Positions 1-64,000 of a stretch of 64,000 nucleotides of DNA are shown piece after piece. Source of the DNA: Patescibacteria group bacterium (lineage in GTDB: Bacteria; Patescibacteriota; Dojkabacteria; JAKAPS01); contig JANWIC010000003.1 in the NCBI GenBank assembly GCA_025450075.1, forward strand, positions 32,800-96,799, read 5' to 3'. The notes beneath the pieces are model-generated. The model was not told the origin of the DNA. It saw only the letters and a list, made by a program, of their open reading frames with translations, and made no database searches. A program made the position numbers and the translations under genes. Every line of letters starts with the position of its first letter. Positions within the stretch are counted from its first letter, which is position 1.

Positions 1-2
1 AA

Positions 3-1430
3 GAAAGTATTACAAGAGGTAATATTACAAAAGATAAAATTGAAGAATTAAGGGCGGAATTACAAAATATACTAGATCAAATGGTAGCAGCAAGAAAAAA
101 CGGAAAACCACTAGATTTCGAAGAAGTATCGGGAGAAACCCAAGCGGAAATCGTTGAATTAATTACAAGGATAGCTACACTTGAAGTACTTGTAGATAAA
201 GCAAGAGAACCTTTAATAGCTGTACTAGAGAATAAAGCACAGGTAACATCTGAGGCGAGTAATGGTGAACCGGCTACTGCCGCTCCCGGCAGTGAAAATC
301 CCACGCTAGAGGATAATGATGAAGATAATGGTCCACCTGCATCTCAATACCCCGCATTATCTGACGCAGAATTAGCCGTACTAATTGCTCAATGGAGAGC
401 AGGGGATTTTGATAAAGATAAGGGTGATTCCCCAACTCCACCACAACCTATAGCGGTTATAGTAGATGGAGATTCAAAACATGTTCCTGAATCTGGACAT
501 GCAGGTTATCCTCCGGTTGGAGCTGGTACATTGGCTATATTGGAACCTAATAATCCGGGCCAATATTTTTCTGAAGTAACTCCACCTTCACTTGAAAGAA
601 CCGGCACAACAAAAGCACCTCACCTAGCCGTTTTGGTAGGTTCGGCTGGTATATTAGTCTCAATTCTATTGGGTTTGGTAAGGGGTGATGATATGAAACA
701 TGTTGCTGTGAAATCAACAAAACCAACAACCCCAACAGGACAGGTTGTGAACCCTCCAGTTATTCCAGTAACTCCGACCACACCTCCAACTGTTGATGTA
801 ACGAAACAGCAATGGTTTATAAATGCTGAGGCAAAAGGAACAGGGGGAGATACATTATTGGCTGTATGGAATGCATCACATGGAAATAATCAATATTCCA
901 ATGTAAGTGAATTATATGCGCAACAACCAGTATGGGTAATTCAAGTCCTGTCAAATCCAGCCTATGTTAGGGATGTAGTAAATCAGTCTGTACAAAGGGC
1001 AAACAATGAATTAGCCCATCCTGCTGCGGGAGATTCAAGCCAAGAGGTACTACGTCAAGTATATAATGCAGTAAGTGCTTTACAAGATCAGAAATATGGA
1101 GTATGGGATGGGAAAACATTCACATTTACTCCGAAATTTTATACTGCTTTACAAACAAATCCTTCTTCAGTATTACCCGATCTATATGATATTATTGCGC
1201 TAGGTAATCTAATTCCTTCACAAGCCCAAAACCCAGCTTTACATAATAATATGGTAAGTGATATGCTTGCTGCGCAACTCAGACAGGTTGTTAGAGATGC
1301 TACGAGTCAATTAAGTGTATTAGCTAAAACTCTTGAATCTAGGTCAACAAATGCATATCCACCTAGAGCAGCAAATAGACATATTAGAAACTTGCGTAAT
1401 GCGCAAGGATTGGTGTCGGCAAGAAGATAA
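3..1430 (+). CDS. Hypothetical membrane-anchored protein, 5-prime partial. The frame is open from the window start. It has an N-terminal coiled region, an acidic low-complexity stretch, one TM helix, a Pro/Thr-rich linker and a C-terminal globular domain.
   Basis: The ORF is in frame from nt 3 with no upstream stop inside the window. The hydrophobic segment HLAVLVGSAGILVSILLGLV is followed by a PTTPTG/PPVIPVTPTTPP linker. No recognised catalytic motif. Confidence 0.5.
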   Translation, partial: ESITRGNITKDKIEELRAELQNILDQMVAARKNGKPLDFEEVSGETQAEIVELITRIATLEVLVDKAREPLIAVLENKAQVTSEASNGEPATAAPGSENPTLEDNDEDNGPPASQYPALSDAELAVLIAQWRAGDFDKDKGDSPTPPQPIAVIVDGDSKHVPESGHAGYPPVGAGTLAILEPNNPGQYFSEVTPPSLERTGTTKAPHLAVLVGSAGILVSILLGLVRGDDMKHVAVKSTKPTTPTGQVVNPPVIPVTPTTPPTVDVTKQQWFINAEAKGTGGDTLLAVWNASHGNNQYSNVSELYAQQPVWVIQVLSNPAYVRDVVNQSVQRANNELAHPAAGDSSQEVLRQVYNAVSALQDQKYGVWDGKTFTFTPKFYTALQTNPSSVLPDLYDIIALGNLIPSQAQNPALHNNMVSDMLAAQLRQVVRDATSQLSVLAKTLESRSTNAYPPRAANRHIRNLRNAQGLVSARR

Positions 1431-1474
1431 AATTTATTGGTTAGGTAGGCTGGAAATGAAGTAAATAATGCTTC

Positions 1475-1503
1475 TTGACAATCTTTCTACCACGTGGTAT
1501 AAG
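1475..1503 (+). promoter_or_regulatory. Candidate sigma70-type rRNA operon promoter (TTGACA-N17-TATAAG)
   Basis: TTGACA at 1475-1480 and TATAAG at 1498-1503 with a 17-nt spacer, about 135 nt upstream of the 16S 5-prime end. A second TTGACA at 1545-1550 lacks a well spaced -10. Confidence 0.45.
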
Positions 1504-1635
1504 TAATTCGCAATCAAAAATTGTTTTGTTATTCTTTTTGTACTTTGACAACTGAATAATGGTAGAATAAGTGCGATAAAGTCAATTTCTTTTTTATACA
1601 GTAACCAGCGTTAATTTATTAACGCTTTCTAATTT

Positions 1636-3133
<1,498 letters not shown>

Positions 3134-3274
3134 CTAAGGAGTGTTTAATCCATTTATCACTTTTGTGATAATAAAAAAACATCCGAAATTGTCCGCACAT
3201 TCTACCATTATTTAGTTGCCAAAGTAGCACTTTTAAAGTACAATTAAACTGGCTTGTAGCCTAGTTTTTGCTTC

Positions 3275-3351
3275 GGGCAACTAGCTCAGTTGGTTAGAGC
3301 GCAGTCCTGATAAGACTGAGGTCCATGGTTCGATTCCATGGTTGCCCACCA
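3275..3351 (+). tRNA. tRNA-Ile (anticodon GAT), with encoded CCA
   Basis: Cloverleaf GGGCAAC...GTTGCCC acceptor stem. Anticodon loop CTGATAA. TTCGATTCC T-loop. Sits in the 16S-23S spacer. Confidence 0.85.
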
Positions 3352-3358
3352 TTTTAGC

Positions 3359-3431
3359 GGGGATGTAGCTCAGTTGGTAGAGCATCGCATTTGCAATGCG
3401 GTGGTCAGGAGTTCGAATCTCCTCATCTCCA
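3359..3431 (+). tRNA. tRNA-Ala (anticodon TGC)
   Basis: GGGGATG acceptor stem with the G3:U70 Ala identity pair. Anticodon loop TTTGCAA. TTCGAATCC T-loop. Confidence 0.85.
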
Positions 3432-4171
3432 TATAGCAAGCATATATGAAGTGTATGCTTACTATATATGTCAAATCATTTTTGGCATATATGAGAGTTT
3501 AGCTCATTGAAAACTGAATAGAATGAAAAAACGACACACAGATATTTATTTGTTTAATTATTTGTGGGTATAAAAATTTCAATTTCGAATCAATGATCAC
3601 TTTAGTAAAATAATTAAAGAGCATATGGTGGATGCCTTGGTGTAAGAAGCCTATGAAGGACGTCCATACCTACGATAAGCCTTGAGGAGCTGGTAAAGAA
3701 GCGTTATTACTCAGGGGTCTCCGAATGAGGAAACTCATCCCTTTATGGGATATTCATTCTCCGAATAAAATAGGGAATGAAAGGGTACCTGGTGAACTGA
3801 AACATCTTAGTAACCAGAGGAAAAGAAAGAATATTCGATTCTCTTAGTAGCGGCGAGCGAAAAGGGAAGAGCCTAAACCTTATTATTGTTACGATATTTT
3901 CGATTCTGTTTACAGAAGAGACTATATCAGCGTTTTACAGACGTATCTAATAAGGGGTTGCAAGATATAGCGTGTTATGACTGTATAGCATAACAGGAAG
4001 TAAAAAAATTTGATTTTAGGAGAAGAATGCTGGAAAGCAACACCAAAGAGTGTGACAGTCACGTATCTAAAAATTTCAAATCTTCTTAACTATATTCTTA
4101 AGTACTACGGGACACGTGAAACCCTGTAGGAATCTACCTCGACCACGAGGTAAGGCTAAATACTTCTTACA

Positions 4172-4216
<45 letters not shown>

Positions 4217-5654
4217 GGGAGGGGAGTTAAAAGTACCTGAAACCATATGCTTACAAACAGTTGGAGGGTGAAGTTATCCAGTTTACTGGATACGCCTGAC
4301 AACGTGCCTATTGAAGAATGAGCCGGCGAGTTGTGTTCCAGTAGCGTTAGGTTAAGCTTTTAAATAAGTTGAGCCAAAGCGAAAGCGAGTCTTAAAAGGG
4401 CGATTTAGTTGCTGGAACTAGACCCGAAACCGTGTGATCTATCCATGGACAGAGTGAAGTCTTGAGAAATCAAGATGGAGGCTCGAACCAGTTAACGCTG
4501 AAAAGTTATTGGATGATCTGTGGATAGCGGTAATATGCCAATCGAACACGGAAATAGCTGGTTCTCCCCGAAATAGCTTTAGGGCTAGCCTTGAAATTTA
4601 AATTGCAGAGGTAGAGCTCTGATTGGATCGTTGGGGGTCTTTATGACCTACCACATCCTGTCAAACTACGAATGCTGTGATGTACATTTCAGGAGTTAGA
4701 CTATGAGGTCGAAGCTTCATCAGTCAAAAGGGAAACAGCCCTCATCGCCAATTAAGGTCCCTAAATTTAGTCTCAGTGGAAAAGGATGTGAAAGTCCTTA
4801 GACATCCAGTATGTTGGCTCAGAAGCAGCCATCATTTAAAGAGTGCGTAATAGCTCACTGGCAAAGGAAATTTGCACCGACAACGTAACGGGGCTTAAGA
4901 CTAATACCGAAATTGCGGGATTGTAGAAATTTATTTCTATGATCGGTAGGGGAGTGTTCTATATTCCACGAAGGTAGACCGTAAGGACTGCTGGAGAGTA
5001 TAGAAGTAAGAATGCCGGCATGAGTAGCGAAAGATATGTAAAAAACATATCCACCGCATGCCTAAGGGTTCCTCGGCTATGTTAATCATCCGAGGGTTAG
5101 TCGGTCCTAAGCTGAGAGCGAAAGCTGTAAGCGATGGACAACAGGTTTATATTCCTGTACTAGTATTTGTTCGTTATCAACAATGGGGTGACCGGGAAGG
5201 AGAACGTAAAGAGCTTTATGGTTAAGCTTCTAAGCAGCAAGGTAGGATTAGCAGGCAAATCCACTAATCCGTTACGTCGAGCTGTTATGGGGAGTCTGGT
5301 AGCAATACCGGGCGACTTTACTATTCATCCTGCAAGAAAAACCTCTAGCGAGAACAAATCTAACCGTACCGTAAACCGACACAGGTGGGCGAGTAGAGTA
5401 TACTAAGGTGATCGGGATATCTTCTCTTAAGGAATTCGGCAAACTGCTGTCGTAACTTAGGGATAAGGCAGCCCATGGGTTTTAATTCATGGGGACACAA
5501 ACCAGGCTCGAGCGACTGTTTAACAAAAACACAGGTACCTGCTAACTCGAAAGAGGATGTATAGGTGCTGACACCTGCCCAATGCCAGCATATTAAAGAA
5601 GTGGGTCATTCCGAGTTTACTCGGATGAAGCTTGCAACTGAAGTACTGGTCAAT

Positions 5655-5695
<41 letters not shown>

Positions 5696-6252
5696 CGTCG
5701 CTTGATAGGCGACCCGCACGAAAGGTGTAACGACTTGAGCGCTGTCTTGAGAGGAGGCCCGGCGAACATTGAAATGGCTGTGAAGATGCGGCCTACCCAC
5801 ACCCGGACAAACAGACCCTGTGGAGCTTTACTAAAACTTGGCATTGGATTAGGTTCATTGATGTAGAGTATAGGTGGGAGACTTTGAAGCAGTTCCGTCA
5901 GGAATTGTGGAGTCAACAGTGTAATACCACCCTTTAATGTTTCTGATTCTAATTTGAGCCGTAATCCGGTTCAAAGACAGTGTCTGGTGGTTAGTTTGAC
6001 TGGGGCGGTTACTTTCTAAAGTGTAACGAAAGTACTCAAAGGTTCCCTCAGTTCCAATGGAAACGGAACAAAGAGTGTATTGGCATAAGGGAGCTTTACT
6101 GTTACACCTACAAGTGGAGCAGTTGCGAAAGCAGGACAAAATGGCCCTTAGGTGGCATGTGGATGCGCCTAAGATTAATGGATATAAGCTACCCCGGGGA
6201 TAACAGGCTAGTCTTGCCCAAGCGTTCATAGCGACGGCAGGGTTCGGCACCT

Positions 6253-7086
6253 ACAACTAACACAACGGGGCGCGGTAGAAGTAATTCTATTAGCACTGTT
6301 ATAAAAATTTAATTATCAGCTCATAACGGTGGAGTCCTAATTAGGTATATAATATACCTGATGGATAATACCGTGGGAAGTCTAACAAATGAACAAAAGT
6401 CAATTCTCATAGGAACTCTTTTAGGAGATGGTTTTATGAGAAAAAAGAAGAACGCTTATTTAGAAATAAACCATTGTTATAAACAAAAGGCATTGGTTGA
6501 TTGGATCTTTAATAACTTTAAGTCGTACGTTAATACTCCTCCAAAAATAAGAAGAAATAATGGAGCAAGAGAAGCTTATAGATTTTCTACAAGAAGTCTT
6601 CCAGTTTTTACTACTTAATTATGACTTATTTTATAAAAATGGAGTGAAGCATATTCCAAACGATTTAATTATTGATCCACTTGCATTAGCTGTATGGTTT
6701 ATGGATGACGGAAATAAATCTAGATCATCAATATATCTAAATACACAACAGTTTATTCTAAATGATCAAATTCAATTAATGAACATTTTAAGAAAAGAGC
6801 TTGGAATCGAATCAACTCTAAATAAAGATAAAACTTATTATAGAATTAGAATAAGAACAAGCAGTACTCCAAAATTTGTTTCACTAATTGATCAATTTAT
6901 ATTGAAAGATTTTCGATATAAATTACCACTTTGTTATGACCCCGTATCGACTTAGAACATAATGTTCTGGAGTTCTCTTTAATATAGAGAGCTAAAACGC
7001 TGACTCCTACTCTTTAATATGACGAATTAAAGACAAGAGGATGAAGGTATAGTCAGTTCTTGTAAGTAATTACGAGGTATTTTACG
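6253..7086 (+). mobile_element. Putative group I intron in 23S rRNA, inserted after the U equivalent to E. coli U2500, carrying a LAGLIDADG homing endonuclease ORF
   Basis: 834 nt of non-rRNA sequence separate ...GGCACCU from CGAUGUCGG, which are adjacent in intronless 23S. The upstream exon ends in U and the insert ends in G, which is the group I splice-site convention. The insert encodes a protein with two LAGLIDADG motifs. Confidence 0.7.
6361..6955 (+). pseudogene. Double-motif LAGLIDADG homing endonuclease gene, split by a +1 frameshift near 6560-6618 (ORFs 6361-6618 and 6560-6955)
   Basis: Motif 1 LIGTLLGDGFM lies in the first ORF and motif 2 AVWFMDDGNKS in the second. The two ORFs overlap in different frames, so the gene is either a decaying endonuclease or contains a sequencing error. 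Confidence 0.7.
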
Positions 7087-7122
7087 CGATGTCGGCTCGT
7101 CACGTCCTGGGGCTGGAGAAGG

Positions 7123-7153
<31 letters not shown>

Positions 7154-7578
7154 TGGCACGTGAGCTGGGTTCAAACCGGCGTGAGCCAGGTTGGTCTCTA
7201 TCCGGTGTGGGCGTTGGATTTTTGAAGGGAGTTCGTTCTCAGTACGAGAGGACCGGAATGAGGAAACCTCTGGTGCATCAGTTGTTCTACCAAGGGCATC
7301 GCTGAGTAGCCAAGTTTCTATTTGGATAAGTGCTGAAAGCATATAAGCACGAAGCCAATCCCAAGATGAGAAATCCTTCTTAAGACCCCTTGTAGACTAC
7401 AAGGTATTTGAGTTCTAACGCAATTATGGAGCAATCTATATGCGTGTTAGTCCTCTTTATAGGCTCTAGGTGTAAGTACAGCAATGTATTCAGCCGAGGA
7501 GTACTAATCGGTCGATAATTTTACTAAAGTCGATCATTTCGAAATTAGATCATTCTATTCAGTTTCAAGGAGCTAAAT

Positions 7579-7695
7579 TCCTGGTGATGTTAGCGGAGTG
7601 GAACTACCTTAAACCATCCCGAACTAAGCAGTAAAACGCTCCATCGCCGAAAATACTTTCCCCATGGGGGATGGGAAGATAGGTAATTGCCAGGA
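7579..7695 (+). rRNA. rrf: 5S ribosomal RNA
   Basis: CCTGGTGATG...CCGAACT...GGGAAGATAGGTAATTGCCAGGA. The helix I ends pair and the conserved CCGAAC loop C is present. It lies about 50 nt after the 23S 3-prime end. Confidence 0.85.
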
Positions 7696-7798
7696 TTTAG
7701 TTCTTTTAATTTGCTTCATAATCCCATATAATGGAGTTGTGTAGTGAATTAAAAGACGTTTAAAACGCCCAAAAATCTATAGAAAGGAATTTTTTAAC

Positions 7799-9013
7799 AT
7801 GGCGTCAAAGAAAAATAGCACAGAAGAAACTACATCAAGTCTTCTTTCTGAATACCTCGCTAGCTACATGCCTGCTAAACTCAAAAAAGGTGATATCGTT
7901 GAAGGAAAAGTTGTACAATCCAAAAAAGGTATGCTTTTGGTTGATGTTGGCGGTAAAGCAGAAGGAGTTATTTCTGGAAGAGAATTGCATGCAGAAAGCA
8001 CTGATATTTCAAAACTTCAAGCAGGCGATCCAATCTTTGTTTATGTCCTTACTCCAGAAGATGATAAGGGACAAATTCAGCTATCTTTACGAAGAGCTGA
8101 TATTTTAAAGAACTGGATTGAACTAGAAGAATTGAAGAGGAATAACGGTACAATTGAGGTTACTGTTCTTGATGCAAATAGCGGAGGATTATTGGTAAAA
8201 ACCAAAGGAGGACTTCCTGGTTTTATCCCATCATCTCAGCTCGATTCTGCACGATTGTATAAATCGACAAGCGAATCACGACAAGAAGCAATTTCAAAAA
8301 TGCCTGTAAAACTCAGCGAATTTATCGGTCAAAAAATTGCTACAAAAATCATTGAGATAGACAAAGATAAGAATAGAATTATTCTTTCAGAAAAGCTTTT
8401 GACATCAGGTGAGGATTTCTCAAAACGTGAGGAAACTCTTCGAAATGCAAAAGTTGGAGATGTCTTTGATGGAACAGTTACAGGTGTAACACCATTCGGT
8501 CTTTTTGTTAATGCAGAAGGACTTGAAGGATTAGTACATCTTTCTGAAATCTCTTGGGATAAAGTTTCTGATCCAGCTGATTTCCACGGAGTTGGTGATA
8601 AAGTAAAGATTCAGCTTATCGGTATTTCAGATAACGGAAAAAGAGTAGCATATTCTATCAAACGACTTATCAATGATCCTTGGGCAAATTCCATTAGCCA
8701 GTACAAACAGGGACAAATAGTTAAGGGAACGGTTCAAAAGATCGTAGACTATGGTGTCTTTGTAAAGATTACTGAAGGATTAAATGGATTGATCCATATT
8801 TCTGAGCTTTCCGAAGATATGGTCGATGACCCTTCTAAAGTTGTTAAAATCGGGGATGAATTAGATCTTAAAATCATTTCAATCTCACCAACAGACCGAC
8901 ATCTTGGCTTATCTCTAAAAAGAGTAAAGCATGATGATGGCTCACAACCTGTTGAAGAAGTACGATTAGGAAAGAATCGTGAGCAGCTACTTGATCCTGA
9001 ATCAAGGGCATAA
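7799..9013 (+). CDS. rpsA: 30S ribosomal protein S1, short four-S1-domain form
   Basis: Repeated S1 OB-fold signatures (GDIVEGKV..., VGDVFDGTV..., GQIVKGTV...). 404 aa. Confidence 0.85.
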   Translation: MASKKNSTEETTSSLLSEYLASYMPAKLKKGDIVEGKVVQSKKGMLLVDVGGKAEGVISGRELHAESTDISKLQAGDPIFVYVLTPEDDKGQIQLSLRRADILKNWIELEELKRNNGTIEVTVLDANSGGLLVKTKGGLPGFIPSSQLDSARLYKSTSESRQEAISKMPVKLSEFIGQKIATKIIEIDKDKNRIILSEKLLTSGEDFSKREETLRNAKVGDVFDGTVTGVTPFGLFVNAEGLEGLVHLSEISWDKVSDPADFHGVGDKVKIQLIGISDNGKRVAYSIKRLINDPWANSISQYKQGQIVKGTVQKIVDYGVFVKITEGLNGLIHISELSEDMVDDPSKVVKIGDELDLKIISISPTDRHLGLSLKRVKHDDGSQPVEEVRLGKNREQLLDPESRA

Positions 9014-9029
9014 TATGATTATGAAAAAA

Positions 9030-9064
9030 CAAAAGAGGGGTTTTAAACCCCTCTTTTTTGTTTT
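9030..9064 (+). terminator. Rho-independent terminator after rpsA
   Basis: AAAAGAGGGG-TTTTAAA-CCCCTCTTTT hairpin followed by TTTTTGTTTTG. Confidence 0.75.
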
Positions 9065-9110
9065 GTATTACTCGGCATAACATGCAGGTTGGTACAATAG
9101 ACTATATGCA

Positions 9111-9674
9111 ATGTTTGTGGAAATAGTATATAATTGCCCAAAGCTAATTAAGATTCAAGATATGTCAATTAATGGATTAACAGGTACGGAAACTGGTGTA
9201 GGGAATCCTGAAGGGAGTGTCTATGATCAAGCGCTTGAAGCATTCCTGGCTACGGGTGATAGTTCACTACTTCAAAAATTATTGGCTCGTCTCGGGATAT
9301 CGCAGCAAAGTGCATATGATGGAGAGTTCAATATGGATGGGCAAAATAGCTCAACAACAACTTTTGAAATTCCCCCAAGGAGATTTCCCTGGAGGAATAA
9401 TGCGGATATTATAAATAAACTTGTTGCCTCATTAGAACGCCTCATAAAAGATGGAAGAGATGCTGGAAGGAATGTTTATCGCATCCCAGATGAAGGACTA
9501 GAGAGTGTAATTATTGATTCGAGAGACATACCGACTACTTTAAATTTTCATCACACTGCACTCCATGTAATTGGGAGATTTAGTGAGGATGGAAAGATTC
9601 TAAATTTGGTAAAAATAACCTTAGAAACAGTCAACCAGACTTCACTTGTCGCGGATCCTAACATAGGTAATTGA
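9111..9674 (+). CDS. Hypothetical protein (the start may be the internal Met at MSINGL)
   Basis: 187-aa ORF with no recognisable motifs. It lies between rpsA and clpC. Confidence 0.4.
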   Translation: MFVEIVYNCPKLIKIQDMSINGLTGTETGVGNPEGSVYDQALEAFLATGDSSLLQKLLARLGISQQSAYDGEFNMDGQNSSTTTFEIPPRRFPWRNNADIINKLVASLERLIKDGRDAGRNVYRIPDEGLESVIIDSRDIPTTLNFHHTALHVIGRFSEDGKILNLVKITLETVNQTSLVADPNIGN

Positions 9675-9789
9675 TTTTTACTTCCCTAAATTGCAAAAAA
9701 TGTTTCATATGATTGATGAGGTGATTCGTATCTTCCTGTAATCTATTCACTTTTCAATCTTTCCTTCATATAGTATAATAGAAATAAAG

Positions 9790-9816
9790 TTAGCACTGGT
9801 AACTTTCAAGTGTTAG
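9790..9816 (+). promoter_or_regulatory. CIRCE-like imperfect inverted repeat (TTAGCACTg-N9-aAGTGtTAg) upstream of clpC. A TGgTATAAT extended -10 follows at about 9832-9842.
   Basis: The left half matches the HrcA operator consensus TTAGCACTC at 8 of 9 positions and the right half matches GAGTGCTAA at 6 of 9. The 9-nt spacing is exact. It lies 60 nt upstream of the clpC start. Confidence 0.3.
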
Positions 9817-9875
9817 AATTATTTTCCATTTAATGGTATAATATCCTACCAACGTATTTTAAATATACATTTGTT

Positions 9876-12332
9876 ATGAGTGGAATCTCAAAATTAACGA
9901 ACAATGCAAAGAAAGCTTTAAAAGGATCATATAATGCAGTAAAGAAAAATAATACTTCTACTCTAGAAATATCACATCTTTTTCAGGGGTTACTTGAAGC
10001 AGAAGATGGTATAGCATCTCGAATTCTTCATGCTACTGGTTTTACCCCACTTATTGAGGATAAAATTACTGCATATACACATGAAGATGAGTTTGATGAT
10101 TATTCAACTACAATTCAGATATCTGATGATTACAGAAAAGCCTTAGAAAATGCCTTTAATATCGCCAGATCGCAATATCATGTGTATGTAGGAACAGAGC
10201 ATATCCTTTTAGGAATTTTAAAGATAAAAAAGAATTCATTTGTATCAGAACTTGCAAAAGCGGGGTTGACTTATGAATATGCAGATAAATATATTTCTTC
10301 ATATGCTAATTATCCTGCTGGGTTATTAGCTAAGTTCCCGGTACAGGAAGATAAGGGTAATTCAGTTCTCCCAATGCTTGGAAGAAATTTAACTGAGATG
10401 GTAAAGAATAATCAAATCGACATCATTCTTGGAAGAGAAAAGGAAATTGATAGAATTATCCATATTATTGAACGAAGAAGTAAAAATAATCCAATCTTAA
10501 TAGGGGAGGCGGGAGTAGGTAAAACTGCTATTGTTGAAGGATTTGCACAAAGAATTGTCAAAGGAGAAGTTCCTGAAGACTTAAAAGACGTACAAATTTG
10601 GGCGATAGATACTGCTCGTCTTATGGCAAGCACAGAAATGAGAGGAGATTTAGAAGCAAAAGTAATGGCTTTAATTGAAGAAGTAACAAGCAAAAGTAAT
10701 ATTATTCTTTTCATTGATGAAATTCATGGTATTGTAGGAAATGGTACAGGTAATGATATCAGCGCCATAATAAAGCCATATCTAACAAGACCATCTTTCC
10801 GATGTATTGGTGCAACAACTCTTTCAGAATACCAAAAATATTTTGAACCAGATGCTGCTCTTACAAGAAGATTTCAAACAATTCTTGTCGATGAAATTTC
10901 AGAAGATAGTGCTATAAATATTCTTAAAAATCTTCGAACCGAGCTTGAGAGATACCATAAAATAAAAATAAGCGAGGATGCAATATATAACGCGGTAAAA
11001 TTATCAACAAGATATATTCCTGACAGGTATTTACCTGATAAGGCAATTGATGTTCTTGACGAAGCAGCAGCAAAGCTAAAGCTTGAAAGGCAGGACATTA
11101 CAGAGGAAATGAAAACAGCAAGTTCAGAAATAGCTCTTTTAAGAAAAGAAAAAGAAAGCTTTGTAAATGAAAGTAACTTTGAAAGGGCATTAGATATTCG
11201 CAAACGTGAACAGGAGCTAAAATCATTTCTAGATGAAGCTTTCCATAACCTAAAACGAACAAGAACTTCGACTAGGTATGTAGTAAATGAAGATTCCATT
11301 CGAAGTGTAATCTCAGGCTGGACGGGGGTACCAATACAAACGTTAACGGTTACCGACAAATCTTCTTTGAAAAGCCTTGAAAATGATATCCAAAAGATGG
11401 TTATAGGTCAGGATGATGCTGTATCCCGGGTCACTCATGCAATTAAAAGCGCAAGACTCGGAATTCGAAACGAAAAAAGGCCGCTTGCATCATTTCTATT
11501 CTTAGGTCCAACGGGGGTTGGTAAAACAGAACTTGCAAAACAGGTAGCTATTAAGCTTTTCGGAGACCTTCGTTCACTCGTCCATATAGACATGAGTGAA
11601 TATATGGAAAGTCATACCGTTTCTAAGTTTATTGGCTCACCTCCGGGATATATTGGTTTTCAGGAAGGCGGACAACTTACCGAGAAGGTTCGACGAAGAC
11701 CATATTCCGTTATCCTATTTGATGAAATTGAAAAAGCGCATGTTGAAGTATTAAATATATTACTTCAAATTTTGGAAGAAGGACATTTGACGGATAGTAA
11801 GGGAAGAGTAGTAAATTTCAAAAATACTATTATCATTCTTACATCAAATATTGGTGCTGATCGAATCAAAAATGATAAGCACTTAGGATTTAATGTTTTA
11901 TCAAGAAAAGATGAAGAGGAAAAAAGTTATGATAAAGCGTATGAGGAGATGCGTGATAAGATTATGGAGGATATGAAGTCATACTTGACTCCTGAATTTG
12001 TAAATAGACTGGATGATATTATCATCTTCAGAGGATTGAATCAAGAAAATATTGAAAAAATTACGGAAAAACTTTTGAAGGAATTAAAAGATAGGTTGAA
12101 AGAGAATAGATTGAATTTTAGCTATGATAAAGATACCGTTTCATATATAGCGAGAAAAGGTTTTAATAAAGAATATGGAGCTAGACCAATTAATCGTGCA
12201 ATAGAGGAGCATATTGAATTCCCATTATCCGATAAGTTATTAACAAAAGATATTGGAAAGAAAACATATAACATCCGAGTCCGTATTCTCAAAAGTGGTG
12301 AGGATGAAAAAGTAAGTGTCGATTTTGAATAA
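9876..12332 (+). CDS. clpC: ATP-dependent Clp protease ATP-binding subunit (ClpC-like class III AAA+ with two nucleotide-binding domains)
   Basis: An N-terminal Clp_N repeat is followed by Walker [14 protein letters not shown] in NBD1 and [12 protein letters not shown] in NBD2. The middle domain is short (ClpC-type, not ClpB-length). 818 aa. Confidence 0.85.
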
Positions 12333-12337
12333 TACAA

Positions 12338-13690
12338 ATGGTGAAGTATATATGTAATAACTGTGGGGCAGAATTTCCGAAGTGGATGGGAAGATGTACC
12401 GCTTGTAATGCCTGGAATACCTTAGAAGAAGTTGAAGTACGAGTTTCTACAGGGACCCGTACACGAGGATCGGTTGTTGTCCCTTCGTATACAACGTTAA
12501 ATGATATCAGACTTCAAAAAGATGACAAGCGATTAGGGACAGGTTTTCAGGAATTTGATAGGGTTCTTGGCGGTGGAATTGTAAAAGGAGAAGTTATCCT
12601 GTTAAGTGGTGATCCTGGAATAGGTAAGTCAACTCTCTTACTCCAATCTCTTGTTCAAATTATATCACAAGGTGCAAAAGTCCTTTATGCGACAGGGGAA
12701 GAATCGGAAAGCCAAATTGGTTTAAGAGCATCTCGTATTGCAAAAACAACCCAAGAAGCTGAGCGTGCCATGATTGTTGCATCAAGTGATATTGATGAGA
12801 TTATGCTACTGACTGAAAAGGTGAAACCCGATCTTCTTATCATTGATTCAATCCAAACTGTGGAATCAAGCAATATTTCAGGAGTTAGCGGAGGAGTTGC
12901 ACAGGTGAAAGAATGCTCTACTATTATCTCTCGGTTTGCAAAATCATCCGGTATTCCCGCTATTATAGTTGGTCATGTAACAAAGGAAGGCTCAATAGCT
13001 GGTCCTAAAGTATTAGAGCATATTGTCGATGCGGTAATTTATCTTGAAGGAGATAGTTTTAGAGAATTTCGAATCCTTCGTAGTGTAAAAAATCGTTATG
13101 GAGCCCAGGGAGAGATTGGTGTATTCGAAATGAAGGAAAAAGGTTTAAGTGAAGTAACTAACCCTTCCTCTATGTTTATTAATCCCCTTACTGCTTCTTC
13201 AGCAGGAGTATGTTTAGTGAGTATTATTGAAGGGTTACGCCCCATAATTCTAGAAGTTCAAGCATTAACTTCTCCAACATACCCTGGAACCGCAAGAAGG
13301 GTAGGGAGCGGTATAGAGTATAACAGGCTCCAATTGCTTACAGCAGTAATTTCAAAAGCTTTAGATTATAAGCTGCAAAACTTTGATATTTATGCAAATG
13401 TTGTTGGAGGTTTAAAGATAAATGATCCATCTCTAGATTTAGGAATCTGTGCATCAATCATATCTTCCTATACAAATAAGGTCATAGGACAAGATACTGT
13501 ATATATCGGAGAAGTTGGATTATCTGGTGAAGTACGAAATACCGTAAATATGGAAAAGAGGATTGATGAAATTGAAAAGCTGGGAATATCCAAAGCAGTT
13601 GTCTCCTCTCTATATAAACCAGCTAAAAAATCTCGAAAAGTCAAAATTCAGGGGATAGATAATATCTCCCACATGTTATCCACATTCTGA
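12338..13690 (+). CDS. radA: DNA repair protein RadA/Sms
   Basis: N-terminal C4 zinc finger CNNCGAEFPKWMGRCTACNAWNT, RecA-like Walker A GDPGIGKST and a C-terminal Lon-protease-like domain. It starts 5 nt after the clpC stop. Confidence 0.9.
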   Translation: MVKYICNNCGAEFPKWMGRCTACNAWNTLEEVEVRVSTGTRTRGSVVVPSYTTLNDIRLQKDDKRLGTGFQEFDRVLGGGIVKGEVILLSGDPGIGKSTLLLQSLVQIISQGAKVLYATGEESESQIGLRASRIAKTTQEAERAMIVASSDIDEIMLLTEKVKPDLLIIDSIQTVESSNISGVSGGVAQVKECSTIISRFAKSSGIPAIIVGHVTKEGSIAGPKVLEHIVDAVIYLEGDSFREFRILRSVKNRYGAQGEIGVFEMKEKGLSEVTNPSSMFINPLTASSAGVCLVSIIEGLRPIILEVQALTSPTYPGTARRVGSGIEYNRLQLLTAVISKALDYKLQNFDIYANVVGGLKINDPSLDLGICASIISSYTNKVIGQDTVYIGEVGLSGEVRNTVNMEKRIDEIEKLGISKAVVSSLYKPAKKSRKVKIQGIDNISHMLSTF

Positions 13691-13974
13691 TCAATTCGCC
13701 TAAAGTTATCCACAGTTTGCAAAATCCCTAAATATATGCTATATTTTGAGTGTGAAAGAAGGGTATTCGACTATAGGCTTGACAAGATAAAAGTTATAGG
13801 CTATAATATAGATGCAATTGAAAATATGAAGGTTTGAAGATAGGTCCCTGGGTCTGGTTAGTAAAAGAAGCTTTACTGGTCCCATGGATATATCTTCAAA
13901 CGAAATGAACGGGGGTGGGAGAAACCGCAATCGGAATCGATAAGAACATATTAGTTATCTATTATCTTCTTATC

Positions 13975-14017
13975 GGGGTCGGTTGGGGCAGTGCCGATCC
14001 CCCTTTTTTTCTTTTTT
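13975..14017 (+). terminator. GC-rich hairpin plus T-run (intrinsic terminator) in the radA-rho intergenic region / rho leader
   Basis: GGGGTCGG...CCGATCCCC stem followed by TTTTTTTCTTTTTT. It lies 285 nt after the radA stop and 140 nt before the rho start. Confidence 0.55.
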
Positions 14018-14153
14018 AATTCATAAATTCCCAAGGTGTCGTTTGACGGCAGAAAATAAATATTGTATACTCGAAAAAACTCTGATATAGAATCATCCAA
14101 CATATACTCTATGCTCTCACGATGCCCTCATTTACTTATTTAATTGTACTGCA

Positions 14154-15419
14154 ATGAACTTATCTGAACTAGACTCAAAAACGTTAGCCGAACTTCGCAA
14201 AATGGCTAAAGATAGAAAAATCGAAAATGCGACAGAATATAATAAACGAGAATTAATTCTCAAAATTTTAGAAGCGAAAACCCAAGATGAAGGAAATATC
14301 TTTATAGAAGGTGTATTGGAAATCATTAATGATGGGGCACATGGTGTCCTTCGATCAATGACCATGCGTCCTGGAGACAATGATGTATATGTATCAGGAT
14401 CTCAGATAAAAAGGTTTAATCTTCGAGAGGGTGATTATATTACGGGTCAAGCACGGCTTCCGAAAGATAATGAAAAATATCTTTCCTTGCTCCGCTTAGA
14501 GGCAATTAATGGAAGAGACCCTGAACAAGCTACAAAACGTGTTTCATTCGAACGTCTTACTCCAATTTTTCCAAATATTCAAATCAAACTGGAAACTGAT
14601 CCAAATGTGTTATCAACCCGTGTAATAGATTTACTTGCCCCTATCGGAAAAGGCCAAAGAGGGATGATAGTTGCTCCTCCAAAATCGGGTAAAACAATTC
14701 TTCTAAAGGAAATTGCTGATGGAATAGCTAAGAACAATCCTGATCTTCATCTATTAGTAGTCCTTATCGGGGAAAGACCAGAAGAAGTAACTGATATGCA
14801 ACGATTTGTTAAAGGCGAAGTTGTTGCTTCTAACTTTGATGACCAACCTGAAAACCAGGTACGTGTGGCAGAACTTGCTTTAGAACGTGCAAAGAGACTT
14901 GTTGAAGAAGGACTTGATGTCGTTATCCTTATGGATAGTCTAACCCGTCTTGCTCGAGCATATAATATGGTGTTACCAACATCTGGTAGGACACTATCTG
15001 GTGGATTTGACCCTGTTGCATTGTACCCGCCAAAGAAATTCTTTGGTGCAGCAAGAAACTTTGAAGAAAAAGGATCTCTTACTATTATTGCAACAGCTCT
15101 TATCGATACGGGATCACGTATGGATGATTTGGTTTATGAAGAATTCAAAGGAACTGGAAATATGGAATTGGTTCTTGACCGAAGACTATCTGAACGTAGG
15201 GTATACCCATCTATTGATGCGTCCCGATCAAGCACTAGAAATGAAGAAAAACTTCTTCCTCCTGAAATCCTCAATCAATCATGGAGAGTACGAAGAATGC
15301 TTGATGCTCTGAAACAAAATGAAAAGATGAGTGCTGAAGCATTAGAATCCTTCCTTGACAGACTAAAAAGAACAAAAAGTAACGAAATCTTCCTTGCAAG
15401 TCTACACGAAAGCTTCTAA
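14154..15419 (+). CDS. rho: Transcription termination factor Rho
   Basis: N-terminal MNLSELDSKTLAELRKMA, a primary RNA-binding OB domain, Walker A APPKSGKT, and Q-loop/R-loop regions. 421 aa. Confidence 0.95.
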   Translation: MNLSELDSKTLAELRKMAKDRKIENATEYNKRELILKILEAKTQDEGNIFIEGVLEIINDGAHGVLRSMTMRPGDNDVYVSGSQIKRFNLREGDYITGQARLPKDNEKYLSLLRLEAINGRDPEQATKRVSFERLTPIFPNIQIKLETDPNVLSTRVIDLLAPIGKGQRGMIVAPPKSGKTILLKEIADGIAKNNPDLHLLVVLIGERPEEVTDMQRFVKGEVVASNFDDQPENQVRVAELALERAKRLVEEGLDVVILMDSLTRLARAYNMVLPTSGRTLSGGFDPVALYPPKKFFGAARNFEEKGSLTIIATALIDTGSRMDDLVYEEFKGTGNMELVLDRRLSERRVYPSIDASRSSTRNEEKLLPPEILNQSWRVRRMLDALKQNEKMSAEALESFLDRLKRTKSNEIFLASLHESF

Positions 15420-15483
15420 AACCCATAGTATATATGTTGAGATTATGGTATAATGAACTGGTAGTTTATACTAGTATACATCT

Positions 15484-17010
15484 ATGTCAGAAAGTTACGA
15501 AGGAGGTTTTTATTACACTAGAGATTTTCCAGAAACAGAGAGTATAGATCCAACTGTCGATCGTGAACTCTTAAACATGATTTATGATGATCTTAACAAC
15601 GTTTGTTGGGCTTTTGCTGGATGCAATTTAGATGAAGCAGATAAAAAAAATCCTTTTATTTCATACATGCGTAGGCAATTGATTAATGCTGCAAAAAATA
15701 AGGCTGAATTTGATGAATTAACGGTAACTACTTCTGATCCAATAGCAAAAAGCATTATGTCCTTAATTGAAAGGGCATTTAACAACAGAATTGAACAAGC
15801 ATACATTGATAATGGTGTTAGGAATAATCGACCATATTCAGCTTGGCTTGGAGAAGATGGGACTAACAGTGATTTAAGAGCCTTAGATGTCCCGGAGAAT
15901 GCGGTAGCATTAGCTCTCTATGAAATTACTCATAAAGGTGAAAATTATCAAGTTTTTATTGGAGGATGTGTTAAAAAAAATCCAATTAAATTTTCTGCAT
16001 TTTCTTCTCTTGGATCTAAGCCATCAATATATATTGTGAGGATTAATAAAAATGGGAGCTATGATGGATTAAATAAAATAAATGACGCGTCTTTGATTGA
16101 AGAATTATTAAATGAAGCACAAAATGGTAATAAGGCTCTTCTCAGTGGTAATAAACCTGATCAAAATCAAAAAGGAATTTTGTTTGTATTACCAAGAGAA
16201 GAATACGAGAATCAAGTGAATACAGGTGTTGATTCTTCGCCTTTAGTCGATCCTCAAGCTCCTGAACCCTTGACTCCTCCACCAGTTGTTGCACCAAGAA
16301 CCGCCCCTTCTCCAGAACAGAAAAGAAAAATCCCTGGTTTATCTCATCTTGCACAAATTTTGCTTTATATTGATGAGAAAGGAACACGAAAGGCAGCAAA
16401 GGATATAGTTAATTTGGGTAAGGTTATCGTATTATTCGCATTAGCGGTACCGGTCGAGGGTACTTTGGGAATAAAAAATTATTTGGATGAAAGAAGAAGG
16501 CAGAAAGTAATTAACCGTTTGCACAGACAGGCTTATAAGTCCCAGCAAAGAGCAAATAAAGTACCTCGAGACAGATCTGCAAGCAAAACAAGAAAGACAT
16601 ATGGACGACCCAGTCTTCATGCACGGAAGCCATCCTCAAAAGTCAATATCAACAGGATCAAAAGGGAATCACCAGGTAAAACGAGAAGAGAAAGATTGAA
16701 AGAAATTGCCATAAGAAAATTCTTTCCAGCTGCAATTCCTGGAAAACCGCTTTTCTCTTCAGAAAATATAATTGCTGGGGGTAGTACTCCGGCATTATTT
16801 GTTAAAATGGTTGGGTATATTGGAAAACAAATAAATACTGCTGTTTTGAGAAGAAAACCTATACCTAACTCATTGCCAGATGCTGATGCGGAGAAACTAC
16901 TTAGGGAGCTTGCAGCAATGCTTTCTGATCCTCATGAACAGACTCCTACACCGCCTTCCGAATCAGCATATGAGGCTCCCCCTGATGTTGATGATGAAGT
17001 AGATATTTAG
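15484..17010 (+). CDS. Hypothetical protein with a Pro-rich linker, a highly basic (Lys/Arg-rich) central region and an acidic C-terminal tail
   Basis: 508-aa ORF with no catalytic motifs. TGGTATAAT extended -10 at about 15446-15454. Confidence 0.45.
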   Translation: MSESYEGGFYYTRDFPETESIDPTVDRELLNMIYDDLNNVCWAFAGCNLDEADKKNPFISYMRRQLINAAKNKAEFDELTVTTSDPIAKSIMSLIERAFNNRIEQAYIDNGVRNNRPYSAWLGEDGTNSDLRALDVPENAVALALYEITHKGENYQVFIGGCVKKNPIKFSAFSSLGSKPSIYIVRINKNGSYDGLNKINDASLIEELLNEAQNGNKALLSGNKPDQNQKGILFVLPREEYENQVNTGVDSSPLVDPQAPEPLTPPPVVAPRTAPSPEQKRKIPGLSHLAQILLYIDEKGTRKAAKDIVNLGKVIVLFALAVPVEGTLGIKNYLDERRRQKVINRLHRQAYKSQQRANKVPRDRSASKTRKTYGRPSLHARKPSSKVNINRIKRESPGKTRRERLKEIAIRKFFPAAIPGKPLFSSENIIAGGSTPALFVKMVGYIGKQINTAVLRRKPIPNSLPDADAEKLLRELAAMLSDPHEQTPTPPSESAYEAPPDVDDEVDI

Positions 17011-17051
17011 CAATTTCTATTAAACAAATTTTTAGTTATAATACATTTGTT

Positions 17052-17123
17052 GGGGGATGTAGCTCAATGGTAGAGCACTACATTCGCATTGTAGGGGTTG
17101 TGGGTTCAAGTCCCATCATCTCC
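17052..17123 (+). tRNA. tRNA-Ala (anticodon CGC)
   Basis: GGGGATG/CATCTCC acceptor stem with G3:U70. Anticodon loop TTCGCAT. TTCAAGTCC T-loop. Confidence 0.75.
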
Positions 17124-17224
17124 AATATCTTTATTGGATATTTAAAGTAATAACTTTTACTTAGTAAAATAGTTTGTTTGTTTTCAGTTTCTCATGATAT
17201 AGTGATGAGGAAATAATATCTGCC

Positions 17225-18466
17225 ATGAGAACAAGGTATTTTCTACCATTCAAAATAAAAAGTATTCATTATGTCATCGTTATAGGGACTTTTTGGGCAA
17301 TTTCAGACGCCTTTGTTTCATTTTATCTTCCAATACAAATGCAGTCTTATCTGCATAATCTCTTTTTATTCGGTCTTTTATTCGCGATATCATCGACTAT
17401 TGGGGCTTTAAGTGATATTGGATTAGGGATTCTATCGTCAAAAATTAAATATACCCTTTATTTCATATTGGGTTTACTTTCTTCTTTAGTACTTATATTT
17501 TCCTCCATTCTACCATTTAATGTAATCTTAATTGTTTGGATTATGGCTGTTTGGGGAGTATATTATGAATTTATGCAAATAGCTGTTTTCAATTATGTAA
17601 CCAGACATAAGCATATTGAAGAACACTCAAGAAATTTCGGTTTGATCTATCTTTTTGAAAATCTAAGTTATGTTATCGGACCTATAATCGGAGGATTTCT
17701 TATTGTATCAGGAAAATATGCAATATATTCTGTCTGCTTCGCGTGTATAATTATAGCTTTTTTGTTTATCAGGCCATTAATAGTTATACATAAACATAAG
17801 GAGAAGCCCTTTCTAGTATATGAAAAAAAATTATCATTTAATTTTAAAAAGGAGTTAAGAAGCTTCAAGAAGATTTGGCAGTTTGCATTCATAATGTTTA
17901 TAGGAATTTTTTTATATAACGTATGGGATTCATTTGTTTGGACTCTAGAACCCTTACAAAGTACGGTATCTAATGCAGTCTTTGCCGGTATTATCACTGC
18001 AATATTTACTCTTCCATTAGCAACTCTAGAAGCATGGGGAGGAAAGATTGCTGATATATATGGAAGAAGAATCACCTTCATCTTAGGATTTTTTATTGCA
18101 TCTTTATTTACATTTCTTTTTGGTTTACAGGATAATTTGTATCTGAGGATAATATTAGCTCTCATCGCTGCAGTAGGATTTGCCTTTGCATATCCGGCAA
18201 TGATGGGGGAGACGTCAAAAGAAACCAGTGAACATGAAAAGCAATTAGGTAATATTGCCGGGTTGCAACGAATATTCGTAAATGGTGGATATATTCTAGG
18301 TCCAATATTTGCAGGTTATGTAAGCAGCATTTATGGAATTCAACGTGCGTTTAGTATTCTTGGCCTTGTCATGATGTTCTCATTTATACCCATTCTTATC
18401 TTCATGACCCACTATCATTTTAAGGGGAGAATTCACAGAGTTCTTGTAACTGAATTTGAACTTTAA
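17225..18466 (+). CDS. Polytopic membrane transporter, MFS-like
   Basis: About 12 predicted hydrophobic helices across 413 aa. A GxxxDxxGRR-like motif (GKIADIYGRRIT) sits between TM segments, as in MFS loop 2-3. Confidence 0.5.
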   Translation: MRTRYFLPFKIKSIHYVIVIGTFWAISDAFVSFYLPIQMQSYLHNLFLFGLLFAISSTIGALSDIGLGILSSKIKYTLYFILGLLSSLVLIFSSILPFNVILIVWIMAVWGVYYEFMQIAVFNYVTRHKHIEEHSRNFGLIYLFENLSYVIGPIIGGFLIVSGKYAIYSVCFACIIIAFLFIRPLIVIHKHKEKPFLVYEKKLSFNFKKELRSFKKIWQFAFIMFIGIFLYNVWDSFVWTLEPLQSTVSNAVFAGIITAIFTLPLATLEAWGGKIADIYGRRITFILGFFIASLFTFLFGLQDNLYLRIILALIAAVGFAFAYPAMMGETSKETSEHEKQLGNIAGLQRIFVNGGYILGPIFAGYVSSIYGIQRAFSILGLVMMFSFIPILIFMTHYHFKGRIHRVLVTEFEL

Positions 18467-18561
18467 TAACTTTTCTTGTTCACTCGTATCCTAATTTTGG
18501 AACAATTAATATTAATATTTCAGTTTGGGTTGCGGGGTATCCTCCTGTTTGCTATAGTAGT

Positions 18562-20349
18562 TTGCAATTAGATACTCCAATGACATCAAATACAACTTTA
18601 CCTGTACAAGCAGATCTTCAAGCATATTATCCGGTATCATTTGAGCCGGATGTTTTTACTAAAGAAGAAAGATTCCTTTTAAATCCTTTTTTTACAAACC
18701 TTGATAAACCAGTTTTTGTTTTGCAAAATCTACCTACTGAAATTGCGGCAGCACTTGCTTCCCGTTACAGTAGGAGCATGTGGGGGCTTCGAAGAGTGTT
18801 TTTAAAGGAATATATATGGCCATTAGTTCATCCCGAGCTTCTTCCCGGATGGGAAAGCCTCGATATTGCGAGCAGGAAATCGTCCTTAGAAACAAAGGAT
18901 GAAGTTCTCGGCTTTATTACCTATCTGAATGAGCATGGAGGGCTTGAGCATGTAGCAGATATTCAACGTGCAAGAAAATTTTTTGAAAAATGGTTAAACC
19001 AATATGGAGATGATTCTATTGCAGAACTTGGATCATATTTAGTAGGGATAGAAGGAGTTTCCATGCTTTGTTCAATTTGGGGAGTAGAGAGTATTCCTTA
19101 CGCATCTCTAATTGCAAAATCAACCCGATATGTAAATTTTTCTGATAAACGTACAGATGGTGAATACAAATTTATTATTCCTGGTGAGATACGCGGAACA
19201 AAATATGAAGAAAGCTATACGAAAGCTCTCCATAATCTCTTTGCTACCTATGCGAACACGATTTCTCCCTATACAGAATATGTAAAGGGTATATACCCAA
19301 AGGGCGATGATGAAAGTGATACTTCATTTCATGCATCTCGTCAGGCAAAAGCATTTGACGACCTTCGAGAGTTGCTTCCTTTTGCAACACAGACAAGTTT
19401 TGCAATCCATGCGAACATGAGATCATTTGAAGCAATTATTAATAATCTTCTGGCTCAACCGTTTGGTGAAGCACGATGGCTAGGACAGGCTATCTTTGAA
19501 GAACTCCATACTGTTGCTCCTTCTTTAATATCAAGAGTAAATACACCAAGAGGAGCAGCTGTTCAGCAGTATCGAGCACAAATGATTACGTATAAGGGTA
19601 AATTGGGGAAAAAGGTAAAGACGAATAATGGGGTACTTGAAAAAGAAAGAATTCGATTGTTGGATTATACAAAAGATGCTGAAAAGAAAATCCTTTCAGC
19701 CTACTTATTTCATGAGGGAACTTCAGGATACGATGAGATTACGCAAAGTATTAATAAGCTTTCTGCTGAAGAAAGGAAAAAGATGCTCAAGGAGTTATTG
19801 AAATTAAGGAGTAATGGAGGTAGTAACATGCCAAGAGAGGCCATACGATTTAATACGGTAGAAGATGCATTCAAACATGCACACTATAGCTTTCTTCTTT
19901 TAATCCGTGGAGGTGATCTGCGGGATCTTTACAGACATCGCTATGCTGATAAGGCAATCTCATGTATGAATTTAAGGAATGGTTATACATTAGAAAATGA
20001 AGTGATAAAGTCTCCTTTCATTAAACAAATATCACAAGCTCTAGAAGGAGTGAAAAAAGTATATGACGATTTGGAAAAGAAAGACCCATCTATCTCCCAA
20101 TATGTCGTTCCTTTCGGGTATAGACAGGAGTTGTATCTTCAACTTAGCGCATGGGAGGTCTATTGGATTGGAGAACTGAGAACAGGCACTCAAGCGCGTC
20201 CAGAGTATGGAGAAATATGTAGGCAGATGGCCAGCATTGCAAAAAGAGTAGACCCAAATATCTTTAGCGCTATGATCATAGGAGAAGAAGAAGGAAGAAT
20301 CCCAAGAAGAAAATATGCTAAAAAGTTGGAAGAAAAAGCAAAAGAATAA
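18562..20349 (+). CDS. Hypothetical 595-aa protein with ThyX-like (flavin-dependent thymidylate synthase) motifs scattered along its length
   Basis: ALASRYSRS resembles ThyX ARxCYxS, EHGGLEH resembles HxSVLEH, and there are an SxRY motif (KSTRYVNF) and a late RHR...S motif (YRHRYADKAIS). The order and spacing do not match a canonical 220-250-aa ThyX. Confidence 0.35.
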   Translation: MQLDTPMTSNTTLPVQADLQAYYPVSFEPDVFTKEERFLLNPFFTNLDKPVFVLQNLPTEIAAALASRYSRSMWGLRRVFLKEYIWPLVHPELLPGWESLDIASRKSSLETKDEVLGFITYLNEHGGLEHVADIQRARKFFEKWLNQYGDDSIAELGSYLVGIEGVSMLCSIWGVESIPYASLIAKSTRYVNFSDKRTDGEYKFIIPGEIRGTKYEESYTKALHNLFATYANTISPYTEYVKGIYPKGDDESDTSFHASRQAKAFDDLRELLPFATQTSFAIHANMRSFEAIINNLLAQPFGEARWLGQAIFEELHTVAPSLISRVNTPRGAAVQQYRAQMITYKGKLGKKVKTNNGVLEKERIRLLDYTKDAEKKILSAYLFHEGTSGYDEITQSINKLSAEERKKMLKELLKLRSNGGSNMPREAIRFNTVEDAFKHAHYSFLLLIRGGDLRDLYRHRYADKAISCMNLRNGYTLENEVIKSPFIKQISQALEGVKKVYDDLEKKDPSISQYVVPFGYRQELYLQLSAWEVYWIGELRTGTQARPEYGEICRQMASIAKRVDPNIFSAMIIGEEEGRIPRRKYAKKLEEKAKE

Positions 20350-20419
20350 CCAGTTTTACCTTGAACCGCATTTATCCTTGTGATATAGTCCAGTTGTCAT
20401 AATTTCTCTTAATATTCTT

Positions 20420-21448
20420 ATGCCCGAGTTAGATATTTTAAAAATTCTCCAAGATTGTCAAAAAACCCTTCTTATTGCATCTTTCCCAGCTGATATTGAC
20501 GGTATAGCCTCAGCAATTATTCTCAAGAAATACCTTGTATCAAATGGAAAAGATTGTATTGCAATCTGTCCCGATCCTATTACTGAAATTGCAAAGAAGA
20601 AATACAATTTTTTACCATATATGGATGAAATCTTGTATGCGGAAAGTAACGCCACCTTACTAAATGAAAACATTGATGCAGTAATATTATTTGACTCATC
20701 AACCTTAACCCAGTTTTATAACCCAGCAAAAGAAGAGGTTTTTGATCTTTGTAAAGTAAAAAAGGTTATTCATATTGATCATCATGAAGATATGGGGAAA
20801 ATCCCTGCAGATATTAAAGTAATTGATGTGCATGCTTGTGCAAGTGTTCAGGTTCTTTTGGATCAGGTTGTTCCACTTGCATATATAACACCATCATTGG
20901 GAGAACTTGTTTTTGCAGCATTAGTTGAAGATACAGGAAATTTTGTATGGAATTTGCAGTCTTCACGTCCATATAATATTGCTGCACATTTAATTGATAT
21001 TGGGGTACGTACTGCTCCGATCATCTACCAATTAATATTATGGAAAGATAAGGAATATATTGAAACATTAAAATGGATGCTTACACATATCGAATATTTT
21101 GATGATATCCATACCATTATGCTTTGTATTCCATTTGAAATAAAAGAAAAAGAGAAAATTGATGGGGAAAAGTTTCAGAAAATTAAGGAAATATTTGAAT
21201 TACAGATTGCCAAATTTATTAGGGGATATGACAGAGGAATTCTTATATATGAAGAGCGAAAAGGCTATATATATGCATCATTTAGGGCAAATGATGTAAC
21301 CAATACTGTTGATATTCCTGTATTGTTAGCAAAAGTAGGTGGAAAGAGTGGGGGTCATTTCAATTCTGCAAGCATAAAAATAGATGGAGTATTTGAAGAA
21401 ATAAAAGAAATTTTACAAGATCTTTTACATGATGCGTTAGTGAAATAA
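20420..21448 (+). CDS. DHH-DHHA1 family phosphoesterase (NrnA-like nanoRNase/pAp phosphatase)
   Basis: DHH motifs DIDGIAS and IDHHED. DHHA1-like GGKSGGH near the C-terminus. Confidence 0.7.
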   Translation: MPELDILKILQDCQKTLLIASFPADIDGIASAIILKKYLVSNGKDCIAICPDPITEIAKKKYNFLPYMDEILYAESNATLLNENIDAVILFDSSTLTQFYNPAKEEVFDLCKVKKVIHIDHHEDMGKIPADIKVIDVHACASVQVLLDQVVPLAYITPSLGELVFAALVEDTGNFVWNLQSSRPYNIAAHLIDIGVRTAPIIYQLILWKDKEYIETLKWMLTHIEYFDDIHTIMLCIPFEIKEKEKIDGEKFQKIKEIFELQIAKFIRGYDRGILIYEERKGYIYASFRANDVTNTVDIPVLLAKVGGKSGGHFNSASIKIDGVFEEIKEILQDLLHDALVK

Positions 21449-21506
21449 TCTTCTTCTTTTCAAGTTACTTTAAAAGTGTTATTATTCCCTGCAACTAATA
21501 TTAAAA

Positions 21507-22748
21507 ATGATAGAAAACTCTTCTGATCAAGATAGAAATTCAGAATCAGAATCTTTGAGGGAGCAGTTATTAACTGAGTTCCATAGAGCTGTCAATTGCT
21601 TGTTTCCTATTGGATGTGATGGAATACCTGAAGCAGGTATTTTAGGTACTTTTATGTATGTTTTTTTATATGATGGAGGAAAAAATGAAAATTTGGTATA
21701 TAACGGTTTAGATTACGATTATGGCTTTTATTCTCTTTCAGAATGGCTAGATAGTTTATTGAATAATGGGCGATCATTGAATAATTTAAATATTTATCAG
21801 GTTATATATGAACGTTTTAAAGAGGCTTATTGGGCTGCATCGCATGTTTGTGAGCATTTATTTCGGAATTCTTCCTATCGAAATATAGATGGTCATAATC
21901 CTCCTAAAGGTAAAATTTTTATCCCAGAAGATATTCGATGGGGAAGCATTGCAGGATCATTTAATATGATAGAAGAAGTGAGGGATATAAATAGTCCTAA
22001 TTCGAAACGTGTTGAAAGGTTAAAATTTCATTCATTTACAAACTATGCATCCGGGAGAGCAGATTCACGATGTTTATTTCATCTCAATTCAAGAAGAGAG
22101 GTAGATGCAATAATATCTCATATGGATGACCGTATTCCCCCATCTTTTGGACAGGAACAATTCTCTTCTATGGATAAAGCCGATCGCATTTCTGAAATTT
22201 CTACCGGATTGGTTAGTAACATTTGTTGCGAATATTTGGAGCAATTGAGAAATGAGCTAAGGATCTTTGGTACAGAAGATCAAGAAGAAAAGTTTCTTAG
22301 AGAAGTTAGAGAATGCATCACTTCACTATTTAATGAATTAAATAGTTTAGAAGGATTTGGAATAAGTTCTGAATTTTATAATGTGATTACTGATCTGGAA
22401 CAAATTCTTCTTCAAAATCAAAATGCATTAATGCAATATGTTCAATTTTTAGCTGATAGGGGTATACTTGTATATCTTTGTCAAAACTTGAAAGAGAATA
22501 ATTTTCCCTATATGCTGTTGTTTGCATATCACAAACTTGGTCAAAGTATCATACCGGTATTAGGAGCATTAAATTTTATTAATCCTTATCATGTCTTAAA
22601 ATTTTGTGTACTTTCCGATACGTTTGATGAAATTGAGGTGGATCCTGAAACACTTACAATAATAGTTGAAAACAGCATGACTACAATTATTCCTGTATCT
22701 TCTGATTCATCGATTAAAGCTTTAATCCCTATGAAAGCGGAAGTATAG
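21507..22748 (+). CDS. Hypothetical protein
   Basis: 413-aa ORF with no recognised motifs. Confidence 0.4.
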   Translation: MIENSSDQDRNSESESLREQLLTEFHRAVNCLFPIGCDGIPEAGILGTFMYVFLYDGGKNENLVYNGLDYDYGFYSLSEWLDSLLNNGRSLNNLNIYQVIYERFKEAYWAASHVCEHLFRNSSYRNIDGHNPPKGKIFIPEDIRWGSIAGSFNMIEEVRDINSPNSKRVERLKFHSFTNYASGRADSRCLFHLNSRREVDAIISHMDDRIPPSFGQEQFSSMDKADRISEISTGLVSNICCEYLEQLRNELRIFGTEDQEEKFLREVRECITSLFNELNSLEGFGISSEFYNVITDLEQILLQNQNALMQYVQFLADRGILVYLCQNLKENNFPYMLLFAYHKLGQSIIPVLGALNFINPYHVLKFCVLSDTFDEIEVDPETLTIIVENSMTTIIPVSSDSSIKALIPMKAEV

Positions 22749-22767
22749 GTTCATTACTTTGATTAAA

Positions 22768-23631
22768 TCATACAACTTTTTGATGAGCGTTATTTGAGGA
22801 TACCTTCATCTTTAATGCCTCTTCCGGTTTTAGTGAAATTGACCAAAGTATTTCAAATATTTGCTTTTGTAGACTTGCAATAGCTTTGCTGTGTATTTCT
22901 ACTCCAAATATTTCTCCTTCCGTATTCCAATCAAAGAAACATACAACATCATTATAAATTGTTACCTGGTGATCTATTTTTAATTGCTCAGCGGGGATAT
23001 ATCGAAACATATAATTTTTAAAAAGTTCACCTTTAGTATAATATACTATATTTTCTTTTGTCAGGTATGGGTCATCAGTTGAAATAATTTCCCTTTCAGT
23101 AATTCCTCTTTCGTAGCATATCTCCCTGTATCTCTTTGCGAAAGTCTTTCCGAATATATCGACTTCCGTAAGATAATAATACGATAGAAGTTCTTTTGAT
23201 TCCAGTTCATGCCATATCATTTGTTTCAAGCCATCTTTACCACGATAAAATAATACTTCTGCCGCATTGTTATAACTATCTTTTCCTTCCTGTTCCAAGA
23301 TCTTTTGGAGCTTTGGAAATTCTTGCTCAATTTCTTGTATCTTTTGTCTTTTCTTTTCAATAAGGAAATATAACTCTTGAGGTTTAACAGCCTGTACTTT
23401 TTTTGATTTGTCTTCCGGAATTTCTTTGCAAATTCCCGTTTTTATCATGTTCTCAATTAACCGGTATAGAGTAGTTCTAGGAAGGCATGTATCTCTAGCA
23501 AGTTGAAGCAGGGTAGCTTCTTTGCGCTTTAGAAGCGCTTTATACACCAGCGTTTCTTTATCAGAAAGTCCTAATTCTTCAAAAAATGAAATAAGTTGAT
23601 CCATAATTACTGTCCACCATTTGGACAACAA
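22768..23631 (-). CDS. Putative transcriptional regulator with an N-terminal winged-HTH domain (TrmB-like)
   Basis: The N-terminus LSDKETLVYKALLKRKEATLLQLARDTCLPRTTLYRLIENMIKTGI is typical of TrmB/MarR-type wHTH domains. It is the only minus-strand gene in this block. Confidence 0.45.
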   Translation of the reverse strand: MLSKWWTVIMDQLISFFEELGLSDKETLVYKALLKRKEATLLQLARDTCLPRTTLYRLIENMIKTGICKEIPEDKSKKVQAVKPQELYFLIEKKRQKIQEIEQEFPKLQKILEQEGKDSYNNAAEVLFYRGKDGLKQMIWHELESKELLSYYYLTEVDIFGKTFAKRYREICYERGITEREIISTDDPYLTKENIVYYTKGELFKNYMFRYIPAEQLKIDHQVTIYNDVVCFFDWNTEGEIFGVEIHSKAIASLQKQIFEILWSISLKPEEALKMKVSSNNAHQKVV

Positions 23632-23681
23632 TTATACATTGCAGCACATGCATAATACAATAGGGATATCATATAATAGAT

Positions 23682-24395
23682 ATGAATAAAAGGAAGAAGG
23701 AACAATTCGCTGTTATAACTGGGGCAAGTACGGGAATTGGAAGAGCTATAGCAAAACAACTAGGTGATCGGGGATATTACCTTCTTCTTTTAGGAAAAAG
23801 TATTGATGGAATGAAGCAAACATTAAATGGATATTCAGGAGAAATATTTATTGTTGATCTTAAGAAAAAGAAAGAAATATTTTCTGTTTGCAGGAAGATA
23901 AAAGGTAAATATCCTCAAATTAATGTTTTAGCAAATGTAGCCGGTGTCTATCATAATCAATCCAGGGCATTTGCAGACATCCCCTATGAAAAATACTCAC
24001 ATGTTCAGTTGCAAGAAATTATGTCGGTAAATTTAGAAGCTCCAATGATATTATGTCACGAGCTTCTGACACATATGCCTCGTAATGGTAAAGTTATAAA
24101 TATATCGGGTACTTTTGAATCCGGAGCAAAGGGTTGGTTACCATATTATCTAGCAAAAAAAGGAGTTGAAGATTTTACCATTGGGCTTGCTCAGGAAGTT
24201 GCTGATAAAAAGATTCAAGTTAATTGTATATCTCCCTCTGATACTAAGACTGAAGGATATGAAAAATACTTTCCTGAATATGCTAAAGATGATATTTGTT
24301 TGCAGCCTAGTGAGGTTGCAAAAATAGCAGAGTTTTTAACAACTGCAGATTCAAAAATAATTTCGGGACAAATTATAACCGTAAAGCGATACTAG
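23682..24395 (+). CDS. Short-chain dehydrogenase/reductase (SDR) family oxidoreductase
   Basis: TGASTGIGRAIA Rossmann motif, a catalytic YxxxK (YYLAK) and an NVAG-like motif (ANVAGV). Confidence 0.75.
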   Translation: MNKRKKEQFAVITGASTGIGRAIAKQLGDRGYYLLLLGKSIDGMKQTLNGYSGEIFIVDLKKKKEIFSVCRKIKGKYPQINVLANVAGVYHNQSRAFADIPYEKYSHVQLQEIMSVNLEAPMILCHELLTHMPRNGKVINISGTFESGAKGWLPYYLAKKGVEDFTIGLAQEVADKKIQVNCISPSDTKTEGYEKYFPEYAKDDICLQPSEVAKIAEFLTTADSKIISGQIITVKRY

Positions 24396-25190
24396 TTGCT
24401 ATCATCTAAAACTCATGTTATATTCCAAACATATTATCCATTTATTATGAATCCCTTAGAAAACTTGGCAGATTATTCCTCAGAGACAGGGGGATTAGGT
24501 TATGTGGATATTGAAAAAGTTATTACTGATGTCTTAAGTGGAAAAAGTGAATATGAAGATGGGAAAAGATTATTAAGTGGTATTGTAAGTAGAACTCTAG
24601 GTGCTTCTTATAATGATATATATTCTTCAATTGCTGATATTAGTATACATGTGGCGGGTTGGTTAATTGCATTTGGAATTGATCCAAGAAGAAATACAAT
24701 GGAAAATGGTACAGTAAAGAATTCTGATCCAAAAACTATATTATCCGAAATGTCAGGAGAATATGAGAGAAGTGGAAAATATACTGAAAATAAAATATTG
24801 CATGAGGCGTATACAAGCACTTATGAACTTTTATGTCGTTATCAACGTCTTCCTGAACATAGAACTTTAGTGGTCGATGATGTGATAAAAGCATTGGAGG
24901 AGAAATTAACATTAGGAAGAATAAATTTTATTGAAGGTAGAATGATGATTTTAAGAGCTATGCCTGATTTTATAAGTCATGGAGGTGTATATGGTGATAT
25001 TAAATTTGCGGCATATGCATTAGCTTTTGGAGTAAAACCTGTAAAAGGTAATGAGCAAGATGGATACAAGATTGGAAATCGATTTGAAATATACAACGAA
25101 TTTATGCGGGAGTTAATAAATTTAGGATTTTTGGTTGAAGCATATAACTTATTAGAAATATATGCAGAATTAACAAGATTAATAGATTAA
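24396..25190 (+). CDS. Hypothetical protein, start abutting the SDR stop codon
   Basis: 264-aa ORF beginning immediately after the SDR stop. Confidence 0.4.
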   Translation: MLSSKTHVIFQTYYPFIMNPLENLADYSSETGGLGYVDIEKVITDVLSGKSEYEDGKRLLSGIVSRTLGASYNDIYSSIADISIHVAGWLIAFGIDPRRNTMENGTVKNSDPKTILSEMSGEYERSGKYTENKILHEAYTSTYELLCRYQRLPEHRTLVVDDVIKALEEKLTLGRINFIEGRMMILRAMPDFISHGGVYGDIKFAAYALAFGVKPVKGNEQDGYKIGNRFEIYNEFMRELINLGFLVEAYNLLEIYAELTRLID

Positions 25191-25260
25191 GTTGTATGAT
25201 AAGTTATTTAGATTAATTGCTACTTTTTCCAATATTTAATACAATCTACTCATACTTTCC

Positions 25261-25334
25261 GGGGCTGTAGCTCAGGTGGTTAGAGCACTTGCATGGCATG
25301 CAAGGGGTCAGGAGTTCGAGTCTCCTTAGCTCCA
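25261..25334 (+). tRNA. tRNA-Ala (anticodon GGC)
   Basis: GGGGCTG acceptor stem with G3:U70. Anticodon loop ATGGCAT. TTCGAGTCT T-loop. Confidence 0.75.
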
Positions 25335-25389
25335 TTTTATTGAATTGCACTTGTAAATTAGAGTATAATCCATTAGTCACGAACGAAAT

Positions 25390-27786
25390 ATGGGACAAAC
25401 TTATGACTTTGCAAAAATTGAAGAGAAATGGTTAAAGAGATGGAATGAAAAAGGGGTCTTTACCACAAATTTAAAAGAGAAGAACAAGCCTAAATTCTAT
25501 AACCTCTGTATGTTTCCATATCCGTCTGCAGCAATGTTACACGTGGGGCATGCATATACATATAGCGGAACTGACGCATATGGTAGATTTAAACGTCATT
25601 TAGGGTTAAATGTCTTCCAGCCTATGGGATTTGATGCATTTGGCATCCATGGCGAAAACTTTGCAATTAAAGTAAATAGACATCCAAGTGATGTGTTGGA
25701 AGAAAATGTTAAAAACTTTAAATCCCAGATGGATAAGTTGGGGGTTATGTTTGACTGGTCACATACAGTAAACACCTCATATCCTGACTATTACAAATGG
25801 ACCCAATGGATTTTTGTCCAGTTGTATAAAAATGGATTGGTTGAGCGGAAAAGCGCTCAAGTAAATTGGTGTCCTTCATGTAAAACCGTGTTGGCAGATG
25901 AACAGGTTATCCAAGGAAGATGTGAGCGATGTTCTACTCTAACAGAAAAGAAAGAGATGTTACAGTGGTTTTTCAAAATCACAGACTATGCACAACGGTT
26001 ATTGGACAACTATGATACGATTGATTGGCCACAAAAAGCAGTTGCTTTGCAAAAGAATTGGATTGGTAAATCAGAAGGTGCTGTTATTTCCTTTGATTTA
26101 CAGAATGAAAATGGTGAGGTAATTCCGGAAAACCTTGAGGTTTTTACGACACGTCCTGATACAATTTTTGGTGTTACTTTCATTGTCATTTCAACCAAGC
26201 ATTCATTAATTAAACGGGTAAGTAGTAAGGCATATGAAGATGTTATCTCCTTTATTAAAGAATCTGAAAGCCAGACAGCTGTAGAAAATCAAAAAAATAA
26301 AGCAGGAGTATTTACCGGTATATATGCAAAGAATCCTTTAAGTGAAGATAAAGTTCCTGTTTATGTTGCAAACTATGTTTTAAATGATTATGGAACTGGG
26401 GCTTTAATGGGTGTGCCTGCTCATGATCTGCGGGATTATGAATTTGCAAAGAAATATGAAATTGATATTAAACCAGTAATTGCATCTGATGGAAAAGAAA
26501 TTCCATTCGAAGATGAGGGAGTTCTAATTAAATCCGAAGCGTATGATGGTATGGAGTCATCTACAGCAAGAGATAAGATAATAAAAGATTTGAAAAAGAA
26601 AAAGAAAGGATATGAACATACTACATATAAATTACGTGATTGGTTGATATCAAGGCAACGATATTGGGGTCCACCAATTCCGATAGTATATTGTGATGAT
26701 TGCGGCCCGGTGGTTGTTGAAGACTTACCGGTATTTTTACCGAATGTGGAAGATTTCAAACCGAAAGGTGATGGAAAATCACCATTGGCAAATATTGAAT
26801 CATTTATAAATACTACATGTCCTAAATGTGGAGGAAAAGCAAGACGTGAAACTGATGTCTTAGATAATTTTGTTGATTCATCTTGGTATTTTTTGCGATA
26901 CCCTTCTGTAGGTATTGAAGATAAACCATTTGATCCATCTTTGACTAAGAAATGGTTACCGGTTGATGTATATATCGGTGGATTAGAGCATGCTGTTTTA
27001 CACCTGTTATATGCCCGTTTTATTGTAATGGCTTTACATGATATTGGGTATCTTGATTTTGAAGAACCATTTACCAAACTTCGTGCGAATGGATTAATCA
27101 TTAAAGATGGAGCAAAAATGAGTAAATCAAAGGGAAACGTTATTAATCCTGATGATTATTTGAAAGCATACGGAGCAGATGTCCTACGAACATATTTGTT
27201 ATTTATAGCCCCATTTTCTGAAGGGGGAGATTTCTCTGATCGGAATATAGTGGGAATTGTTCGTTTCTTAGAAAAAGTATGGCAAATGCGTGCATTAACC
27301 GGAAAGGCGAAAAAAACGACAGTTTCTTTTGACCAGTTATATGAATTTACAAAAAAAATTACGGAAGATATTGAAAGCTTACGATATAACACAGCAATAT
27401 CTGCTTTGATGGAATATATTACTTGGATAAACAAACATGCACAAGAGATTGCCTCAAAAGATATGGTTACTATTAAAGAAAACTTCTTAGTTATGATATC
27501 TGTTTTCGCGCCATTCATATCTGAGGAAATATGGGAAGAAATGGGTCATTCTGAATTCATTATTGATGCAAATTGGCCAGAATTGGTTGAAGTAACAAAA
27601 AAGGAAGTAGATATTCCTATACAAATTAACGGGAAAGTTCGATCAACAATAAAGGCGAAAATCGATATAGATGAAGAACAAATAGTAAAGATTGCATTAA
27701 ATGATGAAATTGTGAAAAAATATATTACTGGAAGATATAAAAAAATTGTTTACGTCAAAAATAAAATATTGAATATTATCCTTTAA
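25390..27786 (+). CDS. leuS: Leucyl-tRNA synthetase
   Basis: HIGH motif (HVGHAYTY), KMSKS motif, a CP1 editing domain and an anticodon-binding domain. 798 aa. Confidence 0.95.
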   Translation: MGQTYDFAKIEEKWLKRWNEKGVFTTNLKEKNKPKFYNLCMFPYPSAAMLHVGHAYTYSGTDAYGRFKRHLGLNVFQPMGFDAFGIHGENFAIKVNRHPSDVLEENVKNFKSQMDKLGVMFDWSHTVNTSYPDYYKWTQWIFVQLYKNGLVERKSAQVNWCPSCKTVLADEQVIQGRCERCSTLTEKKEMLQWFFKITDYAQRLLDNYDTIDWPQKAVALQKNWIGKSEGAVISFDLQNENGEVIPENLEVFTTRPDTIFGVTFIVISTKHSLIKRVSSKAYEDVISFIKESESQTAVENQKNKAGVFTGIYAKNPLSEDKVPVYVANYVLNDYGTGALMGVPAHDLRDYEFAKKYEIDIKPVIASDGKEIPFEDEGVLIKSEAYDGMESSTARDKIIKDLKKKKKGYEHTTYKLRDWLISRQRYWGPPIPIVYCDDCGPVVVEDLPVFLPNVEDFKPKGDGKSPLANIESFINTTCPKCGGKARRETDVLDNFVDSSWYFLRYPSVGIEDKPFDPSLTKKWLPVDVYIGGLEHAVLHLLYARFIVMALHDIGYLDFEEPFTKLRANGLIIKDGAKMSKSKGNVINPDDYLKAYGADVLRTYLLFIAPFSEGGDFSDRNIVGIVRFLEKVWQMRALTGKAKKTTVSFDQLYEFTKKITEDIESLRYNTAISALMEYITWINKHAQEIASKDMVTIKENFLVMISVFAPFISEEIWEEMGHSEFIIDANWPELVEVTKKEVDIPIQINGKVRSTIKAKIDIDEEQIVKIALNDEIVKKYITGRYKKIVYVKNKILNIIL

Positions 27787-27789
27787 TTT

Positions 27790-28533
27790 ATGCATACATT
27801 TTTAAAAGTCGGTGTTCCTGTTATTACTGTTATTATTATTTGCATTATCGCATTTTTTATGTTTAAACCAGATGCAACAACTCCTGCAACATCAAGCCAT
27901 ATAGGAGATTCAAGTTCATGTAATATTAAGTTTCAACCAGCAATCAAGCAGTACCAGGCTTATCCTGCAATGTGCATTGATAAAAATAAAACATATACAG
28001 CAGTTATCCATACATCTCTTGGAGATATTACAATGGATCTTTTAGCAAAAAACGCTCCAAAAACAGTAAATAGCTTCGTCTTCTTAGCAAAATCAGGCTT
28101 TTACAATAATTTGATATTTCATAGGATAATTCCCGGATTTGTCATCCAAGGTGGTGATCCTAAAGGAAATGGAACTGGAGGCCCTGGATATACATTTGCT
28201 GATGAAATTAATCCTGATACACTTGGTCTAAACTCTGATCAGATTAAGAATAATGAAGCTTCAGGGTATGTCTATGACCACTCACTACAAACAGTTAAAT
28301 TTGTTACCGGAATAGTGGGTATGGCTAATTCGGGACCGAATACAAATGGAAGCCAATTCTTTATCACACTTGATACTCAATCACAACTAGATGGATCATA
28401 TACACCGTTTGCACAAGTTACTTCTGGAATGGATGTTGTTAATACAATAGCTCAACTTCCAACAGACCCGAATGCAAAACCAAATAATCCTCCGGTTATC
28501 AAGTCTATTGAAATAACAGAAAAGTTGAGGTAG
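27790..28533 (+). CDS. Cyclophilin-type peptidyl-prolyl cis-trans isomerase with an N-terminal membrane anchor
   Basis: FHRIIPGFVIQGGDP and GMANSGPNTNGSQFFIT cyclophilin signatures. N-terminal TM helix. Confidence 0.85.
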   Translation: MHTFLKVGVPVITVIIICIIAFFMFKPDATTPATSSHIGDSSSCNIKFQPAIKQYQAYPAMCIDKNKTYTAVIHTSLGDITMDLLAKNAPKTVNSFVFLAKSGFYNNLIFHRIIPGFVIQGGDPKGNGTGGPGYTFADEINPDTLGLNSDQIKNNEASGYVYDHSLQTVKFVTGIVGMANSGPNTNGSQFFITLDTQSQLDGSYTPFAQVTSGMDVVNTIAQLPTDPNAKPNNPPVIKSIEITEKLR

Positions 28534-28563
28534 AGTATATTCATATATCATACGCACTATAAT

Positions 28564-29445
28564 ATGTCGGATGAAGGTGCTTTGCCTACTGAAGCAGGTA
28601 AAAGAAATGAGTGGGAGGATTCTGTTTCAGATGGATTATCCCTAGTGTTTGATGAGATAAAAGTATATTTTTCAGTTTTTCTTTCCCTACCGAATGAAGA
28701 ATTTTTAGTCCAACAGGAAAGACTAAAATTATTGCAAGATCCGAATACACACCGACAAGCTAGAGATCTCCTTTTGACCTATGTTGAAATAATAGGAGCT
28801 TTATATCAAAAAGGTGAAACGTATGTTGGAATTCACTTTGATGAGATTCTTAAAATAATTTCATCTGGCGTACTAGTTTTAGGAGATATTAACCCTAATG
28901 AAATTGAAAGAAGAATTATTGAACTTAAGGCATCTATTTCTCAAGAAAACTCCGATTTTCAAACTGTTAAAGCACTTGAGAAATATATTAATGGTTTAAG
29001 TATTTTTCGTGCGAATGAAAAAATAGAAGTCGTTGAAAAAGCTATCATAGCAGAATTGGCAGCGATTTTGTTAACGGGAAATGAAAGTCTTGCAAGAAGG
29101 AAATGGATAGACATTCGAAGTAGATTGCAAAGGAACCTTCATCAGTGGCTAGGGTTGTACCAGTTGCAAAGTAGGGTCGAAAATTGGATAAATAGTAATA
29201 TTCCGGAAGAAGAAGTGTCTACTCCTATTATTAAACCACTAACATCTGAAGAAAATTATTATACTTTCCTTGGGGTAGCAAGAAATGCTAGTGTAGAAGA
29301 GATAAGGAAAGCATTTAGAAGAATTGCATTGCAAACACATCCAGATGTAGTAAAAGGTAGGGAAGAAGATTTTAAAAAAGCATTGAGGGCTGTTGATATT
29401 CTTTCAGATCCTAATCAAAGAGAATTATATGATAGAAGTATATAA
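28564..29445 (+). CDS. J-domain protein (DnaJ-like co-chaperone) with a C-terminal J domain
   Basis: C-terminal YYTFLGVARNASVEEIRKAFRRIALQTHPDV contains the HPD tripeptide. There is no Gly/Phe or zinc-finger region. Confidence 0.65.
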   Translation: MSDEGALPTEAGKRNEWEDSVSDGLSLVFDEIKVYFSVFLSLPNEEFLVQQERLKLLQDPNTHRQARDLLLTYVEIIGALYQKGETYVGIHFDEILKIISSGVLVLGDINPNEIERRIIELKASISQENSDFQTVKALEKYINGLSIFRANEKIEVVEKAIIAELAAILLTGNESLARRKWIDIRSRLQRNLHQWLGLYQLQSRVENWINSNIPEEEVSTPIIKPLTSEENYYTFLGVARNASVEEIRKAFRRIALQTHPDVVKGREEDFKKALRAVDILSDPNQRELYDRSI

Positions 29446-29684
29446 ATAAACTCATTCTGAATTATAACTGTTGTGTATTTTTTCTTTCTTCTAAAAGTTG
29501 GTTTAAAAGATGTAATCGTTTTTCCATTGGCTGAATTTCATCTTCTGAAAACCTTTGTGTATCTCTCATATATGCTACTATCCTTTCAATTTCCTAAGTT
29601 TTGTATAAGAACGAATGCTTTAGGGTATCGATATAATAAATCTTTCCAGAGAATGCGACATAATTTGAATTATACAAGTCGAAT

Positions 29685-30149
29685 CTAACAGGTAATCTCT
29701 ATATTAAATATCTCTGCGAAATAATATATATTTTCCTGATATCGCTGATTAGGGTCAAAAGGTATTCTCTGTCTAATGCTTCCAGTTTTTAAAGGTAATA
29801 TAGAACCTCCTAAGGTAGCAATAAATCGGGGGAAATTATCAGGAAACAGTGTAGAAAGCACAGCGTGAGTATGAAAAAGAATTCTTGATTCTTCAAAATT
29901 CATTGACCTCTTTAACCGTAATGCCAAAACAAGATCTGGACGGGTAGGGTGTGTTAGGACAATATGTTCACTTCCTCTACCGATTATCTCCACTCCATTG
30001 CTCTGAGCAAGTGCAGCTAATTCCTGTTTAGACATTGCTAGAAATGATTCCCAATTATCACTTCCTTCGATTTGCCATTCTAATAGTTTTTCAATAAATA
30101 GGGTGGGATGAGGAATTAGGAGCTCATATCCTGATGATTCACTTAACAT
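29685..30149 (-). CDS. Hypothetical protein
   Basis: 154-aa ORF with no recognised motifs. Confidence 0.35.
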   Translation of the reverse strand: MLSESSGYELLIPHPTLFIEKLLEWQIEGSDNWESFLAMSKQELAALAQSNGVEIIGRGSEHIVLTHPTRPDLVLALRLKRSMNFEESRILFHTHAVLSTLFPDNFPRFIATLGGSILPLKTGSIRQRIPFDPNQRYQENIYYFAEIFNIEITC

Positions 30150-30174
30150 GGATGGATTTACTATTGATTAGAGG

Positions 30175-30792
30175 TTACTTCTTTTTCTTTTTATTTAATT
30201 TTCCGGTATATCCCATTGCTTTATGATGAGATAATTCATGCTGGTCAAAAATTTCATCAGTATTAAACCAGAGGTCAATCTCAAAATCAGCTTCTTCCTT
30301 GTTTCCAGAAGCGTGAATAAGGTTATAAAAAGGACGTTTCAGATCGTTAGCAAGATCAGCGTTATCGAAGCTATAATCGCCTCTGATAGTCCCTGGTGAT
30401 GCCAATGCTGGAACAGTAGATCCAACAAACTTTCGAACCAATTTGATGGCATCTGGCCCCTCAAAGACCATAGCCAGGACAGGTCCAGCTGTTAGGTATT
30501 CAACATTCCATGCTTTAATTAACTTTCCAATTTCCATTGGATTATCAGTTCCAAGTCTTTTAATTGGATCAATTTTTTTCTCTTTGTATTCATCAAGTGT
30601 CCTATTTCCAACTGTCTCGAGCCACTCTTTTGAATTAGGATAGTGTTTATGACCCATTTCTTCAGTCGCTTCAACTAGTTTCATAGCACAGAGTTTTAGC
30701 CCAACACGTTCAAATCTGTGAATGATTTCACCCATAATGCCTCGTGCAACACCATCATGTTTTATTATTACTAAAGTTTTTTCGTATGCCAT
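30175..30792 (-). CDS. ndk: Nucleoside diphosphate kinase paralog A, with a roughly 45-aa internal insertion
   Basis: KTLVIIKHDGVARG, the active-site NLIHASG and a TIRGD motif. 205 aa versus about 140 aa for typical NDK. Confidence 0.8.
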   Translation of the reverse strand: MAYEKTLVIIKHDGVARGIMGEIIHRFERVGLKLCAMKLVEATEEMGHKHYPNSKEWLETVGNRTLDEYKEKKIDPIKRLGTDNPMEIGKLIKAWNVEYLTAGPVLAMVFEGPDAIKLVRKFVGSTVPALASPGTIRGDYSFDNADLANDLKRPFYNLIHASGNKEEADFEIDLWFNTDEIFDQHELSHHKAMGYTGKLNKKKKK

Positions 30793-30798
30793 AACGTA

Positions 30799-31380
30799 TT
30801 AAAAAAATATTGCATCTGATCGATCATATTCCATTGGTTCAAAATCTAGTCCAAACCAAAGCGAAATCTCTCGATTTGCCTCATTTACATCTCCTGAGGC
30901 ATGGACAAGATTACGAACGACTCGATTATTCAAATTTGCAGACATTGGTGAGTCATGTGAAAGATCTCCTGTAATTGTTCCTTTTTCTGCTGTGAATGGG
31001 GTAGTGTCACCACGAAGTTTTCTTGCAACAGAAATTGCATTGACTCCTTCCCAAATCATAACAATAACCGGGCTCATTAGCATGTATGCTTTGAGGTTAT
31101 TTACAACATCAACGCCGATTTTATACGGATCATCAGTTCCCATTTCTTTAACAATATCAAGCCCTAATTCTCTATATGCCCTCACACTTTTTTCACCGGC
31201 CATTTCAACCCATTGGCGATTTGAAATATCATACATTTTTTCTATTATTTTCTCATCTGCCTGGGTCATTTTACAGGCAACCAATTTTAAACCGACTTTT
31301 TCAAATCGATCCATTATGTTTCCGACTAATCCCCGTAAAAGAGTATCTGGTTTTAAAACAACCAATGTATCTTCAATCAT
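30799..31380 (-). CDS. ndk: Nucleoside diphosphate kinase paralog B, with an internal insertion
   Basis: DTLVVLKPDTLLRG, NLVHASGD and TITGD. 193 aa. It sits 6 nt upstream of paralog A on the same strand. Confidence 0.8.
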   Translation of the reverse strand: MIEDTLVVLKPDTLLRGLVGNIMDRFEKVGLKLVACKMTQADEKIIEKMYDISNRQWVEMAGEKSVRAYRELGLDIVKEMGTDDPYKIGVDVVNNLKAYMLMSPVIVMIWEGVNAISVARKLRGDTTPFTAEKGTITGDLSHDSPMSANLNNRVVRNLVHASGDVNEANREISLWFGLDFEPMEYDRSDAIFF

Positions 31381-31457
31381 GTTGTAAATATAACGTCAAT
31401 GTACTATACAACATTTTTATACCGTTTTCAATCATGTTTTGATATAATGCATCTATC

Positions 31458-31532
31458 GTCTCTGTAGCTCAGTCCGGATAGAGCATCTCGGTCCTAACGA
31501 GGGGGTCGCAGGTTCGAATCCTGCCAGGGACA
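31458..31532 (+). tRNA. tRNA-Arg (anticodon CCT)
   Basis: GTCTCTG/CAGGGAC acceptor stem. Anticodon loop GTCCTAA. TTCGAATCC T-loop. Confidence 0.75.
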
Positions 31533-31546
31533 TTTTTTAATCTTCT

Positions 31547-32209
31547 ATGACAAGAAAAACAAAAAGGATCATTGTAAAGAGTGTATTTAATTCTCTCATG
31601 ATTGGATCTATATTGTTCCTTACTGCATCTTTTGGGCCATTTTTACGGTATGAAATTGAATATCGTCTTTTTGTCCTTTCCGGGAAAAAATATGCAATTG
31701 ATTCCACAAACGGTACTACAAACACAGGCCTTATTCAAGCTATCTTCTCTCATAGCGAAACTATCTTTATCAAGCCGATTGACTCTAATTTTGATATCAT
31801 TATCCCTAAAATCGGTTTAAATGAAAGGATTATTGATAATGTTGATAGCAATAATGTCCAAGCTGTAGAGGATAGTTTAAAGATTGGAGTAGGGAGAGCG
31901 AGAGGGACTGCTTATCCTGATCAATACGGAAATATGTATTTATTTGCTCATTCGAGTACAAATGTATTGTCCATTGACAGGTATAATGCGGTGTTTACAT
32001 TGCTACGGGATATGAAAGACGGTGATCTTGTTTATGTTTTTTATAAAGGAAAAGAATATACCTATCAAATATATACGCAGATTATTGTTTCTCCAAATGA
32101 TACAAAAGACATTACTTTCAATGCTCCATATCCACAAATAACGCTGCAAACATGTGATCCACCTGGATTTGATATCAATAGGCTACTTCTTAAAGCTAAA
32201 CTAATCTAA
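31547..32209 (+). CDS. Sortase-family transpeptidase (membrane-anchored)
   Basis: N-terminal TM helix. Catalytic His (LFAHSS), a TLxTC motif (ITLQTCDP) and a downstream conserved Arg (NRLLLK). Confidence 0.65.
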   Translation: MTRKTKRIIVKSVFNSLMIGSILFLTASFGPFLRYEIEYRLFVLSGKKYAIDSTNGTTNTGLIQAIFSHSETIFIKPIDSNFDIIIPKIGLNERIIDNVDSNNVQAVEDSLKIGVGRARGTAYPDQYGNMYLFAHSSTNVLSIDRYNAVFTLLRDMKDGDLVYVFYKGKEYTYQIYTQIIVSPNDTKDITFNAPYPQITLQTCDPPGFDINRLLLKAKLI

Positions 32210-32210
32210 G

Positions 32211-33671
32211 TTATAAACCTTGTATGGAAATGGAATATATACCCTTGTCTAATGGAGAGTTATCTTGTGTAAGATTTGCCATTTCAAAGTAGATGTCACT
32301 AGCATTTGGTGATAAAAGGATATTTGGTGAAGTGATAAGAGTACTTAATAATGTATCATTATTACTCCCATCAAAATTTACCGCCTTTATATCGTAATAT
32401 GTTCCACTGGTAACCGACTGGTCTTTTGTGGTGTATAAAATGATTCGGGAAGATTTGTCCCAAATAAAGTAAGTAACATCGCTATATCTTAAATTCAGGT
32501 TAAAAGATTCATTCGTTTCAATCGAGTAAGTATACATGGTTCCATTTACATCCCTGTATAAAATATACTTTCCGTCAGGAGAATAAGAAAGTGGATACAT
32601 GCTGATGTTATTTATTACTTGAAGATGGTTAGGAGAAATCTCTGGGGCATTGATTTCAATATCTTTCCCCTCCAGGCTATAACTATAATCATCCCCTGTA
32701 CTTATAAAATTCTTGATTGGAGTTGTACTCGTAATAATGGTTGTTTCATTTGTTCCATCAAATTGAACTGTACTTACACTGTAGGTTGGATTTTGGTTAT
32801 TGGTTTTTTTAATAACGTAAAAAACATTGTCAGAAACATTGACATCAGTAATCTGTGAAGTTGTTCCTGCATCGGTTAATAAAATCTTTTGTCCGTCAGT
32901 AATATCAATAGATATAAACATTTGTGAATTAAAAAGGACAATATGGCTATCATCTTTTCCCCATTCAACGGTTGAATACATTGTCGGGTCAATAAAGTTT
33001 GATATATCTATTGCTTGTCCAGAACCATCAGTATTGAACACAAAGTATTTTTCAGGAAGGTTTGGAGCAGAAAAGTCAAATAACGCTCGTGTGCTATTTG
33101 GAGCAACTGCTGCTTGCTTTAACATATAAGCGCTATTAATATTCAGTATATTTGTATTAAAGAGGAATTGGGTATTGTCTCCAATATTTAAAAACCCGCT
33201 TCCAAATGAATGGAAATATACATTCATTCCAGCAGTCTTATCTTTTGTTTCATATACATAATTATTTTTCCCAAAGAATGTTGCGCCGACATTTACCAAA
33301 GATTCCTGCCTTGTTGGTTTGATTGATGATGGGAAGAGGATAGGATAAACTAAGTTAATCTTCCCCCCTTGAACAGTAATCTTTGTCGTCCAAGGTACGA
33401 ACCCATCTTTTTTAATTGAAAGAGCATATTCTCCAGGAACAAGATTAAAAACTGATACGGGAGATTTCCCTTCATTTTTATTGTTAATATAGACATCTGT
33501 TCCGCTTGGAGTAGAGGTAATTTTAATTACTCCTGTTTTTTGAATTGTCTTGGAATCAAGATTTAGTGTGTAGCCATTGGCAAAAAAGATTATAATGATT
33601 GTTGTTATTAGGACAAGTACAAATCCTAAAAAGGAAATGAGAATGCTTTTTTTCATGGTATAATCAGACAA
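32211..33671 (-). CDS. PEGA-domain surface protein with a beta-propeller-like C-terminal region and an N-terminal TM anchor
   Basis: PEGA motif (VPGEYALSIKKDGFVPW). Repetitive beta-strand-rich Ser/Thr/Asn/Tyr segments resemble TolB/WD40-like propellers. No LPXTG motif. Confidence 0.55.
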   Translation of the reverse strand: MSDYTMKKSILISFLGFVLVLITTIIIIFFANGYTLNLDSKTIQKTGVIKITSTPSGTDVYINNKNEGKSPVSVFNLVPGEYALSIKKDGFVPWTTKITVQGGKINLVYPILFPSSIKPTRQESLVNVGATFFGKNNYVYETKDKTAGMNVYFHSFGSGFLNIGDNTQFLFNTNILNINSAYMLKQAAVAPNSTRALFDFSAPNLPEKYFVFNTDGSGQAIDISNFIDPTMYSTVEWGKDDSHIVLFNSQMFISIDITDGQKILLTDAGTTSQITDVNVSDNVFYVIKKTNNQNPTYSVSTVQFDGTNETTIITSTTPIKNFISTGDDYSYSLEGKDIEINAPEISPNHLQVINNISMYPLSYSPDGKYILYRDVNGTMYTYSIETNESFNLNLRYSDVTYFIWDKSSRIILYTTKDQSVTSGTYYDIKAVNFDGSNNDTLLSTLITSPNILLSPNASDIYFEMANLTQDNSPLDKGIYSISIQGL

Positions 33672-33745
33672 AGGGATACACTAGCTTTAAAAAGTTCCTA
33701 AAAGCTTATATAATTATAGCACACTCAGTATATTATAAAAATATT

Positions 33746-34747
33746 GTGTTAGCAAAAAAAATAGGGATTGATTTCGGTACGGCAAACTCGATTATATACA
33801 TAGAAGACAGGGGTGTAGTATTAAATGAGCCAACTGTTGTAGCCGTTTCATTAAATAACAATAAGATTTTAGCAGTCGGAAAAGAGGCAAAGGAAATGCT
33901 TGGGAAAACCCCAAGCGGTATAATTGCCCGAAGACCATTAAAAAACGGAGTTATCGCTAGCTATAAAGTTACTGAAGTACTACTCAGGTATTTTCTCTCA
34001 AAAACGCTTGGATATTCAAAAATATTTCGTCCCGAAGTAGTTATCAGTATTCCTGCAGGTGCGACATCTGTTGAAAAAAGAGCGGTCTATGAAGCAATCA
34101 TGTCTGCAGGTGCCAAAAAAGCATATCTTGTTCCAGAACCATTTTTAGCAGCTATCGGCGCAGGATTACCCATTAATACATCTGCGGGAAATATGATAGT
34201 TAATATAGGAGGGGGAACAACGGAAATTGCAGTAATTTCTTTAAATGGTATCGTTGCATGGAACAGTGAACGTGTTGCAGGGGATGCGTTTAATGATGGA
34301 ATTATTACATTTCTTCGAAGGAAAAATTCAATTACAATTGGAGAACAAATGGCAGAAGAGGTAAAGATCCAAATTGGATCAGCTATGCCTCTTGATGAAC
34401 CTCTTAGTATGGAAATTAAGGGAAGAGATGCTACTACAGGTATGCCCAAGACAATGCTTGTGACAACTAATGATTTAGTGGATGCATTTAAACCTCCTAT
34501 TACTCTTATCATCCAGGCAATTAAAACAGTACTGGAAAAGACTCCTCCTGAACTTGCATCCGATATCATTGATAGGGGTATTGTTCTCTCGGGGGGAAGT
34601 TCAATGCTTCGTTCATTAGACATCTTACTAACCAAAGCAATTGGTGTGCCGTTTCATTTAGCTGATGAGCCAATATTTTGTGTCGCAAAGGGGACCGGTA
34701 TTGCTTTAAAGCATTTCGATATTTTAGAAAATATTGTCGTTAAATAA
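33746..34747 (+). CDS. mreB: MreB/Mbl-family actin-like protein, second paralog
   Basis: Phosphate-1 IGIDFGTANS, phosphate-2 DIGGGTTEI and an adenosine motif. 333 aa. Its 3-prime end overlaps the next gene by 14 nt. Confidence 0.85.
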   Translation: MLAKKIGIDFGTANSIIYIEDRGVVLNEPTVVAVSLNNNKILAVGKEAKEMLGKTPSGIIARRPLKNGVIASYKVTEVLLRYFLSKTLGYSKIFRPEVVISIPAGATSVEKRAVYEAIMSAGAKKAYLVPEPFLAAIGAGLPINTSAGNMIVNIGGGTTEIAVISLNGIVAWNSERVAGDAFNDGIITFLRRKNSITIGEQMAEEVKIQIGSAMPLDEPLSMEIKGRDATTGMPKTMLVTTNDLVDAFKPPITLIIQAIKTVLEKTPPELASDIIDRGIVLSGGSSMLRSLDILLTKAIGVPFHLADEPIFCVAKGTGIALKHFDILENIVVK

Positions 34748-36056
34748 TATGGAAGGGATTGCTCTTTTATTTTCTGTCGCCTTATCAGGGATTGAACGTC
34801 TTTCAATAAATCTTGGATTTACCCTTACCCCGATTTTCCTGGTTGCTTGTTTCGTACTCATTTTAGCCTTCCTGAAAAGGGGATATGGGGTAAATATCTT
34901 TAAAGATAGAATATTTTTTATAGTGTTAGCAGTATACATAGTCGCCCTGCTATCGTGCGTATCTTCTCCTTTCAGGGCAGCATCGCTTAAGTCTTCCTTA
35001 TATGTTCTGATATATGTGTCGCTAATCTATTGTTTAAGTATTTTACCCTTTACAAAAAATAGCTATTCATTAATGAGGTGGGGAATCTATTCCGGTCTCT
35101 GTCTCTTTAGTCTTTATGGAATATTACAGTACCTTCGTTATCAATCGGGACATTTTCCCGATCTTTTTACTTTTCCCATTCCACATAATAATGCACTCTC
35201 TCCGCTGGATTTTGTCATACACTCAGGAACCTCAACGATACTTAGACCGAATAGCGGATTTAATGACGTCAATGCTGCAGCAGCATTCGCTTTACTCTAT
35301 CTGCCAATCATCCTATATTACACCTATTTAAAAATATTTCAATACATTCGTTTTAGAAAGATAACTGAATTGTACAAGGCAATAGGTTGGGTACTTTTAT
35401 TTTTAATCTCTCTCTATGCGTTTATACTTATGGCTTCTCGTGCCGCTTTGATTGCCATATTTATTCTTATTCCGTTTATTGTGATTCTGTTGGCATTTAG
35501 GTTAATAAAAAATAAAAAGCTTGTCTTTTTCTCATTAGTTGTTTTGGTTGTGGTTATTTTTGGTGCAGCGGTTTATCGCCGCTCTAGCATTTCAACCAAA
35601 CTGAATCAATTATATAATCAAGAGTATTCTGCGAAGGCTCATGTGGCGTATACCGATTCTGCAATCCGTGAATTTAGGCACTACCCTTTAACTGGAGGGG
35701 GAGTAGGGAGCTTTTATCAATACTTCCAATCTGAAGAGATGAAGGGAATCATTGGTGGATATTACCCGTCTGTTGATAATCCCCCCATGTTGATTAAGGT
35801 TTTAGCTGAGGAAGGAATACTGGGATTTATTGCATACCTAATCCTATTTAGTATCCCAGTTATTATATGTATCAAAAAGTTTATTAAAGATTCATCTCTT
35901 AACCATGCGATGTTCTGGCTTTCTTTTGCAATAGGATTTGTAGGGCTATTCCTTTCAAATCTTTTCCATTCAAACATGCAGCTATTCTTTACCGCAGTAT
36001 TTATTGGATTAGTACTTTGGCTTGCAAGAAGAGAGAATAATTTACCCGAAACTTAG
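34734..36056 (+). CDS. O-antigen ligase / Wzy_C-family polytopic membrane protein
   Basis: Wzy_C signatures: SRAALIA, HYPLTGGGVG, and a periplasmic-loop H...N...L..EEGILG motif. About 10-12 TM helices. Confidence 0.65.
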   Translation: MSLNNMEGIALLFSVALSGIERLSINLGFTLTPIFLVACFVLILAFLKRGYGVNIFKDRIFFIVLAVYIVALLSCVSSPFRAASLKSSLYVLIYVSLIYCLSILPFTKNSYSLMRWGIYSGLCLFSLYGILQYLRYQSGHFPDLFTFPIPHNNALSPLDFVIHSGTSTILRPNSGFNDVNAAAAFALLYLPIILYYTYLKIFQYIRFRKITELYKAIGWVLLFLISLYAFILMASRAALIAIFILIPFIVILLAFRLIKNKKLVFFSLVVLVVVIFGAAVYRRSSISTKLNQLYNQEYSAKAHVAYTDSAIREFRHYPLTGGGVGSFYQYFQSEEMKGIIGGYYPSVDNPPMLIKVLAEEGILGFIAYLILFSIPVIICIKKFIKDSSLNHAMFWLSFAIGFVGLFLSNLFHSNMQLFFTAVFIGLVLWLARRENNLPET

Positions 36057-36283
36057 TTGACCACTCTTCTTAAGGAAAATGTACGTCATTGGCAGTCGGT
36101 GCTAATATTGTTAACGGGTATGTATTTGCTATCTACAGAAGGCAATCACGCTTTTTACGATCTGGAATGTTTCAAATATATGTATTAGTCCTTCAGACTT
36201 ATATTGCAATAGAACTATTTCTTTGTATTTCCTTGCACTTGATATATAAAGGGGGTATACTTTTCCAGAATTAATCCCGTTCT

Positions 36284-37861
36284 ATGAAGAAATCGAAAAC
36301 TGAGAAAGTCTCCAACACATCACCTAAATACAATATTGTATTTATTTCTCCTGAAGTAGCTCCTTTTTCAAAGTTTGGCGGTTTAGCAGATGTATCTTGG
36401 GCACTCCCTAGAGCATTAAAACGATTAGGCCATAATGTAAAGATTATTATGCCGAAATTCGGAAGTATTGACGATGAAAAATTTGGAATCAAAGCATATA
36501 AACAAAATTTAAAAGTACCAACAGCAGATAAAGATATTGTATGCAATGTAAAAATTGGATATATACCTGATGGCCTTGAGGTGTATCTTATTGAGAACAT
36601 GGAATATTATGAGATGCGTGCCAATGTGTATGGATATAAAGATGATGCACGAAGGTTTGCACTGCTCTCTAAAGGGGCATTGGAGCTTATCAGATCTCAA
36701 AAATGGCAGGTTGATATAATCCATTCTAACGATTGGATGACCGGATATGTTTCCAATTATTTAAAAACTGAATATAAGCTTGATCCAATATTAAATAAGG
36801 CTGCCTCAGTTTTCACAATCCATAATTTGGCTTTGCAAGGGGTAAATAGAAGAACACTTACTCAGACGCAAATCGACCAGGGAACATCACCTCTTCCGGA
36901 TCTTTTAGACGATGATATCTTTTTTGTAAATGGAATGCTGAGAGGTATTGTTTATTCTGATTTTGTAAATACAGTTTCAGAAAGATATGCAAAAGAAATA
37001 TTGACTCCAGAATATGGAGAAGGAATGGATAAAATCCTTCAAGAGATGAGAAATAAACTTGTAGGGATACGTAACGGTGTGGATTACGATGTATTAAACC
37101 CAAGAGTTGATAAAAATATTTATGTTAATTATGATTTAGGTGATATTGAAAAGAAAAAAGAAAATAAAATAGCATTTCAGAAAGAATTTGATTTGGTTAT
37201 TGATCCTGCAATCCCTCTTGTTGGGTTTGTAGGGCGTTTGAGCGAGCAAAAAGGATTGGGATTGCTTCATGATACCATTCGACCTCTTCTTGCTAATTTA
37301 AACTTTCAGTTTGTGATCGTAGGTGGAGGAGATGAGTATTGGGAAAAGTTTTTTGCCAAACTTATTAAAGATTTTCCTGGGAAAGTAAATGGATATCTTA
37401 TGATTAGTACCACGTTTGCTCAAAAACTTTATGCTGCATGCGATATACTTGTTCATCCATCGAAGTTTGAGCCTTGTGGAATAACACATGCTATAGCAAT
37501 GAGATATGGAACAGTCCCTATTGTTCGTGAGACAGGAGGTCTTGCTGATTCTGTAATAGATTATGGAAAAGACAGGAAGAATGGAGATGGATTTATGTTC
37601 AAAGAATTCAATGAAATGGCATTTCTTATTCAACTTGTTTCAGCACTTACTACATTCAAATCAAATAAACGAGAATGGAAAAAAATTCAATCCCGCTCTA
37701 TGAGAAAAGATCTTTCATGGAACGCCTCTGCTGTAAAATATATCGACCTTTATGAAAAGGCGATTGATAGACATGTAAAGTGGTTAAAGAAAGAAGGATT
37801 GGTAATGGCAGACTCTCCAGTAGAAGTGCCAGGTTATTCTTCGATAGATATCCTCAGTTAA
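36284..37861 (+). CDS. glgA: GT5-family glycosyltransferase (glycogen/starch-synthase-like)
   Basis: N-terminal SPEVAPFSKFGGLADV (KxGGL motif) and a C-terminal GT-B domain with ETGGLADSV. No glgB/glgC are adjacent. Confidence 0.75.
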   Translation: MKKSKTEKVSNTSPKYNIVFISPEVAPFSKFGGLADVSWALPRALKRLGHNVKIIMPKFGSIDDEKFGIKAYKQNLKVPTADKDIVCNVKIGYIPDGLEVYLIENMEYYEMRANVYGYKDDARRFALLSKGALELIRSQKWQVDIIHSNDWMTGYVSNYLKTEYKLDPILNKAASVFTIHNLALQGVNRRTLTQTQIDQGTSPLPDLLDDDIFFVNGMLRGIVYSDFVNTVSERYAKEILTPEYGEGMDKILQEMRNKLVGIRNGVDYDVLNPRVDKNIYVNYDLGDIEKKKENKIAFQKEFDLVIDPAIPLVGFVGRLSEQKGLGLLHDTIRPLLANLNFQFVIVGGGDEYWEKFFAKLIKDFPGKVNGYLMISTTFAQKLYAACDILVHPSKFEPCGITHAIAMRYGTVPIVRETGGLADSVIDYGKDRKNGDGFMFKEFNEMAFLIQLVSALTTFKSNKREWKKIQSRSMRKDLSWNASAVKYIDLYEKAIDRHVKWLKKEGLVMADSPVEVPGYSSIDILS

Positions 37862-38401
37862 CAAACCCACAGTTTTCAGCTCAGCATTCAATTCATTTTA
37901 AGTGCCAATAGACGTATTAACCCCTGACCATGGGGGATAAGTATATCGTTGAGCAATTTGTTTCCATTAAAAGCGATTTCAAATATCTTCCCTACGAATT
38001 CTATATTGTGATATTTCATATATTCTCGACAGATTTAAATATAAATAACATCCTATAGAAAGGACGGTGTTAAATTACGTATCAAATATAGTCATTATAA
38101 ACTAAATAGAGAAGTATATCACTTCAATAAGATTGACTGCTTGTCTTAAGTGCTAAATCAATAAGGAGTGGTGTGTTCGAATATTATATTTGAATGGTGA
38201 GTGATAATTGTGTCTTCTAATGCTATAGCAATATGATAATTTGCTATTGTAAAGTTAATTTATATTGCGAGTATGTTATATGTTCTAGTTATTTCGATAC
38301 ACCCCACATATTCTCTTGCTATGCAATACAACGGAATTATTTAATAAATATTGTGGGGGAGGGGTAAGACTGATGGTTTAGCAAACTATGCGGATAAGAA
38401 A

Positions 38402-38430
38402 AATGGGCCGTATTAACTACGGCCCATCAA
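38402..38430 (-). terminator. Rho-independent terminator after rplL (hairpin plus T-run on the minus strand)
   Basis: ATGGGCCGT-AGTTAAT-ACGGCCCAT hairpin followed by TTTTTCTT on the minus strand, 9 nt after the rplL stop. Confidence 0.7.
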
Positions 38431-38438
38431 ATTCCTCT

Positions 38439-38834
38439 TTATTTCAATTCGACTTTTGCTCCTGCTTCTTCAAGTACCTTCTTCATCTTTTCTGCTTCAT
38501 CCTTACTTACGCCTTCTTTTACTGCCTTCGGTGATGCATCAGATGCCTCTACAAGATCCTTTGCTTCTTTTAGACCAAGGTCTGTAATGGTTCTAAGGGC
38601 TTTAATAACTGCGAGTTTTTGTGTTCCTGAACCAGCTAATACGACGTCAAAGGAGGTTTTTTCTTCTGCTGCTTCTGTTGAAACTGCAGTTGCTGCTGGT
38701 GCCGCTGCCATTACAGGCATTGCTGCGCTAACACCAAATTTTTCTTCTAAATCCTTTGTCAGTTCTGAAAGTTCAAGTACTGTCATGGATTCAATTGCCT
38801 TAAGAATATCTTCTTTTGTTAATTTTGCTGCCAT
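38439..38834 (-). CDS. rplL: 50S ribosomal protein L7/L12
   Basis: Ala-rich flexible hinge and C-terminal [24 protein letters not shown]. Confidence 0.95.
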
Positions 38835-38872
38835 ATAATTTCACCTCCTTTAGTGAATATACATAAAATATA

Positions 38873-39418
38873 TTATTTAGTTGCTTCTACTGCTTTAAGA
38901 GTGTATAAAAAGTTTCGTTGTATTCCAGTAAGTGTATTTACAATTGAATATAGTGGATATTTTATTGTTCCCACTGTTTTTGCAATCATTTCAGGCTTTG
39001 CTGGAAGTTTTGAAATCTCCATAACCTTTTCCTTATTATAGAGTATATGTTCTATAACGCCGATTTTAATTGAAGATGTGCTATTGCTACTGATAAATTC
39101 TACAATAGCTTTCAAACTTGGCCCCATTTCTTCAGGTGCAAATACAGCTCCTGTACTGCCTTGAAGAGTTACATCAAGTGTTTCATCATGTTCCTTTAAG
39201 GCCTTTGAAAAGATCGTATTTTTGACCAAAATATATTTTGATCCTTGATCTGCCAGTTTGTTCTTAAATTGCTCTACTGCAGATGTTTTAATAGCGGACA
39301 TATCAAGTAAGACGATGGTCTGATAATTGTCCAGATTATCTTTGTAGGACTTGTAGATATCCTGCTTTTTTTGTTTTGTCTTTGCCATATCAAAAAAATA
39401 AAATAAAAAAGACTTCAC
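38873..39418 (-). CDS. rplJ: 50S ribosomal protein L10
   Basis: Assigned from its position between rplA and rplL, its length (181 aa) and an L10-like N-terminal region. Confidence 0.85.
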   Translation of the reverse strand: MKSFLFYFFDMAKTKQKKQDIYKSYKDNLDNYQTIVLLDMSAIKTSAVEQFKNKLADQGSKYILVKNTIFSKALKEHDETLDVTLQGSTGAVFAPEEMGPSLKAIVEFISSNSTSSIKIGVIEHILYNKEKVMEISKLPAKPEMIAKTVGTIKYPLYSIVNTLTGIQRNFLYTLKAVEATK

Positions 39419-39515
39419 ATAAATATTTAATGAAGTCTCAGACGTGAATCTCGATAGGATTTTAACCGATTCCGGACCTATTGTCTCCGATTCATTAAAT
39501 AATACTATTTAATTG

Positions 39516-40214
39516 TTATTGTTCTAGTTCTTTAAAAATTGATTCAATATCAATCTTTACTGATGGACCCATGGTTGGAGCCACATACATATTCTTAATA
39601 ATAAGTCGTGGAGTCTTTCCTGAGTTTTGAACTAATGATTTCGCAAATCTAAGAAGATTCTCTTTAAGTTCTTCCGGAGTACTTTCCTGGGTTCCAATAA
39701 TAGAGTGGACTACACCGGTCTCATCAGTTTTATAATCAATTTTACCACCCTTATAGCTCTCTACAGCTGTCTTAACGTCATCAGTTACAGTTCCGGATTT
39801 AGGGTTTGGCATAAGTCCTTTTGTTCCTAAAATTCTTCCAAGCATAGCGATTTTTGGCATAACTGCAGGGACTGCAATTGCAACATCAAAATCAGTCCAT
39901 CCATCTTTTACTTTGTTAATTAAATCATCAAGTCCAAAATAATCAGCGCCAGCTTTTTGTGCTACATCTTGATTCATTGGATCTGCAAAAACCAATACTC
40001 TTTTAATTTTTCCTACTGGTTTTACATAGGTAACATTACCACGAATAGGTTGCTTTCTTTCTTTTTCATTCAAGTTCAAAGCAACATGGATTTCAATTTT
40101 ACCCTTAAATTTACTTGTTGAAAGTGATCCGACGGTTTTTAATGCTTGATCAACATCTAACATATTTGTTTTAAGAGTTTTTTTTGTTGCGTCGTATTTT
40201 TTTCCTCTTTTCAT
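39516..40214 (-). CDS. rplA: 50S ribosomal protein L1
   Basis: L1 signatures (GKKYDATK..., VALNLNEKERKQPIRG). 232 aa. Confidence 0.9.
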   Translation of the reverse strand: MKRGKKYDATKKTLKTNMLDVDQALKTVGSLSTSKFKGKIEIHVALNLNEKERKQPIRGNVTYVKPVGKIKRVLVFADPMNQDVAQKAGADYFGLDDLINKVKDGWTDFDVAIAVPAVMPKIAMLGRILGTKGLMPNPKSGTVTDDVKTAVESYKGGKIDYKTDETGVVHSIIGTQESTPEELKENLLRFAKSLVQNSGKTPRLIIKNMYVAPTMGPSVKIDIESIFKELEQ

Positions 40215-40237
40215 GGTTTAATTAAAATGATATATGC

Positions 40238-40666
40238 TTATTTTTCGTCATATTCTACACCCATATTTCTTGCAGTCCCTTGAATCATTTTGATTGCTGC
40301 TTCTAAATCTTTTGTATTTAGATCCGGCATTTTTGTTTTCGCAATTTCTTCAAGTTGTGCTCGGGTAAGTTTTCCGACTTTATTTTTATTTGGTACCCCT
40401 GAACCTTTTTGTAATCCAAGAGCTTTTTTAATCAAAGTTGCAGCAGGTGGAGTCTTTGTAATGAAATCAAAACTTCTGTCTTCATATACAGTAATAACTG
40501 CTGGGATGATTAAATCACCCATACCCTTTGTCTTTTCATTGAATTTATTACAAAAATCCATGATATTTATTCCTTGCTGACCAAGAATAGGGCCAACTGG
40601 AGGTGCTGGATTAGCTGCTCCTGCTTTGATCTGAATTTTCAATACTGTCTTAATTTTTTTTGCCAT
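40238..40666 (-). CDS. rplK: 50S ribosomal protein L11
   Basis: L11 N-terminal [34 protein letters not shown]. Confidence 0.95.
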
Positions 40667-40681
40667 AGGAATATTCTAGAA

Positions 40682-41287
40682 TTAAAATCGTTTCACTTGA
40701 GTAAAGTCCAATTCTACAGGAGTTTCCCGTCCGAATATGGAAATGAGCACTTTAACTTTTCCTTTACTATCATTGATTTCAATGATTTTTCCAGGGAAAT
40801 CCTTGAAAGGACCTTCAAGAATGTTAACTGCATCATTAATTGCGAATGAGGATTGATATGCAGGTTGTTCAACCTCCATAAATCTCATAATTGCCTTTAC
40901 TTCTTTTGGATTAAGTGGAGTAGGCTTCTTATCCATACCGGCAAAGCCGATTACTCCTTGCGTATCACGAACCAATGGCCAGGTTTGGTCATTCAAGTTC
41001 ATTTTAATAAGTATATATCCTGGTAAAATTTTATCTTCTACTGATTTCTTCTTTCCTTCTGAAACTACAATTTTGTTTTGAGTTGGAACAAGAATTTTTG
41101 ATACTTCGCTGTTTAATTGTGCAATATCAATACGTTGTTGGATTAGTTCAGCAACACGCTTTTCGTGTCCTGAGTAGGCGTTAATGACATACCATTTCTG
41201 GTTCTTATTTTCATCGTTATCAATCTCTTCGGGTGTAATAACCTGTTCTTGAGCTTCTGTTGTCTCTTTTTTATCGTCTTTTTTCAT
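40682..41287 (-). CDS. nusG: Transcription antitermination factor NusG
   Basis: NGN domain (KWYVINAYSGHEKRV) and a C-terminal KOW motif. Confidence 0.9.
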   Translation of the reverse strand: MKKDDKKETTEAQEQVITPEEIDNDENKNQKWYVINAYSGHEKRVAELIQQRIDIAQLNSEVSKILVPTQNKIVVSEGKKKSVEDKILPGYILIKMNLNDQTWPLVRDTQGVIGFAGMDKKPTPLNPKEVKAIMRFMEVEQPAYQSSFAINDAVNILEGPFKDFPGKIIEINDSKGKVKVLISIFGRETPVELDFTQVKRF

Positions 41288-41291
41288 AAAA

Positions 41292-41468
41292 CTATTTATT
41301 CAAAATTGTAAAGATTAATTTGCTAAATATAAGGTCATTGGCAAATAAAAACAAGCTGATAGTTATAGAGGCTATAATAACGATCAAAGTAGATCGAAAC
41401 AACTGCTCTCTAGACAGCCAAGTTACGTTTCTTAATTCTACCAAAATCTGCCTAAAGAAATCAATCAT
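41292..41468 (-). CDS. secE: Preprotein translocase subunit SecE (58 aa), missed by the ORF track because it is under 60 aa
   Basis: Manual minus-strand translation gives MIDFFRQILVELRNVTWLSREQLFRSTLIVIIASITISLFLFANDLIFSKLIFTILNK. This shows the conserved SecE ELRKVTWP-like motif and a single TM helix. It occupies the canonical position between tRNA-Trp and nusG. Confidence 0.7.
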   Translation of the reverse strand: MIDFFRQILVELRNVTWLSREQLFRSTLIVIIASITISLFLFANDLIFSKLIFTILNK

Positions 41469-41580
41469 AACAGTTAATAACTACATTGTGCACTTGCGGG
41501 CGACCAGTCCGAATAATAACAAAAAAGCGAACAAATAGCAAGCTTTTAGTATTACGCCAGTACAATATTGGTTTTTTATA

Positions 41581-41652
41581 CAGGCTCAGTAGGATTCGAA
41601 CCTACACTGGTGGTTTTGGAGACCACTGTTCTACCATTGAAACTATGAGCCT
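41581..41652 (-). tRNA. tRNA-Trp (anticodon CCA)
   Basis: The minus-strand cloverleaf has AGGCTCA/TGAGCCT acceptor stems and anticodon loop CTCCAAA. Confidence 0.8.
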
Positions 41653-41850
41653 TTATTTCTTTACTTCCTTATGCGCAGTATGCATTTTGCATTTTGCACA
41701 AAACTTGTTAAGCTCTAGTTTGTCTTTTGTGTTATTGACATTCTTAGAAGATGCATAGTTTTTGCTTTTACAAACAGTACATTCAAACACAATAACTTGT
41801 CTTGCTAGTTTCTTTGCCATAATAAAAACAATTAAATATAAAATATGCAA
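41653..41850 (-). CDS. rpmG: 50S ribosomal protein L33
   Basis: 65-aa protein with CxxC...CxxC (CTVCKSK...CAKCKMH) and a KLELNKF motif. Confidence 0.85.
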   Translation of the reverse strand: MHILYLIVFIMAKKLARQVIVFECTVCKSKNYASSKNVNNTKDKLELNKFCAKCKMHTAHKEVKK

Positions 41851-41868
41851 TAAGTAAGCTGAAGATGA

Positions 41869-41941
41869 GAATTGAACTCATGACCTTTCCCTTACCATGG
41901 GAATGCTCTACCAACTGAGCTACTTCAGCAAAAAGCCTTCT
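41869..41941 (-). tRNA. tRNA-Thr (anticodon GGT)
   Basis: The minus-strand cloverleaf has GCTGAAG/CTTCAGC acceptor stems and anticodon loop ATGGTAA. Confidence 0.75.
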
Positions 41942-41945
41942 GTCA

Positions 41946-42019
41946 GATTCGGACTGACGACCTACTGTTTACAAAACAGTTGCTCTGACCAGCTGAGCTA
42001 AGAAGGCGTTTGTTAGAGC
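41946..42019 (-). tRNA. tRNA-Thr (anticodon TGT)
   Basis: The minus-strand cloverleaf has GCCTTCT/AGAAGGC acceptor stems, anticodon loop TTTGTAA and a 5-nt variable loop. Confidence 0.7.
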
Positions 42020-42047
42020 ACTCAAATGCTAGATGATTATAGTAATA

Positions 42048-42076
42048 ATGGGAAATTAAGTCAATGAATTGCCGGA
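42048..42076 (-). promoter_or_regulatory. Consensus sigma70 promoter on the minus strand (TTGACT-N17-TATAAT) driving the tRNA-Thr/tRNA-Thr/rpmG/tRNA-Trp/secE/nusG/rplKAJL transcription unit
   Basis: The reverse complement of 42071-42076 is TTGACT, the spacer is 17 nt, and the reverse complement of 42048-42053 is TATAAT. It lies about 29 nt upstream of the first tRNA. Confidence 0.55.
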
Positions 42077-42258
42077 TTCTACTCGTATTTAAGCGAATCC
42101 TGCTGAAAACAACAGGTGGAATTGCTCATAATATACCCCTCAGGATAATTAGATCTTGCATTTCCGAAAATTTGAATGTTCAGAATATTTTTAAATACTT
42201 TGTTCATCCGGCACCTACATAATACACTATTTCGTCATGTTTTAAAAGTACTTTTCTG

Positions 42259-42903
42259 TTAAGGGAGCAGGAGAGTAGATAAGGATGTTATGATTGGGCT
42301 AAGGATAAATGAAATTGCCGATTGCCCGTTAATAAGAGGAAGGAATGCTAATAGAAGTAAAATAATAATATAACCTTCAGAAAATTGGGCTATTTTATAT
42401 TGTATAGAGTAGGGAAGGAATGGGCGATAAATGTTACTCCCATCAAGTGGAGGAAAGGGGAGCAAATTAAATACTGCCAACCCAATATTAATAGTTACCA
42501 TTACTTCTAAAAATACCCCTAGATTGAAGACAACAGGGCTTGAGTCTGGAGCAAGTAAAAGCAGCCTAAGTAGTAATGATGCTAGAATAGCAGTTAATAT
42601 ATTCGAAATAGGCCCTGCAATTGCTACTAAAAGATTATCTGTTTTTGGTTTATGCATATTATTAGGGTTTATTGGTACTGGTTTTCCCCAACCGAAGTTT
42701 GTAAAAAGCATCATAAGAAATCCAAAAGGTTCAAAATGGGAGATTGGATTAAGGGTGAGTCTTCCATAATCCTTTGCGGTACTGTCTCCTCGAAAATATG
42801 CGATGAGTGCATGGCTGCATTCATGAATACTCACACTGATAATTAGTGCAATAAATACAAGAAGAGCATAAAATAATCCAAAAGTCGGTATATTTAATAT
42901 CAT
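42259..42903 (-). CDS. Site-2 protease family (peptidase M50) membrane metalloprotease
   Basis: HExxH (HECSHAL) sits in a TM helix and an LDG motif (PPLDGS) in a later helix. 214 aa. Confidence 0.6.
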   Translation of the reverse strand: MILNIPTFGLFYALLVFIALIISVSIHECSHALIAYFRGDSTAKDYGRLTLNPISHFEPFGFLMMLFTNFGWGKPVPINPNNMHKPKTDNLLVAIAGPISNILTAILASLLLRLLLLAPDSSPVVFNLGVFLEVMVTINIGLAVFNLLPFPPLDGSNIYRPFLPYSIQYKIAQFSEGYIIILLLLAFLPLINGQSAISFILSPIITSLSTLLLP

Positions 42904-42959
42904 ATGGCTTGAAAAAAAGTCTGTGATAATGTATCATACGGCAGTCACTAGAAATAATT

Positions 42960-43169
42960 ATGGCAAATATTTGTGAAATATGCAAAAAAGGAACTATGAC
43001 GGGTCGTCATATTAAGCATAAGCAAACTGGAGGTTGGGCTCTAAAAGCTCCACGTACCAATAGAAAGCTTTCACCAAATCTACGGACTATTAAAGTAGCG
43101 TATGAAAAAGGTGGAACAGAAAAGGTAAAAGTTTGCATGAAATGCTATAAGCGTCTACAAGCAGCCTAG
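42960..43169 (+). CDS. rpmB: 50S ribosomal protein L28
   Basis: ICEICKKGTMTGRHIKHKQTG and RKLSPNLRTIKV match L28 conserved blocks. Confidence 0.75.
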   Translation: MANICEICKKGTMTGRHIKHKQTGGWALKAPRTNRKLSPNLRTIKVAYEKGGTEKVKVCMKCYKRLQAA

Positions 43170-43195
43170 AAGCCTCGTTGAAGCTCACCCCTTAC

Positions 43196-45232
43196 TCAAA
43201 GTAGATCAAATGGATCGATATTTATACTTACACCTGCGGGACGTGGGAGTCGGTTTATAATTGTAATCGCTTTTTCAAAATTTTCATTTTCAATTCCAAT
43301 CCGAGATGGGGTATGTTTTGATTTATCTCCTCCAAATGTCATAATTTTGATCTTAATTGTACTTTGAAAAAAGTATGTATTATTTACTTTGGAAAGGAAG
43401 CATTTTGAGGGTCCAAGCAAACTAAAGCTATGGTTGCCAATCGTCTCTGTTAGGTTTTTTACTAAAGCATTTGTAAGTGTTTTTATGGAGTTAAATGCTT
43501 TCGTCTCGTTACTATCTTTCGCTATTACCTGTATAAGGTTAACAAATGGCGGGTATTCAAGCTTTTCTCTTAATTGTACCTCTTGTTCATAAAAATTTCT
43601 GTAATTATTCTTCAGTGCTGTAAGTAAGATTGGGTTTTGGGGATTATATGTTTGAATAACACTTGTACCTGGTTTGTCACCTCTGCCTGCCCTGCCTGAA
43701 AGTTGAGTAATAAGCTGGTATACCCGTTCTGAGGTTCTATAGGAAGGGAAGAGGAGGTCTGAATCTAGGAGGAGATATCCTGTAAGGCTAACGTTTGAAA
43801 TATCCCAACCCTTTGTAATCATTTGTGTTCCTATGAGGATACCTGCTTCCTTATTTTCAAATGACTTAAAGATTTTTTCATGCGATCCTTTTTTACTTGT
43901 CGTGTCTTTATCCATTACAATTGCGTTTGTATTGGGAAAAAGTCTTTGTGTCTCATGCAGTATTGCTTGGGTCCCATACCCAGTTCCTTTTAGAAATCTG
44001 CTCCCGCAGGTTGAACATTTTTCAGGTATTTGCTTGGTAAAGAAACAGTAGTGACAGACAAGGATAAACTTATCCTTTTTCTTGTGAAGGGTTAGTGGCA
44101 TATTGCATTTCGGACAGTTTTCATAATTACCACAATTAGTACAAAGCAGACCACTTCGAAGTCCTCTCCTGTTTAAGTAAAGGATAACCTGTTCACTTTT
44201 GTTGAGCGTAGATTCAACCTGTTGTAGCAACTCTTTTGATATGATCGAGTAATTATTTTTATCTGTTTTCTCTTTTGCATCAATCACTATTGTCTTTGGA
44301 AGAGTTCCTTTAATTCTATCCGGAAGTTCAATAAGGGAGATTGATCCATGAAGGCAATCGTAATATTGTTCAATAAGTGGAGTTGCACTACCAAGAACCA
44401 GAATAAGATTATCTCTCCGGGCAATATATTTTGCTAATTCAATTGCGTTATACTTTGGATTTTTATCTTGTTTATAACTTTGTTCATGACATTCATCAAT
44501 AATAATTGCCCCTAAATTATGAAATGGAGAAAGTATGGCACTTCTTGATCCTATGATGACTGACTTGGTACCTTCCTGTATTTGCTTCCAGGTCTTTGCT
44601 CGTATAGTATTGCTTACCCTGCTATGGACAATAGCAAGTTCATCTCCTCCAAACCGCATGCTAAATCGTTCTATGAGTTGAGGAGTAAGTGATATTTCAG
44701 GAACCAGGAATAGTACCTGTTTTCCTTCTTGTATACAATTGGCTGCGATATGTAGGTAAACTTCTGTTTTTCCGCTTCCTGTTATACCATGCAAAAGAAA
44801 TATCATGTCAGTTTTTTTGCTCTGAATTGTCTTAACAGCTTGTTGCTGTTTTGGTGTAAGGATTGGAGGTTTATCTCGAACAGTCGAAGAAGGGATGACT
44901 TTGGATTCTCTTTTATTTTCGTTCCGAGGTAAAAGTGCTTGGATACACTCATAAAAATTACAAGAATAGCGAATACTTAACCATTCAGCAATATCTAACG
45001 ATGATGGTGGTAATACCGGTGCAGATGGAGATATGGTTATTATATCTTTTGTTTTAAATGTGGGTTTCTTATTGATAATGGCAAAAATTACCCCTTCTGT
45101 TTGCCTTTTCCCGAATGAAACAGTAACTTGTCTTCCTGGTATTGCCAAATAAGCAAGTTCCTGGGGAATACGATACGTATATGTTTTTCCGATCGAGGGA
45201 ATATTCGTTTTTACGATTATTTCTGCATACAT
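43196..45232 (-). CDS. priA: Primosomal protein N-prime (replication restart helicase PriA)
   Basis: Walker A GITGSGKTEV, DExH (IIDECHE), the Cys-rich zinc-binding region CTNCGNYENCPKC...CHYC, and a C-terminal domain. Confidence 0.9.
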   Translation of the reverse strand: MYAEIIVKTNIPSIGKTYTYRIPQELAYLAIPGRQVTVSFGKRQTEGVIFAIINKKPTFKTKDIITISPSAPVLPPSSLDIAEWLSIRYSCNFYECIQALLPRNENKRESKVIPSSTVRDKPPILTPKQQQAVKTIQSKKTDMIFLLHGITGSGKTEVYLHIAANCIQEGKQVLFLVPEISLTPQLIERFSMRFGGDELAIVHSRVSNTIRAKTWKQIQEGTKSVIIGSRSAILSPFHNLGAIIIDECHEQSYKQDKNPKYNAIELAKYIARRDNLILVLGSATPLIEQYYDCLHGSISLIELPDRIKGTLPKTIVIDAKEKTDKNNYSIISKELLQQVESTLNKSEQVILYLNRRGLRSGLLCTNCGNYENCPKCNMPLTLHKKKDKFILVCHYCFFTKQIPEKCSTCGSRFLKGTGYGTQAILHETQRLFPNTNAIVMDKDTTSKKGSHEKIFKSFENKEAGILIGTQMITKGWDISNVSLTGYLLLDSDLLFPSYRTSERVYQLITQLSGRAGRGDKPGTSVIQTYNPQNPILLTALKNNYRNFYEQEVQLREKLEYPPFVNLIQVIAKDSNETKAFNSIKTLTNALVKNLTETIGNHSFSLLGPSKCFLSKVNNTYFFQSTIKIKIMTFGGDKSKHTPSRIGIENENFEKAITIINRLPRPAGVSINIDPFDLL

Positions 45233-45256
45233 AAGACGAGTATATACCTGAGGGTT

Positions 45257-46120
45257 CTATATTTCCACTTTGGAAAGTTTCTTTTGTATCACATAGATGG
45301 AAAAAAGTATTTCAACTAAACCAAGGGTTAAAAGAAACAATAGTGCAAAAGAAGGAAATGAAGAAAGGTTTTCGGGATAGATGAAGTAGGGAAAATGAAT
45401 TCCAAGAAGCCCAAACCATACCAAAATAAATTGTACAAGAGAGAAAATTGCCATTTGTCTCTTATTCCCTTTTAATGAATATCTGCTGAAAAGGAGCATA
45501 GATATGATAAAAATAAAGAATATGAATATATCCGGAATTGTTGTAAGTAATGTATATGGCAAAAACTTGAGAAGTACCACTGGTAAGGCTAGAAAAAAAA
45601 GCAATTGGAATAGGTGTGATTCATGAATCATTGTAGCAAGTGATTCTGATGTATGCATTGCAATATAGGCAAATACAATAGAACTCATACTAATTGCGCT
45701 AGTCAGCATGAAGGTAGATAAAAAAATATCTACCATGATATATACCAATCCCGAAGGAGAAATATATGAAACGAGAAGGGAAGGAATTGATAATAGGCAA
45801 CTTGCATTTATAAAAAGATAAAGCAGTTTCTTTGCAAAGTTATCATTTTTGCCTAAATGTATAAATCTTAAAATCAAAAAGAAGAAGGCAAAAAATACAA
45901 GAACTAAATTCCTATGGAAATAAATAAGGGGTAACGCTAAAAAAAGTGTGGCACTCCAGGTCCATAGCTGACGTGTATATACAGGTATACGATAATAGGG
46001 TGATGGTCCGGGTAATAGTTTTGGGAACGTACAATAAACAGCTGTGCTGTACTCGAGTGTTGCTAGCAATAAAAGGATAACAAATACTGCTGCAAAAATG
46101 CTGGATAAAAATAGTAACAT
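45257..46120 (-). CDS. Hypothetical polytopic membrane protein
   Basis: 287 aa with about 8 hydrophobic helices and no recognised motifs. Confidence 0.45.
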   Translation of the reverse strand: MLLFLSSIFAAVFVILLLLATLEYSTAVYCTFPKLLPGPSPYYRIPVYTRQLWTWSATLFLALPLIYFHRNLVLVFFAFFFLILRFIHLGKNDNFAKKLLYLFINASCLLSIPSLLVSYISPSGLVYIMVDIFLSTFMLTSAISMSSIVFAYIAMHTSESLATMIHESHLFQLLFFLALPVVLLKFLPYTLLTTIPDIFIFFIFIISMLLFSRYSLKGNKRQMAIFSLVQFILVWFGLLGIHFPYFIYPENLSSFPSFALLFLLTLGLVEILFSIYVIQKKLSKVEI

Positions 46121-46256
46121 AGGCGTAATCTATTAAAGTATATCGGGTCAATAAGATATTTACAATATTACATATTCTTATAAGAATTATTATGGTAACA
46201 AAACTCCTTCTATCATAGAAAATATGCTACAATAGCAATGCATTAAATCAAGATCG

Positions 46257-47312
46257 ATGAATGTTTTTAATTCGGTATGGGGAGTATTTTCACATGATAT
46301 TGGTATCGATCTGGGAACGGCAAATACCCTGGTTTCAGTAAAGGGACAGGGGGTTCTCATTTCAGAGCCTTCAGTTGTAGCTGTAAATAAAAAAACAGGT
46401 GAAATATTAGCTGTCGGGAGTGAAGCGCGCCGGATGGTTGGACGTACACCAGCACATGTCGTGGCAATAAGGCCTCTTCGTGATGGAGTAATTTCTGATT
46501 TTGAATCAACGAAAGAAATGATTCAATATTTCATTCAAAAGGTACATTCGCAATCATCAAAGTTTTTTAAGATTCCTCGACCTCGCGTTGTTATAGGAAT
46601 TCCTTCATCTGTTACCGAAGTTGAGAAACGGGCTGTTGTTGATGCAGCGATTCAAGCTGGAGCTCGTAAAGCATATATCATTGAAGAACCCATGGCTGCA
46701 GCTATTGGAGCTGGTCTTCCGGTTACAGAGGCAACTGGAAGCATGATTGTTGATATTGGTGGGGGAACTACAGATATAGCTGTTATGTCTTTAGGTGGAA
46801 TTGTTGTAGATAAATCACTTCGTGTTGCAGGAGATGAGATGGATCAAGATATTGTAAATTATGTTCGACATAAATATAACATGCTCATAGGTGATAAGAC
46901 AGCTGAGGATATAAAGATATCAATTGGATCGGCTTTCCCTTCAAAAGAAAATAAAGCTGTGGAGCTTCGTGGCCGTGACCTATTACAAGGACTTCCGAAA
47001 TTTATTAATATAACCAGTTCTGAGATCCGGGAAGCGATTATGAATTCATTAAATATAATAATAGAATCAATTAAAGATGCAATAGAAGAAACTCCTCCTG
47101 AACTGTTATCTGATATCGCTGATCAAGGAATTGTTATTGCTGGTGGTGGAGCGTTGATACCGGGTATAGATAAGCTCATTGCTGATAGAGTTCGTATGCC
47201 GGTACGTATAGCCCAGGATCCTCTTACCTGTGTGGTACGGGGAACTGAGATCGTTATAGAGGATATTGACTTACTCTCAAAAGTTGAAGTGAATAAAGAT
47301 GAATTTGAATAA
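46257..47312 (+). CDS. mreB: Rod shape-determining protein MreB (canonical copy, in an operon with mreC and mreD)
   Basis: IGIDLGTANT, DIGGGTTDIA. 351 aa. Followed by mreC and mreD. Confidence 0.95.
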   Translation: MNVFNSVWGVFSHDIGIDLGTANTLVSVKGQGVLISEPSVVAVNKKTGEILAVGSEARRMVGRTPAHVVAIRPLRDGVISDFESTKEMIQYFIQKVHSQSSKFFKIPRPRVVIGIPSSVTEVEKRAVVDAAIQAGARKAYIIEEPMAAAIGAGLPVTEATGSMIVDIGGGTTDIAVMSLGGIVVDKSLRVAGDEMDQDIVNYVRHKYNMLIGDKTAEDIKISIGSAFPSKENKAVELRGRDLLQGLPKFINITSSEIREAIMNSLNIIIESIKDAIEETPPELLSDIADQGIVIAGGGALIPGIDKLIADRVRMPVRIAQDPLTCVVRGTEIVIEDIDLLSKVEVNKDEFE

Positions 47313-48114
47313 TGAAAAATATAAACAACAGATTATTCCTCTTATTATTTATCTCTTTTTGAGTTTTGTCCTTGTCTCCTTATCTATGGTCCGCTTCTTT
47401 GATCCAATTTATTTAATTACCGATGCGCTGACTAAAAATTTGCGATCTAGCCTCTATGTTACAGGTGTTGATTTGGCGAATACATTTACATATATAGGTA
47501 ATTCAAATACATTAATTCAGGATAACAAAAAACTAAAGCAGGAGCTGTATTCGCTTCATTCAATTCAAGCACAAAATTATCTTTTAACGAATGAAAATAA
47601 AGCATTATCTGAACAACTTGGAACGATGGTAAAAAGTTCTAACGTTACTCCTGTAATGGCAGAAATTATTTCTACCACAACTACTTCTGATTATATTACG
47701 ATTGGAGTAGGTGGAAATGAGGGTGTTGCGAACAATAATATTGTAGTATACAAGAATATTCTTTTAGGCATAGTTACCGATGTTCGACCTGAAAGTTCAG
47801 TAGTCCAATTAGTAAGTAGCAAAGACAGTTCAGTTCCCGTGAGTGTAAGTGGAAGCCAGGTGCAAGGCATTCTTACAGGATCAGTGGAATCCGGACTTAT
47901 CATTAATGATATATTACCGGATGAGACAGTTGATCAAAATGCTATGGTCCTTACATCTTCATTAGGTGGAGGATTATATCCTTCAGGATTACTTGTTGGA
48001 TATATCTCATCTATACAACCTGTAACAAGCCAACCATTTAAAATAGCTCAAGTAAAACCAGCTGTTGATATTTCAACAATTGATTATTTATTCGTTTTAA
48101 AAAACAAATCATGA
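47299..48114 (+). CDS. mreC: Rod shape-determining protein MreC
   Basis: N-terminal TM helix, a coiled coil and a Ser/Val-rich beta domain. It overlaps the mreB stop by 14 nt. Confidence 0.8.
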   Translation: MNLNNEKYKQQIIPLIIYLFLSFVLVSLSMVRFFDPIYLITDALTKNLRSSLYVTGVDLANTFTYIGNSNTLIQDNKKLKQELYSLHSIQAQNYLLTNENKALSEQLGTMVKSSNVTPVMAEIISTTTTSDYITIGVGGNEGVANNNIVVYKNILLGIVTDVRPESSVVQLVSSKDSSVPVSVSGSQVQGILTGSVESGLIINDILPDETVDQNAMVLTSSLGGGLYPSGLLVGYISSIQPVTSQPFKIAQVKPAVDISTIDYLFVLKNKS

Positions 48115-48602
48115 AGTATGTAACAGGAACAATTCTAATAGTGGCATTATGTATTATCTATACATCTTTTTTAACAGGTCTTCGATTTATTTTTCCCTGG
48201 TTTAATGTGGTATATGTCTGCTTATTTGCTTATTATATTTCAAGAGAATCTAAATTATCATTATACCTTTTTTTTATAGGGGGGATATTTTTAGATATAT
48301 TTACCATCAGTCAGGTTGGGTTTACCAGTGCAAACTTTTTCATCAGTCTCTTGATTTATGCTCTTCTTACAAGAATATTCCCTGCAGAAAGAAGCGGTAA
48401 GCTTTTATCACTTCTGGTTTCCAGCACGTGTTTTTATCTAATCTCTTATATCACCTTAAATTTCATAACAAACCATGGCATAGCAGGTCTTTTGTTATAC
48501 ATCCCATGGGGTATTGCAAGTGCATTATGCATATTTTTCCTTTCATTTACGATTTCGTTTCTTTTCCCGGTCAATCATGAGAGAAAGATCAGTATCGGTT
48601 AA
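48111..48602 (+). CDS. mreD: Rod shape-determining protein MreD
   Basis: Small 163-aa membrane protein with 4-5 TM helices, overlapping the mreC stop. Confidence 0.7.
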   Translation: MKYVTGTILIVALCIIYTSFLTGLRFIFPWFNVVYVCLFAYYISRESKLSLYLFFIGGIFLDIFTISQVGFTSANFFISLLIYALLTRIFPAERSGKLLSLLVSSTCFYLISYITLNFITNHGIAGLLLYIPWGIASALCIFFLSFTISFLFPVNHERKISIG

Positions 48603-49792
48603 ACCAGATAAGGAAGATAGTTGTTGAGATTTATTATATGTTTTCCGCTTTCCGGATATGTATTTTCAAACCCTTTTGAAAAGCTTTCTTTATAAACATC
48701 GATTGAAAAACCTTCTAATTTTGTATCTTTTTCGAGCACAAGTGCAACTTCTGATCCTTGAGTTGTTTTCCAGTAATGGAATTTGTATCGGAGAGAATAG
48801 TAAGCATTTAACTTTTTTATCTCAGCGATAATAAAGTTAGCAAATATTTTATTGAAGTCAGTTCGCATGGTTACGGGTCGAAAATCATTTAACAATGCAT
48901 TTCGAATACCTAGATCATAAAAATATATTATTTCATATTTACTGATTTCATCCTCCCGTTCTTTTGTATATGGAGAAAGTGTGAAAATGATATAGCTTTT
49001 TTCAAGAATCTGGATATAGTCAGTTATTGTTTGTCTTGCAATACCAAGCCTTTTTGATAGATCAGAAATATTGATAGGTTGTCCGATAAATGAGGCAAGA
49101 AGTTTTAATAATTCCACTAATCCTGAGGTGTTTTTGACTAAGTTAAGGTAGAAAATATCCTTTAGAATTACAGCATCAACAAGTTCTTGAAGATAACTTT
49201 CTGCCTGAGTATTTACAACTCCGGGATAAAGTCCAATTCTCATCCGTTCATACGCTTCCTCTGTAAGAGTGTGTGCTGTTATATCATCATAGGAGAAAGT
49301 AGTAGAAAGAGGAAATTGATGGATACCATCTTCATGAACTAGATTCCGTTGCACTAAATATTCTTGAAACGACAGTGGAAAAAGATTAAGCGTAGTCTTT
49401 CTTCCTGCAAGACTTTCCGAAGTCTTTTTCCGGATATCTAGAGTAGCTGAACCTGTAAGGATTACTTTTACATTTTCAATTTCATCATAAAATATCTTTG
49501 CTGCAAGTCCGGGATCCTTTAATCGCTGTGCTTCATCTAGAATGAGGATGATCTTATCATGTTCATTGTGAAATGAAGAAAGTTGTGAATTTATGTATGA
49601 TCGGTATTTGGCGATAGATAAGCTGTCAAAGAAATCTCTATATACTTTATCATCCAAATCTATATATATAGCTCGTTCTTTTAAAAGATTTTTTAATAGT
49701 GTCGTTTTCCCGACTTGCCTGGGACCTAAAAGAATTAATACTTCTTTGGAATCAATGTTTTTTACAATTGTTTGAGAAAGAGATCGATACAC
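48599..49792 (-). CDS. AAA+ ATPase of the DUF4143 / COG1373 family
   Basis: P-loop GPRQVGKTTLL and a Walker B ILILDEAQ. A C-terminal DUF4143-like region is typical of this family. 397 aa. Confidence 0.65.
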   Translation of the reverse strand: MYRSLSQTIVKNIDSKEVLILLGPRQVGKTTLLKNLLKERAIYIDLDDKVYRDFFDSLSIAKYRSYINSQLSSFHNEHDKIILILDEAQRLKDPGLAAKIFYDEIENVKVILTGSATLDIRKKTSESLAGRKTTLNLFPLSFQEYLVQRNLVHEDGIHQFPLSTTFSYDDITAHTLTEEAYERMRIGLYPGVVNTQAESYLQELVDAVILKDIFYLNLVKNTSGLVELLKLLASFIGQPINISDLSKRLGIARQTITDYIQILEKSYIIFTLSPYTKEREDEISKYEIIYFYDLGIRNALLNDFRPVTMRTDFNKIFANFIIAEIKKLNAYYSLRYKFHYWKTTQGSEVALVLEKDTKLEGFSIDVYKESFSKGFENTYPESGKHIINLNNYLPYLV

Positions 49793-49920
49793 AGTATTAC
49801 AAATAATGTACCATTGCTGTACAGTCAGTGTACAGATTCTATACAGAAGATGTCAAATTCTGCAGTTTTGCGTATTCCAATTGGCTATGGTATATTTATT
49901 TAAATTTCAAACCCAATAAT

Positions 49921-50310
49921 ATGAAAAAAAACGTAATGTTTCTTATTCTTCCTATTGCTTTGTTAGTTATATCTGTTGGAACTTTTGTTGGGCTTGGAAT
50001 ACAAAGTCACTTGGTAGGCAGTAGCGCACATGTTATTAATGGCTTTACTACTGAAACAGCACTTGTATATGAAAGCAAGGCTTGCATATACGGCAGGCAA
50101 TATAAAGTTATCAATGGTTTTATCCAAGCAATTAGCTCCAGGTATGGTGTCACCATTCAGGATATCTATCGAAGCCGTGACGGCTATTATGCTCAATTAT
50201 CCTCACCAATTCCATCCAACGATCATGTTGGAAGCAGGGTAACTATACTTGGAACTTGTTCTGAACAACCAAGAAGTGGTCTTTGGATGAATAACGCAGC
50301 ATTGTTTTAA
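49921..50310 (+). CDS. Hypothetical secreted/exported protein (signal-peptide-like N-terminus)
   Basis: MKKNVMFLILPIALLVISVGTFVG is a cleavable-signal-like start. The ORF is open upstream to 49828, but the internal Met is more plausible. Confidence 0.45.
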   Translation: MKKNVMFLILPIALLVISVGTFVGLGIQSHLVGSSAHVINGFTTETALVYESKACIYGRQYKVINGFIQAISSRYGVTIQDIYRSRDGYYAQLSSPIPSNDHVGSRVTILGTCSEQPRSGLWMNNAALF

Positions 50311-50358
50311 TTGCCGAGTAATTTCTATAAGAGTTTTTGTCTTTTAAATAGAATCGTT

Positions 50359-50799
50359 CTATTTCTCTGAAGCTTTTGGATATTTTCTTAAATAATTGGT
50401 TATTACCAAGAAAATTATAAATACTATTACCCATATTACAGGGTATGAAATAGTTAATAGATTATACCGCTGCAAAGCAATTAATATAAGTGTCATCTTG
50501 ATAATCGTTAAATAGTAACTTGGCAAAGATTCTGAATATGGATCATGAATTGTTTTTCTAAATGTTGGAGCAAATGATATGACTTCAGCAGATGTAACGA
50601 TTGCAAGTGAAACAAATGGAACGCTATGAAAAAACGCATAGGAAAGAACTCCAATTATAGAGAGAGCCAGACAGACTTTATCAAAGAATATAATATCTTT
50701 TGTTCCAAATCTAAAGCAATAAAATAGAATTACGCCATCAACAATTGAGCTTAATATTGTTGGTAACGTACCAATTCCTGCTCCACCAATTAGTTGCAA
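50359..50799 (-). CDS. Hypothetical membrane protein, probably the 3-prime part of a frameshifted gene that starts near 50950
   Basis: 146-aa ORF with 4 TM helices. An upstream 40-codon ORF (MIYTFKILASSIATAIAVFAYLPYLIDMFKGKNRPHLYTG) in another frame ends at about 50829 and reads as its N-terminus. Confidence 0.4.
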   Translation of the reverse strand: MQLIGGAGIGTLPTILSSIVDGVILFYCFRFGTKDIIFFDKVCLALSIIGVLSYAFFHSVPFVSLAIVTSAEVISFAPTFRKTIHDPYSESLPSYYLTIIKMTLILIALQRYNLLTISYPVIWVIVFIIFLVITNYLRKYPKASEK

Positions 50800-51073
50800 A
50801 TATGCAACAACGGATGTTACAAGAAAGTAACTTACCCAGTATAAAGATGGGGTCTATTTTTCCCTTTGAACATATCTATAAGGTAGGGAAGATATGCGAA
50901 AACTGCAATTGCAGTAGCTATTGATGATGCCAAAATTTTAAAAGTATAAATCATTTGAAAAACTAATCAATTTGAAAGATTATATCAATATTTTGAAGTA
51001 TTGTAATGGTTATCCAAGGGCATATTGGGTTTCTGCTGAATAGGATTTATAATAGGATTATTAAGAAAAACCC

Positions 51074-51574
51074 ATGATAGGGATTCTCATCATTTTAATA
51101 GCTTATCTTTTGTTTGTATTTGTTATCTTGCGGCTTTTTGTTCCGAATCTCGGTTTTAAAAAATCTCCATTAACTTCCTCAATCCCAGAAGATCTTGAAA
51201 ATCAGATTAAAAAAATGAATATGCAAGCAAAAGATGACTTGGATTTTCTTCGACAAACATATGAATATATTACGGGAAGGTATTATGGAAGAAGGGTAGA
51301 AACAATTCTTATGTTTTGGTATGCCTTTGAAACGGTTTTAGAATACAAACCCGGATATTTGCCTTGTACTTCACTGAATTATTTAATCAGGATTTTCCTT
51401 ATTAAAAGTGGAAGGTTTACTGAGGATGATATTAAGATTAAGACAGTACCATTAAATCTTTTTATCCATCAATATTTGGAAGTGAAAGTAAATGGAGAAT
51501 GGATTTTTATTGATCCTTGGTCAGCACATCTAGGGATCCCTTTTGGAAAGCATTCATTTTTATTTGCCTTATAA
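51074..51574 (+). CDS. Hypothetical protein with an N-terminal TM helix
   Basis: 166-aa ORF with no recognised motifs. Confidence 0.4.
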   Translation: MIGILIILIAYLLFVFVILRLFVPNLGFKKSPLTSSIPEDLENQIKKMNMQAKDDLDFLRQTYEYITGRYYGRRVETILMFWYAFETVLEYKPGYLPCTSLNYLIRIFLIKSGRFTEDDIKIKTVPLNLFIHQYLEVKVNGEWIFIDPWSAHLGIPFGKHSFLFAL

Positions 51575-51582
51575 ACTTTCTG

Positions 51583-51846
51583 TTGACTTTTTACCAAGGA
51601 GTATTATAATGAGGAAAACAATGATGGAGTGGCATGGGCTCCGGAGTTGCAAGTGAAAACCCGTAAGGGACAAGTAGCTGTCGCCGCAAAAGATGCGTCA
51701 ATTCTTAGCTGGTTTGATGACCAGTCACAAAGATTGTTGTAGTAATACAACAATGAATATAAGGTGGCACCACGATCTTTATCGTCCTTATATAGTCATA
51801 TACAATATGTGTATGTCTATAAAAGGACTTTTTTTATTTTATCTTT
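51583..51846 (+). promoter_or_regulatory. Putative T-box riboswitch leader (Trp specifier) with its own promoter (TTGACT-N16-TATAAT) and a terminator/antiterminator, upstream of trpS
   Basis: Promoter at 51583-51588 / 51605-51610. A UGG-containing stem-loop (GGAGTGGCATGGGCTCC) is a candidate specifier. A T-box-like sequence AATATAAGGTGGCACCACGA is at 51757-51774. A 12-bp hairpin (GTCCTTATATAG...CTATAAAAGGAC) followed by TTTTTTTATTTT ends 10 nt before the trpS start codon. Confidence 0.5.
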
Positions 51847-51856
51847 CTAAATTTGT

Positions 51857-52852
51857 ATGAAAAAGAGAATATTAACTGGAGATAGGCCAACGGGAAAATT
51901 GCATATTGGTCATTTGATCGGTTCATTAGAGAATCGTGTAAAACTACAGCAAGAATATGATACATATATCATGATTGCAAATGTCCAGGCGCTAACTGAT
52001 AACTTTGATAATCCTGGAAAAGTGAAAAATAGCATCCAGGAACTTCTTTGTGATTATTATGCAGTAGGGATAGATTTCGATATTTCACATATTTTTATTC
52101 AGAGCGAAATCCCCGCGATTCATGAAATTTTTATTTATCTAGCAAACTTTGCAACTGTCCAGCAAATTTCCCATAATCCGACAATAAAGACGGAATTAAA
52201 ACAAAAAGGATATGAGGCTTCAACACCTCTAGGTTTTTTTATTTATCCAATACATCAAGCTGCAGATATTACATGTGTCAAAGCTGATCTCGTGCCGGTT
52301 GGAAAGGATCAGGCTCCGATGGTTGAGTCATGCAGAGAATTGGTTCGAAAATTCAACAATACATACAGCATGAATGTTTTACATGAACCGGAAGCTCTAT
52401 ATGGAGTAGAAAAAAACATTCCTGGAATTGACGGTAATGAAAAAATGGGAAAGAGCCTTAACAATGCTATTTATCTAAGTGACTCAGCTGAAGAATTGAG
52501 GAGAAAAGTATTTTCAGTTACTACGGACCCGAATCGAATTCATCCGACTGATCCTGGAAAAGTTGAAGGAAATGTAGTCTTTACTTATCATGATATCTTT
52601 AATTCAAACAAGGATGAAGTGGCGGATTTAAAACTTCGTTATACAACAGGAAAAGTGGGGGATGTTGAAGTTAAAGAAAAGCTATATAAAGCTATGGAGC
52701 AAACCCTAGCCCCAATTCGTGAGAAAAGGTATGAAGCTGAAAAGAAAAAAGCAGAACTACTTGAAAAAGTAATAGAAACAAGCCGTGAAGTAAGAAAAAT
52801 TGCAAGACAAACAGCAGACGAAATGAAGGAAGCCATGCAGATTAAGTTTTAA
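51857..52852 (+). CDS. trpS: Tryptophanyl-tRNA synthetase
   Basis: HIGH-type motif (GKLHIGH) and KMSKS variant KMGKS. 331 aa, class I. Confidence 0.9.
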   Translation: MKKRILTGDRPTGKLHIGHLIGSLENRVKLQQEYDTYIMIANVQALTDNFDNPGKVKNSIQELLCDYYAVGIDFDISHIFIQSEIPAIHEIFIYLANFATVQQISHNPTIKTELKQKGYEASTPLGFFIYPIHQAADITCVKADLVPVGKDQAPMVESCRELVRKFNNTYSMNVLHEPEALYGVEKNIPGIDGNEKMGKSLNNAIYLSDSAEELRRKVFSVTTDPNRIHPTDPGKVEGNVVFTYHDIFNSNKDEVADLKLRYTTGKVGDVEVKEKLYKAMEQTLAPIREKRYEAEKKKAELLEKVIETSREVRKIARQTADEMKEAMQIKF

Positions 52853-52910
52853 ATTTCATTTAAAACGTAATGATTAATTTAGTATAATTTTAGGATTAAA
52901 GGTAAATATA

Positions 52911-53240
52911 ATGGAAGATTTAAATCAAAATCTCCAACCTACCGAACCACCTACACTTCCAGAAATAGGAATAGCAAGAGGATCTTATCAAGATATTGTA
53001 GATCGGTTAGGAAAAATATATGGATGGGCGGAGGTTTTAGCTATTGCTGGGTCAGATTTTTGGCTTATAACCAAATTGCTATATCTTACTATCACAACTG
53101 GTGAAAATAATGCTAATTCTAATATAATTGAATTAATGTGGTCCCACCAAGACGTACGTGTTGTATTGGCCATCCTATTATCAATAGGTGGATTTAATCT
53201 CATTGATTTAGTATCAAGTGAAATTCGTACTGATGAATAA
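52911..53240 (+). CDS. Hypothetical small membrane protein
   Basis: 109 aa with two hydrophobic helices, upstream of PBP2. Confidence 0.35.
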   Translation: MEDLNQNLQPTEPPTLPEIGIARGSYQDIVDRLGKIYGWAEVLAIAGSDFWLITKLLYLTITTGENNANSNIIELMWSHQDVRVVLAILLSIGGFNLIDLVSSEIRTDE

Positions 53241-53282
53241 ACGCTATAATTATTGTAGTCAATATATTACAATAGATATAGT

Positions 53283-55157
53283 ATGGCCGAAGAACTTACT
53301 GACTGGACAATCGAAGAATTTTCTTTCACTATTGAACCTCCTCGTCCATCTGAGGATCAGTCTCATGCATGGAAAATGCTGTATTTCAAAATTGGAATGA
53401 TTGCATCAATTGCAATAGTCTTTATCTCTTTAATCAATTTAGAAATCGTAAATGGAGCAAAACTGCAAACAGAGTCAAATACACAACGAATTTTTGTAGA
53501 AACACTTCCCGCTCCCCGAGGTATTATATATGATAGAAATCATATTCCACTTGTATATAATATCGATACATATAAGGTAGTTATTGATACAAATATATTT
53601 GATCCAAAAAATCAAGGAAGCGAGTTTGCCAGTATTGCAAACCTATTACACATTCCTGTTGAGCAGGTTTCGTCAATATATACAAAAGGGATCGTAGCCC
53701 ATGAGGATGTTATTACAGTTCAAGATAATATTAACAAAGATCAGGTAATTGCTTTAAGCACCGATCCAATCTATAAAGGGATTCGTGCTGAATCCAGCAC
53801 CATCAGGCAGTACCCATATATTCAGTATACTGCTGCAATCCTTGGTTATACTGGTGGAGTAAGTGAAAGTGACTTGCATTCAAATGCAGGTCTCAATAGT
53901 CAAGACACAATTGGGAAGGCTGGAATTGAGGCTCAATATGATACTGCACTCCGTGGTGTGGATGGTCAAAAGATCGTTGAAGTAAATACCCTTGGTCAGG
54001 TAGTGAATGTTATTAAAGAAGAGGATCCTATTCCCGGAAACAATATTATTCTTTCACTTGATATTAATGTACAAAAAAATCTTTCAGATGCTCTTGCTTT
54101 AGGTATTAAAGACAGCTCCGCAACAGGAGGTGCCTCCATTATTCAAAATATAAATGATGGTAGTATTATCGCAATGGTAACACTTCCTACATATGATAAT
54201 AATAAGTTTGCACAAGGTATTTCACAGTCCGATTATGCATCCTTATTGAATGATCCGAATACTCCCCTTATTAATAGAGCAATTTCAGAAGCACAACCGC
54301 CTGGCTCAGTAATGAAAACAATTACAGCTTCAGCTGCCCTTCAGGAAAAAGATATTACAACCAGTACATTAGTTGATGATAAAGGAACTTTCGATTTGGG
54401 AGGAATCGTTTTCCAAAACTATGAAAAGATAGCACGAGGTATTATTAATGTCATAGGGGGATTGCAATGGTCATCCAATGTCTTCTTCTATAACGTCATC
54501 CATTCATATTTAAACATTAATACGTTTGTGAAATATGAGAAGCTTTTTGGAGCTGGTTCTTTGACAGGAATCGATCTTCCCGGAGAACAACCTGGTGAAC
54601 TTTCAAGTCCCCAAGTTAAACAAGAATTAACAGGACAAGTCTGGTTTGGAGGAGATAGTCTAAATGCCGCTATCGGTCAGGGATATACTTTAGTAACCCC
54701 AATTCAGGTAGTGAACTGGATTACATCAATTGCAAATGGAGGTACATTATTCAAACCACAAATGGTTTCACGAATAGAAAATGGAACAAGTAATGCAGCA
54801 CAGGTGTTTAATGGTTCAGTTGTTCGCCAAGGATTTGTAGATGATAAATATCTCAGCATCGTAAGACAGGGAATGCATGTTGCTGTGCAAAGCGGTATCG
54901 ACCATACCCTCTATACTTCAGCTGTCGATATTGCAGGAAAAACAGGTACTGCAGAATTTGGAGCTTTAGATGCATATGGGCAATATACTCATGAGCATGC
55001 TTGGGCTTCAGGATTTGCCCCATACGATAAACCGCAAATTTCTTTTGTAGTATTTTTGGAAGGGGGAGGATTGAGTTCAAACTCTGAAAGAGTTGCAAAA
55101 AGTTTTCTAACCTGGTATTACGGAACATATCTAAAACAAAATTCAAATAATCTATGA
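53283..55157 (+). CDS. mrdA: Penicillin-binding protein 2 (peptidoglycan D,D-transpeptidase, class B PBP)
   Basis: N-terminal TM helix and a PBP dimerisation domain. Transpeptidase SxxK (SVMK), SxN (SSN) and KTG (KTGTAE) motifs. Confidence 0.85.
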   Translation: MAEELTDWTIEEFSFTIEPPRPSEDQSHAWKMLYFKIGMIASIAIVFISLINLEIVNGAKLQTESNTQRIFVETLPAPRGIIYDRNHIPLVYNIDTYKVVIDTNIFDPKNQGSEFASIANLLHIPVEQVSSIYTKGIVAHEDVITVQDNINKDQVIALSTDPIYKGIRAESSTIRQYPYIQYTAAILGYTGGVSESDLHSNAGLNSQDTIGKAGIEAQYDTALRGVDGQKIVEVNTLGQVVNVIKEEDPIPGNNIILSLDINVQKNLSDALALGIKDSSATGGASIIQNINDGSIIAMVTLPTYDNNKFAQGISQSDYASLLNDPNTPLINRAISEAQPPGSVMKTITASAALQEKDITTSTLVDDKGTFDLGGIVFQNYEKIARGIINVIGGLQWSSNVFFYNVIHSYLNINTFVKYEKLFGAGSLTGIDLPGEQPGELSSPQVKQELTGQVWFGGDSLNAAIGQGYTLVTPIQVVNWITSIANGGTLFKPQMVSRIENGTSNAAQVFNGSVVRQGFVDDKYLSIVRQGMHVAVQSGIDHTLYTSAVDIAGKTGTAEFGALDAYGQYTHEHAWASGFAPYDKPQISFVVFLEGGGLSSNSERVAKSFLTWYYGTYLKQNSNNL

Positions 55158-55648
55158 TAAATCCGCCAAAATCAAAAGAACAATATATTAAGATAGCTTT
55201 GGAAAAAGAGAAAGAAGCTGAGAAGTGCCAACATGAAATAAGATACCAGGAATCAAAGATTCAAAGTCTAAAAAGCAAATTAAATTCTTTACAGCATGAT
55301 CTTCGGGATGCCCAATCAAAAGCTTCTTCCTATGAATCTGAAGCAAGAGGACATGAATCTGATGCCAGAAGTTATCAATCACAAGCTAGGCGATATGAAT
55401 CCAGTATAGATCCTAATGAAAGAAAAATGGCACAAGAGCTTTATGCAAAGGCTGATTCTGCGCTTTCATCTGCAAAAGATGCAAAGAAGAGAGCGAGAGA
55501 TGCTAATAATGATGCAACAAGAATCCGTTTTGATATTTCATTTACTGACAAGGATATCGTATTTGAAGAACGAGTACGTGGTGATTTTGAAGTGAGAATG
55601 AAACGCGCACAAAAAGAAGCATCAGAAATGAGAAACAAAGCAAAATGA
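55154..55648 (+). CDS. Hypothetical coiled-coil protein with tandem 8-residue repeats, translationally coupled to PBP2 (ATGA overlap)
   Basis: Repeats SYESEARG / HESDARSY / QSQARRYESS. The protein is highly charged and predicted helical. Confidence 0.5.
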   Translation: MINPPKSKEQYIKIALEKEKEAEKCQHEIRYQESKIQSLKSKLNSLQHDLRDAQSKASSYESEARGHESDARSYQSQARRYESSIDPNERKMAQELYAKADSALSSAKDAKKRARDANNDATRIRFDISFTDKDIVFEERVRGDFEVRMKRAQKEASEMRNKAK

Positions 55649-55827
55649 AAAATATTCTGTTATATACAAAAACACTATTACTTTTTCTTTCCCTCTTTAC
55701 CATTCTTTTTGCATTTTTTCTTTCTCATATTTTCCCTAAAGAAAAATCACTAGTCCTTATTTACTGTCTCATAAATCTTGGCATTTATCTTGTAGTCTAT
55801 CTTTGGATAGTAAAACTAAAAAGATGA
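55645..55827 (+). CDS. Hypothetical small two-TM membrane peptide (60 aa), start overlapping the preceding stop
   Basis: Two hydrophobic helices. ATGA overlap with the upstream gene. Confidence 0.35.
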   Translation: MKNILLYTKTLLLFLSLFTILFAFFLSHIFPKEKSLVLIYCLINLGIYLVVYLWIVKLKR

Positions 55828-55830
55828 TGG

Positions 55831-56346
55831 TTATGCTGCAGGAAAGAGTTCTGGATTCATGAGAAATGATGATGTGTTTGCAATCGGATTTATATTGAGA
55901 AAATGATCCTCCTCAACTCCATAATTCCCATTCTGTGAAGTAAAATATCTTTTGGTCAAAAGAAGTGCTTGAAGTAAGTAGTGGATTCTCACTCGTTCAT
56001 TATCTGCAATGTATCCATTATATGCTTGTGTGAGTGGTGTTTGTTTGTCTAGTGGATCCATCATCCATATTAGAGGATTATCAGATTCTCGATAAAGTGC
56101 AAAAAGAAAATCTTGAGGATAGGAAGTTCCTCTTGAAAGATTAATTAATGCTACAGTGAAATTTTTTCCTTGCAGTATGACATTTGGTTGTTCAAAAGGT
56201 GAGGTTGAAGAATCCCAAAAGACAAATTCTTTAGATAATACAAATGGAATAATATCTTCTTCGATATGTCTTCTTAGCCCCATTATTTTGTTGGGATCTA
56301 AATCGCCTAACTGGATTTTATGTAACTTGTAATGATCGAATTCCAT
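55831..56346 (-). CDS. Hypothetical protein
   Basis: 171-aa ORF with no recognised motifs. Confidence 0.4.
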   Translation of the reverse strand: MEFDHYKLHKIQLGDLDPNKIMGLRRHIEEDIIPFVLSKEFVFWDSSTSPFEQPNVILQGKNFTVALINLSRGTSYPQDFLFALYRESDNPLIWMMDPLDKQTPLTQAYNGYIADNERVRIHYLLQALLLTKRYFTSQNGNYGVEEDHFLNINPIANTSSFLMNPELFPAA

Positions 56347-56456
56347 AGGTATAAAGTATAATGAAAGGAAGTAGGCTCATGCAAGAATGAAAAGAATTGT
56401 TGAATTTGACAGACTTAGCATATATATTGTATTGTCTGAATCGTTACACAAGAATT

Positions 56457-58619
56457 ATGAAAGATATCATTATCGTAGAATCGCCATCAAAGGCAAAAAC
56501 AATTGAAAAGTATTTGGGAGGAGAATATCGGGTTGTCGCCAGTAAAGGCCATATAATGGATCTTCCAAAAAGTGCTTTAGGTGTTGATGTAGAGAATGGC
56601 TTCAAACCTACCTATGTTATCAGTGAAGGTAAAAAGCAGGTAATTAGTCTTATTAAAAAGGATTTGCCCGATAAAGGTACTGTCTATATTGCTTCAGATC
56701 CTGATCGAGAAGGGGAGGCAATTGGATGGCATGTTGCAAAATCTATTGGTCTTATCACTGATGGAGGAAAAGAAAAGAAAGTAAAAGGTAAAGATCTCTC
56801 ATTAAAACGAATTGTCTTCCACGAAATTACTAAGGATGCTATTCTTGATTCGTTCAAGCATGCGAGAAGCATCGATATGAACCTCGTAGATGCCCAGCAG
56901 GCACGGAGAATCCTTGATAGGTTAGTAGGATATAAATTGTCTCCTCTCTTATGGACCAAGATCCGTTACGGCTTATCTGCAGGTAGAGTTCAATCTGTTG
57001 CAGTGAGACTAGTTGTTGAGAGAGAACGTGAACGAGATGCATTTGTAACGAAAGAATATTGGTCAATCGATGGTGTTTTTGCACATAAAAATGGTGATAT
57101 CAAAGCACAACTTCAAAAGGTTGATGGGAAGAAAATTGAAATTCCAAATAAAGACGAGGCTGACAAATTGGTTGGAAGGATAAAAAATGCTCAATATCAT
57201 ATTATACAAGTAACATCAAAAGAAGTTAAACGTCATCCATCACCGCCATTTATTACTTCTACTCTTCAGCAGGAAGCAAATAGGAAATTGGGATTTAGCG
57301 CAAAAAGAACCATGTCGATTGCCCAAAAGCTGTATGAAGGTGTTGAAACTGCAAATGGACGAGTCGCACTTATCACCTATATGAGGACGGACTCATATAA
57401 TCTTTCGGCTCAATCAGTTACAGGAATCAGAAATTATATACAAAAAATATTTGGAAAAGAGTATGTTCCCGCAACACCCAATGTATACAAGAAAAAAGCA
57501 AAACTTGCCCAGGAAGCTCATGAAGCAATACGTCCAGTAGATGTGTCTCATACTCCTGACTCAATGCAAAAATTCCTCTCTTCTGATGAACAGAAACTTT
57601 ACGATCTTATTTGGAAGAGAACGCTTGCATCACAAATGTCAGATGCCAGATTTAACAGTTTAGCTATCGATATAGAAGGAGATGCAATGCTTTTTAGGGC
57701 AAATGGACAGAAAGTTCTCTTTCCTGGATTTATCCAAGTATATTATGAAAGCAGTGATGATGAAGAAACAGCACAAGATATCCTAGATAATATCTTGCCG
57801 CAGGTTGAAAAGAATGATGGAGTAAACTTAAAAGATACACTTCCTGAACAGCATTTTACACAGCCACCAGCAAGATTCTCAGAAGCAACTCTAGTTAAAG
57901 CGCTAGAAGAAAATGGGATTGGAAGACCATCTACCTATGCTCCTATCATTAGTACGATATTAGATAGGGGATATGTTGAAAAAGAAGGAAAATATTTTAA
58001 ACCGAAAGATGTTGGGTATGTGGTAAATGATTTGTTAGTAAAACATTTCAGTTCTATCGTTGATATGAATTTTACATCAGAGATTGAAAAAGAACTTGAT
58101 GAAATTGCAGAAGGGAAGAGAGAATACCAAAATGTTTTAGAAGGATTTTATACTCCTTTTGAAAAGAATCTTGCAGTAAAACAAAAGGAAATTAAAAAGG
58201 AAGATGTCGTAGTTCTTGCTAAAAGTAATGAGGTTTGTCCCGAATGTGGAAAACCTATGGTCGTAAAATTAGGGAAATATGGAAAGTTCTTAAGCTGTTC
58301 AGATTTTCCAACTTGCAAAGGGATGAAAAGTATGGATGATGATGGACAGGAGGTTTCTGATGAGAAATGTGATAAGTGCGGAAGTCCACTCGTGGTAAAG
58401 ATGAATAAGAAAGGGATGAAATTCCTAGGCTGCTCAACTTATCCTGCATGTGACTTTACAAAAAATATTGCAACAGGACTAAAATGTGATATCTGTGGGG
58501 CTGAATTGGTAAAAAGAAAAAGCAAGTGGGGAAAGATTTTTTATGGATGTTCAAGATATCCGGATTGTAAGTTTATTTTAAAGCAACAAAAAACTGCTGA
58601 AAAAGAAGAAACTGCATAG
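56457..58619 (+). CDS. topA: DNA topoisomerase I (type IA) with three C-terminal zinc ribbons
   Basis: The TOPRIM start MKDIIIVESPSKAKTIEKYLG, the active-site Tyr region and three CxxC...CxxC ribbons. The ORF-track start at 56397 is probably too long. Confidence 0.9.
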   Translation: MKDIIIVESPSKAKTIEKYLGGEYRVVASKGHIMDLPKSALGVDVENGFKPTYVISEGKKQVISLIKKDLPDKGTVYIASDPDREGEAIGWHVAKSIGLITDGGKEKKVKGKDLSLKRIVFHEITKDAILDSFKHARSIDMNLVDAQQARRILDRLVGYKLSPLLWTKIRYGLSAGRVQSVAVRLVVERERERDAFVTKEYWSIDGVFAHKNGDIKAQLQKVDGKKIEIPNKDEADKLVGRIKNAQYHIIQVTSKEVKRHPSPPFITSTLQQEANRKLGFSAKRTMSIAQKLYEGVETANGRVALITYMRTDSYNLSAQSVTGIRNYIQKIFGKEYVPATPNVYKKKAKLAQEAHEAIRPVDVSHTPDSMQKFLSSDEQKLYDLIWKRTLASQMSDARFNSLAIDIEGDAMLFRANGQKVLFPGFIQVYYESSDDEETAQDILDNILPQVEKNDGVNLKDTLPEQHFTQPPARFSEATLVKALEENGIGRPSTYAPIISTILDRGYVEKEGKYFKPKDVGYVVNDLLVKHFSSIVDMNFTSEIEKELDEIAEGKREYQNVLEGFYTPFEKNLAVKQKEIKKEDVVVLAKSNEVCPECGKPMVVKLGKYGKFLSCSDFPTCKGMKSMDDDGQEVSDEKCDKCGSPLVVKMNKKGMKFLGCSTYPACDFTKNIATGLKCDICGAELVKRKSKWGKIFYGCSRYPDCKFILKQQKTAEKEETA

Positions 58620-58620
58620 C

Positions 58621-59256
58621 ATGCAAAATTTTGAAGAAGAAATTCTAACCCTATTAAAGCAACGATATCCAAACGCCCATACTGCGCTTAACTATTCTAG
58701 TCCCTTAGAGCTTCTTGTCGCAACAATCCTTTCTGCACAATGCACCGACAAGCGAGTAAATATAGTAACAGAAAATCTATTTAAGAAATACAAATCCGCA
58801 AAAGACTATGCAGATGCAACAAATCTCCAAGAAGATATTAAATCGATTAATTTTTATAGAAATAAAGCGAAGAACATCCAGGCTATGGCAAAGATTCTTG
58901 TTGATAGGTATAACGGGAATGTACCTGATAAAATGGATGCATTACTCGAGCTTCCGGGAGTAGCGCGTAAAACTGCTAATGTAGTGTTAGGGAATGCCTT
59001 TGACATTCATGAAGGAATTGTTGTTGATACTCATGTAAAACGAGTTTCATTAAGACTTGGCCTTACAAAACAGTATGATCCGATAAAAGTTGAAAAAGAC
59101 CTAGTACAATTATTTCCACAAAACGAATGGGTTTTATTGTCGCATCTATTTATCTATTTAGGTAGAGATGTGTGCAAAGCACCAACTCCAAAATGTCAAG
59201 CCTGTGTGCTTCGACACATTTGTCCATCCTCCCAAGTAAACTCGAATCCTTCTTGA
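58621..59256 (+). CDS. nth: Endonuclease III (DNA glycosylase/AP lyase)
   Basis: HhH-GPD motif (LPGVARKTANVVL) and a C-terminal 4Fe-4S cluster loop CKAPTPKCQACVLRHIC. Confidence 0.9.
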   Translation: MQNFEEEILTLLKQRYPNAHTALNYSSPLELLVATILSAQCTDKRVNIVTENLFKKYKSAKDYADATNLQEDIKSINFYRNKAKNIQAMAKILVDRYNGNVPDKMDALLELPGVARKTANVVLGNAFDIHEGIVVDTHVKRVSLRLGLTKQYDPIKVEKDLVQLFPQNEWVLLSHLFIYLGRDVCKAPTPKCQACVLRHICPSSQVNSNPS

Positions 59257-59305
59257 ACACAAGCAATGATTGTGTTATAGTATATAGGGTATTATTTACG
59301 CACTA

Positions 59306-59848
59306 ATGGTTGTTTTACTGGACTTTGCTATTCTCAATAATCCCTATATACAAAAGAAGGTTGGGCGGATTGAAACCCTTCACGAACAAGTACTTAAGCT
59401 CCCTATTAACAACCATTTTGAAATGGTGATGAAAGACCGTGCAATATTATTCTTTACGTTTAAGTGGGTTGGATGCTCATGGGGATGATGTTCGAATAGT
59501 GCTACAAGGGAAAGATGAGTGGTTAGGTGAGAAGGTACGTATCCAAACAAGTGAATGGTTGATTTTATCCATGCATAATACAACAGGAGTAATGCAAGTT
59601 TTGACCATCAGTTTATTAAGAATGTCCATACCAATTTGTTCTATCATGTTCCTGGAATGATCCAACCAGGAAATTATCGTACTGTAGATCAGATACAAAT
59701 TAAATATCTGCCTTGTCCAGCTGGGGATGTGTATATTCATATGCAACACATCACTGAATTGCTGAATAGAATGGATGGGATTTATCCAGAAAAAGGGACT
59801 TGGTCGATCCACTTTCTATTTCCTTCGAAAGCAATTAGGAGGAGATGA
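59306..59848 (+). pseudogene. Possible decayed gene: three overlapping ORF fragments in alternating frames with no intact CDS
   Basis: Plus-strand ORFs 59306-59488 (frame 2), 59439-59660 (frame 0) and 59636-59848 (frame 2) could be joined by two frameshifts into a protein of about 180 aa. The region has a locally higher GC than its neighbours. No motif is recognised. Confidence 0.25.
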
Positions 59849-60593
59849 TATATTGTAGGATAGCTGTAATGGCAATTGGTGCTGTTTCCGTTCGTAAAAT
59901 GTTTGACCCGAGAGTTATCGATTTGAAGCAATACTCATCTATACATGTTTGGATCTCTTGAGATTGAAAACCTCCTTCAGCTCCAATCAAGACAAAGACA
60001 TCTTGAATCTCGGGAGAAATGATTTCGTTGGTAATATGATGGAGGGTTATATCCTTTTCTCCTTCGTTTAAAAGGATTGCATAACTGCTTTTAGCAAGCA
60101 ATTTCTCCTTGTTTTTTATGAGAAATTCACTTAAAGATAAAGGGTTTTGAACACGAATAATATCCATTCTTCCTGATTGAATAGATGACTCCTTAGCTAT
60201 TTTTTGCCATCTTGATAACTTATTTTCTCCAATTTTTCCCTTAATATCAGTGTTGTGAGAGAAGAGGGGAACGATTTCATATCCGCCAAGTTCAGAAACC
60301 TTTTGTAAAATCAATTCCAACTTGTCTAATTTGGGAATACATTGCAATATATGTATCTTCTTTTTGTATTGTATGGCTAAGTCTTTCTTTTCCTTGATAA
60401 ATCCGGTATATCGCTTTCCATTTTTACTTACAAGGATGGTATATATATGAGCATTATTTTCAAGTGGTTCGATACAAGTTAAAATGTCTCCGTCTTCAAG
60501 TCGAATAGAGATAAAGTGTCGAATATCGTCTTCAGAAAATATTATGGTATTATCGTGGATATTTGATTGCTCAATAAAAAAATGTCTTGCCAT
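59835..60593 (-). CDS. rsmE: 16S rRNA (uracil1498-N3)-methyltransferase RsmE
   Basis: MxRxFF N-terminus, RWQKIAKESSIQSGR, LIGAEGGFQSQE and LGSNILRTETA motifs of the RsmE family. Confidence 0.8.
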   Translation of the reverse strand: MARHFFIEQSNIHDNTIIFSEDDIRHFISIRLEDGDILTCIEPLENNAHIYTILVSKNGKRYTGFIKEKKDLAIQYKKKIHILQCIPKLDKLELILQKVSELGGYEIVPLFSHNTDIKGKIGENKLSRWQKIAKESSIQSGRMDIIRVQNPLSLSEFLIKNKEKLLAKSSYAILLNEGEKDITLHHITNEIISPEIQDVFVLIGAEGGFQSQEIQTCIDEYCFKSITLGSNILRTETAPIAITAILQYIISS

Positions 60594-62407
60594 TACAATA
60601 TAGGAATTCTAAAGGTGAAGGTTGAACCTTTTCCCACTTCACTTTGCACCGTTATATTTCCATTATGTGCATCAATTATGCTCTTGACGATGTAGAGGCC
60701 AAGGCCAAGACCTCCCTGATGTGATTCTTTCTGCCCGTAGGGAAGAGGATTACTGCTGTTAATACGGTGGAACATTTGGAAAAGAGTTCCCTGTACGTTT
60801 TCGGGAATTCCTTTCCCTGTATCGCTGATTGCGACTTCAATAAAGTTATTCATTAAATCGCTTGAAATGGTTATTCTTCCATTTTCCGTATATTTGATTG
60901 CATTTGTTAAAAGATTATCTATAACCTCTCGAATACGTGTACTGTCTGCCCGGACTTCAGGTAGCGGGACTCCACTGGATATGTATTCCATTCGTAACCC
61001 TTTTTTTTCAGCTTCCATAGTTAATTCTTCAACTGCCATACGTATCAGCTTGTCAACATCAACTTTTTGATAAACCAGTTCCATCTTTTTAGTATTTATC
61101 CTTGAGGCTTCGAGCATGGTAGTAATAATGTTGAGCTCACGATCGGCTGATTCTTTTACCATCTCCATTTTTTCCAACACATTTTGGTCCTGAATTGTTT
61201 TGTATTCTAAGATAAGAGAAATAGCGTTTCTTGCAACAGTTGCAGGAGTACGAAGCTCGTGGGATGCCATCGATATCAGATTGTCTTTTTCCTTGTTTAT
61301 CTCTTCTAATTTTTTGTATGCAGCTTCTATGCTTTGTTTAGAGCTTTCCATACTTTCAATTGTTGAGGAAAGCGAGAATGCACTTGAAATTATTGATGAA
61401 TAGTCTTTGCAAATCTCCTCAATTGTATGAGAAATATCCTTCTCCTGGAATAAATGGATAATAACTCCATATAAACTGTCGTGGTAACATATAGGAACAA
61501 CATACACAAGTCTTGCCTGCAAAAGTTCTTGGATTTTATTCGCAGCAGCTGTATCAATATTATTCGGTAGAATATCTTCCAGCTTATTTGTCTTGAACGT
61601 CTTTAGTTGACGGATTTGCTCAAAAACTGGTTTGTCTTCAAGCTCTACCATGGTATATCCGGTGATAGATCTGTCTAATATATCGAAGGAACTTGCTTTT
61701 TCTGGAAGCTGACTTATTGATTCTAGTTTCCAAGTCGAACCGTTTTTTAAGGCTACAATACATGCAACGCTTTGCAGGTCTTCTGGAAGGTGGTGTGCAA
61801 TGTATTCAGACATTGCATGGATATTTCCAGAAGTTAAAAGCATTGGAACAAAAAGTTTTAACCTTTCATGGAGCCTTATTTCGTTTTCAAGATTTTTCAT
61901 CCGATTTTCGGAAGAGAAAAGTTTGCTCTGGGCAAGGATAATAATCTTAAGCAATTCAAAAAGAATAGGTTGTAAATTCTCATTTAATTCTGTGGATGAA
62001 CCAGCGAGGATCATATAGCCGGCTTCCGGTATCCCAATAACCTGCTTAATTCTTCGAGAATATTGCAAGTCTTCAATATTTGCCGGATCCATGATTCCGG
62101 AAAGAATAGTATTCAATTGCTGGGTTTCAAGTAGTGATTCCTCAAGTATGTGTTTTTCAAGCAACACATTACTTCCTCGAATATGTTCCAGATAAGGGTA
62201 AGTAGCATACAAAAAAGAAAGGTCTTCCTCTTCTTTTTTTACTATACATAAAAATTCCAGTTCCAAAGATGCAAGCGACTTTTGTAATGCTTGCGGGATA
62301 TCCTCATCCTCTAGGATCATATGGAGTATATTTATCAAAAAAGATAAATATTGGCCTGGAATATCGGCATTCTTTTTAGAAAACAGCATGGCGTATTGAT
62401 GACACAT
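60593..62407 (-). CDS. Sensor histidine kinase (GAF/PAS-like N-terminal region, HisKA plus HATPase_c), orphan
   Basis: H-box SHELRTPATV. The N box and the G1/G2 boxes (GGLGLGLYIVKSII) are present. No response regulator is adjacent. It overlaps the rsmE start by 1 nt. Confidence 0.8.
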   Translation of the reverse strand: MCHQYAMLFSKKNADIPGQYLSFLINILHMILEDEDIPQALQKSLASLELEFLCIVKKEEEDLSFLYATYPYLEHIRGSNVLLEKHILEESLLETQQLNTILSGIMDPANIEDLQYSRRIKQVIGIPEAGYMILAGSSTELNENLQPILFELLKIIILAQSKLFSSENRMKNLENEIRLHERLKLFVPMLLTSGNIHAMSEYIAHHLPEDLQSVACIVALKNGSTWKLESISQLPEKASSFDILDRSITGYTMVELEDKPVFEQIRQLKTFKTNKLEDILPNNIDTAAANKIQELLQARLVYVVPICYHDSLYGVIIHLFQEKDISHTIEEICKDYSSIISSAFSLSSTIESMESSKQSIEAAYKKLEEINKEKDNLISMASHELRTPATVARNAISLILEYKTIQDQNVLEKMEMVKESADRELNIITTMLEASRINTKKMELVYQKVDVDKLIRMAVEELTMEAEKKGLRMEYISSGVPLPEVRADSTRIREVIDNLLTNAIKYTENGRITISSDLMNNFIEVAISDTGKGIPENVQGTLFQMFHRINSSNPLPYGQKESHQGGLGLGLYIVKSIIDAHNGNITVQSEVGKGSTFTFRIPIL

Positions 62408-62452
62408 TCATTCTAATATGAAACGGGAAAATGAACAAGGGATTCAGTAATT

Positions 62453-62536
62453 TTGCCAAAATTCTTCTCGTATGCTACAATACTGCCATATTATTTCACA
62501 TGCAGATAAGCTTTCTTTGATTATCAATTATCTGCA
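62453..62536 (+). promoter_or_regulatory. Candidate rpsB promoter (TTGCCA-N17-TACAAT) and a leader hairpin (TGCAGATAA...TTATCTGCA)
   Basis: -35 at 62453-62458 and -10 at 62476-62481. A 9-bp inverted repeat at 62501-62509 / 62528-62536 sits just upstream of the RBS. Confidence 0.4.
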
Positions 62537-62563
62537 GAGGTTTAAAAGAAAGGAAAAACCACA

Positions 62564-63385
62564 ATGGCAACATTACCATCAGTAAAAGACCTGCTGGAAG
62601 CAGGCGTGCACTTCGGCCATCAAACAAAAAGATGGAACCCGAAAATGAGAGAATTCATCTTCACTCAGAAGAATGATATACATATTATTGACCTATCCAA
62701 GACTCTTATTAATCTTGAAGAAGCAGTCAATTTTCTTGAAAGCAAAGTATCTTCAGGAGGAAGCATTCTTTTTGTAGGAACAAAGAGACAAGCCCAAGAA
62801 GTTGTCGAAGATATTGCAAAAAGAACAGGTGTTTTTTATGTGACAAACCGATGGGTTGGAGGACTCCTTACCAATTTTTCCATTACAAAAAAGAACATCA
62901 ATAAAATGATTGAGTTGCAAATGGGTATGGAGAAAGGTTTTGAGAACAGAACAAAGCAAGAAATTTCTTTAATGGGAAAAGAGCTTGAAAGATTAGAAAG
63001 ACTGTATGGAGGGATTAAAGGACTAATGGGAAAACCTTCTGTTATTGTTCTTGCTGATCCTCACCATGAACGAATTGCAGTAAAGGAAGCACAAAAACTG
63101 GGTATTCCGGTTATTGGTGTTGTTGATACCAATTGCGATCCGGATGAAGTAACCTATGCAATTCCTGGAAATGATGATGCGATTAAATCTATCTCATTGT
63201 TCTTTAATCTGTTCGCTCAAGTGATAGACGATGCAAAGAAAAACATTGCATCAAAAGAAGAAAAAGTTGAAGTACCAGCTGAAAAAACAGAGAAAAAGAC
63301 AGAACCAAAAAAAGATACTAAAGAAAAGAAAGCTGTTGTAAAGACAAAGGCAGATACAAAGAAAACGAAAGCAAAAAATTCCTAA
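62564..63385 (+). CDS. rpsB: 30S ribosomal protein S2 with a Lys-rich C-terminal extension
   Basis: The N-terminus LLEAGVHFGHQTKRWNPKM is the classic S2 start. C-terminal KK-rich tail. Confidence 0.95.
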   Translation: MATLPSVKDLLEAGVHFGHQTKRWNPKMREFIFTQKNDIHIIDLSKTLINLEEAVNFLESKVSSGGSILFVGTKRQAQEVVEDIAKRTGVFYVTNRWVGGLLTNFSITKKNINKMIELQMGMEKGFENRTKQEISLMGKELERLERLYGGIKGLMGKPSVIVLADPHHERIAVKEAQKLGIPVIGVVDTNCDPDEVTYAIPGNDDAIKSISLFFNLFAQVIDDAKKNIASKEEKVEVPAEKTEKKTEPKKDTKEKKAVVKTKADTKKTKAKNS

Positions 63386-63400
63386 ATTATTCTGACCCAT

Positions 63401-63982
63401 ATGACAAGTATTGAAGATATTAAAAAACTAAGAGAAATGACTTCAGTTGGAGTTGCTGATGCAAAAAAAGCATTGGAAGCTTCAAACGGTGATTTTGATA
63501 AAGCAAAAGACTGGCTTCGAAAAAAGGGCCTTACAAAAGCAGTTGAAAAGGCAGATAGGGACGCACGTGAAGGATTAGTCGGGAGCTATATTCATCAAAC
63601 AGGAAAAATTGGTGTTTTGGTTGAAATTAATTGTGAAACCGATTTTGTCGCAAGGACTGATGATTTTAAAAATTTTGCACATGATATTGCGATGCATATC
63701 GCAGCTTTTGATCCTGAATTTGTTTCTTCAGAAGATATTGATAAAAAGACTTTGGATAAAGTAAAAGAGGAGTATGCAGATGAAGTAAAATCAAAACCAG
63801 CTGCTGTTCAAGAACAAATTATGAAAGGGAAACTTGAGAAATATTATTCTCAGGTATGTCTTTTAAACCAACCCTTTATCAAAGATGATTCAATAACAGT
63901 CGGTGAGTTGGTTGGAGAAATGGTCGGAAAGTTAGGGGAAAATATTAAAATAGGGAAGTTTAGCCGTATCCAAATAGGATAA
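63401..63982 (+). CDS. tsf: Elongation factor Ts (short form)
   Basis: The N-terminal UBA-like LREMTSVGVADAKKALEASNGDFDKA and the conserved TDFVA motif. It follows rpsB. 193 aa. Confidence 0.9.
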   Translation: MTSIEDIKKLREMTSVGVADAKKALEASNGDFDKAKDWLRKKGLTKAVEKADRDAREGLVGSYIHQTGKIGVLVEINCETDFVARTDDFKNFAHDIAMHIAAFDPEFVSSEDIDKKTLDKVKEEYADEVKSKPAAVQEQIMKGKLEKYYSQVCLLNQPFIKDDSITVGELVGEMVGKLGENIKIGKFSRIQIG

Positions 63983-64000
63983 TTGCAAAATATACTTCTT

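Follow-up and report, generated by a model that had tools for sequence, protein, structure and literature searches.

An insert of 834 nt (positions 6253..7086, + strand) in the 23S rRNA gene of a CPR (Patescibacteria) bacterium is, with high confidence, an IA-type (IA3-like) group I intron of the mobile kind, located at the site LSU/2500. Its endonuclease gene is broken by an extra base, unless that base is an assembly error, and the intron is therefore probably immobile while still able to splice. Positions throughout refer to the window, which is the whole stretch of 64,000 nucleotides that was analysed.

An insertion in the peptidyl-transferase centre

The window's start holds a complete rRNA operon on the + strand. 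Its 16S, 23S and 5S genes all score as full-length rRNAs in cmscan, and the insert lies in the second of them:

1634..3133, +, 16S rRNA gene (cmscan)
3275..3431, +, two tRNA genes (cmscan)
3603..7528, +, 23S rRNA gene, a complete bacterial LSU of 3926 nt against a model of 2925 positions (cmscan)
6253..7086, +, the whole group I intron as interpreted here, 834 nt, between the equivalents of E. coli U2500 and C2501 (cmscan break, MAFFT)
7580..7695, +, 5S rRNA gene (cmscan)

In local cmscan the 23S match is interrupted between model positions 2526 and 2527, which correspond to window positions 6252 and 7087; GGCACCU ends at 6252 and CGAUGUC begins at 7087. Alignment by MAFFT with E. coli rrl likewise gives a single large insertion of 834 nt, between E. 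coli 2500 and 2501. The DNA on the two sides of the insert reads GGCACCT and CGATGTCGG. The insert is preceded by U6252 and its last base is G7086. Since its first and last bases (A and G) differ from the adjacent exon bases, the boundary cannot be shifted. A preliminary description of this DNA had placed an 834-nt insertion at the equivalent of E. coli U2500, following a U, ending in G, and lying between flanks that are contiguous in intronless 23S. These coordinates, the site and the two ends are correct, because cmscan, MAFFT and the fixed boundary agree, and the flanks realign with E. coli to a continuous 23S carrying one 834-nt insertion. The insertion point falls within the universally conserved GGCACCU/CGAUGUC of the peptidyl-transferase centre, and the GC content of the insert is 26–30% versus 43–48% for the flanking rRNA.

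Shorter insertions relative to E. coli are also present in this 23S gene, of 42 and 77 nt (3875–3916 and 3936–4012) near E. coli 269–288 and of 51 nt (7405–7455) near E. coli 2831; these probably represent expansion segments or short intervening sequences.

The genes nearby are ordinary bacterial housekeeping genes, encoding S1, a ClpB/ClpA-family AAA+ ATPase, RadA, Rho, LeuRS and PriA. Rho has relatives at 92% identity, and the best named ones (68–72%) belong to Ca. Dojkabacteria (WS6) and Patescibacteria. The host of the intron is a CPR bacterium.

A group I core shared with relatives at the same site

Species-representative genomes were scanned with the alignment of the endonuclease as query, and at least 540 related stretches were returned. 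The comparison of introns is based on the best 80 of these loci, which carry L-numbers (L001 is E. coli rrl). An insert of 770–910 nt is found at the identical 23S site in 72 of the best 80. The non-coding ends of the introns are clearly homologous among the loci and together spell out a full group I core; the 23S exons of the window and those of the loci with the nearest introns share only about 70–74% identity. At L010, L011, L012 and L023 the 3′ exon motif was missed by a strict pattern, and a looser one finds it about 810–900 nt past GGCACCT; these four are probably ordinary members of the family. L011 and L012 have an additional copy of GGCACCT.

The core elements of the window copy are listed here, with their conservation among the relatives:

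6247..6252, +, 5′ exon strand of P1, GCACCU, with U6252 forming the U·G wobble at the splice site; wobble kept in 70/70 members, P1 93% canonical
6262..6273, +, internal guide sequence; ACAACG (6262–6267) pairs with the 3′ exon CGAUGU as P10, and GGGCGC (6268–6273) pairs with the 5′ exon as P1
6274..6291, +, P2 hairpin with a GUAA (GNRA) loop; 97% canonical, compensatory changes at 5–7 of 7 pairs, loop L2 GNRA in 70/70
6316..6320, +, P3 5′ strand UCAGC, partner 6999–7003; 96–97% canonical, compensatory changes at 4/5 pairs
6326..6374, +, P4-P5-P5a domain, with P4 at 6326–6331/6369–6374, J4/5 GA, P5 at 6334–6337/6363–6366, P5a at 6343–6359 and J5/4 AA; P4 99% canonical, inner P5 pairs 99–100% with UA/CG covariation (36/32), MFE fold in agreement
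6375..6382, +, P6 5′ strand GGG-AA-GUC, the ORF occupying the P6 loop; 98–100% canonical, CG/UA and UA/CG compensatory changes
6938..6943, +, P6 3′ strand GACCCC (comparative alignment)
6949..6952, +, P7 5′ strand GACU, partner 7051–7054; invariant in 70/70
6953..6993, +, P7.1 (6953–6969) and P7.2 (6971–6993), peripheral hairpins typical of subgroup IA (window MFE fold); with each member folded separately, exactly two hairpins between P7 and the P3 3′ strand in 62/66 and none in 2
6999..7003, +, P3 3′ strand GCUGA (comparative alignment)
7005..7041, +, P8 hairpin; basal 4 pairs 95% canonical, compensatory changes at 3
7042..7054, +, J8/7 (UGAAGGUAU) and P7 3′ strand AGUC, together the 'S' element; matches the RF00028 consensus GGAUGAAGAUAUAGUC
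7056..7086, +, P9.0 (7056–7057/7084–7085), P9 with a GUAA loop (7059–7076) and omega-G 7086; loop L9 GNRA in 66/70, terminal G in 52/71
7087..7092, +, P10 3′ exon strand CGAUGU (comparative alignment)

Across the family the guide consensus is ACAUCG-GGGGUGC, which pairs with CGAUGU of the 3′ exon (P10) and GCACCU of the 5′ exon (P1). P4 is ACGGUG/UACCGU, with J3/4 UYAUA, J4/5 RA and J5/4 AA. P6 is GGG-AA-GUC...GACCCC with the whole ORF in its loop, and J6/7 is GUAWC; J8/7 is UGAAGRUAU, and P7 is the invariant GACU/AGUC.

Covariation was scored over 57 core pairs from P1 to P10 in 70 members, aligned by MAFFT from sequence only with the P6 loop removed. The pairs are 90.5% canonical, and 32 of them have changes on both sides. 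The covariation score of 0.376 stands against 0.147±0.005 for shuffled data (reached in 0/300 shuffles), and sliding the 3′ partners by 1–3 columns gives 0.065–0.094 with 36–41% of the cells pairing. A separate pair counter applied to 24 diverse members (alignment A2) found 88.1% paired and 26 compensatory pairs, with a score of 0.291 versus 0.134±0.007 shuffled (0/500) and 0.067–0.101 for slid partners. Most of the covariation comes from P2, P3, P5, P6, P8 and P9. No signal is obtained from P7 and most of P1 and P4, because they are invariant. P10 is 81% canonical across the family, and covariation is impossible there since the 3′ exon is invariant. P1 gains support from locus L030, where the exon reads GACACCT (GGCACCT in the others) and the guide GGGGTGT (GGGGTGC in the others), so that a G-to-A change is matched by a compensatory C-to-U change. 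Column-wise pairing is low (38–45%) for P5a, P7.1, P7.2 and the distal part of P8, because MAFFT cannot align variable hairpins. The group I interpretation offered in the preliminary description is thus supported by a P1–P10 core that covaries across relatives; the guide sequence and the P3–P7 core that it had proposed to look for were both found by comparative analysis.

P7.1 and P7.2 mark the subgroup as IA. The finer designation as IA3-like would follow from the architecture (an LSU/2500 site and an ORF in P6) and from comparison with the literature. Two members, L068 and L079, have neither hairpin, GACT being followed directly by ACACGCC, and P7.1 and P7.2 are therefore dispensable peripheral elements.

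A natural ORF-less copy of 257 nt sits at the identical 23S site in L054 (2192–2448), whose record is labelled Chloroflexi. It retains every core element, and its P6 is capped by a GAAA loop. A related endonuclease is encoded about 550 nt downstream in this locus (3001–3549), presumably in a second intron.

When the ORF is deleted from the window intron, the MFE has a z of −4.15, and the fold independently yields P2, P4-P5, P7.1, P7.2, P8 and P9. An 11-base string, CTCTTTAATAT, is present twice, in P7.2 (6975–6985) and in P8 (7010–7020). Because it occurs in both (inverted repeat I13), the P7.2 5′ strand has a potential second partner in the P8 3′ strand, and this cross-pairing is a possible misfolding alternative.

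Insensitivity of the general Rfam model

A search with the Rfam model RF00028, whose gathering score is 50 bits, had been suggested as a check of the group I identity, with the lack of a detectable core counting against it. The model does not recover the intron. No match to it was obtained on the whole insert (6150–7200) with E up to 10, nor on the ORF-less L054 copy (2170–2470) with E up to 1. The 3′ part alone (6940–7095) gave 15.6 bits, below the gathering score, with GGAUGAAGGUAUAGUC aligned to the J8/7-P7 consensus at positions of about 219–240. Beyond this weak partial match, no other Rfam family matched the insert, its 3′ part or the ORF-less relative. A search of the whole window likewise left RF00028 short of its gathering score. 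A naive run of RF00028 under that rule would lead to a wrong rejection of the intron; the core is seen by comparative analysis only.

Nawrocki, Jones & Eddy report that RF00028 detected none of their IA3 and IB4 introns and that subgroup-specific models had to be used (PMC6125680). Because the same insensitivity is reported there, the failure of RF00028 here is a limit of the model, with the structural feature intact. Surveys that class rRNA insertions by RF00028 may count the LSU/2500 family as unclassified, since both tested members score below the threshold.

An endonuclease gene broken by one base

The P6 loop carries the gene of a homing endonuclease, read in two pieces:

6361..6955, +, I-SceI-like LAGLIDADG_2 homing-endonuclease gene with a +1 frameshift (ORFs, Pfam, homologues)
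6615..6618, +, frameshift site, one extra base (best family-HMM fit, homologue alignment)

The reading frame is interrupted and is represented by two ORFs in different frames. Frame A (6361..6618, 85 aa) contains motif 1, ILIGTLLGDG; frame B (6560..6955, 131 aa) contains motif 2, LAVWFMDDG, and its stop is at 6953–6955. The two-motif LAGLIDADG protein recognized in the preliminary description is correct as to both motifs, and the family is LAGLIDADG_2; that the gene is frameshifted into two ORFs had gone unremarked. Unless the assembly is in error, a single extra base breaks the gene. Deletion of any one base between 6590 and 6618 results in a 197-aa protein. The family HMM is fitted best by removal at 6615–6618 (335.7–338.8 bits), and the protein then reads ...SLPVFTTNYDLFY... 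as in the relatives. Repair within the T5 run at 6605–6609, by loss of one T, was also considered and gives a poorer family-HMM fit. Programmed +1 frameshifting was judged by eye and rejected, because the A site has no slow or stop codon as in prfB.

The repaired protein matches Pfam LAGLIDADG_2 (PF03161) with 143.7 bits (E 7e-42, cut-off 25) over profile positions 2–168 of 168, including both motifs, and the nearest solved structures are those of I-SceI (E 3e-13). More than 900 homologues of the endonuclease occur in public data. They are mostly intact, of about 194 aa and 60–69% identity, and labels of Ca. Daviesbacteria or Ca. Shapirobacteria are frequent among them. No near-identical copy by which to judge the frameshift was found, the metagenome scan giving nothing closer than 61%, and an exact-sequence search with the 131-aa ORF found no other contig carrying the identical sequence. 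The contig that carries the 92%-identical Rho stops short of the rRNA operon.

The gene and the ribozyme overlap at both ends. The 3′ strands of P5 and P4 and the 5′ strand of P6 (6361–6382) also specify the first eight codons, M-D-N-T-V-G-S-L, which are strongly conserved across the family, and the last codons overlap the P6 3′ strand, J6/7 and P7 (6938–6955). The same bases are therefore constrained by both the protein and the ribozyme.

Predicted splicing and the rival explanations

Splicing would proceed by the group I pathway. P1 would form between the guide sequence at 6262–6273 and the six bases that end the 5′ exon, U6252 contributing the U·G wobble, and P10 between the guide and the six bases that open the 3′ exon. 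P7 (GACU/AGUC) would bind an external guanosine, which would attack after U6252; we take the pair G6949:C7054 to be the binding site of this guanosine, by analogy with P7 of Tetrahymena. The terminal G7086 would then occupy the same guanosine site, and the exons would be joined to GGCACCU-CGAUGUC. In relatives with an intact gene, the endonuclease is expected to cut intron-less 23S rDNA at the site (GGCACCTCGATGTCGG), through which the intron may spread by homing.

The helices that hold the substrate are unusual in the window copy. P1 has 5 of 6 pairs and one A·C mismatch involving C6271, the guide being GGGGCGC versus the consensus GGGGUGC; P10 has 5 of 6 pairs and one A·A mismatch involving A6265. 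Each mismatch is found in 4/70 members. The intron begins with A, where the remaining 70 of the 71 members have U or C. The mismatches and this A could weaken splice-site selection. Together with the frameshifted endonuclease/maturase ORF, they speak for the view that autonomous splicing has been lost, either because splicing is inefficient or needs a host protein, or because the operon is a decaying copy. Some bacterial LAGLIDADG proteins are indeed maturases, a Thermotoga example being cited in PMC3984707. Such a loss is nonetheless improbable. All core helices from P2 to P9 are canonical in the window copy, the GGGGCGC guide also occurs in three relatives with intact ORFs (L006, L016 and L080), and the full-length scores of the 16S, 23S and 5S genes speak against a decaying operon. 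Moreover, CPR bacteria commonly carry just one rRNA operon per genome (PMC11270868), and an unspliced peptidyl-transferase centre would therefore be lethal. An intron that retains splicing is thus preferred, and the oddities of its substrate helices with the frameshift suggest a late phase of the homing cycle, in which the endonuclease decays but the ribozyme persists.

It is less probable still that the insert is an intervening sequence or an expansion segment, either retained or excised by RNase III without ligation. The scores of RF00028 below threshold would agree with it, and short intervening sequences of the RNase III type exist in 23S genes of CPR (PMC11270868). However, no inverted repeat links the ends of the insert (6253–6280 versus 7060–7086), and the site is in the peptidyl-transferase centre, away from surface helices. 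The lack of a terminal stem and the conserved site argue against an RNase III-type sequence, and the complete, covarying group I core stands against either form of this explanation. A group II intron or an archaeal-type bulge-helix-bulge (BHB) intron can hardly be entertained: LAGLIDADG genes are indeed known from BHB introns of archaeal rRNA and from some group II introns, for instance in CPR 16S genes (PMC11270868), but no group II family matched in Rfam on 6150–7200 with E up to 10, the same survey found none in CPR 23S genes, and the helices found are those of group I, with a BHB motif looked for by eye only.

Distribution of the family and members ending in A

The preliminary description had held introns at this site to be uncommon, typical of a few lineages, and a mark of the lineage. 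Neither view is supported. The related stretches number at least 540, and the best 80 of these are spread over many phyla, with Actinomycetota, Acidobacteriota, Chloroflexota, Elusimicrobia and Omnitrophota among the record labels (all taxon labels are as deposited). The intron is not a lineage marker, because its family occurs in many phyla; the sites of rRNA insertions are also unrelated to host phylogeny in CPR, according to the CPR survey of 2024 (PMC11270868). The same intron family occupies the same site in L021, L036, L042, L043 and L046, on contigs of 0.27–1.24 Mb labelled Actinomycetes/Thermoleophilia, in L018 and L020 (Pyrinomonadaceae, Acidobacteriota), in L034 and L065 (Omnitrophota), and in L044 and L048 (Elusimicrobia). 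In view of these records, the family is not confined to CPR lineages with small genomes.

The terminal base of the intron is G in 52/71 members and A in 19/71 (27%). The omega-A members are L002-L005, L007, L008, L022, L026, L028, L030, L031, L033, L039, L044, L048, L053, L071, L072 and L075. In L030, for example, the intron ends in ...AACAAA before CGATG. The boundary of these introns cannot be moved so as to end on a G. P7 is GACU/AGUC, unchanged, in all 19 omega-A members. To our knowledge, the only precedent for a missing omega-G is one 23S intron of Coxiella; judging from the title of their 2007 work, Raghavan and co-workers reportedly described a Coxiella burnetii 23S intron without the canonical omega-G. 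The window copy has an omega-G, unlike that Coxiella intron, and the 19 of its 71 relatives have none. The Coxiella burnetii introns Cbu.L1917 and Cbu.L1951, from the same 2007 work as cited in PMC11270868, are bacterial 23S group I introns at sites other than that of the window intron. That a large IA3-like family at LSU/2500, below the RF00028 threshold in the two members tested, spans many phyla beyond CPR, with about a quarter of it ending in omega-A over an unchanged P7, is a proposal that we rate just short of probable.

Relation to known introns

The omega intron of yeast mitochondria, which encodes I-SceI, resembles the window intron in being of group IA, in lying in domain V of the LSU and in encoding a monomeric two-motif LAGLIDADG protein of the same Pfam family. 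It differs in its site (about L2449), and the similarity of I-SceI to the window protein is distant. In the yeast intron the ORF is in another loop, and the subgroup is a different one.

A close likeness by description is to the IA3 introns at LSU/2500 and LSU/2593 of archaeal metagenome assemblies, which carry the endonuclease gene in P6 (PMC6125680). They share with the window intron the site LSU/2500, the LAGLIDADG gene in P6, the negative result with RF00028, and P3 and P6 strands that span the ORF; the host of the window intron, in contrast, is bacterial (CPR). A text search of the literature for 'L2500' found no papers.

Insertions are also frequent in the 23S genes of CPR bacteria. In the survey by Tsurumaki et al. 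2024 (PMC11270868), 82% of these genes have insertions, with 45% classed as group I by Rfam, and group-I-like insertions at sites 23IS6-23IS14 cluster around the peptidyl-transferase centre. These insertions resemble the window intron in host group, gene region and LAGLIDADG_2 proteins of about 200 aa. As in the family described here, a single site can hold versions with and without an ORF, and some ORFs are degenerate. The positions given in the text of the survey are 1917, 1931, 1952, 2593, 2604 and 2657, with 23IS9-11 unnumbered; one of the latter is likely to be site 2500. Since the survey classified by the Rfam model, the family of the window intron may sit among its unclassified insertions.

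Implications

The intron is real and ordinary, a further member of a kind already documented in uncultivated bacteria. It has little consequence for basic biology, because CPR 23S genes were already known to carry LAGLIDADG group I introns in their peptidyl-transferase region. Its value lies in annotation, as a group I intron of the LSU/2500 type may be present even where a search with RF00028 comes back negative. Gene callers predict spurious 'hypothetical proteins' within rRNA genes that hold such introns, and both assemblies and rRNA-based surveys can be disrupted by them. If the wider family is as proposed, published counts of group I introns in bacterial rRNA are underestimates, and the family would provide a natural series for how omega-A introns complete exon ligation. 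The window copy itself would illustrate a stage expected late in the homing cycle, with the ribozyme retained and the endonuclease gene decaying.

Follow-up and report, generated by a model that had tools for sequence, protein, structure and literature searches.

A second MreB paralogue of Patescibacteria and its envelope-gene neighbours, among them a Wzy_C-family gene in Dojkabacteria

The 64,000-nucleotide stretch of Patescibacteria DNA analysed here (GCA_025450075.1 JANWIC010000003.1:32800-96799; hereafter, the window) encodes two MreB proteins, and the shorter one, MreB2, is directly followed by a polytopic membrane protein of the Wzy_C family. What, then, does a second MreB do beside such a protein? 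A preliminary description had read the surroundings as a five-gene cell-envelope module, in which an actin-like filament would be dedicated to a surface-polymer ligase or polymerase. All five genes are present where they had been placed:

31547-32209, + strand: sortase (Pfam Sortase, PF04203, 72 bits, 4e-20, cut-off 26.6)
32211-33656 (ORF to 33671), - strand: PEGA/beta-propeller protein (Pfam PEGA, 54 bits, 1.4e-14; weak beta-propeller matches)
33746-34747, + strand: mreB2 (333 aa, GTG start; MreB_Mbl, Pfam PF06723, 421 bits)
34749-36056 (alternative TTG start at 34734), + strand: putative Wzy_C/WaaL-fold polytopic membrane glycosyltransferase, second gene of the mreB2 operon
36284-37861, + strand: GlgA-type GT5 (Glyco_transf_5, 231 bits; NCBIfam glgA TIGR02095, 483 bits, cut-off 328)

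MreB2 lies above the curated MreB cut-offs over its full length, both in Pfam (positions 2-325 of the 327 of PF06723, cut-off 27 bits) and in NCBIfam (TIGR00904, 424 bits, cut-off ~366, that is, 365.75; NF010539, 431 bits, cut-off 293). Its translation contains the nucleotide-binding motifs of the actin fold, namely, phosphate 1 (GIDFGTANS), phosphate 2 (NIGGGTTE(IAV)) and adenosine (LSGGSS(ML)), which align with those of MreB1, the other paralogue. Assignment to MreBH was considered and rejected, as MreB2 reached 366 bits with the corresponding NCBIfam model, whose cut-off is 515. The N-terminus is short and the amphipathic extension is absent, and what we take, reading the sequence by eye, to be an Ile-Phe pair stands where Thermotoga has its membrane-insertion loop; these are sequence hints that bear on whether MreB2 may form membrane-bound antiparallel filaments.

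The canonical mreBCD genes had been placed at 46.2-48.6 kb. Pfam bears this out for mreB and mreC, whereas the 163-aa polytopic ORF that follows mreC has no Pfam match, so that mreD is a label by position only:

46257-48602, + strand: mreB1-mreC-putative mreD operon, containing the other paralogue
46257-47312, + strand: mreB1 (499 bits to NF010539)
47299-48114, + strand: mreC (Pfam, 2e-30)
48111-48602, + strand: putative mreD (163-aa polytopic ORF, by position)
53283-55157, + strand: class B penicillin-binding protein (PBP2-like; PBP_dimer and Transpeptidase)

MreB1 scores above MreB2 against solved MreBs (392, 359 and 355 versus 338, 318 and 327 bits), and it is MreB1 that mreC follows; directly downstream of MreB2, mreC and mreD are absent and Wzy_C is found instead. 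As one genome holds two full-length MreB_Mbl proteins, MreB2 could be taken for a recent, lineage-specific duplicate of canonical MreB, but this is already refuted, and we give it practically no credence, on three grounds. First, MreB2 is 45% identical to MreB1 of the same window, yet 60-65% identical to ~110 Dojkabacteria proteins among the matches listed and 50-57% identical to MreB2-type proteins of other Patescibacteria. Second, in a neighbour-joining (NJ) tree built from 183 sequences over 333 columns, which is unrooted and obtained by a distance method only, MreB2 does not cluster inside canonical MreB; it falls within an 82-sequence, Patescibacteria-only clade (bootstrap 99/100) that is free of the window's MreB1 and of any mreC-linked MreB in 100/100 replicates. 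Third, two clades of CPR MreBs, with both present in some Parcubacteria and Microgenomates species, have been described before, and two roles suggested for them, by Takahashi et al. (bioRxiv 10.1101/2020.05.13.095042). Judged by these comparisons, MreB2 is an ancient, distinct paralogue belonging to a Patescibacteria-wide second MreB clade.

Our NJ tree reproduces the split of Takahashi et al., and we add to it the gene context, an analysis of which was not found in the accessible part of that paper. In the literature searched, we found no report linking one clade to PEGA/propeller, MurA, TagA/WecG, DUF4012 or Wzy_C genes, or the other clade to mreC. No MreB2-clade gene adjoins mreC. In Parcubacteria-type loci, where both MreB paralogues occur 3-4 kb apart, the second is the one joined to MreC in locus L011.

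As for the neighbour, its assignment to the Wzy_C family stands. The sole Pfam match of the 440-aa protein (counted from the TTG start) is Wzy_C (PF04932, 52.2 bits, cut-off 31.7, positions 1-149 of 149). The protein has ~11 hydrophobic/TM segments, and its residues 277-347 form a 71-aa loop ahead of the final helices. It is without a ~22-aa N-terminal hydrophobic helix, the first TM helix, that is present in its orthologues. Its best match by sequence and by fold is WaaL, at a sequence identity of only about 15-17%, followed structurally by SEDS proteins; WaaL/Wzy_C and SEDS proteins share a distant common fold. Were it a divergent, RodA-like SEDS peptidoglycan polymerase, the locus would represent an ordinary mreB-rodA pairing, in favour of which it can be said that no rodA lies beside mreB1CD or the PBP2-like gene in the window. 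However, none of the window ORFs scanned with Pfam matches FTSW_RODA_SPOVE, the 440-aa protein itself has no SEDS match (PF01098) at E <= 0.01, and a profile search of PDB sequences returned WaaL only, even at E <= 10, so that this alternative is already contradicted and we deem it very improbable. The MreB and Wzy_C family identities are secure.

The chemistry of the Wzy_C protein is another matter, since ligase, polymerase and oligosaccharyltransferase activities are alike compatible with our data and cannot be told apart. Like WaaL (Cupriavidus metallidurans, PDB 7TPG/7TPJ), Wzy and PglL, the protein combines a Wzy_C domain with a polytopic architecture, its large loop preceding the final helices. 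Within an alignment at 15-17% identity, the counterpart of CmWaaL R191 is an invariant Arg in the Wzy_C orthologues. Differences from WaaL include an invariant His at the R265 position and, in the same alignment read by eye, a non-conserved H313 column, where the window type has Asp and the L004 type apparently Tyr. This non-conserved position presumably corresponds to the His essential in PglL and WaaL. Lipid A synthesis is not known from Patescibacteria, and no lipid A genes occur among the window ORFs scanned; a WaaL-type ligation would thus have no lipid A-core acceptor.

The Pfam Wzy_C family also takes in protein O-oligosaccharyltransferases (O-OTases), and a PglL/PilO-like enzyme that glycosylates pilins, sortase substrates or the PEGA/propeller protein would be in keeping with this lack of an acceptor, as well as with the large exported protein and the sortase nearby. 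Moreover, a Pfam scan of the window ORFs found no Wzx flippase and no chain-length regulator; an initiating phosphoglycosyl transferase and an LCP ligase are missing from the same scan. Against such an O-OTase stand the presumed non-conservation of the essential His, the absence of any NCBIfam subfamily match and the fact that the sortase is not kept with the MreB2-Wzy_C pair. Furthermore, the glycosyltransferase nearest to Wzy_C, which is GlgA in the window, is in contigs L004 and L094 a GT2 overlapping the Wzy_C stop, suggestive of polysaccharide synthesis. We thus consider the O-OTase improbable; in any case, it concerns the enzyme's chemistry, in place of polymerising or ligating a wall polymer, and fits either of the views of MreB2 weighed below.

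How closely are the two genes joined? A 14-nt overlap had been proposed, and it holds only if translation of Wzy_C starts at the TTG at 34734 (stop-start distance -13 nt); the ATG at 34749, used in the NCBI product (P0001, 435 aa), lies 1 nt beyond the MreB2 stop. In six orthologous contigs, however, with MreB2 identities from 89 down to 62%, the stop-start distance is -4 to +3 nt, and therefore the tight coupling is real with either start. No terminator-like site was found between the genes, and we infer that they are co-transcribed. Upstream, mreB2 is separated from the PEGA gene by a short region:

33657-33745, unstranded: divergent intergenic region between the PEGA gene and mreB2 (89 nt, promoter-like hexamers on both strands)
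33686-33714, + strand: promoter-like TTTAAA-17-TATAAT (consensus match only)
33755-33727, - strand: promoter-like TTGCTA-17-TATACT (consensus match only)

Over the whole 89 nt, promoter-like signal shows no enrichment over shuffles.

In seven Dojkabacteria contigs the pair recurs with spacings suited to translational coupling, MreB2 identity falling as low as 62%. Wzy_C is not beside MreB2 in five other Dojkabacteria lineages or in any other Patescibacteria sampled, and it is these Wzy_C-less orthologues, found throughout the phylum, that speak against an MreB2 dedicated to a ligase or polymerase. It could be that adjacency comes without mechanistic coupling, MreB2 having an independent general role, for instance as a second cytoskeleton for elongation or division, and Wzy_C being an interchangeable accessory envelope gene in a variable slot, within a conserved stretch by the rplL-rplJ-rplA-rplK-nusG cluster. 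We regard this as a genuine possibility, if short of probable. All Wzy_C-positive contigs whose downstream flank is covered (L002 stops within the Wzy_C gene) share one syntenic stretch next to the rplL cluster, and the adjacency may accordingly reflect general synteny and not selection on the pair. Further in its favour, contig L090 retains the NDK...rplL synteny yet lacks Wzy_C; the slot downstream of MreB2 holds, across Dojkabacteria, Wzy_C, WecG, MATCAP or no same-strand gene; in the MreB2 NJ tree, the lineages with Wzy_C form no monophyletic group (0/100); and Wzy_C evolves very fast, with 35-38% identity where MreB2 has 84-89%, as is typical of variable surface-glycan genes. Nonetheless, the junction of -4 to +3 nt has been retained while MreB2 identity falls to 62%, which points to an operon constraint. 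In addition, the genes that adjoin MreB2 in other lineages are no random set but again those of glycan or wall enzymes (TagA/WecG, GT4, GT2, MurA), none of which occurs in the vicinity of 39 other MreB genes.

A steadier companion is the divergently transcribed PEGA/propeller protein, which is the recurrent partner of MreB2 across Patescibacteria: full-length HMM matches to this protein lie upstream of MreB2 in ~38 of the 55 loci of the clade, and in none of 39 other MreB loci. The remaining envelope genes that flank MreB2-clade genes in these 55 loci are MurA (16), TagA/WecG (14), DUF4012 (9) and Wzy_C (7), all of them, like PEGA, missing from the 39 loci outside the clade. The PEGA-MreB2 adjacency is even retained in the rearranged contexts of L005 and L091, whose flanking genes differ. 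Given this steadier partner, the link between MreB2 and Wzy_C is lineage-specific but real.

For the gene of the PEGA protein, the ATG at 33656 is the most probable start (P0124, 481 aa). As had been described, the protein is predicted to be anchored N-terminally, with 3-4 cytoplasmic residues, one TM helix and an extracytoplasmic remainder, and it cannot easily touch MreB2 with so few residues inside. Its AF2 model (pLDDT 74) comprises a helix (2-26), strands (29-103) and then a propeller, that is, a PEGA beta-sandwich with a roughly 7-bladed beta-propeller. The predicted fold resembles TolB-type periplasmic propellers and PEGA surface domains, but the PDB matches, with Lp49 and TolB among the top ones, are to generic propellers (TM-score 0.23-0.37), and the protein differs from TolB by its N-terminal TM anchor and the absence of Tol-Pal partners.

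On the established family memberships, paralogy, adjacency and distribution of this adjacency, we build, from gene context, a reading that we favour tentatively, holding it to be not quite probable: a second MreB system linked to the assembly of wall glycans, of which Wzy_C would be the enzyme in this lineage. Filaments of MreB2 on the inner membrane face would organise a wall-assembly activity apart from the MreB1-MreC(-MreD) system, acting on an undecaprenyl-linked wall or surface glycopolymer. In this Dojkabacteria lineage, Wzy_C would polymerise or transfer the polymer at the outer face, the same spot being taken elsewhere by TagA/WecG plus GT4 (Levybacteria-type), MurA (Parcubacteria-type) or a DUF4012 protein, and the PEGA/propeller protein would serve as the outside component in most lineages. 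Physical contact of MreB2 with Wzy_C or with the PEGA protein, and the nature of the polymer, are presumed, and it is tempting to speculate that MreB2 filaments position Wzy_C. The wider version, a Patescibacteria-wide system of MreB2, PEGA/propeller ectoprotein and lineage-specific lipid-linked-glycan enzymes that patterns glycopolymer assembly independently of MreB1-MreC, with MreB2 directly guiding the WaaL-fold enzyme here, we find possible but rather unlikely. If true, it would constitute a previously uncharacterised MreB system, for patterning a secondary wall or surface glycopolymer apart from the elongasome, and the guidance of a WaaL-fold enzyme by MreB2 would parallel MreB-RodA. The points that count against an MreB2-Wzy_C system are the MreB2 lineages without Wzy_C, the non-monophyly, the lack of Wzx, initiating transferase and LCP genes in the window, the unconserved H313 position, the missing first TM helix and the short PEGA tail.

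Some known systems come close to the second MreB system proposed here. In the mreB-mreC-mreD-pbpA-rodA elongasome operon, an MreB gene is likewise co-linear with that of a polytopic, lipid-linked-glycan polymerase-type enzyme; here, however, mreC and mreD do not follow MreB2, the enzyme is Wzy_C and not SEDS, and the mreB1-mreC cluster is separate. In Bacillus, as far as is known, MreB and LCP enzymes are tied as protein to protein and not by operon. Bacillus subtilis has several paralogues (MreB/Mbl/MreBH) in a monoderm, one of them tied to attachment of an Und-P-linked wall glycopolymer. As a precedent for the reading favoured here, Kawai et al. arrived at the LCP wall-teichoic-acid ligases (TagTUV) with B. 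subtilis MreB as bait, according to a review (PMC7831098), the enzymes thus coming to light as interaction partners of MreB; here the tie is read from gene context. The enzyme there is an LCP phosphotransferase and here a Wzy_C/GT-C protein, and the MreB split of Patescibacteria is independent.

The preliminary reading is thus supported in part, in its old paralogue and recurrent pair, but not in its dedicated MreB2, its five-gene module or its surface glucan. GT5 comes after Wzy_C in the window, L001 and L092 alone, and the pair contigs L003, L093, L004 and L094 lack it; a sortase upstream of the PEGA gene is confined to the window, L001/L002 and L092. The sortase and GlgA are local neighbours only. 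The window ORFs scanned include no glgC, glgB or glgP companion of GT5, as had been reported for glgB and glgC, and no equivalog-level NCBIfam cut-off is reached; nor is there any sign of a surface glucan, GT5 being a classical soluble GlgA with the KxGGL (KFGGL) and EPCG motifs in its translation, encoded 227 nt beyond Wzy_C. A sortase-substrate pairing with the PEGA protein was considered and rejected, because the latter is anchored N-terminally and lacks a sorting signal, having neither an LPxT[GAS]/NPxT[GN]-type motif nor a hydrophobic tail at its C-terminus. The sortase itself reaches none of the NCBIfam class cut-offs (A-F) but does exceed that of sortase_fam (48 bits, cut-off 39), with an N-terminal TM anchor and the active-site motif TLQTC at residue 199.

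ORF calls and Pfam searches bore out all five genes, with their families and positions, that the preliminary description had grouped as a cell-envelope module, in a window that has around 35% G+C and encodes an rRNA operon, ribosomal-protein genes and typical housekeeping genes. Of the canonical mreBCD said to lie elsewhere, mreB1 and mreC were found, mreD being placed by position only. The relevant features are as follows.

31547..32209 (+), sortase (Pfam Sortase, 72 bits)
32211..33656 (-), PEGA/propeller, an N-anchored surface protein (Pfam PEGA, 54 bits, plus weak beta-propeller matches)
33746..34747 (+), MreB2 (Pfam MreB_Mbl, 421 bits)
34749..36056 (+), Wzy_C, a polytopic membrane protein (Pfam Wzy_C alone, 52 bits against a cut-off of 31.7)
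36284..37861 (+), GT5 glycosyltransferase (Glyco_transf_5, 231 bits; NCBIfam glgA TIGR02095, 483 bits against 328)
46257-47312 (+), MreB1, followed by mreC (Pfam, 2e-30)
after mreC, putative mreD, a 163-aa polytopic ORF (no Pfam match)
53283-55157, class B PBP (Pfam)

A recent duplication as the origin of MreB2 was rejected, since it is 45% identical to MreB1 and belongs to a separate clade. An NJ tree of 183 MreBs groups the window MreB2 with all MreB2-like proteins of Dojkabacteria and with the Patescibacteria MreBs retrieved by our genome scan, in a clade that has 82 members (bootstrap 99/100), and MreB1, together with every mreC-linked MreB, falls outside it in 100/100 replicates. MreB2 is 60-65% identical to around 110 of the 120 Dojkabacteria proteins listed, and its nearest homologues carry source names of Candidatus Dojkabacteria (WS6, Patescibacteria). 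Against MreB from Geobacillus, Caulobacter and Thermotoga, MreB1 scores 392, 359 and 355 bits, and MreB2 338, 318 and 327 bits; of the two, MreB1 is the more conventional. The clade has few signatures of its own, namely, E97 in place of Arg and a short N-terminus, in which GIDxGT is preceded by a median of 6 residues, compared with 12.5 in other MreBs. In Parcubacteria-type loci both paralogues are encoded on one strand, 3-4 kb apart (L017, L026, L027, L030, L054 and L011; for example, 6001-7008 and 10976-12028 in L026), in the order PEGA(-), murA, mreB2-type, holB, frr, rseP, proS, mreB1-type. Through either a fusion or a frameshift in the assembly, the second MreB ORF of L011 (528 aa) extends into an MreC domain. 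One published phylogeny already describes two clades of CPR MreBs, with both present in some species (bioRxiv 10.1101/2020.05.13.095042), so this paralogy itself is not new.

Scanning genome contigs with MreB2 gave at least 600 matches, mostly distant MreBs, from which close Dojkabacteria pairs are not countable; among the matches listed, links with PEGA, MurA, WecG and DUF4012 emerged. Custom HMMs were then run on the ORFs of 95 sequences, namely, 94 fetched loci and the window. An MreB2-clade gene was present in 55 loci (window included), and only another MreB in 39, which include loci of Bdellovibrionota and Myxococcota, among others, and several of which have mreC. First, PEGA/propeller, detected by full-length HMM matches, lies upstream on the opposite strand in around 38 of the 55 MreB2-clade loci. 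Second, MurA is directly adjacent in 16, and a TagA/WecG glycosyltransferase, often followed by a GT4, lies downstream in 14. Third, an N-anchored DUF4012 protein is encoded directly upstream on the same strand in 9, and Wzy_C downstream in 7. None of these five families was found near the MreBs of the 39 loci outside the clade. The steadiest neighbour of MreB2 is PEGA/propeller, not Wzy_C; the two genes lie side by side in loci of the Dojkabacteria and Levybacteria types, with murA intervening in Parcubacteria-type loci, and their adjacency is retained despite rearranged flanks (L005, L091). We also observed that in one Patescibacteria group (L013-L016, L019, L022, L024, L069; e.g. 3654-5990 in L024) the DUF4012 protein, of 460-780 aa, replaces PEGA/propeller upstream of the MreB2-type gene.

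The PEGA/propeller protein has a cytoplasmic tail of 3-4 residues followed by one TM helix. Its AF2 model (pLDDT 74) consists of a beta-sandwich and then a roughly 7-bladed propeller, for which a fold search returned only generic propellers from the PDB, e.g. Lp49 and TolB. The protein has no sortase signal, and it was rejected as a sortase substrate.

Within Dojkabacteria, the proposed MreB2-Wzy_C pair does recur with tight junctions, but it is confined to part of the class. It is found in contigs whose MreB2 is 89% (L001/L002), 84% (L003), 77% (L093), 64% (L092), 63% (L004) and 62% (L094) identical to that of the window. The layout is PEGA(-), MreB2(+), Wzy_C(+), except that L003 has no upstream sequence, and the junction between the latter two genes spans -4 to +3 nt; L002 stops within the Wzy_C gene, leaving the junction visible and nothing downstream. 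Where MreB2 identity is 84-89%, that of Wzy_C is only 35-38%, a fast divergence of the kind usually seen in enzymes of surface glycans. Another five Dojkabacteria lineages (L005/L006, L007/L008, L089, L090, L091) have MreB2 without Wzy_C, including a complete 1.04-Mb genome (L089), a locus that retains the NDK...rplL synteny (L090) and one with a WecG-family gene in its place (L091). The weakly resolved NJ tree of MreB2 does not recover the Wzy_C-positive lineages as monophyletic (0/100), on which ground a single gain was rejected; an old pairing with repeated loss would fit, the NJ tree being a weak basis.

Plain co-location of MreB2 and Wzy_C, with no mechanistic coupling, is a possible account, if a less than probable one. 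Every Wzy_C-positive contig with downstream flank available has the same syntenic stretch by the rplL cluster, so general synteny accounts for part of the pair's conservation; the junction of MreB2 with the Wzy_C gene, for its part, is operon-like in this lineage. As a separate observation, the interval from MreB2 to the rplL cluster encodes, in several Dojkabacteria, peptidases of the MATCAP family (tubulin tyrosine carboxypeptidase-like), and it also holds RimK/ATP-grasp_ST ligases and a 7TM_transglut protein (L089 7113-8273; L091 8538-9689; L004 10261-12382; L090 7154-11168; L094 4965-7072). This amounts to a peptide-tail ligase/peptidase set beside a cytoskeletal gene, of which the window has none.

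The two genes of the pair abut in the window whichever start codon is used. The 14-nt overlap described earlier needs a TTG start at 34734, whereas an ATG at 34749, 1 base past the MreB2 stop codon, begins NCBI's 435-aa product (P0001); no terminator-like site was found between the genes. Around 22 N-terminal residues, the first hydrophobic helix in all 4-5 orthologues aligned, are missing from the window protein (34749-34820 against the orthologue alignment), so that its N-terminus must face outward if the remaining topology is kept. This helix-short form may represent either a variant that is functional or a copy in decay.

Wzy_C as a SEDS/RodA protein was rejected: it scores as WaaL-like, has no Pfam SEDS match, and a four-orthologue profile searched against all PDB sequences matches WaaL alone (7TPG, E 5e-5), even at E <= 10. 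Its AF2 model is poor (pLDDT 51) and serves only the WaaL-versus-SEDS question, on which two programs agree. Wzy_C is thus an enzyme of the WaaL fold, to which SEDS proteins are structurally related at a greater distance. Because Wzy_C and PEGA/propeller evolve fast, sequence searches returned few homologues (3 and 15 matches, respectively), which makes their AF2 alignments shallow. In the orthologue alignment, the counterpart of WaaL R191 is an invariant Arg and that of R265 an invariant His, and the H313 column is not conserved. Metagenome contigs scanned with a five-sequence Wzy_C alignment gave 24 pattern matches, none confirmed. No NCBIfam subfamily matched, and the predicted chemistry may be that of a ligase, a polymerase or a protein O-OTase, which no subfamily match separates. 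That Wzy_C is by its chemistry a PglL-like O-OTase seems improbable, and would be compatible with either view of MreB2.

The remaining two genes fared less well as parts of a single module. An upstream sortase gene is confined to the window, L001/L002 and L092 (with an extra gene before PEGA in L001), and a GT5 gene after Wzy_C to the window, L001 and L092. Instead, a GT2 overlaps the Wzy_C stop in L004 and L094, and rplL comes directly after Wzy_C in L003 and L093. Separated from Wzy_C by 227 nt, GT5 is a classical GlgA, soluble and bearing the motifs KFGGL and EPCG; its suggested role in making a surface glucan found no support, and we rejected it both as such a synthase and as a module member.

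There are, then, two ancient MreB paralogues, one with mreC and the other among envelope-glycan genes, the latter with a divergent PEGA/propeller gene in most lineages. The likeliest of the readings considered is that MreB2 filaments would organise a wall-assembly activity for an undecaprenyl-linked glycopolymer, of which Wzy_C would perform the outer-face step in this lineage, with PEGA/propeller acting outside the membrane, a tentative proposal to which we give slightly less than an even prospect. In Bacillus subtilis, it was as partners of MreB that the LCP wall-teichoic-acid ligases came to light (PMC7831098), a precedent for MreB tied to wall-glycopolymer assembly. Against the proposal, Wzy_C is dispensable in sister lineages, PEGA/propeller has almost no cytoplasmic tail, and no gene for Wzx, an initiating transferase or LCP was found among the window ORFs scanned. 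The locus would represent an MreB paralogue with a link to the assembly of wall polymers; a phylum-wide second MreB system, made up of MreB2, PEGA/propeller and lineage-specific glycan enzymes, we consider rather unlikely.

A full-text literature search returned no paper that connects MreB with PEGA proteins or with Wzy_C/O-antigen-ligase genes, or that treats MreB gene contexts in Patescibacteria. For the questions of how these ultrasmall, mostly uncultured bacteria build and shape their envelopes, and of what roles MreB has besides guiding peptidoglycan synthesis, a second MreB across the phylum, beside enzymes of wall glycans and a surface protein that is conserved, offers a testable handle, namely, a two-gene operon and a divergent pair, and could show whether secondary wall polymers are organised by actin-like filaments. 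MreB2-Wzy_C would be a natural counterpart of the MreB-SEDS pairing, via the related WaaL fold; no SEDS gene was found among the window ORFs scanned. If the adjacency reflects synteny alone, it still clarifies two functionally separated MreB types in CPR genomes.

Other features of the window deserve mention. A 287-aa polytopic membrane protein without Pfam or NCBIfam match (45257-46120, -) is divergent from mreB1, a layout that recalls the one at mreB2, but with a protein of a different kind. Tandem nucleoside-diphosphate-kinase-like genes (205 and 193 aa; 30175-31380, -) lie directly upstream of the locus, as a pair also present in L001, L090 and L092, and a tRNA gene (31458-31532, +) separates them from the sortase gene. 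Upstream of rplJ-rplL is a ribosomal protein L10 leader (Rfam RF00557; 39396-39508, -; 44.1 bits, just at the gathering score of 44), so this motif is detectable by Rfam in a Patescibacteria genome. The 23S rRNA match (3603-7528, +) covers 3926 nt compared with a 2925-nt model, an insertion of about 1 kb; the region contains a LAGLIDADG_2 homing endonuclease ORF (6560-6955, +; 84 bits) and a second ORF (5855-6250, -). The insertion and the endonuclease ORF point to an intron, and 23S introns are common in CPR bacteria. Finally, a 595-aa ORF (18562-20349, +) holds two Thy1 (ThyX) stretches, the usual ThyX being about half this length, and may encode a thymidylate synthase that has undergone duplication or fusion.
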